Source: an uncultured virus (IMG/VR IMGVR_UViG_3300035544_000037)
Reading direction: 5' to 3' (one strand)
IMG/VR virus record: IMGVR_UViG_3300035544_000037
Span: 1-43,176 of that record
DNA length: 43,176 nt
This document shows positions 1 to 43,176 of this stretch, one piece after another. The position numbers and the translations under genes are program-made. How positions within the stretch are numbered: position 1 is the first letter of the stretch; the number at the start of each line of letters is the position of its first letter. The notes below the pieces were generated by a model. The model was not told the origin of the DNA and did not search any database. It was given only the letters and a program-made list of their open reading frames with translations.

Positions 1-147
1 CAGTACATTTTTGACCATTATAATAGATGGCCATCTCAAAATTGGACTTATTATTTTGATTGGCTTATTTTAGGTCTGTTAGCCTTACACTTCTTATATA
101 TAATAGGTAGCTTTTATAAATAGAAAGATAAATTTTTAATTTAAAGG

Positions 148-1545
148 GTGATATACTTGGATATAAATTGGGATGACTTGAAAGAAAATAAAGAAGAGTT
201 TCTTGATTTAGTGGATGAATATGGGGTTAGAGGTTTGGCTAGAGAAATTGGTGATGTTTCTCATTCTACTATTAGTAGGTGGAAAAACAAATTTGTCGAA
301 GGTCATGAAGAAAGAAAACCAGACACCTCTTATGACCCTGATTTAGACAGATGGACAATTTCAGCTAAATCCAGTGGCAGAAGTTTTTCCATAGCTAATG
401 AAAAGTACAAGAAAATTAGAAGGAATTACTCTAGCAAAAACTACTTGACTATTAATGAACTTTGTAGGAAGTATGAATTACCAAGATGGAAATTTATGCT
501 GCTCAAATCAGCTTTTGGTTTCACTCATGATGATGTGCCTTACACTGATAAGGAAATGATGGAAAAGGATACTGATGAGTTGGTTGAAGAGGAACTACAA
601 AGAAGGAAAGAGCAATACTTCCAAAAATTACAGCAAAAAGAAATTGATTCAGCTCTAAAAGAACTAGAGAATTACAGGGAAGATGAGTATTATTTAGAAA
701 AAATAGATAATTTGATAAAAAATCACCTAAATCCCAGTGAAACCCTAGACTTTAGTGGAGATTTAAGTTATAATAATAATAGAGAACTAATGTTAGAGAT
801 ACCCATAGTAGATTTACATTTAGATAAATTGAGTTGGGAACCAGAGACAAATAATGAGTATAACAGTGACATTGCTAAGGAAAGGTTTATTTCAGTTATT
901 AATGATGTATTGGAAAGGACTGAAGATAAAGAATTTGAGAAAGTTCTATTTCCTATTGGCAATGATTTTTTTCATTATGATGATATTGAAGGTCACACCA
1001 CTTTTGGAACTAAACAAACAATAGGTGGTAGATGGCAGAAGATGTTTATTGATGGAGTTGAGTTGCTAGTAGCAGCTATTAAACAGCTGGCCAACACTTG
1101 TCCAACTGTTGATGTTTTTCTAGTACCTGGAAACCACGACAAACAGACCAGTTTTTATGCTTTAATGTATTTATCTGCCTACTTTAATAATACTACCACA
1201 GTAGAGGTGGATATAAGCCCTAAGACTAGAAAGTACAGAAAGTTTGGTAGCAACTTATTAGGCTTTACTCATATGGACAAAGAGAAGAAAAGGATTTTTG
1301 GAAATATGCAAGTAGAAGTTCCTAAACTTTGGGGTGAAACTAAATACAGAGAGTGGCATGGAGGTCATCTTCATTCAGAACAAGTAGAAGAAAAGAATGG
1401 TGTTATAGTTCGCAACTTAAGTAGTGTAACTGCTAATGATGATTGGCATTATGAGAAAGGGTACTTAAGTCAACCAAAATCTCAATCATTTATTTGGCAC
1501 AAAGAGAAGGGCTTACAAAATATATTGATAACTAATATAGATTGA
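148..1545 (+). CDS. N-terminal HTH plus calcineurin-like metallophosphoesterase
   Basis: HTH-like GVRGLAREIGDVSHSTISRWK; phosphoesterase motifs VDLH, GNDFFHYD, PGNHD, FTH, GHLH in the correct order. Confidence 0.8.
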   Translation: MIYLDINWDDLKENKEEFLDLVDEYGVRGLAREIGDVSHSTISRWKNKFVEGHEERKPDTSYDPDLDRWTISAKSSGRSFSIANEKYKKIRRNYSSKNYLTINELCRKYELPRWKFMLLKSAFGFTHDDVPYTDKEMMEKDTDELVEEELQRRKEQYFQKLQQKEIDSALKELENYREDEYYLEKIDNLIKNHLNPSETLDFSGDLSYNNNRELMLEIPIVDLHLDKLSWEPETNNEYNSDIAKERFISVINDVLERTEDKEFEKVLFPIGNDFFHYDDIEGHTTFGTKQTIGGRWQKMFIDGVELLVAAIKQLANTCPTVDVFLVPGNHDKQTSFYALMYLSAYFNNTTTVEVDISPKTRKYRKFGSNLLGFTHMDKEKKRIFGNMQVEVPKLWGETKYREWHGGHLHSEQVEEKNGVIVRNLSSVTANDDWHYEKGYLSQPKSQSFIWHKEKGLQNILITNID

Positions 1546-1632
1546 AAAGTATGTTTATCCCTGAGAGCAACAGAGATGTAAAATAGAGAATATTGCTCAT
1601 TTGTATGGAAATATAGATTAGCAGGAGGCAGC

Positions 1633-1860
1633 ATGGAAAACAGGATGGAACTTGATTATAAGACTGGTAATGGTGAATGTGTAATTTGTGGAGGTAGCTT
1701 TTTTGAAAAGAAAGCTAATGGCATAATGAAATCCCACAGCTTATGCTTGGATTGTTCTATGAGTTACTTTAAACAAACAGGATTTGGGAAACCAAATGTG
1801 CCATTAGAAAATTGGATAAAATTAAGGCAAGGAGCAATTAGTGATGGAGTGGAAAGCTGA
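1633..1860 (+). other. Small zinc-binding hypothetical protein
   Basis: AGGAGG RBS; CVIC and CLDC pairs. Confidence 0.7.
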
Positions 1861-2032
1861 TTATGATAAATTTCAAAGATGGTTAGCTGAATTTTACCCT
1901 CAATACCTTGATAAATATGAAAAAGGCTATGGAAAAGGTGAAATTGATATTGTAGAAGTAGATTATGGTGAAAACCATGAGTGTTATCATCTTTACCATA
2001 AAAATTTTTTGTTAGGAACTTTATTGCTTTAA
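1844..2032 (+). CDS. Hypothetical protein
   Basis: AAGGAG RBS upstream, overlaps end of the previous gene, phage-like composition. Confidence 0.6.
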   Translation: MEWKADYDKFQRWLAEFYPQYLDKYEKGYGKGEIDIVEVDYGENHECYHLYHKNFLLGTLLL

Positions 2033-2184
2033 AGTGATGAAGTATAAATAAGGTTTGGAGGAAGGTTTTTATAACCCCATTAATCATTAGCTCACCTCTA
2101 AGAGATTTTTCCTTCCTCCTTATTTTTTATAGATTTACAATTTACATATAAGCACTTGAAATAGGAAGGGAGGGAAGATTAGGA

Positions 2185-2496
2185 GTGAATAAAAATGACT
2201 TGATGAAAATAATGGAAAGAAGTAAAACAAATCCAGTTTTCTTTGTTGAAAAGATTATTGGAGATAAATTATGGAAAAAGCAAAGACAAATAATAAATGC
2301 TATTCAACACTCGAATGTCTCAGTTGCATCATGCCACGGTGCAGGAAAGTCCTTTACAGCTAGTAGAGTAGTGCTTCATGCAATGGCAATGTTCCCTGGA
2401 ACTCAAGTAATTACAACTGCTCCCACCAATCGACAGGTAAAAAAGTTCTATGGAAAGAAATTAGAACAGGCTATGATAATAGCAATATGCCATTAG
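2185..2496 (+). CDS. terL: Terminase large subunit, N-terminal part (frame 0 before the frameshift at ~2445)
   Basis: PVFFVEKI..LWKKQ adenine-binding region, Walker A SCHGAGKS, ITTAPTNRQV strand. Confidence 0.85.
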   Translation: MNKNDLMKIMERSKTNPVFFVEKIIGDKLWKKQRQIINAIQHSNVSVASCHGAGKSFTASRVVLHAMAMFPGTQVITTAPTNRQVKKFYGKKLEQAMIIAICH

Positions 2497-3647
2497 GTGG
2501 AAAAATGTTAACTCAAGAATGGCAAATAAATTCAGATTGGTTTGCTATTGGTTTTGCTACTAGTGATACTGATAGCTTTCAAGGCTTCCATGCAAAGAAA
2601 ATATTAGTGGTAGCAGATGAGGCAGCTGGTGTAGAAGAAACAATTTTTAATGGTATAGATGGTATTACTTCTGGTGCTAATAGTAGAGTTTTACACATTG
2701 GAAACCCAACATCAAGAGCTGGTAGGTTTTATCAAGCTCATAATGCAGAAGACAATAGCTTTATTAAGTTTAATATTTCAGCTTTTGATACTCCTAATTT
2801 TACTAAGTATGGAATAACTATGGAAGATATAGCTGATGGTAGTTGGGAAGAAAAAGCCCCTGACCCTAGTGATTTACCTTATCCTCAATTAATAACTCCA
2901 AAATGGGTTAGAGAAAGGTATGAAACTTGGGGTGAAGATAGTGCCTTATGGCAAGCTAAGGTAATGGGTAACTTCCCACAAGATGAAGAATATACTATTA
3001 TTCCTGTATATGTCTGGAAACAAGCCCAAGTAGATGAAAAGATACCCTTTATAGATGATATAGATGATGTTGCTATTGGTATTGATGTGGCTAGATTTGG
3101 TAGTGACCAAACTTCCTTAGCTATAACAATTAAGAATAGATTAACAGAAGTCCATACTATTAGAAATATGGACACTACTGAAGTTTCTAAATGGGCTGAT
3201 AGAATAATAAGAAAAAGGTTTAATAGGTATAAAAGATGGAAACAAGTTTTAATTAATGTAGACACAATTGGAGTTGGAGCTGGAGTTGAAGACCAACTTA
3301 AAAATAGCTTCAATTATGAGAAAGTAAATGGATTTAAAGTTAGTCAAAAGGCTGTAAATTATGATAAATACTTAAATAAGAGAGCAGAAATGTATTGGCA
3401 ATTAAGACAGGGTTTAAAAGAAGGTGAATTTGAGATAGGTGTTCATGATGAAGATTTAGAAAATCAAATTACTGCTATTAAGTATGAATTTTCTTCTAAT
3501 GGACAACTTAAAGTAGAGAGTAAGAAAAAGATTAAGAAAAGAATTGGTGAAAGTCCAGATACTGCTGATTCCATATGCATGGCCTTCTATAAGGGTCGAA
3601 AGGAAAGAAGAAGGGGTAGTAGTGGATTATTAGGTGCTTGGAAATAG
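2445..3647 (+). CDS. terL: Terminase large subunit, C-terminal part (-1 frame; ORF track starts it at 2487)
   Basis: -1 frame reads VLWKEIRTGYDNSNMPLGG, then FQGFH, Walker B VVADEAAG, coupling motif IGNP, RNase H-like nuclease motifs GIDVARFGSD and SPDTADS. Confidence 0.9.
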   Translation, partial: VLWKEIRTGYDNSNMPLGGKMLTQEWQINSDWFAIGFATSDTDSFQGFHAKKILVVADEAAGVEETIFNGIDGITSGANSRVLHIGNPTSRAGRFYQAHNAEDNSFIKFNISAFDTPNFTKYGITMEDIADGSWEEKAPDPSDLPYPQLITPKWVRERYETWGEDSALWQAKVMGNFPQDEEYTIIPVYVWKQAQVDEKIPFIDDIDDVAIGIDVARFGSDQTSLAITIKNRLTEVHTIRNMDTTEVSKWADRIIRKRFNRYKRWKQVLINVDTIGVGAGVEDQLKNSFNYEKVNGFKVSQKAVNYDKYLNKRAEMYWQLRQGLKEGEFEIGVHDEDLENQITAIKYEFSSNGQLKVESKKKIKKRIGESPDTADSICMAFYKGRKERRRGSSGLLGAWK

Positions 3648-3658
3648 AAAGGTAAGGG

Positions 3659-5026
3659 GTGAAATTAGTGGCTTCATATAAGAAGGATAAGAATTTATAT
3701 ATACCAGATAGTATAAAAGCAAAAAGAAATGACTTCATGACTACCATGAAAGAAGGTAGTTCTAAGGGGAAGTACAATAAAGACCCCTTACACTCTCAAT
3801 ACCAGCAAGATAATTTATTAACTCAAAAAGAAATAGATAATATGTATAAACACAAACGCATATTTCAAAATATAATTGAAATACCAGCAGAAGATGCTAC
3901 TAGAGAATGGATTAGTTTTAAAAATACTCAAGAAGATGAGGCAATCCTAAATAAATTAAATGATTTAGATGCCCAGCCTGCCTTTAGTAAAATGATAGAG
4001 TATGAAAGACTTACTGGGGATGGTCTGATAAGTCTGGGATTTAGTCAAGAAAGTTCTTTTAACTTGGATGAACCTATTAATGAAGAAGGACTTAATGATA
4101 TTGATTATATCCATCCATTTTCTAAGAAGAAAATAATTGATGGATTGATAGATGAAGACCCATTTTCTCCAGATTTTAATAAATTTATGTTCTATGAACT
4201 GGCTCCAACTTTAGAAGAAACAAGGTTAGTTCACTCCAGTAGAATACTTCATATGCAAAGTAGAGTATTTGAAAGTGAGAAGTGGGGTATGAGCTTAGGA
4301 ATACCACTTTATGAGCCTATCCTTATATTAGACAATATAGCTTGGTCTTTAGGACAAATAGCCTATGCTATGACTTTTAAAGTATTAAAGTCAGATGATG
4401 TTAATATGAACAGTAGAGAACAAGTTAAGGCTATTACAGAAGAATTAGAAAGTTTCTTTAATTCTATGAGTTTAGCAGTTATTGGTAAGGATGAAGAACT
4501 TACTCATGAAAGTCCAGGAAACAATCTGCCTAACATTAGTGCTATGGTAGAATTTGTATGGGATTTCTTAGCAGGAAGTGCTAGAATGCCAAAATCTCAC
4601 ATGTTAGGGCAGCAGCAAGGTACTATTACTGGGGGTAAGTTTGATTCAGTAAATTACTACATGAGGATAGCTGGTATACAAGAAAAGTATGTTAGACCAT
4701 TACTGGAAAGATTAATAACTTTATTATATAAGGCAGAAAATAGTGGGGTTGGAGAAGGTAGAGTGGAAAATCCTAATTTTGATATGAGGTTTAATTCCCT
4801 TTGGAGATTAGATGACCAAACTGATATGGAATTAAGAAAGATACAAGCAGAAATAGATGAGAAATATATTAAGAATATGGTATTGGAACCAGATGAAGTA
4901 AGAGAAAAGAGGTTTGGTGAAGAAGGTTTTCTTGATTCAATGAGTATAGGCAAGAGTGAATTTGAAGAATTAGCTGAATATGTAGATATGAAAAGGAAAG
5001 TTAGTGAAGGTGCTCAAAATGGCTAG
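3659..5026 (+). CDS. Portal protein (DUF1073-like)
   Basis: Directly after terL, 455 aa, motifs IIEIPAEDATREW, VHSSRIL, ARMPKSHMLGQQQG, NYY, FNSLW. Confidence 0.88.
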   Translation: MKLVASYKKDKNLYIPDSIKAKRNDFMTTMKEGSSKGKYNKDPLHSQYQQDNLLTQKEIDNMYKHKRIFQNIIEIPAEDATREWISFKNTQEDEAILNKLNDLDAQPAFSKMIEYERLTGDGLISLGFSQESSFNLDEPINEEGLNDIDYIHPFSKKKIIDGLIDEDPFSPDFNKFMFYELAPTLEETRLVHSSRILHMQSRVFESEKWGMSLGIPLYEPILILDNIAWSLGQIAYAMTFKVLKSDDVNMNSREQVKAITEELESFFNSMSLAVIGKDEELTHESPGNNLPNISAMVEFVWDFLAGSARMPKSHMLGQQQGTITGGKFDSVNYYMRIAGIQEKYVRPLLERLITLLYKAENSGVGEGRVENPNFDMRFNSLWRLDDQTDMELRKIQAEIDEKYIKNMVLEPDEVREKRFGEEGFLDSMSIGKSEFEELAEYVDMKRKVSEGAQNG

Positions 5027-5786
5027 AATACCTGGTAGATTTCCTATGAATATAGCTTATGGTTACAAGAATAGTATTCAAGGTATTTTAAATGATATTC
5101 ATAGTATAACTTATGAAACTTGGATGGAAAGAATTAAAAAGCAATACAAACAACTAATGGATGCTCCAGAAGATGAGATTGAAATTCTTTTAGAAAGACT
5201 AAGAAGGGAACATGGCATAAGTGAAGACCAAGCTGAAGATTTAGCTAATGATATGGTTAAGAGAACTAGAGAATTTGGGATACATCAAGTAGATAGACAA
5301 ATTATGGCAGTAGCTGGTGTTTCACCTAATTTAAGATACCCTAATACAAATGCTAGAATAAAAATGATAATAGAAGAAAATATAAGACTTATAAAATCAT
5401 TACCTGAGAGGTATTATGATGAAGTGTCAAGAGTTATTAGGGATGGAGTTGCTAAAGGTAAGGGTATAAAAACCATACAAAGTGGCCTAAAGAAAGCTAG
5501 TGATGGGGTTATAAGTAATGCTAAGATTATAGCCAGAGACCAAGTAGGTTCAACATTGGCAGAAATTACTAGACAAAGACAAACTCAAGCTGGTTTGGAT
5601 AGGTATGTATGGTCTAGTGTAGGTGATAATAGGGTTAGAGATACCCATGAAGAATGGGATGGACAAATTTTTACTTGGAAAGAAGGAAGCCCTAATGGAA
5701 CTCACCCTGGCCAAGAAATACAGTGTAGGTGTATAGCCCAAGTTGTTGAGGAAGATGTAACTACCATTTATGGAGAAGGGGAATAA
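5019..5786 (+). CDS. Minor head morphogenesis protein (SPP1 gp7/Mu gpF family)
   Basis: IARDQ, YVWSSVGDNRVRDTH, HPGQEIQCRC motifs; ATG 5019 follows GAAGGTG RBS. Confidence 0.9.
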   Translation: MARIPGRFPMNIAYGYKNSIQGILNDIHSITYETWMERIKKQYKQLMDAPEDEIEILLERLRREHGISEDQAEDLANDMVKRTREFGIHQVDRQIMAVAGVSPNLRYPNTNARIKMIIEENIRLIKSLPERYYDEVSRVIRDGVAKGKGIKTIQSGLKKASDGVISNAKIIARDQVGSTLAEITRQRQTQAGLDRYVWSSVGDNRVRDTHEEWDGQIFTWKEGSPNGTHPGQEIQCRCIAQVVEEDVTTIYGEGE

Positions 5787-5868
5787 AGGTCAAGGGGAAG
5801 TTGCTGTTGAGTATTCCTCTAATGGTTATAGAGTTTATCATGATTCAGAATAGAGATAGGGGGAAGTT

Positions 5869-6063
5869 ATGATTTTCTTATATTTAGTTTTATCAATTGT
5901 ATTAGGAGCAGTTACTACTTGGATTTATTCTGAAACAGGTAGTCCTCCAAGAGAAACATTCTTTACAACTGTTTGGATAGTGAATGGCTTAGTCTTTTTT
6001 GGTAGTACATTAATATACTCTATCATATTTTCAATAATCCACTTCATTATTACAAAGGTGTGA
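5869..6063 (+). CDS. Small two-TM membrane protein
   Basis: Two hydrophobic segments; AGGGGG RBS. Confidence 0.65.
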   Translation: MIFLYLVLSIVLGAVTTWIYSETGSPPRETFFTTVWIVNGLVFFGSTLIYSIIFSIIHFIITKV

Positions 6064-6067
6064 TTTA

Positions 6068-6202
6068 ATGGTTATAAGGTTTGAATATAAATGCCCAGAA
6101 TGTGGATATGAATTTTTAGCAAATAATCCTTCACCAGCCTGTCCTAAGTGTGGATTTAGCTGGGAAGATATAGAAGAAGAAAGGAATGATAATAATGGGT
6201 GA
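6068..6202 (+). CDS. 44-aa zinc-ribbon protein (FmdB-like), not in ORF track
   Basis: Manual translation MVIRFEYKCPECGYEFLANNPSPACPKCGFSWEDIEEERNDNNG; AAGGTG RBS. Confidence 0.75.
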   Translation: MVIRFEYKCPECGYEFLANNPSPACPKCGFSWEDIEEERNDNNG

Positions 6203-6674
6203 TAAGAATAGACCTGAAAAAGATGATACTGGATACACTTATACTCCAGATGGAATCAAAATTGATAAAAATGATGAAAATGGGAAAAGAAAAATTACTC
6301 TTGCTGGTGAAACAATTAATGTGTCGCATAATGGAAGTATAGAGCAAGTTGAAAAAGAAACTAATTACACTATAACAGCTGGCTCTACTGATTATTTAGT
6401 TTTTGATAATGTTGATATGTCTAAATATACAAAATATACAGTTGCCATTATGGAAAGTGATAAAAACGAACACGATTTTCGGGTTGTAAAAGTAGTATTA
6501 TCAGATTTTTCTTATCCAGATTTAGAACCTTCCAGAACATTATTTTCGCTTACTGGTGGTTATAGAGATTACTCAGAACAACAAAATTTGATTACTAATT
6601 TACTGCGAATAGGTATTGAAAATGAAGACACAGAAGACCACGATTACAATATAGCTCTATATGGGGTGGTATAA
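6195..6674 (+). CDS. Hypothetical beta-rich protein, possible head fibre/decoration
   Basis: Alternating beta-strand pattern in C-terminal 110 aa; located in head module; AAGGA RBS. Confidence 0.6.
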   Translation: MGDKNRPEKDDTGYTYTPDGIKIDKNDENGKRKITLAGETINVSHNGSIEQVEKETNYTITAGSTDYLVFDNVDMSKYTKYTVAIMESDKNEHDFRVVKVVLSDFSYPDLEPSRTLFSLTGGYRDYSEQQNLITNLLRIGIENEDTEDHDYNIALYGVV

Positions 6675-6893
6675 ATGGATTTTTCAAAAATAGCAAATGA
6701 TAGAAATATGATAGAAAACCCTTATGCAGGGAAAAAAGAAAAAAAATGGACTAAAGGAGAGGTTTCGGCAGAATTTCTCAACAATAACTTTGGAGAATTA
6801 GAAACTGCAACAGAAATGAAAAACGCAACAAAAAGTGAAGGCTTGAAAAAATTTTTTGATTATCTAGTTGAAGAAGGAAAACTTACTGAATAG
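6675..6893 (+). CDS. Hypothetical protein
   Basis: GGGGTGG RBS, abuts previous stop. Confidence 0.65.
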   Translation: MDFSKIANDRNMIENPYAGKKEKKWTKGEVSAEFLNNNFGELETATEMKNATKSEGLKKFFDYLVEEGKLTE

Positions 6894-6927
6894 CTTGATT
6901 ATTCGACACTTTGAAAGAGGTGATGTT

Positions 6928-7143
6928 TTGCCTAAAGATAAACTGTTACATTTGATTGCAGGTTTTGTTATAGCTTTAGTGGGAACAATGCTATTTGATA
7001 AGATAACAGGTTTAGGATTGGCAGTTATTGCAGGAGCGTTCAAAGAAATATATGACTATCACAATCCTAAAAAACATTCAGTAGAGTTTTTAGATTTTAT
7101 TGCAACAGTTGTTGGCGGGGTAATTATAATGATATTACTATAA
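6928..7143 (+). CDS. Small membrane protein (VanZ/YfiM-like DK..H, KE..D, D..A...G pattern)
   Basis: DKLLHLIAG, FKEIYDY, DFIATVVGG; TTG start after GAGGTGA RBS. Confidence 0.7.
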   Translation: MPKDKLLHLIAGFVIALVGTMLFDKITGLGLAVIAGAFKEIYDYHNPKKHSVEFLDFIATVVGGVIIMILL

Positions 7144-7160
7144 TTCAAGGTGGTGATTAA

Positions 7161-8519
7161 ATGCCAGTACAAGAATGCCAAAGAGAAGGTAAACCTAGAT
7201 ATAAATACAGTGAAGAAGAAAAAGAAGCAAGGCAAAAAGCAATTAATCAAGGTATAGCAACGGGTGAAATTGAAGGAGGTGATAGTAAGGAGATGAAAAC
7301 AGTCCAGAGATTTGAAGAGGCAGAAGTTTTAGATTATGTAGAGAATGAGGAAGATGGTTTTCTTACAGTAGAAATAGCTGCTACAAGAACTGGAGTTATG
7401 CCTTATTATGATTGGGATACTGGTGAAATTATAAATGAGCTTAAACCTCCAGAAGAAATATTTTCAGATTTGACTATGGGAAGTTTAAAAGGTGTCCCAG
7501 TAACAGATAGACACCCTCCTGTTATGGTTGATAGTAATAATTGGATGGACTTTACTAAAGGCACAACTCACCAAGATGTTAGACAAGAAGATAATTTATT
7601 AGTTATTAGTGAAACAATTTTCGATGATAACTTAATAGCTTATGTAAAGTCTGGAAAGAAAGCTCAAGTCAGTATTGGTTTTAGGGCAGATTTGGAAGAA
7701 GAAAGTGGTGAGTTTGAAGGGGAACAATATGATAGAATTCAAAGAAATATAAGGATAAATCATGTTGCTCATGTAGAACAGGGTAGAGCTGGTGAAGATG
7801 TAAGAGCCAGACTAGATTCAAAAGAAAAAAGATTATTTGGATATTCTAAGAAGGAGGAAAAAGAAGATATGAAGTACACAAAAATTGAGAACTTTTGGGA
7901 TAGTTTAGGAACTGAAGAAACACCTGATTTTGATATTTATACTTCTGAAGAAGGAACTGAGGAACTCAATACTTGGTTAGATAGTTTTGAACTTCCTGTA
8001 AAAGAAGTAGAGGTAGAAGTTGAAAAGGAAGATGAGAAAGAGTTAGTAGAGATTGAAATTGGTGATGAGAAAATTAGTGTTCTTAAGGAGGATGAAGAAA
8101 AGTTGACTGAAATTCTTTCTGAAAAGGAAACCTTAGAAGGTAAGCTAGATAGTAAAGAAGATGAGCTAAAAACCTTAGAAGAAAGAATGGATGAACTTGA
8201 AGATAAGGATATTGATGCTATTGTTCAAGATAGACTTGACCTTATTGATTCAGTAAGAGAATTTGTTCCTGGCTATGATGCTAGTGGTAAAACTACTAAA
8301 GAAATTAAAGCAGACTTAATTTCAGAAGTTGATGAAGATTTTGAAATGGAAGAAAAGTCTGATGAGTACATTGCTGCTAGATTTGATGGTGCTTTAAATA
8401 CTCTTAAAATGATTAATAGTAAGAGTTTTGGAGATAATAACCTTAGATTTAAAAAAGGTGATAGCAAGAACTCTAAGCTGGAAGAAAAGAGAAAAGGTAG
8501 ACTTAATCTTAAAAAATAG
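7161..8519 (+). CDS. Prohead protease/scaffold (DUF2213-like) with acidic coiled-coil C-terminus
   Basis: DGFL, TRTGV, GVPVTDRHP, VSIGF, QRNIRINHVAHVEQGRAG motifs; SDEYIAARFD C-terminal motif; alternative start at 7293. Confidence 0.88.
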   Translation: MPVQECQREGKPRYKYSEEEKEARQKAINQGIATGEIEGGDSKEMKTVQRFEEAEVLDYVENEEDGFLTVEIAATRTGVMPYYDWDTGEIINELKPPEEIFSDLTMGSLKGVPVTDRHPPVMVDSNNWMDFTKGTTHQDVRQEDNLLVISETIFDDNLIAYVKSGKKAQVSIGFRADLEEESGEFEGEQYDRIQRNIRINHVAHVEQGRAGEDVRARLDSKEKRLFGYSKKEEKEDMKYTKIENFWDSLGTEETPDFDIYTSEEGTEELNTWLDSFELPVKEVEVEVEKEDEKELVEIEIGDEKISVLKEDEEKLTEILSEKETLEGKLDSKEDELKTLEERMDELEDKDIDAIVQDRLDLIDSVREFVPGYDASGKTTKEIKADLISEVDEDFEMEEKSDEYIAARFDGALNTLKMINSKSFGDNNLRFKKGDSKNSKLEEKRKGRLNLKK

Positions 8520-8549
8520 GATTTAAAATTTTAAAGGAGGAAGAATAAG

Positions 8550-9035
8550 ATGGCAGAATTAGATTTAGGTAAAATTGCTCAAGCTAAGTATTATGAAAGG
8601 ATTTCAGGTGCTGCTGAAGGTATTATTGGATTTGGTAAAGCAGTAATGAGAGGTACAGACCCAGAAAAACAATATGCTGAGTTTGATGGTACTGCTGGTG
8701 CTAAAATTGCTGGATTTGCTGGATTTGGACTTTCTGGAAATATTGATGATGAAGAATATGTAGATGAACAGCCTATGGTAGTTGTTACTCAAGGTGTTAT
8801 GGTAGTCCCTGTGTATGCTGATGCTGATACTGCTCCAACTGCTGGGGATAAGGTTGCTGTTGCTCCAGATGGAACTGTTATGACTGCTACTGAAGCAGAT
8901 GCTGATGTTGGGACTGGTGGAACTTATGCAGTAAAACTTATGAATGCTCAATTTGTAGAAGGGGCAGCTGCTGGAGATAATGTTGAAATTGAGATTGACT
9001 TCCCAATGGAAACTGAAGAAGTACAATTAGCATAA
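8550..9035 (+). CDS. Head decoration/cement protein
   Basis: Between protease and capsid gene; IGFGKAV and VVTQGVMVV beta-tulip-like pattern. Confidence 0.75.
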   Translation: MAELDLGKIAQAKYYERISGAAEGIIGFGKAVMRGTDPEKQYAEFDGTAGAKIAGFAGFGLSGNIDDEEYVDEQPMVVVTQGVMVVPVYADADTAPTAGDKVAVAPDGTVMTATEADADVGTGGTYAVKLMNAQFVEGAAAGDNVEIEIDFPMETEEVQLA

Positions 9036-9065
9036 CTATAAATAATTTTAAGGGAGTGTAAATAA

Positions 9066-9989
9066 ATGAAGGATATTTTAGGAAACAGAGTTGAAAGAAA
9101 AGATGGAATGTTACTGGAAAGAGATTTAGAGGCAATTGATGATGTCCTCTATGAACCAAAAGAGGAAGAATTGATTGTAAGAACTTTCCTTAGCACTTAT
9201 AGTGATATTCCAGAGCATGCTGAAACCTATCTTTATGATAGATATGAAAGACAAGGTAGTGCTAAGAGGTCTGCTGCTGGAGCAGATGATGTTCCATATG
9301 TAGACAATGATAAGGAAAGAATTACTCAAAAGGTAATTTCTATTGAGAATGGATTTAAAATTGAAAAGCAAGAGCTTAGAGCAGCTAGAGCTAATAACAG
9401 AAGTGTAGACACTGAAAAGGCTGAAACTGCTAGAAGATTTGTTGCTGAAAATGAAAATGATTTAGTATTCCTTGGTGATGCTGATTTAGGACTTGAAGGG
9501 TTTGTTAATGCTACTGGTATCAACACTTATGATGTTCCTAATGATTCAGATGCTGATGGTACTGCTTGGGAATTCAAAACTGGTCAAGAAATTATAGCAG
9601 ATATCAGAGAGGCAAGAGCTAAGGTTAACAAGGAAGATGGATATAGTGTAGATACCCTTATTCTTCCTCCTACTCAATATGAAGCATTAGCTAAACCTTA
9701 TAATGATTATAATAGTGAAACTATTATGACTTATCTAATGCAGCAAGGTTGGTTTGACCAAATCTTAGAAATTAGTTATTTAGAAGGGGCAGACCCAGAT
9801 GGTGCTAATGATTCAGGATTAATTCTTGATACTTCACCTTCAAATATGCAACTTGGATTGTCTATTGACTTCCAGAGAGAAGAACCATATAGACTTCCTA
9901 ATGGAGCTTATCAAGTAAGAACAGAAGAAAGAACTTGTGGATTAATCCTTCGCAGACCATTAGCTGTTTGTAGATTTGATTTAATTTAA
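9066..9989 (+). CDS. Major capsid protein (DUF2184-like, HK97 fold)
   Basis: LEAID..LYE, G.AK, ELRAA, ENDLVFLGD..LGLEG..N, TLILPP, GLILRRPLA motifs; 307 aa. Confidence 0.9.
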   Translation: MKDILGNRVERKDGMLLERDLEAIDDVLYEPKEEELIVRTFLSTYSDIPEHAETYLYDRYERQGSAKRSAAGADDVPYVDNDKERITQKVISIENGFKIEKQELRAARANNRSVDTEKAETARRFVAENENDLVFLGDADLGLEGFVNATGINTYDVPNDSDADGTAWEFKTGQEIIADIREARAKVNKEDGYSVDTLILPPTQYEALAKPYNDYNSETIMTYLMQQGWFDQILEISYLEGADPDGANDSGLILDTSPSNMQLGLSIDFQREEPYRLPNGAYQVRTEERTCGLILRRPLAVCRFDLI

Positions 9990-10008
9990 GAAGGGTAGGT
10001 CGATATGA

Positions 10009-10344
10009 ATGGTAGAAGTAGTAAATAATACCAAGGAAATAAAACACCTGCCATATGGTAATATTGCTTTACAGCCTGGTCTTAATAAAGTAAGTGAAAA
10101 AGAACTTGATAGGAACAAGGGGCACAAAGGCTTTGAGTATGACTTGAAGAATGGCAATATAAAAATAAAGTCTGAAGCTAAAAAGCCTGAAGAAAAAAGG
10201 GTTATCAATGATAAAGGTAATATTGATAGTGAATTCCCTAAACCTAAAGGTGGTGGATGGTATGAACTGTCCACTGGAGAAAGCATTCAGGGAAAGGAAG
10301 TAGCTGAAGAAATTCAGGAAAAGATTGATAAGGGTGAATTATAA
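10009..10344 (+). CDS. Head-associated hypothetical protein
   Basis: Follows MCP; C-terminal GGGWYELSTGESIQGKE motif. Confidence 0.65.
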   Translation: MVEVVNNTKEIKHLPYGNIALQPGLNKVSEKELDRNKGHKGFEYDLKNGNIKIKSEAKKPEEKRVINDKGNIDSEFPKPKGGGWYELSTGESIQGKEVAEEIQEKIDKGEL

Positions 10345-10673
10345 TGGCTAATACAACAGTAGATAAGGTATTGGCCATTGCCCCTCACCTTTCTGACCTT
10401 GATACTGATACTATTCAATTATTCATTGATGATGCTATTGGTATACTAGAAGATACTGCTTTAGATGGGAATGAAAGAGCTCAAAGGTATTTAGCAGCCC
10501 ATTATGGCAGTCTAACTGTCAGAAGAACTAGTGTAGAAAAGATAGAAGACATTAGAGTTGAATATGAAAGTTCTTCTGCTGATGCTGAAGGTTATAAAAC
10601 TACTGCTTATGGTCAAGAATTTTTAGAGATGTCTAAAAGTAAAAATGGTATTGACTTTAGGTTGTTTTCATAA
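10344..10673 (+). CDS. Head-tail adaptor (DUF4054-like)
   Basis: YLAAH and TTAYGQEF motifs, synteny. Confidence 0.8.
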   Translation: MANTTVDKVLAIAPHLSDLDTDTIQLFIDDAIGILEDTALDGNERAQRYLAAHYGSLTVRRTSVEKIEDIRVEYESSSADAEGYKTTAYGQEFLEMSKSKNGIDFRLFS

Positions 10674-11218
10674 TGAAAAGAATAACCATAAAGGATGATG
10701 ATAGGCAGTGGAAAAAGATTAACTCTGAAATGAAAAAGCTAAGTGGTGCTACCTTATTAATAGGGGTATTTGGTGATGAAGATACAGGTGAAGATGATTT
10801 TGGAATAGTAGATTTAGCTACTGTCCATGAATTTGGTATAAGAATAGCTGTTACAGAAAAAATGAGGAATTATTTAGCAGCTTTAGGTTATCCTCTTAAA
10901 TCTAGCACTACTGAAATAGAAATTCCAGAAAGGTCTTTTATAAGAAGGACTGCTGATGAGCAAGAAAGAAAGATAGTAAAACAAGCTAAAACCTTACTTT
11001 CCAGAGTAGCAGTTGGAGACATACCTGCTAGTTTAGCTATGGATAAATTAGGGAATTCAGTAGTATCAATGGTTCAGAAAACAATAGGCGATATAGAAAG
11101 TCCACCTCTTACCCAAATGACCATTGATTTAAGAGATGGGGATGGAGGGAGTGCTAGTCCTCTACAAGATACAGGCAGATTATGGCAGAGTATTGAATAT
11201 GAAGTGAGATGGTCTTAA
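10673..11218 (+). CDS. Neck/virion morphogenesis protein
   Basis: ATVHEFG, IPERSFIR, PLQDTGRLWQSI motifs. Confidence 0.8.
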   Translation: MKRITIKDDDRQWKKINSEMKKLSGATLLIGVFGDEDTGEDDFGIVDLATVHEFGIRIAVTEKMRNYLAALGYPLKSSTTEIEIPERSFIRRTADEQERKIVKQAKTLLSRVAVGDIPASLAMDKLGNSVVSMVQKTIGDIESPPLTQMTIDLRDGDGGSASPLQDTGRLWQSIEYEVRWS

Positions 11219-11574
11219 TGAAATTAAATTTTTCTCATGTACTAACAAAATATGAAAAAGGTTATGAGGTTACCAGAACTCCAGATGAACAAATAATCAA
11301 TGGTAGAGCTGTAGAAGGAACACCTATTACTGAAACCTTAAAATTAATTATGTTCCCTTTAAGGCCAGAACAAATAAATGATTATGAAGGTGGGGCTTAT
11401 ACTACTCAAGATAGAAAGATATATCAAAGAGAAGGTAGTATAATGCCTTTAAAAGAGCATGATACAATTTATGATTCAAGGAATGATAAAAATTATGAAG
11501 TAAGAGAAAAGACTTCATGGCTTGATTTTGCTGACTTCTCTACATTTGTAGCTAAGAAAGTTGTGGTAGAATGA
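11218..11574 (+). CDS. Head closure protein
   Basis: Size, synteny, EG...DRKIY beta pattern; TAATG coupling. Confidence 0.65.
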   Translation: MKLNFSHVLTKYEKGYEVTRTPDEQIINGRAVEGTPITETLKLIMFPLRPEQINDYEGGAYTTQDRKIYQREGSIMPLKEHDTIYDSRNDKNYEVREKTSWLDFADFSTFVAKKVVVE

Positions 11575-12116
11575 TAGACTTAGATGGGTTTTTAGATGAG
11601 CTATACCCTTATATAAAAGATTACTCTGGGGTTGAGCAACTTATATTAGGTACTAAAGATGTTAAACCTGAACTGATGAAATACCCAAGAGGAAGAATAG
11701 GTTTTACTACTAAGTATGATGCCCAACCAAGACAATCTTTTATAACTCTTAGGAAAGTAGTTCCAAGTGAAGAAATAGAGTTTGAAAATGATATAGAATA
11801 CACTTATATTATCAATTTTGACACTACTTTATCTTTAAACTTTTATGGTGAAGATGTAGATGTGTATGTAAATAAAGCTAGACAATGGTTTATGATAAAT
11901 AAACTAAATAGGGAATTTCTTAATAATTATGGTAAAGCTGTAATTAAAGAAATAACCCCTACTCAAAATAGAAAGACTTTTATTGAAACTGAATATGAAG
12001 ACAGGCAAGGCTTTGATGTGATATTGGGATTTTCAGACAAAGTTGTTGTTACTGAAAAGACTATTGAGATTGTACAATTTAATATGAATGGAGAAAGATT
12101 TGAAGTAGATATTTAA
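11571..12116 (+). CDS. Tail terminator/neck protein
   Basis: Immediately before sheath; YP, YEDRQGFDV motifs. Confidence 0.7.
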   Translation: MIDLDGFLDELYPYIKDYSGVEQLILGTKDVKPELMKYPRGRIGFTTKYDAQPRQSFITLRKVVPSEEIEFENDIEYTYIINFDTTLSLNFYGEDVDVYVNKARQWFMINKLNREFLNNYGKAVIKEITPTQNRKTFIETEYEDRQGFDVILGFSDKVVVTEKTIEIVQFNMNGERFEVDI

Positions 12117-12130
12117 AGGGAGGTTTAATT

Positions 12131-13165
12131 ATGTCTAAGGATGTAGAAGTGGTCATTTTTGACCAAACAAGCCCAATCAGTAAAGAAGGGTTTGGATTAC
12201 CATTAGTCTTTGTACCTGATACTGATGTAGCATATAAAGAAGTAGAAGGTACTGATGGGTTGACTACTCTTACTAGTGGTAGTATGGGATATGAAATGGT
12301 AAGTAAAATATTTGAGCAAGAACCAAGTCCACAAGAAGTTGCTGTTTATGGTACTGATTTAGGTGCGACTACTCCAGATTATGCTAGTATCACAGGTGCT
12401 CTAAATGATTTAGTGTTGGAGCATAATGATTTTTATTTTGTTCTATTGGCTAGTAGAGTTCAGGCAGATATTGAAGAAACAGCTAGTTGGACTGGAGCAA
12501 ATGGAAAATTATTCATCACTCAACCAGATATTACAGAAACAGTTGCTAATATTGAAACTATGGCTAGTACAATTAGCTCTAGTAGAGTTGGTATTTTTGC
12601 TCATGATGGTGGAAGTGCTGGTACAGACCAATATTTGGATGCAGCTATTACAGGTAGAATGGCTCCAACTGACCCTGGTAGTTCAACTTGGAAATTCCAA
12701 GGATTAAATGGAGTTTCAGTTGCTACTTATTCTAACACTGACCAGAACACATTGCTTGATGCTAATGTAAATAGTTATGTTAGAAGAATGGGTGTAGATA
12801 TGACTAGTGAAGGTAAGGAAACTAGTGGAGGATTTTTAGATATTCAAAGAGCTAAAGATTGGATGAAAGCTAGAATTGAAGAGGGTATTTTCTTCCTACT
12901 TTATAATAGTGAGAAAGTTCCTTATGATAATCCTGGAATTGGATTGGTAGTTTCAGAACTTAAGGCAGTTCTAAAACTAGCTGTGAGAAGAAAAGTTATT
13001 GCTAAGGATGCTGACGGAAACGGAATGTGGGAAGTTACAGTTCCTACTAGAGAACAAATACCTGATAATGATATAGCTAATAGAATTTTACCAGATATTG
13101 ATTTTGTAGCTACTGTTGCTGGTGCTGTTCATACAGTGCAGGTAGAAGGAGTATTAAAAGTATAG
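12131..13165 (+). CDS. Tail sheath protein (DUF3383-like)
   Basis: PGSSTWKFQGLNGV, FLDIQRAKDW, KVPYDNPGI, AGAVHTV motifs. Confidence 0.9.
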   Translation: MSKDVEVVIFDQTSPISKEGFGLPLVFVPDTDVAYKEVEGTDGLTTLTSGSMGYEMVSKIFEQEPSPQEVAVYGTDLGATTPDYASITGALNDLVLEHNDFYFVLLASRVQADIEETASWTGANGKLFITQPDITETVANIETMASTISSSRVGIFAHDGGSAGTDQYLDAAITGRMAPTDPGSSTWKFQGLNGVSVATYSNTDQNTLLDANVNSYVRRMGVDMTSEGKETSGGFLDIQRAKDWMKARIEEGIFFLLYNSEKVPYDNPGIGLVVSELKAVLKLAVRRKVIAKDADGNGMWEVTVPTREQIPDNDIANRILPDIDFVATVAGAVHTVQVEGVLKV

Positions 13166-13180
13166 AAAGGATGATAAATA

Positions 13181-13603
13181 ATGGCTCAATATGACCCAAC
13201 CAAAGTCATTACAGTTGTAGATGGACACATTTTAACTGGTTTTGGTGAAGATACTATGGTAACAATCACCAGAGCTGAAGATAAAAGAACAGTCCATGTA
13301 GGAACTCAAGGTGAAACTACTTTTGTTAAGAGTGCTAATGATGTAGCTGATGTTACATTTACTCTAGCAGATAATTCACCAAGTAATGCTAAATTGATGG
13401 AATTGTATAATCAAGACCAATCATTCTCTTTTGCTACTCAAGATTTTAATTATACAGATGATGTTTCTGGTTTTGGTAGTGAATGTGTTGTTAGAAGTAT
13501 TCCAGATAATGAAAAGGGTTCAGACTTGAATGAGAGAGAGTGGACACTTATAGCTGCTGATTATGAAGAAATTATAAGAGGAATGGAAGGTGTGATTGAA
13601 TAA
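13181..13603 (+). CDS. Tail tube protein (DUF3277-like)
   Basis: YDP..V, TGF, VG..GE, TL...SPSN, REW motifs; follows sheath. Confidence 0.85.
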   Translation: MAQYDPTKVITVVDGHILTGFGEDTMVTITRAEDKRTVHVGTQGETTFVKSANDVADVTFTLADNSPSNAKLMELYNQDQSFSFATQDFNYTDDVSGFGSECVVRSIPDNEKGSDLNEREWTLIAADYEEIIRGMEGVIE

Positions 13604-13851
13604 TGCCAAAAAATGATAATGTAAAAAAGACAATTAATGGGGAAGAATATGTATTACAACATCCAGGTGTAGAATGGGTAGTAGACCATAGTGATAAGTG
13701 TACTAATGCTCAGGGGAACTTGGTAAGAAAGAAGTATTTACAGGGTTTATTTGATAATGTAGTAATTAAGCCATCTAAACTAACTCTAGACAGCTTTGAT
13801 AGTGTAGCAGAAATGAGAGATGTGGTTAATGAAATAGAATCATTTCTATAA
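13603..13851 (+). CDS. Tail assembly chaperone (G-like)
   Basis: Between tube and tape measure; INGEEYVLQHPG motif. Confidence 0.8.
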   Translation: MPKNDNVKKTINGEEYVLQHPGVEWVVDHSDKCTNAQGNLVRKKYLQGLFDNVVIKPSKLTLDSFDSVAEMRDVVNEIESFL

Positions 13852-14086
13852 GCCTGATCATACTGAATACCTGGTAGATGAATATGGCATTCATCACATA
13901 GGAGCAGTAAAAAGGGATAAGTACAAAGCTAGAATAAGAAGAAATAAAATGAAATTTTGGGACTTAGTATTTTTCCTAAAAGACTATGAAGGTGTTAAGA
14001 ATATGACTTATGATAAGTTTATTGAGGCATATACTGCTTATGAAATGATGTCTAAAGAAACCAAGAAGAATAAAGGGGGTGGCTAA
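13844..14086 (+). CDS. Tail assembly chaperone extension (T-like), +1 frame, not in ORF track
   Basis: 80-codon open frame FYKPDHTEYLVDEYGIHH...VKNMTYDKFIEAY...KGGG fills the gap to the tape measure and has no start with a good RBS. Confidence 0.7.
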   Translation, partial: FYKPDHTEYLVDEYGIHHIGAVKRDKYKARIRRNKMKFWDLVFFLKDYEGVKNMTYDKFIEAYTAYEMMSKETKKNKGGG

Positions 14087-14088
14087 AC

Positions 14089-16560
14089 TTGGCACAGAGA
14101 AATTTAGCTATTGGAATTGATTTTGGAATTGATTATGGAAAAATGGATAAGGCAGATGCTAAAGTCCAAGAATTAAAACAAAATGTAAGACAAGCAGAAG
14201 GTGTTTTAGGAACAATGGGTGCTACTGCTAAACTTACAGGGTATCAATTACAACAAGCATTCAAAACAGGTTTAGCTACTCTTGAAAAGTATAAGTATGA
14301 ATTGCTTGGGGCATTTACTGCTATGTCTACTGCTATGTATAATATAGGTAAGGCTGGAGCAAAATTTGACTACCAGGTAAGAAGAACAGGTTTAGTAGCA
14401 GAGGCAACAGCTGATGAAGTTGCTAAACTTTCTCAAGAGGCAAGGCAATTAGGTATTGACACCAGATTCACAGCTAGTCAAGCAGCTGCTGGTCAAGAAA
14501 TGTTAGCCAGAATGGGTTTTGAAGTTGATGAAGTAATTGGAGCTTTACCTGGAATTTTAGATATGGCTGCTGCTTCAGATATGGAATTAGCTGATGCTTC
14601 AAGAATTGTTGCTAAATCCTTAAATACTATGAGATATGAGGCAGAAGAGGCAGTAAGAGTTGCTGATGTCCTCTTAAAAGCATCTACTTCTGCTGGTGCT
14701 AATGTGGCTCAATTAGGTACTGCTTTTACAGAAGTAGCTGGTGAGGCAGAAGGTGTTGGCTGGGAAATTGAAGAGATGACTGCTGCCTTAGGTCTTTTAG
14801 CTGATAGAGGTGAAACTGGTACTAGAGCTGGTAGAAGATTTAGAAGTGTTATCCAGGATTTACTTTCCCCAACTGCTCAAATGACTGAAGAAATGAATAA
14901 ATTAGGTATTGAGCTTTGGGATGATGAAAATAATTTTAAATCCTTGACTGGAGTTGTAAAGGAATTTGAAATGGGTTTAGAAGGTTTATCCTTACAAGAA
15001 AGACAAAGGTCACTTTCAAATATGTTCACTAAAAGAGGTTTGGCAGTTTTTAGAAAAATATTAAGTGCTGGTTCTGATGAATTGACTGATTTTGAACAAA
15101 AATTAATTGATTCAGGTGGAACTGCTCAAATGATGGCAGAAGAACAAATGGATACTTTAATTGGTGCTTTTAAAGAATTAAAGGGTTCAATTAATGTTGC
15201 TGCTATTAATATGAGTCTGACTTTTATTCCTATGATGAAAAACTTTGTTCAAAGTGTTAAAGATGGTGTTAATGTATTCAATGAATTGCCACCTATGACT
15301 CAAGGTTTAGTTGGTAGTATAGGATTAGCTACAACTATTGTTTTAGGATTAGCTACTGCTTTTGCTTTCCTTAGAAGGCCAGTTATGGCTGTCTGGGGAG
15401 TGTTTAAATGGATAGGAAGTTCTACTATTTTCAAAACAATAGTAGGAGGACTTGGCTTAACAGCAGGTAAAGTTGCTATCTTAGCAGGATTAGTAATTGG
15501 ATTGTACTTTGCTTTTGAGGATTTATACCTTTCAATAGAACATGGATATGATGGAGTTTTACTTCCTTTAATAGATAGTTTCTTAGATTTTATTGGGGTA
15601 GGTTGGGACTTTATAGAAGTTTGGAATAGAGTTAAATTCTTTTTCATAGATTTATGGGCTAATGTTAAATTGCTTGGTTCTGGTTTATGGACATTAACAA
15701 AAGGGTTTGGAGAATTGATATGGGCTTTGGTTAACTTTGATGCTGAAGGTGTACTTGAAGCATTTGGTTCTATTGGTGATGGATTAGCAGAAATGTCCAC
15801 TCCATTTTATACAATAGGTGAACTTTTAATTGGAGCTTTATTTGATGGTATAATAGGGCTTTTAGATTTAAAAGGGGCTTTACTTTATACCTTATTCACT
15901 ATGACCATAGAAAAGGTTTGGAATGATTTAATAGTTGAAGTAGCTAGTTGGGTAGGAATTGAACTCCCAGAGCTTAAGTTTTTAGATTATGATGAGGCAA
16001 AAGAAAAAATATATAATACCACTGTTGATTTGTGGGAAGGAACAAAAGCTGCCTTTTGGGCTATATTTAATATGCAAGATTTGATGATTGAAATATTAGA
16101 TTTTTCACTTGAAGGGGAAGGCATTTTAAGTGGAATTAAAGATGATTTGGATAACTGGTGGGATGATATAGTAAGCTGGTTTGATGAGAAATTCAATATT
16201 AAATCAATAATTGAAGATAAGTTTGATTTTGATTGGTCTAGTTTAGTTCCAGATTGGGCTCAAAAATTCATCCCTGGAATAGACACTGGAACTGAAGAAA
16301 AAAGTAATAATGTTAAAACAAGTCCTACAGCAGCAGCTAGTGGTAAAAAACAAGAGTACAAATACACTATAACAGGAGGAATGCAACCTGTAAATAATAC
16401 TACTAGCACTACAAAACAAGCACTAAATGAGCAAAGGAATGAATTTAATATTACCATAGATAATTCTAATGGTAATGATGAAGATTTATTGCTTAAAATT
16501 AGAAGGACTTTACAGGATGAATTTACTAAGGGTAGATTAGCAGAAACAGGTGGTATTTAA
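14089..16560 (+). CDS. Tape measure protein (TP901-like core)
   Basis: TRFTASQAAAG, LARMGF, LPGILDMAAA core; Ala/Gly-rich helices, hydrophobic segments, Trp-periodic repeats. Confidence 0.92.
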   Translation: MAQRNLAIGIDFGIDYGKMDKADAKVQELKQNVRQAEGVLGTMGATAKLTGYQLQQAFKTGLATLEKYKYELLGAFTAMSTAMYNIGKAGAKFDYQVRRTGLVAEATADEVAKLSQEARQLGIDTRFTASQAAAGQEMLARMGFEVDEVIGALPGILDMAAASDMELADASRIVAKSLNTMRYEAEEAVRVADVLLKASTSAGANVAQLGTAFTEVAGEAEGVGWEIEEMTAALGLLADRGETGTRAGRRFRSVIQDLLSPTAQMTEEMNKLGIELWDDENNFKSLTGVVKEFEMGLEGLSLQERQRSLSNMFTKRGLAVFRKILSAGSDELTDFEQKLIDSGGTAQMMAEEQMDTLIGAFKELKGSINVAAINMSLTFIPMMKNFVQSVKDGVNVFNELPPMTQGLVGSIGLATTIVLGLATAFAFLRRPVMAVWGVFKWIGSSTIFKTIVGGLGLTAGKVAILAGLVIGLYFAFEDLYLSIEHGYDGVLLPLIDSFLDFIGVGWDFIEVWNRVKFFFIDLWANVKLLGSGLWTLTKGFGELIWALVNFDAEGVLEAFGSIGDGLAEMSTPFYTIGELLIGALFDGIIGLLDLKGALLYTLFTMTIEKVWNDLIVEVASWVGIELPELKFLDYDEAKEKIYNTTVDLWEGTKAAFWAIFNMQDLMIEILDFSLEGEGILSGIKDDLDNWWDDIVSWFDEKFNIKSIIEDKFDFDWSSLVPDWAQKFIPGIDTGTEEKSNNVKTSPTAAASGKKQEYKYTITGGMQPVNNTTSTTKQALNEQRNEFNITIDNSNGNDEDLLLKIRRTLQDEFTKGRLAETGGI

Positions 16561-17102
16561 TGGCAGCACTAGGTAATTTAGTCTTTGATGTAGTTGAACA
16601 AGAACAACCAACCTTTACAAATACCATTACAGATAAACCAGTAGAAAGTGGTATGAATATTTCTGACCATATTAGAAATGAACCCACTACTTTAAGCATA
16701 AAGGCTATTTTCTCTGGAAGTGAGGCAATGGATAAGTATTCTGAATTGGTAGAAATGAAAGATTCAGAGGAACTCATTGCCTATTCTGGAGGCTTAGGAA
16801 CTTATACTAATTTAGCTATTGAAAGCATAAGTCCTATGAAAGATGCAAGTTATGGTGATGGATATGAATGCACTATAACCTTAAAGCAGGTAAGAATAGT
16901 TGAACTACAAACAGTAAATATAACCTTAGGTGTAGACCCAGAAACTGGAGAGCAAGTTCAAGGGGGAACATCAGAAGATGAAACTGATGAAAAGGCTACT
17001 GGTGAAGAAGAAATAGATGAAGGAAGTGCTGACCCTACTAGTCTTAGAATTTTTACTGATATTGGAAAAAGTTGGTTTAATGGGGATGGTGAAGAAGAAT
17101 GA
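16560..17102 (+). CDS. Baseplate/tube initiator (Dit-like)
   Basis: ITDKPVESG..ISDH...P motif; follows tape measure. Confidence 0.75.
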   Translation: MAALGNLVFDVVEQEQPTFTNTITDKPVESGMNISDHIRNEPTTLSIKAIFSGSEAMDKYSELVEMKDSEELIAYSGGLGTYTNLAIESISPMKDASYGDGYECTITLKQVRIVELQTVNITLGVDPETGEQVQGGTSEDETDEKATGEEEIDEGSADPTSLRIFTDIGKSWFNGDGEEE

Positions 17103-17428
17103 TTTTAAAAACTTTACCATTAGATATTAGTAATATAAAGTTTAGACCAGAAAAGTTTATAACAGAAATTAATGAAATCCCTTATAGATTTGAATTCTCA
17201 TATAACACTTATGACCATAAATTTTATGTAAGTATTTATGAAGATTTAACTGATAAAGCTATTATAGAAGGTAGAAAACTGATTTATGCTGAAAATTTAA
17301 TGGCATTAACTTCAGAAGATTTTATAATTGTTCCTTTAGATTTTAGTGGAGAGAATAATGAGATAACTTATGAGAATTTAACAAGTGAGATTAAGTTGTA
17401 TTTGGCAACTGGTGATACTAATGCCTAA
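17099..17428 (+). CDS. Baseplate plug-like protein
   Basis: YRFEFSYN...FYVSI, G.KL pattern, synteny. Confidence 0.65.
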   Translation: MILKTLPLDISNIKFRPEKFITEINEIPYRFEFSYNTYDHKFYVSIYEDLTDKAIIEGRKLIYAENLMALTSEDFIIVPLDFSGENNEITYENLTSEIKLYLATGDTNA

Positions 17429-18224
17429 ATATTGGATTAGAACAGTTAAATTCCAAACAGAAAATTTAGAAATAAAAATGCCTGGAATTCATATTGAATT
17501 TAATATTGAATTTTCAGATGAAAGTGATGGAAATGTTGGTGAAGTAGTCCTTTATAATTTAAAAAATGAAACAATAGAAGGGTTAAAAGCTGAAACTCAA
17601 TTTATTTTAAAGGCTGGGTATAAAGAGCATAATGGTATTGTACTTCCTGGAATAATTAAGAAATCAGTTACTCAATGGGATAAAGTAGATAAGGTTACAA
17701 CTTTAATAGTTGGAGATAATACTGAAGCATGGCTTAGGTCTACTGTAAATAAAACTTGGAAGGCTAACTCTAAAGCATCTCAAATTGCTCCAGAATTGAT
17801 TAAAAACACTGGTCTAAGTGTTGGTGAAATAGACTTAGTAGAAGATGTAACTTATGAAAAAGGGGTTACATTTTCTACTACCAATAGAAAGGCTTTAGAA
17901 GAAATAGCAGCTGATACTGGGTCTAAATTACACTCTAGTAGAGGTAAGATATATCTTAGACCAAGTAAGACTTCTAATAGAAGGGCTATTCTCTTAAACA
18001 GTGATACTGGACTTATTTCTTCTCCAGAAAAAACTGATGAAGAAGATAGTGAAAAATATACAGTTTTATCTTTATTCAATTATAAAATTCAAACTGATAC
18101 CCTTATAAGATTAGAAAGCAAAACAGTTGAAGGAAATTTTAGAGTTATAGAAGGAGAGCATGTTTGTCAAGGTGATAACTATCAAACAAAAATGGAGGTA
18201 GAGATGATTGAAGGAAATCAATAG
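17421..18224 (+). CDS. Baseplate hub protein
   Basis: LYNL, LKAGY, LLNSDTGLISSP, LES...G.F.V...H.GD motifs. Confidence 0.8.
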   Translation: MPKYWIRTVKFQTENLEIKMPGIHIEFNIEFSDESDGNVGEVVLYNLKNETIEGLKAETQFILKAGYKEHNGIVLPGIIKKSVTQWDKVDKVTTLIVGDNTEAWLRSTVNKTWKANSKASQIAPELIKNTGLSVGEIDLVEDVTYEKGVTFSTTNRKALEEIAADTGSKLHSSRGKIYLRPSKTSNRRAILLNSDTGLISSPEKTDEEDSEKYTVLSLFNYKIQTDTLIRLESKTVEGNFRVIEGEHVCQGDNYQTKMEVEMIEGNQ

Positions 18225-18915
18225 AACTATTAAGGCTATAATAGAAGATAGGATAGATAGTATTCATACTGCTCTGCCTGCTAAAATTAAGAGTTATGAT
18301 GCTAAAACAATGTATGCTGAAGTAATTCTTCTAAATAAGAAAGAGTTAGAAGGTGAACAAGTTCAAATTCCTCCAGTAGTAGAAGTTCCAGTAGCCCATT
18401 TAAATGCTGATAGATTTGTTATAAGACCACCCTACTCTAAGGGGGATATAGTTCAAGTAATTTTTAATGAAAGGGCTTTAGACAAGCTATTAATTACAGG
18501 TAAAAGTGAAGAAGTTAAGCTGACTAGAAAATTTAGTTATGATGATGCTGTAGTAGTTAAAGGTTTAAAATTAGAAAGTGAACCAGATTTAAACCCTAAT
18601 TATACAGAAGATTTGCTCATAGAAAATCAAGAAGCTGGTAGCAGAATTGTTATGAAAAAGAATGGTGATTTATTAATTGAAACTACTGGAAATACTGATG
18701 TGACTACTACTGGCAATACCACAGTTAATTCTGGAAGCCCTGTAACAGTCAATGCTCCTACTACCACTGTGAATGGAAAGGTTAATTTAGCAGGAGGTGG
18801 CCCACCAATAGCTAGAATAGGTGATGCAATTGAAACTTATGTTAGTGGTGGTTCTTCAGCTGGAACTCATGCAGGAATAATTGTAGCTGGTAGTGGGCAA
18901 TCAACTTCGGGGTAG
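18208..18915 (+). CDS. Central baseplate spike (Gp138/gpV-like)
   Basis: HTALPAKI..YD, VPV, KGD, FNER OB-fold motifs; Thr/Gly/Asn beta-helix repeats; PAAR-like C-terminus. Confidence 0.85.
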   Translation: MKEINRTIKAIIEDRIDSIHTALPAKIKSYDAKTMYAEVILLNKKELEGEQVQIPPVVEVPVAHLNADRFVIRPPYSKGDIVQVIFNERALDKLLITGKSEEVKLTRKFSYDDAVVVKGLKLESEPDLNPNYTEDLLIENQEAGSRIVMKKNGDLLIETTGNTDVTTTGNTTVNSGSPVTVNAPTTTVNGKVNLAGGGPPIARIGDAIETYVSGGSSAGTHAGIIVAGSGQSTSG

Positions 18916-18923
18916 GTGATTAA

Positions 18924-19403
18924 ATGATAAATGTAAATATAACAAATATTAATCAAGTAGTTTTAGAAGGGCAATTACTTTCAGTGGGTGTTGAGGTGAT
19001 AAATAATTATTCAGTAAGTAAACAAGATGTTGTAATAGAATTGCTGGATTTTAACAATACAGTAGTTGACTCAGTTACTTTGTATCCTTCTACAGAAACA
19101 ATAGAATTTAGTGCTGGGGCTACTGAAAATATAACTTTGACTTGGGCTATACAACCTTCAGATAGTGCTAAGGATTATATAACTGTTTCTTCTTCTGATG
19201 AAAGTGTACAAAAATTAGTTTTAGGAGTTTTTTCAGTGGGTAGCAATTCTTCTTATATTGAAGCTGGTGGCAACAGGCACATTGGGCAAATAACAATCAA
19301 CACATATAATAGAATTGTTGCAGATGAAATTAAGCCCCAATTGGATAGTATTTTAAACTCTGTTGAACAAGAATTAGTTGGTAAAATTACACAGAACTTA
19401 TAA
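18924..19403 (+). CDS. Hypothetical protein with Ig-like (CARDB-like) N-terminal domain
   Basis: V.V.N, AGATENITLTW, ITVSS strand pattern; AGGTGA RBS. Confidence 0.55.
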   Translation: MINVNITNINQVVLEGQLLSVGVEVINNYSVSKQDVVIELLDFNNTVVDSVTLYPSTETIEFSAGATENITLTWAIQPSDSAKDYITVSSSDESVQKLVLGVFSVGSNSSYIEAGGNRHIGQITINTYNRIVADEIKPQLDSILNSVEQELVGKITQNL

Positions 19404-19415
19404 GGTTGTGATAGG

Positions 19416-19784
19416 GTGAAAAGTTTATACCTTAACAATGATGGTGACATGGAATTTGATGAAATGTATAATTTAAAGATGGTAGATGAAAGTGAAGAAG
19501 TAATACAAAGAAATAAAATAGCTTTAAGTGTAAATGAAGGTGAATGGATTTTCAATAAACTATTAGGTATTCCATGGATTAAGATGATGAAAGATAAATC
19601 TAAAACAGATAGGGATTATGAAAGACAAGTTAAAGATGTTCTTAAAAATGACCCTGATATTGATGAGGATACAATAGAAATTAGTACAGAATATAATGGC
19701 TTTGATAGAGAACTTAAAATAGATTTTAGTGGTAAATTAGTAGATGGAACTAAGTTTGAAAGTTCAGCAGGAATTGAGGTGTAA
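19416..19784 (+). CDS. Baseplate wedge/sheath initiator (gp25-like, DUF2634-like)
   Basis: DGD, L....GEW.F....GIPW motifs. Confidence 0.8.
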   Translation: MKSLYLNNDGDMEFDEMYNLKMVDESEEVIQRNKIALSVNEGEWIFNKLLGIPWIKMMKDKSKTDRDYERQVKDVLKNDPDIDEDTIEISTEYNGFDRELKIDFSGKLVDGTKFESSAGIEV

Positions 19785-19787
19785 TAG

Positions 19788-20981
19788 ATGGCAGATTATG
19801 GAATTACTGAAGATGGATTTAAAAGAAAAACTAGAGAAGAAATTGTTGAGGATATGAAATTAAGCCTTAAAAATAAATTCAGCAGTTTGAATATGACTGA
19901 TAAAAATCCATTAATTAAAATAGTAAAAGTTGTTTCTTACCCAATAGCTCTGTATTGGTTTGCCCTGGAGTCAATCTATAATAATAGATGGATAAGTACA
20001 GCTACTGGTCATACATTAGATGAGGTAGTTCAGTATTTAGGTATAACAAGGCAACCTGGTACAAAAGCAGTGACAGATGTAGTTTTTACTGGTGATGATT
20101 TAACATTTATTCCAGAAGAATTTTTAGTAGAAACAGTAGAAAAAGAACCAGTTCAATTTCAAACTGTTGAGAGTGGTTATATAGAGGATGGTAGTATAAC
20201 ATTACAAGTTCAAGCCTTGGAAGATGGTGAAAATGGAAATGTTGCTGCTGATACTATTACTGAGGTAGTTAATCCAATTTCTGGACTTGATTCAGTTAAT
20301 AACCCAAGTGCCTCTCAAGGTGGAAGTGAAAGAGAAACTGACCAAGAGTTGAGAGAAAGATATATTCAATCTTATGATAGAGCAGGAGGTTCAACTACTA
20401 ATTCAATCAGAGCTAATATTTTAGAAGAAACTGATACTACTGCTTGTATAGTTTTAGAAAATGTAACAATGGAAACAGATAGTAATGGATTACCTCCTAA
20501 ATCTTTTGAGAGCATTGTGTATGGGGGTGTAGATGAAGAAATAGCTCAAGCTATTTTTAATAAGAAACCTGCTGGGATTGAGTCATTTGGTAGTATTTCA
20601 GTATTGCTAGATGATGACTCAGGTAATGAGCAAACAGTTGGATTTTCAAGAGCTAGTGAAGTAGATATTTATATAGATTTAGATATATCTACTAACCCAG
20701 ATACTTTCCCATCTGATGGAGAAACTCAGATTAAAGATGAAATTATAGGATATATTGGTGGAGAATTAAGTGATGGAAGTTATCCAAGAGGATTAAGTAT
20801 AAGTGAAGATGTTATTTATAACAAAATTATTGATTTAGTATTTAATATTGCAGGTGTAGAAGATGTTAATTCACTTGCCATTGGAACTTCTTCAAGTCCT
20901 ACTGGAACTTCAAATATAACTGTAGCTTTCAGAGAGGTAGCTTTAACTGATAGTAGTTGGATAGTGATTACAAATGCTTAA
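19788..20981 (+). CDS. Baseplate J-like wedge protein
   Basis: ATGHTLD, G.NGNV, V.N....GG.E.ETD.ELRER, GLPPKS motifs. Confidence 0.92.
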   Translation: MADYGITEDGFKRKTREEIVEDMKLSLKNKFSSLNMTDKNPLIKIVKVVSYPIALYWFALESIYNNRWISTATGHTLDEVVQYLGITRQPGTKAVTDVVFTGDDLTFIPEEFLVETVEKEPVQFQTVESGYIEDGSITLQVQALEDGENGNVAADTITEVVNPISGLDSVNNPSASQGGSERETDQELRERYIQSYDRAGGSTTNSIRANILEETDTTACIVLENVTMETDSNGLPPKSFESIVYGGVDEEIAQAIFNKKPAGIESFGSISVLLDDDSGNEQTVGFSRASEVDIYIDLDISTNPDTFPSDGETQIKDEIIGYIGGELSDGSYPRGLSISEDVIYNKIIDLVFNIAGVEDVNSLAIGTSSSPTGTSNITVAFREVALTDSSWIVITNA

Positions 20982-21663
20982 ATTTGAAGATTTAATTAAT
21001 AAGTTTCCTCATATTTATATTAAAGAAAAGGTTAGTAATTTAGGTAAGTTAATCCAGACTATTTTAGAAGAATTACAATTAATTGAATCTACTAAAGATG
21101 AGGTAGAATTACAAGATGAATTAAGTAATGCTACTGGAATAACCTTAGATAAACATGGAGAATTGGTTGGACAAGAGCGTGGTCTATTTAGTGATGATAT
21201 TTATAGAATTTTAATTAAATCTAAAATCAGACAAAATTTATCTGGTGGAGATGTAAATTCCATTATTGAATATATAGCAACATTCTTTCAGATACCAAGA
21301 GAAAATATCCAAATTGATGAAAGTGAATGGGGTAGTTTTAGATTTTCAAATGTAAATGGAACTGTCCAAACAAGTGAATATGAGGGTTTTGGAACAGGTG
21401 TTTTAGCAGCAGATAATCCAGAACCAGCTTTTTATAGATTCAATATTACACCAGAAAGTTTAAATTCAATAGGCTTCCCTATTCAAGATTTAGTGAAAAT
21501 AGTAAAAGATTTAAGTGCAGCTGGAGTTAGAATTTCATTTTTTGTAAAAGGAACATTTGCTTTTTCAGCTACTGATGGAGTTGTTGAATATAGTGAAGAA
21601 GAAGGGTTTAATTATGGTACATTAGGTGCTTATTATAATCCAGATGAAGGATTTTTTAGTTAA
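20974..21663 (+). CDS. Baseplate wedge protein (DUF2612/P2 gpI-like)
   Basis: ATGITLD..GELVG..R, SDDIYR.LIKSKI, AAGV motifs. Confidence 0.8.
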   Translation: MLKFEDLINKFPHIYIKEKVSNLGKLIQTILEELQLIESTKDEVELQDELSNATGITLDKHGELVGQERGLFSDDIYRILIKSKIRQNLSGGDVNSIIEYIATFFQIPRENIQIDESEWGSFRFSNVNGTVQTSEYEGFGTGVLAADNPEPAFYRFNITPESLNSIGFPIQDLVKIVKDLSAAGVRISFFVKGTFAFSATDGVVEYSEEEGFNYGTLGAYYNPDEGFFS

Positions 21664-21683
21664 TATATAAGGAGGTTTTTATT

Positions 21684-23480
21684 TTGAAAAATATAAGTAA
21701 TAATTATCCAGAGTGGAATGCAACAGGTACAGAACCAGACCAGAGTAAAAAAGATGAAGGATGGCAACCAGGTGAAAAACCACCAGCTGATTGGTTTAAT
21801 TGGAAAGATAATAAAGATTATCAATCATTTCAAGATATAGATGCAGGAATAGCTGACAGAATTGCAGATGTTCTAACAGAAGGTGTCTTAACAGGTGGGG
21901 CAGTAACAGAAAACACAACAGCAAACTTAAGTATTTTAGTTGAACCATTAACAGGGTTCAACATTAATGGTGCTAGAATTAATTTAGATAGTCAACAAAC
22001 TGTTGATTTGAGCAATTACCTGCCTACTACTGTTGGAAATGAAAAATATGTAAGTGTTTACATTGATGTAATGGACTTAGAAACCAACACAGAAATTAAT
22101 ATAGTAGAAGGTATTTCAGCAACTGCTGGTAGTGCTACAAAACCTGCTATTGATAGTGCCCAAGGTGTATTATTAGCAGATATATTATTAACAGAAGGTC
22201 AAACTACAATATTAAATGATAATATTGAGGTAGCTAGAAAACAAAAAATACACTTAAACAATATAGCAGGCCAAATGGACTTCGTTAATGTTAATGATTA
22301 TGGGGCTGTTGGTGATGGCATTACTGATGATTCAAAAGCTATTCAGTATGCCATTGACAGTATTCCAGATGGAGATGACTTATACTTGTATTTCCCATAT
22401 GGCGAAAATGGACAATATTCTATTGAAAATAAAATAACAATTGCTAATAAAAATAATGTAGTTATTGAAGCACAAAATTCTGAAATTATAGCAAATAACT
22501 TTACAGGAATTAACCAAACTGCTATTAAAATTAATAATTGTAATAAAGTTGAATTAAGAAATGTTAATTTTAATTACAATAATACAAGTTTTTCACAAGT
22601 TAGAGCATTCACCATTTCATTTATTGAAAAAACATTAAAGGTTATTAATACAGATGTATATAATTTTGGGAATTCAAATAGGCAAAGGGGATTTTATTTA
22701 TCAAATATTAACAAAGACCAGAATTTATCAGGTTTCAACCACTACCCAGGAGCATTGTTTATAGGATGTAATTTTTACAATGAATGCTTAACCTCAATAG
22801 GTGAATTTGATTATAATAACAGCGAAAAGCACGGCGAGGGTGTATATTTTGGTGAAAATGCTGAATATTGGAAAGTTATAGGCTGTAGTTTTTTCTCATT
22901 AACTTGTGGAATATATATAGATGGCGGTGCGAATGGAACTATTACAAATAGTGAATTTGAATTAATTGATGGTAGAACTGATAAAACTTCTGGAATACCT
23001 GACAGAGCTTGTGTGTTTTCTGCATCTGGAGGGGGTAATAACGGTAAATTAATAGTAAGCAATTGCAAATTTACTCACAATTATGGTTATTCCATAATTT
23101 CTTATTACTCGTCTGGAACAAGGCCATTACAAATAATCAATAACCAATTTATTGCAAATGTGTTAGATCCAATTTTAATACAAGAAACTGACAGGACAAT
23201 GATTAATAGCAATTATTTTGATAGATGTTATAATTATAATAATATAATCAATTATCCTTACCCTACATCTCCAAGACAATTTATTGCAGTACAAGATGCT
23301 GATATGATGATGGTCAATGATAATTACTTTCTTGATAGCAATACTTATGCAATTAATTTAGAAGGAACATTAACAAATATTAAAATTTCTGATAATATCT
23401 TTTCAGTTATTAACACTGCAAACATTAATAATGTATCAAGTGCAACAAATGTAGTACAAAATGATAATGTTGATTTTTAG
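21684..23480 (+). CDS. Tail fibre/spike with right-handed beta-helix (putative polysaccharide depolymerase)
   Basis: N-terminal anchor W...G.EP...K...GW.PGEKPPADWFNW; VNVNDYGAVGDGITDDSKAIQ.AID and LYFP.G pectate-lyase-3-like start; Asn-rich I.NN.F repeats. Confidence 0.88.
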   Translation: MKNISNNYPEWNATGTEPDQSKKDEGWQPGEKPPADWFNWKDNKDYQSFQDIDAGIADRIADVLTEGVLTGGAVTENTTANLSILVEPLTGFNINGARINLDSQQTVDLSNYLPTTVGNEKYVSVYIDVMDLETNTEINIVEGISATAGSATKPAIDSAQGVLLADILLTEGQTTILNDNIEVARKQKIHLNNIAGQMDFVNVNDYGAVGDGITDDSKAIQYAIDSIPDGDDLYLYFPYGENGQYSIENKITIANKNNVVIEAQNSEIIANNFTGINQTAIKINNCNKVELRNVNFNYNNTSFSQVRAFTISFIEKTLKVINTDVYNFGNSNRQRGFYLSNINKDQNLSGFNHYPGALFIGCNFYNECLTSIGEFDYNNSEKHGEGVYFGENAEYWKVIGCSFFSLTCGIYIDGGANGTITNSEFELIDGRTDKTSGIPDRACVFSASGGGNNGKLIVSNCKFTHNYGYSIISYYSSGTRPLQIINNQFIANVLDPILIQETDRTMINSNYFDRCYNYNNIINYPYPTSPRQFIAVQDADMMMVNDNYFLDSNTYAINLEGTLTNIKISDNIFSVINTANINNVSSATNVVQNDNVDF

Positions 23481-23631
23481 GATGCTAATTGTAAAGGGGG
23501 CAATAAATAAATAATTATTTATGAGTTAATAATATTAATTTTACCGCCATTAAGAGAGATAAAATATACAAAAGAAAAATTTTGCCTTGTAGCGTGGTTG
23601 TTTGAGGTGATTTAATGGAAGGAATGATTTT

Positions 23632-24288
23632 ATGGAAGTAGATAATAAAATAATAGCTGCTATTACAAGTGTAGTAGTGGCTATTATTGGAATTTTTAGA
23701 ATAAATGTTAGTAATAGTGATGGCAACCAAGATTATGAAATAGCTAAACTAAAAAACCACCCTGTGCACCAAAGGTTAAAGAACTTTAAGAATTATATTG
23801 AGTTTGGAATTGAGGCAGATTTAAAAGGCAAAGAATTGCTTGTAAAGGATTTTCTTATTAACACATTTAGCTTTTATGAAGAAAAAATAAAAGAATTAGC
23901 TTATGAAGTAGATGATAATGATTTAACTCAAGATGAAATTCAGGCTCTGAATGAAGAATATTTTAATTGTGTAATAGAAGACATGATAACTTATTTTTAT
24001 GTAGATAATTATAATGATGAAGAAATAAAAGCATTAAAGATTTTAGCAGGAAAGTTCCAGAAATTTTATTATAAAAAATCTGAAAACTTTTTAGAAGAGA
24101 TGTGTGAGATAGCAAATTCAAATTATTATAAAAATCCTAAAATTATTCAAGCTATAATTTTTGATAAATATATAGGTTTATTTGCTACTATATTATCATG
24201 GTTTGATGAGGTTATTGATGTGCTTAATGGTGAGTTTGAAGGTTTAGAGTTTCAAGGGGAGGTAATTACTGATGAAGATTTTGATTGA
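23632..24288 (+). CDS. Single-TM protein with large soluble domain at head of lysis cassette (possible holin/regulator)
   Basis: N-terminal hydrophobic IIAAITSVVVAIIGIF; overlaps endolysin start. Confidence 0.55.
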   Translation: MEVDNKIIAAITSVVVAIIGIFRINVSNSDGNQDYEIAKLKNHPVHQRLKNFKNYIEFGIEADLKGKELLVKDFLINTFSFYEEKIKELAYEVDDNDLTQDEIQALNEEYFNCVIEDMITYFYVDNYNDEEIKALKILAGKFQKFYYKKSENFLEEMCEIANSNYYKNPKIIQAIIFDKYIGLFATILSWFDEVIDVLNGEFEGLEFQGEVITDEDFD

Positions 24289-24847
24289 TGCTGGCCATGG
24301 TGGCCCTGAAGGGCCAGGGGCAGTTGACCCTAAAGATAAAGAAATGGATGATGAAATTTATATAGATGAGATTTATTCAGAAGAAAGTGATATAGTTTTA
24401 GCTTTATCTAAAAAATTAATTAAACTTTTAGAAGATGATAATGAACTATTTATTACTAGAAAAGAAGACATTTATATCCCACTCCATGAGAGAAGTGAAT
24501 TGGCTAATGAAAATGAAGTAGATATATTTATTTCTCTACATGCTAATGCTGCTGAAAGTCAAAATGCTAAAGGAATAGAAACACTTTATTATCCTGGTAG
24601 CAAGGGTGGTAAGCTACTGGCTAATAGGGTACAAAATAGACTAATCAAGAATACTTATGCTACTAATAGGGGTATAAAGACCAGAAGAAATTTACATGTT
24701 CTTGAAGAAACTGATATGCCTGCTATTTTAGTAGAAGTAGGTTTTATTACTAACCTAAGAGAAGAAATTCTTTTAAATTGTGATGAATATTTAGATTTAC
24801 TAGCAAAATCAATTTATCAAGGAGTTGAGTATTATGGAAGAAGTTAA
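24272..24847 (+). CDS. Endolysin, N-acetylmuramoyl-L-alanine amidase (Amidase_3), catalytic domain only
   Basis: IDAGHGG, E, FISLHANA, PAILVEVGFITN motifs. Confidence 0.95.
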   Translation: MKILIDAGHGGPEGPGAVDPKDKEMDDEIYIDEIYSEESDIVLALSKKLIKLLEDDNELFITRKEDIYIPLHERSELANENEVDIFISLHANAAESQNAKGIETLYYPGSKGGKLLANRVQNRLIKNTYATNRGIKTRRNLHVLEETDMPAILVEVGFITNLREEILLNCDEYLDLLAKSIYQGVEYYGRS

Positions 24848-25037
24848 AGAATTGAAAAAAGATTGGTTATCATTTTTTCAAAAAGATTGGTTCCAAGCAG
24901 CTGTTTTCTTTATATTATTATTTACTGTTTTAACTTTTTTTGAAGTAGTAGATAATGCTTTGTATGGGAAAGTAGTTTTGACTATTATTGGTTCAGTATT
25001 TGTTGATGATGCACTTTCTTCTTTTGGGAAACAGTAG
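24834..25037 (+). CDS. Putative holin (two TM)
   Basis: 67 aa, two hydrophobic segments, directly after endolysin. Confidence 0.6.
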   Translation: MEEVKELKKDWLSFFQKDWFQAAVFFILLFTVLTFFEVVDNALYGKVVLTIIGSVFVDDALSSFGKQ

Positions 25038-25038
25038 T

Positions 25039-25527
25039 ATGTGGGAAAAAATAAAAGATAAATTAGGTTGGTTAGGTTTTGCTACTTTAGGCTTTTTAGC
25101 TAGTTTCCTATTTGGTAAGTATTCTTCTACTGCTGAACAAGGAAAGCAAGAAAAAGAGCTAAAAGACTTAATTAAAAAACAAGAAAAAGAGATTGGTAGA
25201 CTTGAGAAAAGAAAGTCTAAATTGACTGAAGAAATTAATAAACTAGATAAGCAATATCAAAAAGAACAGACTAAAATAGAAAAGTTAATGGAAGAAAATG
25301 AATTGTCTCAAAAGCAGATTGATAAGCAGATAAAAAAAATAGAAAATTTAAAAGGCAAGCAATTAGAATTAATTGAAGTAGAAAAAGAGGCAGAAAAAAC
25401 ACTTCAAACTTTAAGAAAACAAAATGATGAGTTATTAAAAGGAAGTGATAACAATCCTAAGGACAAGTTTAATTCTATTTCTGACCTTGATAATGCTATT
25501 AAGTCCAATGATGGTGATAGCAAATAA
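25039..25527 (+). CDS. Putative i-spanin-like protein
   Basis: N-terminal TM LGWLGFATLGFLASFLFG followed by long coiled coil; position after endolysin/holin. Confidence 0.6.
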   Translation: MWEKIKDKLGWLGFATLGFLASFLFGKYSSTAEQGKQEKELKDLIKKQEKEIGRLEKRKSKLTEEINKLDKQYQKEQTKIEKLMEENELSQKQIDKQIKKIENLKGKQLELIEVEKEAEKTLQTLRKQNDELLKGSDNNPKDKFNSISDLDNAIKSNDGDSK

Positions 25528-26002
25528 CTTTGAGTATTTTGAAAAGGTAGAAGGTGGCTATTTTCTACCAGAAGAAAATGAACAAGATTTATTGGATTTT
25601 ATCAATTCCTTAAACAATAAAATAGTAAACCTAGAAAATGCTATTAAAAAGGAAAGGGAAAAAACTGATGAAGTTATTTCTTCTAAAAATAAGAGGATAA
25701 ATAATTTGGAAGAGCAATTACAAGCAGCAAAAGAACTTAAAAAAGAGCTACAAAATATAATTGATAACAAAGACAAAATTTCTAATTTAAAAGATGAACA
25801 GATTGATATACTGGAACAAAAAATTGAGTTGTACAAGGAACAAAACTTAATTAATGAAAAAATTTTAGAACAAAAAAATAAAATCATATCTGGAAAAGAT
25901 GAGCTTATAGAGATTGAACAAGAGAAGTCTTTTAAAGGAAAGATTAATTGGGGTATATATGGTTTAGTTACAGGTTTAATAATAGGTTTGTATGCTAATT
26001 AA
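25445..26002 (+). CDS. Putative second spanin-like subunit (signal peptide, coiled coil, C-terminal hydrophobic anchor)
   Basis: Overlaps previous gene by 83 nt in another frame; signal-like N-terminus ending VIA; C-terminal WGIYGLVTGLIIGLYAN; no Cys. Confidence 0.55.
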   Translation: MITILRTSLILFLTLIMLLSPMMVIANNFEYFEKVEGGYFLPEENEQDLLDFINSLNNKIVNLENAIKKEREKTDEVISSKNKRINNLEEQLQAAKELKKELQNIIDNKDKISNLKDEQIDILEQKIELYKEQNLINEKILEQKNKIISGKDELIEIEQEKSFKGKINWGIYGLVTGLIIGLYAN

Positions 26003-26031
26003 TAGCAGTTAAGATGACTGCTATTTTTTTT
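26001..26031 (+). terminator. Rho-independent terminator ending the late operon
   Basis: AATAGCAGT/ACTGCTATT stem (26001-26009/26017-26025) running into a T tract. Confidence 0.85.
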
Positions 26032-26068
26032 ATCTTTAAAAATAATTAAAGTTTTTTCTAAAAATCAC

Positions 26069-26097
26069 TTTACTTTTTACTAGTTTTATATTATACT
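26069..26097 (+). promoter_or_regulatory. SigA-type early promoter
   Basis: TTTACT-17 bp-TATACT with AT-rich upstream region. Confidence 0.75.
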
Positions 26098-26128
26098 ATA
26101 TTTAGTCTTGAAGAAAGGGGGTGAGGAA

Positions 26129-26293
26129 ATGTTTTGGCAAGGGATGGCTTTAGGCATAGCAATTGGATATGCAATTAAAAAGTTTTTAGATGGTGATTAT
26201 GATTATCAAGCAGAAATATATGATAAGGCATATACTGATGGTTATAAAGTTGGTTATAATGATGGGGAAGATGGCATACCAAGGAGGAAGTGA
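26129..26293 (+). CDS. Small protein with N-terminal TM and Y.DGY..G repeats
   Basis: GGGGGTGA RBS; first gene after promoter. Confidence 0.65.
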   Translation: MFWQGMALGIAIGYAIKKFLDGDYDYQAEIYDKAYTDGYKVGYNDGEDGIPRRK

Positions 26294-26296
26294 AAA

Positions 26297-26464
26297 GTGC
26301 TTATCAAAGTTACTAACTTAGAAAATGGTGCTGTTAAATATACTAATGATTTTTACTTTTTTGAAGAACAAGGCATATCAACTATCAAAGATAATGGTGA
26401 AACTATTAATATGTTTGGACAGAAACTTAAAATAGAGTTTATTAAGGAGGCAGATATGGGATGA
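26297..26464 (+). CDS. 55-aa hypothetical protein, not in ORF track
   Basis: GTG after AAGGAGG; MLIKVTNLENGAVKYTNDFYFFEEQG...; ATGA overlap with next gene. Confidence 0.65.
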   Translation: MLIKVTNLENGAVKYTNDFYFFEEQGISTIKDNGETINMFGQKLKIEFIKEADMG

Positions 26465-26856
26465 GATTATGGCATGAGGACTTACTTGATAAGCTACCAG
26501 CTAATCAATTTAATGGGCAGCACAGAGAAATATGTGCCCTTAGAGGTAAGGGTTGGGAAAAGAACCATTCTACTGTTGATTATATTTTTAATTACCCTAT
26601 TGAACATTTAATAGCTTATCATTTTAAATATTTAAGTTTAAGAAGGGAAAGAGGATATAATTATAATGAGAAGTGGGAAAGAGCTACTCACAGAGGTAAA
26701 AACCTTGAGCCTTTTATAAATGTTAATTATCAATTAATTGATACTATAATTGTTACTGGTAGAAAGTGCTATCCAGAACACAATGAGAAATATCTAAAAG
26801 AATGTATTGAAAATTTAAAAGAGAAAGGGTGTGTTTGTAGATATTATGAAGACTAA
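26461..26856 (+). CDS. TIGR02328-like protein (pyrimidine-dimer glycosylase/DenV fold)
   Basis: MRLWH..L...LP..Q..GQHRE.CALRG.GW...HSTVDY.F, YPEHN..YL.EC.ENL..KG. Confidence 0.88.
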   Translation: MRLWHEDLLDKLPANQFNGQHREICALRGKGWEKNHSTVDYIFNYPIEHLIAYHFKYLSLRRERGYNYNEKWERATHRGKNLEPFINVNYQLIDTIIVTGRKCYPEHNEKYLKECIENLKEKGCVCRYYED

Positions 26857-27070
26857 AATTTTAATCCTTACTTTAATAATAGTGCTTTTATCTACCAACT
26901 TAATTTTAGCAGAAGGAATGGGTTTGAGCAGAGATAAGAAAATACAAAGGCAAAAGAATGTAGCTTTAGAATACATGATAGAAAAGGAAAGAGAGGAAAC
27001 TAAAAGGCGAATTAATAGATTTTGGTTTGGGATAGGAACTCTAATTTTATTTAATATTTTTCTTAAATAG
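26846..27070 (+). CDS. Small exported/membrane protein
   Basis: Signal-peptide-like N-terminus, charged helix, C-terminal TM. Confidence 0.6.
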   Translation: MKTKILILTLIIVLLSTNLILAEGMGLSRDKKIQRQKNVALEYMIEKEREETKRRINRFWFGIGTLILFNIFLK

Positions 27071-27072
27071 CC

Positions 27073-27101
27073 TTTACTTTTTACTAAAAATATAGTATAA
27101 T
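27073..27101 (+). promoter_or_regulatory. SigA-type promoter for helicase operon
   Basis: TTTACT-17 bp-TATAAT; shares CTTTACTTTTTACTA with the promoter at 26069. Confidence 0.8.
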
Positions 27102-27126
27102 TATATTGTACTGAGAGAAAAAGGAG

Positions 27127-28908
27127 GTGGTATTTATTGCTAAATGGAAAGGAAAATCTAAGATTGGAATGGATGCTAGAAAGTTGAAAGATGGAACTAT
27201 TAAGAAAAAGGGTGTAGCAATTAAATCACCTTATGCTCATAAAGAACTTTGTAAAAAAGTTAAAAACAAATTTGGCGGTAAGTGGAAGGCTAAAAAGAAA
27301 ATTTGGTCTTATCCATTAGAGATTGAAGTGGTAGATTATGCTACTGAAATTTGGGATAAGAAAGGCTTAACATTAGAAAAATCAGATTTATTAAAAGAAT
27401 GGTATGAGAAAAGAAAGATAGAAAGAGAAAATCTGCTAGTTAATAAAGATAGAAAAGAAGTCAAGCCAGAAGAACTTGATACTGAATTAGCTGATACCCT
27501 TTATGATTTTCAGAGAGTAGGTGTAAACTTTTTAACTGAAACTAAAGGTGCTATTTTAGGGGATGATATGGGATTGGGTAAGACCTTCCAATCATTAGCT
27601 ACTGTAGATAATATTAATGCTAGCTCTACTTTAATAGTTTGTCCTGCCTCACTTAAGTATAACTGGGCAGAAGAAATAGAGAAATGGTTGCCTAATAAAA
27701 CCTATACAATATTAGATGGTAGCAAAGAGAAAAGGATTGAGGCACTAGAAAATGATGTAGATTTTTACATTACTAATTATGCCAGCCTTAGAGAGAAAAG
27801 CAGAGCTAAGATTAATGGTAATTGGACTAAGGTTGATAATGAGTTGTTCAAAGCTATAAAAAATAAAAACTTTGAAGTGGCTATTTACGATGAAGCTCAC
27901 AAAATGAAGAACAGGAAGAGCCAACAAACCAAAGCCTTATACAAGATTACTAATGGTATTAAGAGGAACTACCTTCTAACTGGTACTCCAATTATGAATA
28001 CCCCAGAGGACTTATGGTCATTACTTCATATAATAGATAGGAAGAAGTTCAGTAGCTTTTGGAGATTTGTTCATAGATACTGTGAAGTTTGGGATAATGG
28101 ATTTGGGAAGGAAATTGGTAGTGCTAAAAACCCTAAAGAGTTTAGAGAGATGCTAAAACCTTATATGCTAAGAAGGTTGAAAGAAGAAGTAATTGAAGAT
28201 ATGCCTGAATTAACTAAGCAGAAAAGCTGGGTAGAACTAGAAGGTAAACAAAGTAAAATTTATCACCAAATGGAAGAAGATATGGTAGCAGAACTTTCTG
28301 AACAAGAAGAAATAAAAGCACCTATAATTATTTCTAAGATTATGAGGTTAAAACAAATTGCTGTTAGTGAACAACTATTAGCAGAAAAACCTTCTATTAA
28401 AAAGTTTAAGAAGTCTGCTAAAATTAAGGTTTTAAATGAGATTATAGATGACTCTGGTGACCAAAAGATAGTAGTTTTCACCCAATATCAATCAGCAGCT
28501 AAGTTAGTGGCTAAGATGTTAGATAAGGAAGGTATAGGCTATGGAATGATACATGGTGGAGTTAAGAATGAAGAAAGGCAGAAAGAAGTCAATAAATTCC
28601 AGGAAAATGATAATTGTAAGGTATTTGTAGCTACTATTAAAGCTGGTGGCCTGGGATTGACTTTAACTGCTGGTAGTATAGCTGTATTTTTAGATAAAGA
28701 CTGGACTAATGCTAATAATACTCAAGCTGTTGACCGATTACATCGATTGGGACAAGAAAAAAATGTGACTGTCATTGAGTTATTAGCTAAGGATAGCATA
28801 GAAGAATATATAGAAGAATTATTAGCAGAAAAACAAGAAACCTTTGACTCATTAATAGAAGGTAAGATAACTGGAAAAGAAATTCTACTAAATTTAAGGG
28901 GTGAGTAA
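27127..28908 (+). CDS. SNF2-family (SF2) helicase/ATPase
   Basis: DDMGLGKT, VCPASLKYNW..EI, DEAH, LTGTPIMN, MLRR.K, GLTLT, QAVDRLHRLGQ. Confidence 0.95.
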   Translation: MVFIAKWKGKSKIGMDARKLKDGTIKKKGVAIKSPYAHKELCKKVKNKFGGKWKAKKKIWSYPLEIEVVDYATEIWDKKGLTLEKSDLLKEWYEKRKIERENLLVNKDRKEVKPEELDTELADTLYDFQRVGVNFLTETKGAILGDDMGLGKTFQSLATVDNINASSTLIVCPASLKYNWAEEIEKWLPNKTYTILDGSKEKRIEALENDVDFYITNYASLREKSRAKINGNWTKVDNELFKAIKNKNFEVAIYDEAHKMKNRKSQQTKALYKITNGIKRNYLLTGTPIMNTPEDLWSLLHIIDRKKFSSFWRFVHRYCEVWDNGFGKEIGSAKNPKEFREMLKPYMLRRLKEEVIEDMPELTKQKSWVELEGKQSKIYHQMEEDMVAELSEQEEIKAPIIISKIMRLKQIAVSEQLLAEKPSIKKFKKSAKIKVLNEIIDDSGDQKIVVFTQYQSAAKLVAKMLDKEGIGYGMIHGGVKNEERQKEVNKFQENDNCKVFVATIKAGGLGLTLTAGSIAVFLDKDWTNANNTQAVDRLHRLGQEKNVTVIELLAKDSIEEYIEELLAEKQETFDSLIEGKITGKEILLNLRGE

Positions 28909-29371
28909 AGTGAGTAAAATTAAATATGTAAAATATGATAATATTGATCAAATTAATTTTGCTAATTTAGAAGATAAAATGATTGATGATGTTTGTGTAA
29001 TCTTAGGTGTAATAAATGACCAGTACTTTTTTAGGCTTACAAAAGTTAGTCATGATTTTAATGAAGGCAAATTTGCTTTTGTATCAATAAATAATAGTTC
29101 TTGTTACTATCATGGTTGGGGAACTCTTAAATCACAAATCAATACTTTTATGGAACAACTTCCTGGAGATAATAGTGAAATATTAGTTTTTAGTGATTTA
29201 CAAAATTATTTAGAATATCTATTAGAAGGTGTAAGGCAAAACCCTAATAAAAAGGCTTATAAAGGAATGTTAAATTTAATTGAAATGATTACTAATCAAA
29301 AAGACCTTGATGATAGCCTTAAATTGTCATCAATCTCTGAATTAATGAGGGGGTTTCACCTTAATGAGTGA
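28901..29371 (+). CDS. Hypothetical protein
   Basis: Coupled ORF with phage-like codon use. Confidence 0.65.
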   Translation: MSKVSKIKYVKYDNIDQINFANLEDKMIDDVCVILGVINDQYFFRLTKVSHDFNEGKFAFVSINNSSCYYHGWGTLKSQINTFMEQLPGDNSEILVFSDLQNYLEYLLEGVRQNPNKKAYKGMLNLIEMITNQKDLDDSLKLSSISELMRGFHLNE

Positions 29372-29588
29372 TAATATAACTACCATTTCAATAAAGCAAG
29401 ATATTATAACTACTGAAGATGGAGGTATAAAATTGACTCTAGACCCAATTTTAGATGAAAAACTGGGGGAAGATTGGAATGAAAAATTTAAAGTAGTTGA
29501 CTTGAATTTTAATATGATAGATGATAAAACTGATAAAGTTCATTATACAGTAGATTTAAAGGAGGTGAATCATAGTGAAAGCAATTAA
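29364..29588 (+). CDS. Hypothetical protein
   Basis: GAGGGGG RBS; coupled ORF. Confidence 0.65.
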   Translation: MSDNITTISIKQDIITTEDGGIKLTLDPILDEKLGEDWNEKFKVVDLNFNMIDDKTDKVHYTVDLKEVNHSESN

Positions 29589-29757
29589 AGATAAAGGGCT
29601 TGAAGAATTGGAATCATTCCAGAATAGAGTGTACAGACAAAAAGGCTTAGGTAGAATAAGCCATCAAGATTTTCTCAAACTTTCTGAACAAGTAGAAACT
29701 CTTATTGATAGTGTAAAAGAGATTGAGGAAAATGATAATAAACCATATGAGAAGTAG
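29575..29757 (+). CDS. Hypothetical protein
   Basis: AAGGAGGTGA RBS, GTG start. Confidence 0.7.
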   Translation: MKAIKDKGLEELESFQNRVYRQKGLGRISHQDFLKLSEQVETLIDSVKEIEENDNKPYEK

Positions 29758-29784
29758 GCTTTAGAAAGGAGGTGAGCTAATTTA

Positions 29785-29940
29785 ATGGGTTTTGATAGAG
29801 AAGATACTGTTGAAGGCAAAATAGATAGAGCTTTAAAGGCTGCTAAAGAAATTAGAGGTGATAGCAGAAGTCCTGGCAATATTAATGTAGTAATTAACAA
29901 TTTAGAAAGAGCTAAATTTTTATTGAAATTGAGGGGTTAG
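29785..29940 (+). CDS. 51-aa hypothetical protein, not in ORF track
   Basis: AAGGAGGTGA RBS; MGFDREDTVEGKIDRALKAAKEIRG...LLKLRG. Confidence 0.7.
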   Translation: MGFDREDTVEGKIDRALKAAKEIRGDSRSPGNINVVINNLERAKFLLKLRG

Positions 29941-30164
29941 GGGTGAGATAATTAATGGAAATTTTCAAAAAAGAAACAAAGGGATATAAATTTAGTGAAT
30001 TAGGTGAAAAAGCTCAAGAAACTGCTATGATTATGCACAGTTCATTATTAGGATTTGAAAGTGATATAGGTTATCCTGCTGAGCCAAGTAAAAAAGGCAT
30101 TGAATATTTGGATGATTTAGGAATTTATTTTACTGAAGATGGGGGTGAGATAATTAATGGAAAT
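29940..30164 (+). repeat. 23-bp perfect direct repeat GGGGTGAGATAATTAATGGAAAT at 29940-29962 and 30142-30164
   Basis: Read directly; each copy contains RBS plus start codon. Confidence 0.9.
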
Positions 30165-30173
30165 ATCTTATAG
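29955..30173 (+). CDS. Hypothetical protein between the direct repeats
   Basis: GGGGTGA RBS; YKFSEL.EKAQE.A and Y.FTEDG motifs. Confidence 0.7.
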   Translation: MEIFKKETKGYKFSELGEKAQETAMIMHSSLLGFESDIGYPAEPSKKGIEYLDDLGIYFTEDGGEIINGNIL

Positions 30174-31161
30174 TAGAATATCAACTATAAAAAGGTGCTT
30201 TAGAAAGTATCATTACAGATATGAAAAAGGGTTAAGAAGGATAGAACAAGCATCTCCACCAAGAATGGGAAGTATGGGTCATAAAGCCTTAGAAGAAAAG
30301 TGGAGAGGAAATGACTGGAGACAAGCTATCATAGACTACTGGAGAGAAGAAATGAATGGTATTCCAGAGCAGTTTATTGATGAAGAAAGTAAGGAAGAAA
30401 TTGAGCTTGTTACTAAGGTAGTAGAAAGATATTTTAATAAGTATGATTATTATAGAAGTCCAGATGAGAAAGATTTAATTGAGCCAGAGCTTAGATTTTC
30501 AGTAGAAATTCCTGGAACTGACAATAAATTAATGGGATATATGGATAAAGTTATAGAAGTTCCAAATGAAGGAATTTGGCTAATTGACCATAAGTTTACT
30601 ACTCAATCACCTAAAACTAAAACTGAACATTTAGAATTAAATGAACAGATTGATTATTATACTTGGGCTATGAGTCAGATGTTCCCTAACAAAACAATTA
30701 TGGGTGCTATCTGGAATGTTATTAGATTAGACTTACCAACAGTTCCTCAGCCTATTAAGTCTGGGAAAAGATTATCTAAGGCTAAGATGACTACTGATTA
30801 TGAAACTTATTATCAAGCTATTTTAGATAATGGTTTTGACCCAGAAGATTATGAAAAATATTTAACAAGGTTAAAACATGAAGATGATAAGTTTTTTAAA
30901 AGAGAATGGATAGATAGAGATGCTTATGAACTTAAAAACATTGAGAAAGAATTGGTAGCTATGTCTAATTTGATAGAACACATTGATAAGAATATCAGAA
31001 GTAGAAGTATGGGTCAATGTTCTTGGGACTGCCCTTATCAACAATTATGTTTAGTAGATAAAAAGGGTGGGGATAGTAAGGCTGTTATAGATGAATACTT
31101 TACTACCAGAGAACAAAGAGAACAGCAGGCAAGTGAAGACAATGGGAATAATCCTTTTTAG
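30157..31161 (+). CDS. PD-(D/E)XK exonuclease (Cas4/AddB/RecB-like)
   Basis: SYS.I....C, G...H..LE, E, GYMD, IDHK, Q...Y, C-terminal CSWDCPYQQLC. Confidence 0.88.
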   Translation: MEISYSRISTIKRCFRKYHYRYEKGLRRIEQASPPRMGSMGHKALEEKWRGNDWRQAIIDYWREEMNGIPEQFIDEESKEEIELVTKVVERYFNKYDYYRSPDEKDLIEPELRFSVEIPGTDNKLMGYMDKVIEVPNEGIWLIDHKFTTQSPKTKTEHLELNEQIDYYTWAMSQMFPNKTIMGAIWNVIRLDLPTVPQPIKSGKRLSKAKMTTDYETYYQAILDNGFDPEDYEKYLTRLKHEDDKFFKREWIDRDAYELKNIEKELVAMSNLIEHIDKNIRSRSMGQCSWDCPYQQLCLVDKKGGDSKAVIDEYFTTREQREQQASEDNGNNPF

Positions 31162-31245
31162 CTAAGGCTCATATAGGCTAAAGCTGGTTAGTTCCTTGGT
31201 TAAGAGAAAACTTTTTTGTTTATGAGCCTTTGTTTAGGAGGTAAT

Positions 31246-31389
31246 GTGTGTAAAACTTACAGAATTTGTATGGAATGTGGGTTTGTCTTTGAAGAAGAAT
31301 ACTTGGATAGTAAATTAGACCATAAGTGTCATAGATGTGGTAACAAGAGATTTAAGACTAGAGAAAATAATTTGGATTATTTAAAATAA
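31246..31389 (+). CDS. 47-aa zinc-ribbon protein, not in ORF track
   Basis: AGGAGG RBS; MCKTYRICMECGFVF...KCHRCGNKRF. Confidence 0.7.
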   Translation: MCKTYRICMECGFVFEEEYLDSKLDHKCHRCGNKRFKTRENNLDYLK

Positions 31390-31398
31390 TTTCAAATT

Positions 31399-31443
31399 AA
31401 AAGAAGGACTTTCATGATTGATATAGAATATATTATATAGAGG
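31399..31443 (+). promoter_or_regulatory. Repeated intergenic motif, SigH-like promoter (copy 1)
   Basis: AGGA(31405)-17 bp-GAAT(31426); aligns without gaps to 40414-40458. Confidence 0.6.
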
Positions 31444-31453
31444 TGAGAATAAA

Positions 31454-31921
31454 ATGGAAAATAGAAATTGGCACTTGAAAGGAAAAGAATTCAAAGACCA
31501 TTATTCATTCGAAATAATCAATTCAGGCATTAAGATTGTATGTGAAAAAACAGAGTATGAAACTGTTAAGAAAAAGGCTGAGTTGATAGCAGCTGCTCCA
31601 AAAATGGAAATATTATTAGCTGAAACAATACCTTATTTAAAATATAAGACTAGGAAACAAAGATTAAAACAGAGAAGAAAATTAATAGAATTTTTAAATG
31701 AAAATTTAGGGAAGGATAGCAAAAATGAATTCTTTGACCTTTTTAAAATTACTTGTAAAAAATGTTCAACTGAATTTTTAGATATAGAAACTGGAGAATT
31801 TATTTCTGTTGGATTGGCACAATTTGAATGCCCTTCTTGCAATACAATTAATTATGGTGATGAAGAAGTTGAATTTATTTGTCACACAGATTTGAAAGAA
31901 GGTGTTAATAATGGAAACTAA
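31454..31921 (+). CDS. Hypothetical protein with A.LIAAAP motif and C-terminal zinc ribbon
   Basis: KAELIAAAPKM (common phage motif); CKKC...CPSC. Confidence 0.7.
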   Translation: MENRNWHLKGKEFKDHYSFEIINSGIKIVCEKTEYETVKKKAELIAAAPKMEILLAETIPYLKYKTRKQRLKQRRKLIEFLNENLGKDSKNEFFDLFKITCKKCSTEFLDIETGEFISVGLAQFECPSCNTINYGDEEVEFICHTDLKEGVNNGN

Positions 31922-32096
31922 TATATTGATAGTTGTTTGTCCTGAGTGCAACTCAGATTTGATACAAAAGGATTTTATGATTGGGCAAGATATAAAAATA
32001 TTTACTGGGTTTAAATGCTTAGATTGCAATCATGAATTTAATAAAAAAGAAGCAGTTTTTGAAGAAGTATCAGATGGTGTGATTTGCCATGAGTAA
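31911..32096 (+). CDS. Zinc-ribbon protein
   Basis: CPEC...CLDC; GAAGGTG RBS. Confidence 0.7.
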   Translation: METNILIVVCPECNSDLIQKDFMIGQDIKIFTGFKCLDCNHEFNKKEAVFEEVSDGVICHE

Positions 32097-32286
32097 TTAT
32101 ATTGAGGGAAATAAAAATACTGTATTTGACCATGGCAATTTTAAAAAAGAAAAATATGAGTTAATGGAAGAAACTTTAGATGATATAGCTGCTAATGCTT
32201 ATGGGTTGTTTGATGAAAAAGCTATGAATTATGTTCAAGAAACCTTAGATGAGATACAGAACTTAAAGGAGGGTGAAGATGAATAG
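32089..32286 (+). CDS. Hypothetical protein
   Basis: Coupled ORF. Confidence 0.6.
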   Translation: MSNYIEGNKNTVFDHGNFKKEKYELMEETLDDIAANAYGLFDEKAMNYVQETLDEIQNLKEGEDE

Positions 32287-32425
32287 AGCAGAAAGAAGAA
32301 GAAAACAAAGGGAAAAGGCAAAAGAACTTTTGTATGATGAATTTAACAAAGAAAATTATCCAAAGCTATCAAGGCAAGAAAGAAAGACTTTGGCTAATGA
32401 TAAGGCAAAGGAGGTGATTAACTAA
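32279..32425 (+). CDS. 48-aa basic protein, not in ORF track
   Basis: GAGGGTGA RBS; MNRAERRRKQREKAKELLYDEF...; TAATG coupling to next gene. Confidence 0.7.
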   Translation: MNRAERRRKQREKAKELLYDEFNKENYPKLSRQERKTLANDKAKEVIN

Positions 32426-33144
32426 TGGATGTAGAAAAAGAAATGCATGATATGGAGAAAGAATTTAAGGATATGAAACCTACTTTTGCTATCTATGGTG
32501 ATGTTGGTGTAGGCAAGACTACTTTTACTTCTTATGCTCCCAACCCACTTTTAATTGATGCTGAAGGTGGTAGAGCAAGTATTGCTAAAACTCCTAATAG
32601 TCCAAAAATACTTGAACCAGAAAATCTTTCAGACTTGGGTGACATTTATATATGGCTTAAAGCTAATCAAGATAAATTTGATTCAGTTATTATTGATACT
32701 TTAAGTGAAGTAGAGAAATGGGCTGTTGAGGAAAGTTTAAGAAATGCTGTTAAGAAAGACCCAACCAAAAGCAAGGACTTAGCTACCATGATTAATTATA
32801 AAGAAGGTAGCACAAGAACTTCCAGAATAGCTAGAATGTTTAGAGGGTTGGATATGTATGTGTTCTTCTTACTACATGAAAGAAGTGATAAGGATGAGAA
32901 CACAGGAGCAGTCAAACTTGGGCCAAAATTAATGCCTTCTGTTATGTCTGACCTTAATGGATTTACTGACTTTATCTTTCATGTAGATATTGATAATGAT
33001 GGTAATAGAGTTATCAGAACTTCTCCAAGTAGAAAAGTTAGAGCTAAACACAGGATTGGAAAATTACCTGATGTTATTAATTTAGGAAATGACTTTGAAG
33101 ACTTTAGAGTAGATACAGTCTTGGAAATGATAGAAAACTCTTAA
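32425..33144 (+). CDS. Sak4-like/AAA_24 P-loop ATPase (recombination/annealing)
   Basis: IYGDVGVGKTT, LIDAEGG, VIIDTLS, HE, AKHR motifs; between exonuclease and SSB. Confidence 0.85.
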   Translation: MDVEKEMHDMEKEFKDMKPTFAIYGDVGVGKTTFTSYAPNPLLIDAEGGRASIAKTPNSPKILEPENLSDLGDIYIWLKANQDKFDSVIIDTLSEVEKWAVEESLRNAVKKDPTKSKDLATMINYKEGSTRTSRIARMFRGLDMYVFFLLHERSDKDENTGAVKLGPKLMPSVMSDLNGFTDFIFHVDIDNDGNRVIRTSPSRKVRAKHRIGKLPDVINLGNDFEDFRVDTVLEMIENS

Positions 33145-33219
33145 TAGTAATCATTCCTATTAAGCAAGTCTTAGTAAAAAGAACTAATACACTATATAAT
33201 ATTATATTTATTAAAAAAT

Positions 33220-33248
33220 TTGCTAAAGTATGTATAGTGTAGTACAAT
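33220..33248 (+). promoter_or_regulatory. SigA-type promoter upstream of SSB gene
   Basis: TTGCTA-17 bp-TACAAT in AT-rich intergenic region. Confidence 0.6.
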
Positions 33249-33287
33249 AATAGAATAATTATAAATTCTTTAAGGAGGAATTTAAAA

Positions 33288-33740
33288 ATGATTGATATTA
33301 ACAAAATTAAGGAACAGTATGAAGAAGAAAACCAGAATAGTGATTTTGAGACATTACCTGTTGGTGAGTATAACTGCTTTGTTTATGAATTAGAAGGTAA
33401 GATGAGTAGTAATGATAACCCTATGATTTCAATTACTCTTAAGGTAGCTAGTGGAGAATATGAAAATCGTAGATTATGGACTAATGTAACATTAATTCCA
33501 AAGGCTTGGTTTAAGGTAGAAGAATTTTTTGAAGCTATTGAATATGATATGGATAATCTACCTGAATCAGCAGAAACTCCGCAGGAAATAGTATCAGCTA
33601 TTCAAGATGATGTTCTTGGTACTAAGGTAAATGCTGTAGTTAATCATAGAACTTGGCAAGGTAAAGAACAAGAAAATGTTAAAAAATTAAAACCTTTCCT
33701 ACCAATTGGAGATAGTGAAGATGAAAGTACTCCATTTTAA
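33288..33740 (+). CDS. Single-stranded DNA-binding protein (DUF669-like)
   Basis: FETLP.GEY, S....PM, G.Y..R.LW motifs; acidic tail ending PF. Confidence 0.85.
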   Translation: MIDINKIKEQYEEENQNSDFETLPVGEYNCFVYELEGKMSSNDNPMISITLKVASGEYENRRLWTNVTLIPKAWFKVEEFFEAIEYDMDNLPESAETPQEIVSAIQDDVLGTKVNAVVNHRTWQGKEQENVKKLKPFLPIGDSEDESTPF

Positions 33741-33780
33741 TTATTGATTAATAGCTTATTTTTTTTCTAAACTAAAAATT

Positions 33781-33879
33781 CCCCCTCCCGTAAGAATATT
33801 GAAAGGGGTATTACTACTTTTTATTTAGCTTAGGGTAGAGATACCCTCTTGTGTGAAAGTGCGGGAGGGGGTTTTTCTT
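33781..33879 (+). other. Extended GC-rich stem-loop (candidate structured RNA/terminator/origin element)
   Basis: Three stacked helices with several G-U pairs, followed by TTTTTCTT. Confidence 0.65.
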
Positions 33880-33903
33880 AAAAAGTTAGAAAGAGGTGAA
33901 GAA

Positions 33904-34299
33904 ATGAAGTTTAAAAAATTTAAAATATGGGATAAAAAGGAAAAAGAGTTTTTAGAATTGAATTATGATGTAGTTTTGGAGTTTGATGATGAAGGGTATA
34001 AAATTAGGTATTGGCCACTTTATTCTGATAGTAGAAGTTGGGGTGGAAAAGAAAGATTTGAATTGTTAGATTATGTAGGATTGGAAGATAAAAATGGTGA
34101 AGAGATTTATGAGAACTTTCTATTGAAATTTAAAGGTGAAGTTCACAAGGTTATTTATCTTAATTCTGTAGCAACTTATGCCTTAGATAATACTGAAACT
34201 AGGGTGATTAGGGATTTTAATAAATCAATAGCCATTCAATCTGAAATAGTAGGTCATGATTTTGAAGAAGGGGTAGTATATGATACTAATAAAAGATGA
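33904..34299 (+). CDS. yopX: YopX-family protein
   Basis: KF..WDK, Y.GL.DKNG.EIYE, EIVG motifs; ATG after GAGGTGA (track start 33853 lies inside the hairpin). Confidence 0.85.
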   Translation: MKFKKFKIWDKKEKEFLELNYDVVLEFDDEGYKIRYWPLYSDSRSWGGKERFELLDYVGLEDKNGEEIYENFLLKFKGEVHKVIYLNSVATYALDNTETRVIRDFNKSIAIQSEIVGHDFEEGVVYDTNKR

Positions 34300-34513
34300 A
34301 AATTCTAAAAAAGCTAGAATAGTTGATTTATTAATTGGTGATACATTTAGATGGGGTAAAAGTAATTATATCTTGGTAGATAGTACTGACCCAGTATTTG
34401 ATGTTGATTTTCAAGGTGATTATATAGCTTTTAATTTAAACCATTGGTCAATAGAAAATCTACCAGATGATATTATGGTAGAAGTAACTCACTTTAAGAT
34501 GGAGGAAGTCTAA
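34280..34513 (+). CDS. Hypothetical protein (SH3-like)
   Basis: DL.IGDTF motif. Confidence 0.65.
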   Translation: MILIKDENSKKARIVDLLIGDTFRWGKSNYILVDSTDPVFDVDFQGDYIAFNLNHWSIENLPDDIMVEVTHFKMEEV

Positions 34514-34848
34514 TGAAAAATATTTTTGAATTAGCACAAGAAGTTCCTTTTGAGGCAGAGCTTAAACATGATATGTTGACTGATAAATTTAGTGAAGTTG
34601 AAAAGCTTCATAAAGGTGAAACTATCTTTATTACTCAAATAGATATTGATATAACTATGGAATGGTTTTATAATATAGAAAGGTTAGTCATAAATGGAAT
34701 AGTAAAGAGAGTCATTACTAATAAGGATTATGACCCTCCTTGTATAAAAGACCAATTTAGAGGTTATATGCTTGAAGAAAGAAATTTTGATTTTAGTGTT
34801 CATTTACCAAATGGTATTGATATTTCAGAATTTATGGAGGTGTTATAA
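34513..34848 (+). CDS. Hypothetical protein
   Basis: GGAGG RBS, TAATG coupling. Confidence 0.7.
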   Translation: MKNIFELAQEVPFEAELKHDMLTDKFSEVEKLHKGETIFITQIDIDITMEWFYNIERLVINGIVKRVITNKDYDPPCIKDQFRGYMLEERNFDFSVHLPNGIDISEFMEVL

Positions 34849-35100
34849 ATGAAAAGAAAAGAAGTAATTAATGAGCTATCAAGAATTAGAAGATTGATTA
34901 AACCTGGAACAGAAATAAAAGAATTCAAAAATAAAATTGATGATTTGATATGTAATTTAAAATTTACTGGTAGTGATAGTCCACCTGAAATAAATGTAAC
35001 AGTTAATGTTAATTATCCATTAGATTCAGAAGGTTTTGAAAAGGCAGTAGAGAAAGTAATTCATAAAGTCAATTGGATGAGGGAAATGGGGAGGCTATAA
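34849..35100 (+). CDS. Hypothetical protein
   Basis: GGAGGTG RBS. Confidence 0.7.
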   Translation: MKRKEVINELSRIRRLIKPGTEIKEFKNKIDDLICNLKFTGSDSPPEINVTVNVNYPLDSEGFEKAVEKVIHKVNWMREMGRL

Positions 35101-35101
35101 A

Positions 35102-35521
35102 ATGGACTTTTCAGACAAATCAATTTATGACTATTGTGACTATTGTGGCCAAGAAGTTTTAGTTCAAGCTAATGAATCAGGGAGGATATTATGTGATTTG
35201 TGCGAATCACATGAAAGGGATAAGGCTGATATTTATGATAATTGTAATGAACAAAATTCCAATCTACAAGAAGATGATTATATAACTTATTTGAATATTG
35301 ATGAAATTATGGAAAGTGTTGAAGAATGTATGGATGAGAAAACAAAGAGGAGCTTTGAGGAATTTAGAAGTCAAGATATTGATATGTGTTATGCTCACAA
35401 AGATATACTCCATATATGTGAAAGCATTCCAGAAGATGCAAACAAAAAAGAGTTAAATAAGGCTATTGAAGAAATTATGGATATAGCATTACAAAATTCA
35501 ATGTTTTGGAGGGAGGAATAA
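35102..35521 (+). CDS. Hypothetical protein with N-terminal zinc finger
   Basis: CDYC...CDLC; GGAGG RBS. Confidence 0.7.
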   Translation: MDFSDKSIYDYCDYCGQEVLVQANESGRILCDLCESHERDKADIYDNCNEQNSNLQEDDYITYLNIDEIMESVEECMDEKTKRSFEEFRSQDIDMCYAHKDILHICESIPEDANKKELNKAIEEIMDIALQNSMFWREE

Positions 35522-35522
35522 A

Positions 35523-36014
35523 ATGGATTTGCAAAAAGGTGATTTAGTTATTTATGATGGTGATGAATATGTAGTTCATGAACTTCCTGAATTAAGAACT
35601 AAAATTAGAATAACTAATGGTAAATTTGGAAAATGGGTCAATACAAGTGAAGTAGAAAGAATTTATAAGTTTAGAGAAGGTGAAAGGGCTTATTATAAAC
35701 AACCAAATGGAGATATAAAGGATTGTATTGTAGAAAAGGTATTAAAGAAAAAGAAAAATATTCCTAAAAATGAATATTTAATTTGGGTAGAAAATGAGAA
35801 TGCTTATTTTATAAGATATGAAACTGATTTATTAAAGAGAAAAAACTTTGATGACTTAGAAGAAGGTGATTCATTTTTTCTTCCATCTGGTGAAAAGATA
35901 AGGATGTTAAAAATTGAGTTTGATGATTATGAGGGTATTTATAAATGTTTAATTGGAAGGCAGCATGGGGAAATTCAACTTGTCAACAAAGATAAATTGA
36001 AAGGTTGGGTGTAA
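35523..36014 (+). CDS. Tandem SH3/KOW-like repeat protein
   Basis: Three units starting LQKGDLV, FREGERA, LEEGDSF. Confidence 0.65.
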   Translation: MDLQKGDLVIYDGDEYVVHELPELRTKIRITNGKFGKWVNTSEVERIYKFREGERAYYKQPNGDIKDCIVEKVLKKKKNIPKNEYLIWVENENAYFIRYETDLLKRKNFDDLEEGDSFFLPSGEKIRMLKIEFDDYEGIYKCLIGRQHGEIQLVNKDKLKGWV

Positions 36015-36017
36015 ATC

Positions 36018-36587
36018 ATGAAAATTGAAGATTGCTATGTAGGTCAAACAGTTAAGCATAATTATACTGATATGTATTTAGATATTGAAGAAGGTGACAA
36101 AGGTATTATAGAAGAAGTTAATAAAAAAGATAATTATATTGTGGTTTGGGGAAAACAATTTGACCCAAGTAATTTTAGTGCCTATGACAAATTCAATATT
36201 AATGATGAAGTTATATATAAATCATTTGACAGTGAAACTATAAAATCAAGAGAAAAAGCTGTAATATTTGGAATTGCACCAAAAAGGGATAAATTTAAAA
36301 AAGAATATGCTATTAGCTACATCCATGAAGGGCCTTATGGTAAAAAGAAAAGAGTTAACGAAATTGTTGCTGAGCATAAATTATCACCACTCAAAAAGCC
36401 AGATGAGTTAGAAACTGGTGATAAGTTTAAGTTATATGATGATAATAAGGTTCTAGAGGTTTTAAATAGAAATTATGATACTCATCACAATCAGATAGTA
36501 TATACAGCTAAGGTGGTTGGAGGAATATATGACGGTGAAATTAATAGTTTCCTGTCATCTTATGTTGATGAAATAATCTATGATTAA
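36018..36587 (+). CDS. Tandem SH3/KOW-like repeat protein
   Basis: Three units starting YVGQTV, FNINDEV, LETGDKF. Confidence 0.65.
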   Translation: MKIEDCYVGQTVKHNYTDMYLDIEEGDKGIIEEVNKKDNYIVVWGKQFDPSNFSAYDKFNINDEVIYKSFDSETIKSREKAVIFGIAPKRDKFKKEYAISYIHEGPYGKKKRVNEIVAEHKLSPLKKPDELETGDKFKLYDDNKVLEVLNRNYDTHHNQIVYTAKVVGGIYDGEINSFLSSYVDEIIYD

Positions 36588-36597
36588 GGAGGATAGA

Positions 36598-36786
36598 ATG
36601 AAACCTAAAATTGAAATAAAATTCAAACAATGGTGGGAGGACTACTTGGATGATTTAGCTACTACTAGTTTAAGACTTTTAGAAGTTGGGGTTGAATATG
36701 AAAAAGTTAAAAAGAATATAAATAATCAAATTAAAGAAGTAATTTCAGATGCTATTGAAATTAAAATTGATTATTCAGATAAATAA
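36598..36786 (+). CDS. Hypothetical protein
   Basis: AAGGAGG RBS before ATG 36598. Confidence 0.65.
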   Translation: MKPKIEIKFKQWWEDYLDDLATTSLRLLEVGVEYEKVKKNINNQIKEVISDAIEIKIDYSDK

Positions 36787-36798
36787 GGTGGTGAGATA

Positions 36799-39672
36799 GT
36801 GGAGTTCAAAGAGATATATGAAGATGTATTAGACAAGAAATTGCCTGAACCTAATGATAGTAGTGAGATTAAAATGGCCTGCCCTTTTCATGAAGATAAT
36901 AACCCTTCCTTTTCAGTCAATAATGAAACTGGTAGCTTCCATTGCTTCAATCCAGAGTGTGGTGAAAGTGGAGGTATAGTTCAGTTTGTTAAGAAAGTTA
37001 AAGGACTTACTAAATATGAAGCAGAACAGTGGTTAGAAGAACACTATGGGGAAGAATTAAAGTTAGGTGAAGTTAATAATAAGAAAAAGAAAGAAAAGCC
37101 TAAACAACCTGCTATAAGTGAAACAGAGGTAAGAAAATGGAATACAATCCTCAAAAATTCTAATAAGATTTTAAATTTCCTATTGAATGAAAGAGGGATT
37201 AATCAAGAAACAATAGACAGGTACCAGATTGGTTGGGATGGAAGTAGAATAACTATTCCAGTCAGAGCAGAAGATGGAAAGATTAGAAATGTCAGAAAGT
37301 ACAAGCCTAATAGCACTTCTAGTGAGAGCAAGGTGATAAGCTATGGTAAAGGTTATGGTTCAGCCAGACTTTATCCATATGAGAATTTAGTTTATGATAA
37401 AGTTTTATTAGTAGAAGGTGAAATGGATGCTATTCTAGCAAACCAATTAGGGTATAAAGCTATAACTGCTACTGGAGGGGCAGGAACTTGGAAGACAGAG
37501 TGGAATGAGCTGTTTGAAGATAAGATTGTCCATATAATTTATGATATAGATGATGCTGGTCAAACTGGAGCAGAGAAGGTAGCAAGGTTATTACTACCAA
37601 AGGCTCAAGAAGTTAAAATAGTAAATCTACCAATCAATAAACCAAAAAATGGAGATTTAACTGACTACTTTGTGAGATTTGGCCACACTAGAGAAGAACT
37701 TGATGGGATTATAGAGAATACAGAACCATTTAGTATTGATGAAATTAATGAAGTACCTTCTGATGATAAAATTTATGATGTCCATCTTAGTAATGCTAGT
37801 AAAAGTAAATATTATTTTAAGAAGGTAAGAATGAATACTGTTATTTCTGGAAAGGATTTAGCACCATATATTATTCCCAGAAAAGTGAAGGCCACTTGTA
37901 CTATGGATGCTGGGAAGAAGTGTAACTTTTGTCCTATGAGATTAAGTAGTGGTGAGAAAGAGTATATATTTGACTCTAATGATGCTGGAATATTAGAGCT
38001 AATTATGTGTTCCAAAACTCAACAAAAGGGTATTCTAAGAAAGAGATTAGGTATTCCAAAGGGTTGTTATTCTCACAATATTACAGTAGTTGATGCTCAA
38101 AATGTAGAAGAAATTATGATGATGCCTGAACTTGATTTTAGTTCAGAGGAAAGAGAATATGTTATTAGAAGGGGCTTTTATGTAGGTCATGGATTAAAGC
38201 CCAATACCTCTTATCAAGTAACAGGGGTAACTGTACCTGAACCCTGGAAACAATATACTACTCACTTAATAGATGAGGCAGAACCATCTCAAGATAATAT
38301 AAGTAATTTTGAAATGACTGAAGAAAAGAAAGAAAGACTTAAAATATTCCAACCTTCTGAAGAACAAACAGTGGCAGATAAATTTGATGAAATAGCTACT
38401 GATTTAACTCACAATGTAACTCATATTTATGGTAGAGAAGATTTAATAAAAGCAGTAGATTTAGTCTACCATTCTGTATTGGCTTTTAACTTTCAAAACC
38501 AAAGAATAAATAGAGGTTGGGTAGAGGCACTTATTCTAGGTGATACCAGAACTGGAAAGTCTGAAACTGCTCATCAAATTATGAGGCATTATAAATTAGG
38601 TGAACTAGTGACAGGTGAAAACACTTCTTTTGCTGGTCTTATAGGAGGCATGCAACAAACCCAAAATAGATGGTCTATTACTTGGGGTAAAGTACCTTTA
38701 AACGATAGAAGGTTAGTAGTGTTAGATGAAGCAAGTGGATTGAATGAAGATGAGATTGGTTATATGTCTGGTGTAAGAAGTTCAGGTGTAGCTGAAGTTA
38801 CTAAAATCCAAACAGAGAAAACCCATGCTAGAACTAGATTATTATGGATTAGTAATAGTAGGGATGGTAGAAGTCTTAAGGAATATGGCTATGGAATATG
38901 GGCTATTAAAAAACTAATTGGAAAGAGTGAGGATATAGCTAGATTTGAATTTGCTGTAGCCTGTGCTAGTGAAGATGTACCTATGGATGAGATAAATAAG
39001 AAGATGGAACTCCATGGGGAAGTAGAACACAAATATACTTTTGATTTATCTAAGGACTTAATCCTTTGGGCTTGGAGTAGAACTCCAGAGCAAATAGAAT
39101 TTACAGATGATGCTATTGAAAAATTACTAGAATTAGCTACTAAAATGGGCAAGCAATATAGTAGTAAAATACCTTTGGTAGAAGGTGCTAACCAAAGAAT
39201 TAAACTTGCTAGACTGGCTATTTCAGCAGCTTGTAGAACTTTTTCCACTGATGAAACTGGTGAAAAAGTAATAGTGAAAGAAGGACATGCTCAATTTGCT
39301 CATGATTTTATAGATAATCAATATAGAAAGTCTAAGATGGGTTACTGGGATTATTCAGAACAGCAAAATGAGGCAGAAAGGACTGCTAGAAATAAAAAAG
39401 GTGATGTTATTTTATATCTTAACAACACTCCAGATTTGGGTGATTTGTTCTTACAATATGATTATGTTAGAAAATCAGATATTGAATATATAGCAGATAT
39501 GGAAAAAGACCAAGTAAAGAATGTAATCAAATTCCTTTCTAAAAATAGAATGGTTAGAAAAGTAAGCAGGGGTTTTAAGAAAACTCCAGCCTTTGGTAAA
39601 ATACTAAAAGAATGGAAAGAAAGTAGAAGGGAAAAGAGGAAGAAAGAGAATGGTGATGCTGATGAAGAATAA
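36799..39672 (+). CDS. DnaG-type primase (CHC2 Zn finger + TOPRIM) fused to MCM-like AAA+ helicase
   Basis: CPFHEDNNPSF..CF..C; VEGEMDA, YDIDDAG, DLTDY; GDTRTGKSE, TSFAGL, VVLDE, ISN, ARFE. Confidence 0.85.
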   Translation: MEFKEIYEDVLDKKLPEPNDSSEIKMACPFHEDNNPSFSVNNETGSFHCFNPECGESGGIVQFVKKVKGLTKYEAEQWLEEHYGEELKLGEVNNKKKKEKPKQPAISETEVRKWNTILKNSNKILNFLLNERGINQETIDRYQIGWDGSRITIPVRAEDGKIRNVRKYKPNSTSSESKVISYGKGYGSARLYPYENLVYDKVLLVEGEMDAILANQLGYKAITATGGAGTWKTEWNELFEDKIVHIIYDIDDAGQTGAEKVARLLLPKAQEVKIVNLPINKPKNGDLTDYFVRFGHTREELDGIIENTEPFSIDEINEVPSDDKIYDVHLSNASKSKYYFKKVRMNTVISGKDLAPYIIPRKVKATCTMDAGKKCNFCPMRLSSGEKEYIFDSNDAGILELIMCSKTQQKGILRKRLGIPKGCYSHNITVVDAQNVEEIMMMPELDFSSEEREYVIRRGFYVGHGLKPNTSYQVTGVTVPEPWKQYTTHLIDEAEPSQDNISNFEMTEEKKERLKIFQPSEEQTVADKFDEIATDLTHNVTHIYGREDLIKAVDLVYHSVLAFNFQNQRINRGWVEALILGDTRTGKSETAHQIMRHYKLGELVTGENTSFAGLIGGMQQTQNRWSITWGKVPLNDRRLVVLDEASGLNEDEIGYMSGVRSSGVAEVTKIQTEKTHARTRLLWISNSRDGRSLKEYGYGIWAIKKLIGKSEDIARFEFAVACASEDVPMDEINKKMELHGEVEHKYTFDLSKDLILWAWSRTPEQIEFTDDAIEKLLELATKMGKQYSSKIPLVEGANQRIKLARLAISAACRTFSTDETGEKVIVKEGHAQFAHDFIDNQYRKSKMGYWDYSEQQNEAERTARNKKGDVILYLNNTPDLGDLFLQYDYVRKSDIEYIADMEKDQVKNVIKFLSKNRMVRKVSRGFKKTPAFGKILKEWKESRREKRKKENGDADEE

Positions 39673-40414
39673 AATAGCTATACTAGGGAATGGGATATCT
39701 GGAACACTTGTTGCCAAGGCTTTAAAGGATAGTGGGATAGAAAACTTTGATATAATAACTAAAGATAGTAATATTCCAAAAGTTAGAGGATTTTTTCTTC
39801 TACATGATAGTTGTAATTTTGATGGGATTGAAAAGGTAAGTTTTAAAGTTGAACAACTTGGTAGAGAAGAAGTCTACAAAAATAAACTATCCTATGGTGG
39901 AGAAGTTTCATCATCCTGGAAGAAGGGGCTTAGAGATTATTTTATGGTAGGATACAATCCTTATCCTTCCATAGTTCAAGAATGGCATAGCAATAAGCAT
40001 AGGATAGTAAAGTATGAGCTTATGCCAGAAGATTTTGACTTATTATTCTATGATTATGATTGGGTGATAAGTACAATTCCACCTAATAATTTATTCAAAA
40101 GTGCTGAATTAGAGTATTCCAAAATATGGATTAAAGATGAACCTGCTGATGATAGGGGATATTATGCTAGATATTTTGGAACTGAAGATACAGATAAAAC
40201 TAGAGAAAGTCAGCTTTGGGGTAGAAAATCAATTGAATATGCTACTGAAAAAGAGGGTTCAAATATTTGTATAAAGCCTATCATAGCTAGAAAATTGCCT
40301 AAAGATGATAGAATTACTTTAGCTGGTAGAAAAGGAAAATGGAATAAGAATATTTTAGCCCATCAAGTTTACTATCAAATATTAGATGAAATTAATTCAA
40401 GAAATTTGGGATAA
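39662..40414 (+). CDS. FAD/NAD-binding Rossmann oxidoreductase
   Basis: IAILGNGISG dinucleotide-binding motif, VISTIP, LAGRKGKW. Confidence 0.75.
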   Translation: MKNKIAILGNGISGTLVAKALKDSGIENFDIITKDSNIPKVRGFFLLHDSCNFDGIEKVSFKVEQLGREEVYKNKLSYGGEVSSSWKKGLRDYFMVGYNPYPSIVQEWHSNKHRIVKYELMPEDFDLLFYDYDWVISTIPPNNLFKSAELEYSKIWIKDEPADDRGYYARYFGTEDTDKTRESQLWGRKSIEYATEKEGSNICIKPIIARKLPKDDRITLAGRKGKWNKNILAHQVYYQILDEINSRNLG

Positions 40415-40458
40415 AAAGAAGGACTTTGTAAAGTTATCTATAATATAGTATATAGAGG
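40414..40458 (+). promoter_or_regulatory. Repeated intergenic motif, SigH-like promoter (copy 2)
   Basis: AAAAGAAGGACTTT identical to copy 1; AGGA-17 bp-TAAT; also contains TATAAT. Confidence 0.55.
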
Positions 40459-40467
40459 GTGATAAAA

Positions 40468-40617
40468 TTGGATAAGTGTCCAGTTTGTAAAAATGAAGAT
40501 AGGGATTTATTCTTAGAACCAGATGGATTAACTGGAATGGAAGTTTGCTTAAGTTGTGGGGCTATGCAAGTTCAACAATATATAGTAGATGAATATAAAG
40601 AGAATGGAGGTGATTAA
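40468..40617 (+). CDS. 49-aa TFIIB-type zinc-ribbon protein, not in ORF track
   Basis: GAGGGTGA RBS, TTG start; MDKCPVCKNEDRDLFLEPDGLTGMEVCLSCGAMQV. Confidence 0.7.
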   Translation: MDKCPVCKNEDRDLFLEPDGLTGMEVCLSCGAMQVQQYIVDEYKENGGD

Positions 40618-41562
40618 GTGAGTTTAAAAGAACTTGAAGAGATATGGAAAGACCAAAAACAATTCAATTCTAATTTTGTAGATTATGAAAGTCTTGACAA
40701 AAAGAAAAGGGTTGAACATTTAAAAGAATATGGACTTTTAATGATTGATGAAATTATGGAATTAATAAGAGAAACTAACTGGAAAGGGCACAGAAAAGAT
40801 AAAGTTCATACAATAGATAGTAATATATTAGAAGAAAGTATAGATATTTTTAAATATTGGCTTTCAATAATGGTTTTAATGGAGTATAGTCCAGAGGACT
40901 TTATAGAGGAATATCAGAGAAAATCATCAGTAGTAGAACAGCGTTACAAGCAAGAAAAGCAATTAAACTTTGAATCAAATAAAATAGTTGGTGTGGATAT
41001 TGATGGTGTATTAGCTGATTATCCTGATTGCTTTATTAATTATGTAAATGATAAAGTTGGTACTAATTTTAAGGCAGAAGATTTAGACCAGTACAATCTT
41101 TATGAGGCAATTACAGATATTCCTACTGAAGTTATGAAAGAGCTTAAACATGATTTTAGGAAGTCTGGACAATTAAAAAAAGTAGGAGTTTTGCCTGGAG
41201 CAAAAGAATTTCTACAAAGTTTAAGGAATAAAAGCTACAAGATAGTTTTATTATCAGCCAGACCATATAAGGAATACAGAAGGATTTTTGCTGATACTAA
41301 AGAATGGTTAGATAAGAATGGATTAATTTATGATGCTATACTTTGGGATGAGGATAAACTAAATAGATTGATTAGAGAATTTGGAGAAAACAATGTCAGC
41401 TTTTTTGTAGAAGATAATCTTAAAAATGCTAATAGTATTTCTAAATCTACTAAAGTTTACTTGTTAGATAAGAGCTATAATCAAGGCAAAACTGATAGTA
41501 ATATCTCCAGAGTTAATAATTTAAGGGAGGTTTTAGAAGGTGAAGAAAAAAGAGTTGATTGA
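40618..41562 (+). CDS. All-alpha dNTP pyrophosphatase (dimeric dUTPase/dCTPase-like) fused to HAD 5'(3')-deoxynucleotidase
   Basis: DE..EL..E.NWK.H and EE.ID..KY motifs; GVDIDGVLAD, LSAR, T..WL, K, FVEDN HAD motifs. Confidence 0.85.
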   Translation: MSLKELEEIWKDQKQFNSNFVDYESLDKKKRVEHLKEYGLLMIDEIMELIRETNWKGHRKDKVHTIDSNILEESIDIFKYWLSIMVLMEYSPEDFIEEYQRKSSVVEQRYKQEKQLNFESNKIVGVDIDGVLADYPDCFINYVNDKVGTNFKAEDLDQYNLYEAITDIPTEVMKELKHDFRKSGQLKKVGVLPGAKEFLQSLRNKSYKIVLLSARPYKEYRRIFADTKEWLDKNGLIYDAILWDEDKLNRLIREFGENNVSFFVEDNLKNANSISKSTKVYLLDKSYNQGKTDSNISRVNNLREVLEGEEKRVD

Positions 41563-41695
41563 TAAATTAAAAGAATTTGGTGATGATGAAGAAGTGTATT
41601 TAGTTTCATTTGCTCCACAAGTCAGCTATCATGAATTTGATATTAGTAAAAATGGTAAGTCAATCATACTAAATCCTACAAGGAGGGTATCATGA
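41540..41695 (+). CDS. 51-aa hypothetical protein, not in ORF track
   Basis: GGGAGG RBS; MKKKELIDKLKEFGDDEEV (common phage N-terminal motif); ATGA coupling. Confidence 0.7.
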   Translation: MKKKELIDKLKEFGDDEEVYLVSFAPQVSYHEFDISKNGKSIILNPTRRVS

Positions 41696-41883
41696 TTTTA
41701 TCTAATAAGCAAGCCAGAAGTTTAGAGGCAAAAATTGCTGCTTATTCTAAGATGTTAGGTAAGAGTGAAGAAGAAATAGCTGATTTTTTGGGATACAGCT
41801 ATATGACTATTAGAAGAAGAATTGATTCATTAGAAGATAAAGAGCCAGGATTATATATGGTAGTTAAAGATAGGAGGTATTAG
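41692..41883 (+). CDS. Small HTH DNA-binding protein
   Basis: SEEEIADFLGYSYMTIRRRI HTH pattern; AAGGAGG RBS. Confidence 0.75.
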   Translation: MILSNKQARSLEAKIAAYSKMLGKSEEEIADFLGYSYMTIRRRIDSLEDKEPGLYMVVKDRRY

Positions 41884-41884
41884 C

Positions 41885-43176
41885 TTGGAATTTGTTAACT
41901 TGCATAACCATTCAGAGTTCAGTTTATTGGATGGGATGATTTCTCCAGAAGAAATGATAAATTTTGCTAAAGAAAATGACCAGAAAGCCATAGCTATAAC
42001 TGACCATGGGAAAATTGGGGGATTTTTTAAACTATTAAAACATGGAAAGGAAAAAGGAATTAAACCATTAATTGGTGTAGAAGTTTATATGGTAAAGGAT
42101 ATTAATTTTCAACAGAATAGAAGTAAAGGTGAAAAAGAACAAAGGTATCACTTAACTTTAATAGCTAAAAATAAAAAGGGGATGCAAGACTTATTTGAGT
42201 TAACTTCTAAATCCCATACAGAAGGTTTTTATTATAGACCAAGAGTAAATATGGAATGGTTAAATGAATTTAGTGATAATCTTATAGTCATGTCAGGTTG
42301 TATAGCAGGTGTAATCCCTCAATTGATATTAGATGGAAAGTATAGTTTAGCTAAAGAACAAGCAGAAAGACTTAATAACTACTTCAATGATTTTTATATG
42401 GAAATGCAACCAAATAGTTTGGGTGAACAAAAGAAGGTTAATAGAGGACTTATGAAAATTCATAATGAGACAGGAATACCTTTGGTGGCTACTACTGATG
42501 CTCACTATCTAAAAGAACAGCAAGAAAGCCATAAAGTATTGTTAGGAATTAATAGTGGAGGTGATATGTGGGAATTTAATGATGATACTTTTTATTTAAT
42601 GACTGGTAGTGAAATGTTTGAATTAATGAAGAAAAATCACCCATTTCTACCAGAAAAATTAATAAGAGGGGCTATCAAAAATACAATAGAGATAGCTGAT
42701 AAGTGTGATTGGATAGAAAATGAAAGGCTTTCAGATACACTTCCAAATCCTTATCCTGAATTAAAAGATAAAGAAGAAGAATTTGAATTCCTAAAAGAGC
42801 TTTGTGAAAAAGGCTGGGAAGAAAAGAATATGATGGATAAAAAGGATTTGCCAGAATACCAAGAAAGATTAGATAGAGAATTAACTCAAATTAAAAAGTT
42901 AGGCTTTGTTAGATACTTCTTGTTAGTTCATGATTTATATGAGAACTTTGTAAAACCTAATGACTTGATGTATGGAACTGGTAGAGGTAGTTCTGCTGGG
43001 AGTTTAGTTTGTTGTTTGTTGGATATAACTACACCTGACCCTATTGAATATGGACTAATGTTTGAAAGATTTATTTCTCCAAATAGAGTTCATGAACCTG
43101 ATGTAGATATGGACTTTGAAGATAAAAGAAGAGAGGAAGTGAAGGAATACTTTATTGAAAAATATGGTAGAGAATA
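41885..43176 (+). CDS. dnaE: DNA polymerase III alpha subunit (family C), truncated by window end; not in ORF track
   Basis: TTG after AGGAGG; PHP motifs LHNHSEFSLLDG, AITDHG, HLTLIAKN, TTDAHY; GRGSSAGSLV, FERF, PDVDMDF in the same frame. Confidence 0.96.
   Translation, partial: MEFVNLHNHSEFSLLDGMISPEEMINFAKENDQKAIAITDHGKIGGFFKLLKHGKEKGIKPLIGVEVYMVKDINFQQNRSKGEKEQRYHLTLIAKNKKGMQDLFELTSKSHTEGFYYRPRVNMEWLNEFSDNLIVMSGCIAGVIPQLILDGKYSLAKEQAERLNNYFNDFYMEMQPNSLGEQKKVNRGLMKIHNETGIPLVATTDAHYLKEQQESHKVLLGINSGGDMWEFNDDTFYLMTGSEMFELMKKNHPFLPEKLIRGAIKNTIEIADKCDWIENERLSDTLPNPYPELKDKEEEFEFLKELCEKGWEEKNMMDKKDLPEYQERLDRELTQIKKLGFVRYFLLVHDLYENFVKPNDLMYGTGRGSSAGSLVCCLLDITTPDPIEYGLMFERFISPNRVHEPDVDMDFEDKRREEVKEYFIEKYGRE

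Follow-up and report, generated by a model that had tools for sequence, protein, structure and literature searches.

A lipobox-free pair of overlapping genes as candidate spanin equivalent in a phage probably infecting Halanaerobiia

The window, i.e. the complete 43,176-nt stretch of uncultured virus DNA that was analysed (IMG/VR record IMGVR_UViG_3300035544_000037), contains a late/lysis operon, and all features described here lie on its + strand. Directly upstream of the endolysin gene, a position that is conserved, lies a gene for a 218-aa protein with an N-terminal transmembrane (TM) helix (23632..24288). It matches phrog_18926 (E 2.4e-7; PHROG category unknown function), but no family in Pfam or NCBIfam. 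Look-alikes of 215 and 211 aa, identified by eye, occupy the same slot in genomes G018 and G101, and window positions 24121-24257 share 76% nucleotide identity with contig G018:C1. The endolysin (24272..24847) is a 191-aa N-acetylmuramoyl-L-alanine amidase of the Amidase_3 type (PF01520, E 6e-43; phrog_435 endolysin, E 4.5e-44), and its gene is 65-66% identical at the nucleotide level to amidase genes of the Halanaerobiia genomes G038 and G074. This single-domain enzyme has no signal peptide. Since PF01520 is its only domain match and fills residues 3-186 of 191, there is no room for a cell-wall-binding domain, as an earlier note on this DNA had stated.

The next gene (24834..25037), whose ATG is preceded by AAGGAG, encodes 67 amino acids with two hydrophobic stretches. 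We regard its product as a putative holin, judged only by size, position and hydrophobicity; searches of Pfam, PHROGs and NCBIfam assigned it to no family, and small ORFs of 67-76 aa take the same slot in G018, G101 and G083. ORF1 (25039..25527, 162 aa) starts with an ATG one base past the holin stop codon, which ends at 25037. ORF2 (25445..26002, 185 aa) starts with GTG in the +1 frame relative to ORF1. The 83 nt shared by both genes (25445..25527) encode the ORF1 tail in frame 0 and the ORF2 signal peptide in the +1 frame. The operon ends with ORF1 and ORF2, and an intrinsic-terminator-like hairpin (26001..26033; 11-pair stem, then a T run) stands directly behind. Rfam models gave no match anywhere in the window. 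The coordinates bear out the earlier description of an overlapped pair after amidase and putative holin, and the same overlapping arrangement returns in G018, G101 and G083, where the two genes share 71, 104 and 77 nt, respectively.

Hydrophobicity and heptad analysis predict for ORF1 the N-in/C-out topology of an i-spanin. A positively charged N-terminus with Lys residues precedes one TM segment (about residues 9-26, with a single hydrophobic window at 9-25), a Lys/Glu-rich heptad coil and an acidic C-terminal tail. The heptad periodicity is strong, with 24 windows compared to a mean of 0.76 in shuffled sequences, a value that none of 300 shuffles reached. An N-terminal TM segment, N-in/C-out orientation and a periplasmic coiled coil are the features by which i-spanins are recognised, and all three are predicted here. 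The ORF1 profile matched 11 genomes, and three of these matches were real, namely G018, G101 and G083, where the homologue was paired with ORF2 each time. Seven of the eight weak matches were inspected and rejected, as none of them lies in a lysis cassette; five of the seven are small membrane proteins among host genes (by eye, SecD/F-like, GGDEF-like and chemotaxis genes). All relatives of ORF1 came from genome searches only: as a single query in a word-indexed protein search, it retrieved no homologue, not even itself. N-terminal-TM coiled-coil proteins of 79 and 90 aa also adjoin holins in inspected monoderm prophages, and the ORF1-type architecture alone is therefore not specific for diderm hosts.

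ORF2 begins with a signal peptide (about residues 1-26) whose cleavage motif reads V-I-A. It continues with a conserved aromatic/Gly motif that forms a beta hairpin (about 28-46) and with a helix some 125 residues long, and ends in a hydrophobic, Gly-rich segment (168-183) plus a tail of one residue. The AlphaFold2 model (mean pLDDT 83) contains an N-terminal helix (2-28), then a beta hairpin (33-40), and from 43 to 184 a single helix that takes in the C-terminal segment as well (pLDDT 67-74). The heptad signal is modest, as 17 of 300 shuffles reach it. The 16 residues of the hydrophobic core (codons at 25946..25993) include four Gly and have a mean Kyte-Doolittle value of 1.57, and the tail behind them carries no positive charge. 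Throughout the family, K/R residues precede this core and almost never follow it. The core may be too weak to serve as a stop-transfer anchor.

Neither ORF1 nor ORF2 matched a holin family (Pfam, PHROGs, NCBIfam) or any Pfam family at threshold, XhlA included, and NCBIfam returned sub-threshold coiled-coil noise only. NCBIfam CTERM/LPXTG sorting-domain models gave no match at E <= 0.1 for ORF2 or its relatives P0008, P0012 and P0015. No sequence link to spanin families was found: PF03245 was not matched in Pfam, and the matches of ORF1 to Rz-like PHROGs were weak (E 0.0045-0.028) and no better than those to tape-measure coiled coils. ESM Atlas look-alikes (scores 0.90-0.91) fall into clusters without names and were uninformative. 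Complex prediction lends weak support to binding of ORF1 to ORF2, with a score of 0.36 compared to 0.00 for the best of three controls; since the controls are apparently not coiled coils, this difference may reflect helix pairing only. Of 80 solved complexes, 58 reach the mark applied to such predictions, as do two of 110 mismatched pairs, and passing scores of 0.60 or below comprise seven of the 80 solved complexes together with both passing mismatches. The runs share at least 15% of contacts, with partner pLDDT of at least 79, and no interface is reported.

The family of ORF2 is rare and carries no annotation. Its members are characterised by a cleavable signal peptide, the beta-hairpin motif, a single long helix and a hydrophobic, Gly-rich C-terminus of 16-17 residues. 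Signal peptide, N-terminal motif and hydrophobic end are all retained in distant homologues, while the coil varies between 115 and 213 aa. All full-length members have a small residue at position -1 of the signal peptide. A strict lipobox occurs in none of the 22 family members, and 17 of the 22 contain no Cys whatever. For the pair in the window, the earlier note had claimed that it includes no lipoprotein and that neither protein contains a cysteine; both statements hold, with zero Cys in ORF1 and zero in ORF2. Among 1.84 billion representative proteins, only 18 reached E <= 1e-3 in the ORF2 search. The ORF2 profile was then compared with 931 genomes from three groups, a sampling outside which Negativicutes, Limnochordia and most Clostridia-type classes fall by name. 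It matched four of 102 Halanaerobiia genomes (E 4.4e-7 to 1.4e-63; ORFs of 138-192 aa) and, at E <= 1e-5, none of 401 Bacilli genomes, in which the best match (1.8e-5, 26 bits) was like all others a coiled-coil piece within an ORF of 194-575 aa. None was found in the phylum of G001, a second Firmicute phylum represented by 401 genomes, in the 27 genomes of the class of G001, or in 50,697 GenBank phage records. The family is thus restricted to a diderm class among the genomes searched.

A pattern scan with the close ORF2 alignment recovered nothing from GTDB genomes or JGI metagenomes, and in IMG/VR only the same phage. Metagenome contigs contain a variant that is ~90% identical across the whole stretch compared; record 9 of X4 has 125 differences and two gaps over 1251 nt. 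Within the part that belongs to ORF1 only, 20 of 32 listed differences in the variant contigs fall on third codon positions, with 146 further differences outside that count. Apart from two possible sources, the metagenomes with the larger shares of matching sequence (0.27-0.40) are labelled oil field (X4, X5) and aquifer (X3). RNA sequencing runs were absent among the matches listed.

The genes preceding the pair differ between genomes. The endolysin ahead of the window-type pair is an Amidase_3 enzyme in G101 and G083 and a Peptidase_M15_3 enzyme in G018. An analogous lipobox-free pair occupies the same cassette position in other Halanaerobiia prophages, where it follows GH108 or Amidase_2 endolysins; this second type is represented by G002, which stems from an H. 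saccharolyticum isolate, and by G038, G074, G022 and G012. Because both types of pair together follow four types of endolysin, the module travels with the lysis genes rather than with one particular enzyme. All endolysins of these cassettes are small single-module enzymes. Three Bacilli prophages with related portal and baseplate genes encode endolysins of 307-461 aa, with no signal-peptide/coil/anchor gene behind them. Canonical Rz (PF03245) was found above cut-off in none of the 102 Halanaerobiia genomes, in a search that detected the E. coli control.

The second component of the G002 type is a coiled-coil protein whose C-terminus has, as a sequence pattern alone, the appearance of two Phe-terminal strands resembling an outer-membrane protein (OMP); its AlphaFold2 model is poor (pLDDT 59, below 50 at the C-terminus). 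In G022 and G012, a single uninterrupted frame immediately behind the amidase gene contains both halves of the analogous pair. Profile comparison (hhalign) of the window-type and G002-type second components gave 69% probability, spanning only the signal peptide plus about 25 residues, and that of the first components 76%, in the TM region only. ORF1 of G083 and the continuous frame of G022 align by BLASTP with 38% identity over 68 aa (E 2e-7), in the TM and Lys-rich sequence. G002 and G083 additionally contain ORFs for a coil plus C-terminal TM segment upstream of the endolysin, without a Pfam match. The same architecture, next to holin and amidase and without a signal peptide, is known from XhlA-like proteins of Bacillus prophages. 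ORF2 resembles XhlA-like proteins in its coil and hydrophobic C-terminus, but differs from them by its signal peptide; in G002 and G083, XhlA-like architecture resides in these separate ORFs, which are additional to the pair.

The arrangement resembles that of lambda Rz/Rz1 in several respects. Both are adjacent genes at the end of the cassette, the second of which begins inside the first in the +1 frame; ORF1 is a predicted type II inner-membrane protein with a periplasmic coil, the probable host has an outer membrane, and the Halanaerobiia arrangements vary as those of spanins do (overlapped, barely overlapped or in one continuous frame). In contrast to Rz1, ORF2 is not a small proline-rich lipoprotein but as long as ORF1, helical, and equipped with a signal peptidase I motif and a C-terminal hydrophobic helix. 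In addition, ORF1 and ORF2 fall outside the Rz families by sequence, provide no Cys for intermolecular disulfides, and ORF2 lacks the lipobox of o-spanins. Class I viral fusion proteins offer an analogy, since they too possess a TM anchor along with long coiled coils and a hydrophobic, Gly-rich peptide that could enter a second membrane. Here, the parts are divided over two phage proteins, and the analogy concerns this layout rather than hairpin refolding or fusion. With the unimolecular spanin T1 gp11, as described in the relevant part of Kongari et al. (2018; PMC6139136), ORF2 shares an N-terminal export signal, a hydrophobic C-terminus that may act as anchor, and the position as last cassette gene. 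It differs from gp11 in that its signal ends in Ala (signal peptidase I type) and it has neither lipobox nor outer-membrane lipid anchor, in that its periplasmic part is one long helix (43-184) instead of extended beta structure, and in that it always occurs with ORF1. Finally, gp28 of phage phiKT, according to the phiKT preprint, also represents a non-lipoprotein route of outer-membrane disruption within a lysis cassette, but is a single small cationic peptide, unlike the two exported or membrane-anchored coiled-coil proteins described here.

Based on position, topology and phylogenetic distribution, we propose that ORF1 and ORF2 constitute a spanin-equivalent outer-membrane disruption module of a phage infecting Halanaerobiia, and put the probability of this reading at roughly 0.55. 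The host of this tailed phage would belong to the Halanaerobiia, Firmicutes with an LPS outer membrane. Holin and amidase would handle inner membrane and wall, and ORF1 and ORF2 would then remove the outer membrane, as spanins do for phages of Proteobacteria. ORF1, oriented N-in/C-out in the inner membrane with its coiled coil in the periplasm, would act like an i-spanin. ORF2 would be exported by Sec and cut by signal peptidase I without becoming lipidated, leaving a rod of ~19 nm with the beta-hairpin tip at the N-terminus and the Gly-rich, marginally hydrophobic helix at the C-terminus. Two topologies are conceivable. Either the C-terminal peptide of ORF2 would enter the outer membrane in the manner of a fusion peptide while its N-terminus holds the ORF1 tail, or ORF2 would be a type I inner-membrane protein with the layout of a lipid-less unimolecular spanin, and the hairpin tip would contact the outer membrane. 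The two proteins would bind each other and bridge or fuse the two membranes, and the topologies differ in the end of ORF2 that would touch the outer membrane. The coil range of 115-213 aa within the ORF2 family counts against a module of this kind, because such variation sits uneasily with a periplasm of constant width.

An alpha-helical C-terminal anchor remains in the inner membrane by default after Sec export, and both proteins could therefore share one membrane. This bears on an earlier suggestion that the outer membrane is broken by means of a non-lipidated, C-terminally anchored partner: the Gly-rich hydrophobic C-terminus and the missing lipobox agree with it, but an outer-membrane location of this end does not follow, as type I inner-membrane topology also fits. 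It also leads to the strongest rival explanation, namely that the pair is a lysis accessory acting at the cytoplasmic membrane only, e.g. as holin regulator, antiholin, timing device or enhancer of membrane lesions. The default topology of both TM segments, the small TM-plus-coil proteins beside holins in monoderm prophages, the coil-plus-C-terminal-TM ORFs upstream of the endolysins in G002 and G083 and the lack of spanin homology in Pfam, PHROGs and NCBIfam would all be accounted for. But an accessory of this type would hardly explain why, of the three groups with their 931 genomes, only the diderm class has the second component, or why the G002-type second component ends in an OMP-like strand pattern. 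Moreover, the holin slot is already taken by a small 2-TM protein (in G022 a PF05105 holin), and the pair sits past the holin as the last genes, which is the position of spanins. We therefore consider this explanation unlikely, although it deserves to be kept in mind.

The two proteins could also be unrelated to lysis, e.g. superinfection exclusion proteins or another moron riding at the operon end, where accessory genes often gather; the lack of any family annotation in Pfam, PHROGs and NCBIfam would be in line with such a role. However, the single base between the putative holin stop and the ORF1 start indicates tight coupling, the slot is kept behind four endolysin types in divergent cassettes, and the analogous halves in G022 and G012 follow the amidase directly in one frame. 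These observations make a function outside lysis very unlikely.

The host lineage is best placed in the Halanaerobiia, a diderm class of Firmicutes, as judged from gene and genome comparisons. The best named match of the portal protein is from Halanaerobium saccharolyticum (48-49%), and at the DNA level (E <= 1e-6) positions 20001-40000 of the window match 11 of 102 Halanaerobiia genomes, compared to none of 27 in the class of G001. Among the four genomes counted as pair carriers, Omp85/BamA was found in G018, G101 and G083 and LpxC in G101, G040 and G083. The contig G101:C8 is bacterial, since it also carries a two-component system. The diderm Firmicute host postulated earlier thus gains support from portal and DNA matches and from BamA and LpxC in genomes with the pair. 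One loose end is L008, a 13-kb contig and the closest relative of the structural genes (73% for the portal, about 75% nucleotide identity over 10.7 kb), which was binned in a MAG from a class with Omp85 in none of 27 genomes. Because L008 is only 13 kb long and carries phage genes throughout, we regard its binning as weak evidence.

The alternative of a monoderm Firmicute host, in which the pair would have a different function at the envelope (e.g. S-layer or wall-associated release), could draw on L008 and on relatives of portal and amidase in Listeria phage B054, Lactobacillus phage LBR48 and a Moorella phage. Against it, the MAG with L008 contains no further part of the phage, DNA-level matches of the window's lysis and replication half are confined to Halanaerobiia, and the pair was found on bacterial contigs whose genomes encode BamA and LpxC. 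A monoderm host is accordingly very unlikely. Host prediction by CRISPR spacers, another route named in the earlier note, was unproductive: the 102 Halanaerobiia genomes contained no spacer-grade DNA match, and short matches of 90-97% identity fall in conserved genes or in AT-rich promoter/RBS stretches. The rationale given there for the missing lipobox, a host lacking the Lol pathway, fails for the Halanaerobiales. LolA_like PF17131 was present in all five Halanaerobiia genomes tested, while PF03548 and PF16584 were found in none of the five; since Halanaerobiia have LolA-like genes, "no Lol" does not explain the absence of a lipobox. In the part of Antunes et al. (2016; PMC5007114) that concerns this pathway, LolA homologues, LolCDE and Lnt are reported for Halanaerobiales, and absence for Negativicutes only.

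We assign the start of ORF2 to the GTG at 25445 because its homologues show full signal peptides. The Shine-Dalgarno-like AGGAA inside ORF1 (25440..25444) abuts this GTG with almost no spacing; homologous pairs have an internal GGAGG-like site ahead of ORF2. That ORF2 is a mere chance overlap, or starts at a downstream Met without a signal peptide, is a negligible concern: the poor spacing and the choice of Met22 or a nearby codon by gene callers in five of five close homologues (P0001, for one, is called with 164 aa) would fit, but P0007, P0008, P0009, G083 and G101 have full signal peptides with positive N-termini, the truncated calls would fit the overlap-length limit of gene callers, and conservation within the family extends from the hairpin motif through the C-terminal core.

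If the spanin-equivalent reading is extended to the G002-type pairs, lipid-independent spanin analogues may have evolved at least twice in phages of diderm Firmicutes, an idea that we put forward as tentative and rather doubtful. In the window type, the Gly-rich, fusion-peptide-like helix of the rod would escape stop-transfer and enter the outer membrane from the periplasm, the hairpin tip would dock on the tail of the Rz-like partner, and after loss of the wall the complex would fuse the membranes. In the G002 type, the OMP-like hairpin would presumably be inserted by BAM. Spanins are defined by their lipoprotein partner, and spanin finders look for a lipobox. In the portion of Kongari et al. 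(2018; PMC6139136) that deals with their criteria, the authors state that these ignore other anchors, and that a type I inner-membrane protein could serve as i-spanin and an OMP as o-spanin; a double origin, if true, would provide the first example of the "other anchors" merely hypothesised there. About 15% of Gram-negative phages are scored "spanin-less" according to the phiKT preprint, which we attribute to the lipobox requirement of the finders.

No published account of outer-membrane passage was found for phages of Halanaerobium (full text), nor for those of Negativicutes and Veillonella (title/abstract, among the matches listed). The envelope biology of diderm Firmicutes is central to the debate on the evolution from diderm to monoderm bacteria. 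Being conserved and restricted to one lineage, the pair described here is a candidate for a route through the outer membrane that needs no lipid. If confirmed, it would widen the definition of spanins and provide an annotation pattern in which the gene for a type II coil protein overlaps with a second one downstream that encodes signal peptide, coil and C-terminal anchor. It would also represent a small two-protein system for membrane fusion or disruption that works without lipid modification, and a marker dividing phages of diderm from those of monoderm Firmicutes.

The lysis cassette in the window is a series of plus-strand genes ending in two overlapping reading frames. A 191-aa amidase (24272-24847) is followed by a 67-aa ORF with two hydrophobic stretches (24834-25037), by ORF1 (162 aa; 25039-25527), whose ATG lies one base past the preceding stop, and by ORF2 (185 aa; 25445-26002), which is read in the +1 frame and shares 83 nt with ORF1. 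Directly behind ORF2 stand a terminator-like hairpin and its T run (26001-26025). Neither ORF1 nor ORF2 encodes a single Cys. ORF1 has one hydrophobic window, at its N-terminus, and a strong heptad pattern that none of 300 shuffles equalled. The predicted fold of ORF2 (mean pLDDT 83) consists of a signal-peptide helix, a short β hairpin (residues 33-40) and one helix from residue 43 to 184. Gene order, absence of Cys, heptads and predicted fold show that the earlier note described this layout accurately, including the 83-nt overlap and the coil, signal peptide and C-terminal hydrophobic end. It was also right that the amidase lacks a cell-wall-binding domain, since Amidase_3 fills residues 3-186 and no further domain is present. 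Directly upstream of this endolysin lies the gene for a 218-aa N-terminal-TM protein (23632-24288, plus strand; phrog_18926, of unknown function there). Look-alike ORFs occupy the same place in two Halanaerobiia genomes, G018 (215 aa) and G101 (211 aa), and the protein may be a further member of the cassette. The region of the lysis pair (24800-26050) also exists as variants of about 90% identity in metagenome sequencing runs X3-X5, labelled oil field and aquifer; one 7.3-kb variant contig covers this entire region with 125 differences.

The weak point of ORF2 is its start, where AGGAA abuts the GTG, and gene callers place the start at a later Met (164 aa in the database protein P0001). A word-indexed protein search with ORF2 returned five proteins of 45-100% identity, each with a clipped N-terminus. 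In the public gene calls (window 25445-25510; P0001-P0006), five of five close homologues begin inside or past the signal peptide. This clipping is likely due to a true start that overlaps the upstream gene beyond the limit of the gene callers, which would keep the signal peptide out of the annotation. Among 1.84 billion representatives, a profile search retrieved 18 proteins at E ≤ 1e-3, of which seven reached ≤ 1e-30. Full-length members have textbook Sec signal peptides, rich in Lys/Arg at the start, hydrophobic in the core and with a small residue at -1, followed by a conserved aromatic/Gly motif corresponding to the modelled hairpin and by a coil of variable length. The hydrophobic core at their C-terminus spans 13-23 residues (16-17 in long members), contains 2-4 Gly, is immediately preceded by 1-5 Lys/Arg and is followed by a tail of one to four residues. 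A strict lipobox is absent from all 22 members, of which 17 lack Cys altogether. Neither ORF scored above threshold with any Pfam, PHROG or NCBIfam model; the PHROG matches of ORF1 to Rz-like spanins (E 0.0045-0.028) were no better than those to tape-measure coils. ORF1 was not retrieved from a 5.8-billion-protein collection, even as itself; ORF2 of the same contig was present.

The window (43,176 bases; GC content 28-35%) is an entire IMG/VR virus record with an estimated completeness of about 52% (CheckV), and all substantial ORFs lie on the plus strand. Family matches for the portal (PF06381), major capsid (PF09950), tape measure (PF10145), baseplate J and β-helix tail fibre identify a phage of the contractile-tail type. 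The structural genes are followed by replication genes for an SNF2 helicase, a PD-(D/E)XK nuclease, AAA_24, a primase-helicase and DNA polymerase III α with a PHP domain. The product of 36799-39672 is a 957-aa fusion of CHC2 zinc finger, Toprim and MCM-like P-loop, and the polymerase gene (41885-43174) runs off the contig end. A 79-aa ORF (26831-27070, plus strand) overlapping the end of the pyrimidine-dimer glycosylase gene is a miniature of the layout of ORF2: its hydrophobic N-terminal stretch is signal-like, and a charged helix leads from there to a hydrophobic C-terminus.

We scanned one genome per GTDB species with a portal profile, which gave 47 loci. The best was L008 (JBKHBO010000052.1), a 13.3-kb contig of the 'Clostridia bacterium' MAG G001, at 73%; a Halanaerobium saccharolyticum prophage (G002) came second at 48%, and the remaining loci were Bacilli (44% at most) and a single Leptospira MAG (29%). 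Four of 102 Halanaerobiia genomes contained ORFs of 138-192 aa that matched the ORF2 profile (G018, 1.4e-63; G101, 7.6e-14; G040, 1.3e-12; G083, 4.4e-7); six weaker matches in this class were rejected as coiled-coil noise. There was no match in 401 genomes of the phylum of G001, in 27 of its class or among 50,697 GenBank phage records. The best match in 401 Bacilli reached 1.8e-5, and all matches there were pieces of ORFs of 194-575 aa. Omp85/BamA is present in G018, G101 and G083, and LpxC in G101, G040 and G083. The contig G101:C8 also encodes a response regulator and a histidine kinase and is therefore bacterial.

In three of these genomes the pair sits in a comparable cassette, and real matches to the ORF1 profile were confined to them. 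In G018 the look-alike of the 218-aa TM protein comes first, then an endolysin of the Peptidase_M15_3 type, a 2-TM protein of 73 aa, a homologue of ORF1 (39% identity) and an overlapping homologue of ORF2, followed by a homologue of the pyrimidine-dimer glycosylase of the window. G101 has Amidase_3, two small TM proteins and shorter forms of ORF1 (124 aa) and ORF2 (135 aa); in G083, Amidase_3 is followed by a single small TM protein, an ORF1 that is again shorter (117 aa) and a 169-aa ORF2. The two genes overlap by 71, 104 and 77 nt in G018, G101 and G083, respectively, and in each case ORF1 contains a GGAGG-like site. Canonical Rz (PF03245) was above cut-off in none of the 102 Halanaerobiia genomes. 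Just upstream of the endolysin in G002 (L092:10775-11152) and G083 (L070:3671-3997) are ORFs with a coil and a C-terminal TM segment, no signal peptide and no Pfam match, whose resemblance to Bacillus XhlA-type accessory proteins is limited to their layout.

The host is best placed in a diderm Firmicute class, as proposed in the earlier note, and gene-family distribution, DNA matches and portal ranking favour Halanaerobiia. At the DNA level, E ≤ 1e-6 matches to window 20001-40000 occurred in 11 of the 102 Halanaerobiia genomes, compared to none of 27 in the class of G001. Independent metagenome runs with matching sequence are labelled oil field and aquifer, habitats that fit Halanaerobium ecology. 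Against this host, no spacer-grade match to the window was found in the same 102 genomes, and the placement of L008 conflicts with it: it outranks the H. saccharolyticum prophage and is about 75% identical to the window over 10.7 kb (2.2-14 kb), and its MAG belongs to a class with Omp85 in none of 27 genomes. But L008 is a short, all-phage contig and G001 holds no other part of the phage. Therefore, its placement is probably a binning artefact.

As monoderm controls we inspected three prophages, from Salibacterium, Paenibacillus and Levilactobacillus genomes, whose portal and baseplate genes are related; their endolysins measure 307, 461 and 350 aa. None carries a signal-peptide/coil/anchor gene downstream of the endolysin, and in two of the three a small coil protein with an N-terminal TM segment is encoded close to the holin. 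Thus, the second component tracks the diderm lineage, but the ORF1 architecture by itself does not.

The G002 prophage has no member of the ORF2 family. Its cassette encodes, in this order, an endolysin with GH108/PG_binding_3, a 2-TM protein of 85 aa, the product of a 162-aa ORF, a 121-aa protein with a TM segment and Lys/Glu coil, and a 146-aa protein with signal peptide and coil but no Cys, whose gene overlaps the preceding one by 14 nt. This second, analogous lipobox-free pair (L092:12349-13141 on G002:C6; also L095, L094, L096 and L097) closes the lysis cassettes of Halanaerobium prophages, and relatives of the 146-aa protein occur in five of 102 genomes (G002, G038, G074, G022, G012). 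In G022 and G012 both halves form one continuous frame directly downstream of a PF05105 holin and Amidase_2. All five proteins end in a conserved two-strand-like segment with hydrophobic positions 1, 3, 5, 7 and 9 from the terminal Phe, an alternation which we take to be the pattern of outer-membrane-protein C-termini; the predicted fold is too poor to inform this segment. The window amidase is closest to those of G038 and G074 (65-66% nucleotide identity), both with G002-type cassettes; the two kinds of pair, which may or may not be homologous, are thus interchanged within one cassette framework.

The earlier note linked the missing lipobox to the lack of a canonical Lol pathway in diderm Firmicutes. 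This holds only in part: Antunes et al. (2016; PMC5007114) report that Negativicutes are without LolA and LolB, but that Halanaerobiales have LolA homologues, LolCDE and Lnt. LolA_like (PF17131) was found in five of five Halanaerobiia genomes, and PF03548 and PF16584 in none of the five. Therefore, a missing LolA-like gene does not explain the missing lipobox.

The spanin position, a lineage in which the outer membrane has to be disrupted and the i-spanin-like ORF1 make the pair a candidate for a spanin-equivalent lysis role, to which we assign a probability of roughly 0.55. ORF1 would be the i-spanin-like first component. The C-terminal core of ORF2 is short, Gly-rich and moderately hydrophobic, with positive charges before the core and not after it, the reverse of the charge order of a classic stop-transfer anchor. 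The C-terminus might escape arrest in Sec and insert into the outer membrane afterwards; alternatively, it could anchor ORF2 in the inner membrane as a type I protein, and the hairpin tip, at a distance of about 19 nm, would meet the outer membrane. Complex prediction lends weak support to an ORF1-ORF2 interaction, with a score of 0.36 (best control 0.00), agreement between runs in at least 15% of contacts and partner pLDDT of at least 79; 58 of 80 solved complexes and two of 110 mismatched pairs attain the mark for this score, and seven of the 80 and both passing mismatches lie at 0.60 or under. Kongari et al. (2018; PMC6139136) expressly allow that a type I protein could serve as the i-spanin and an OMP as the o-spanin. 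We found no literature report of either in Firmicute phages, and the terms Halanaerob-, Negativicutes, diderm and lipoprotein are all absent from a 2025 lytic-protein survey. Taken together, the module is a real, conserved and lineage-restricted lysis-cassette pair with a spanin-like layout without lipid anchoring, whose function and membrane placement are predicted.
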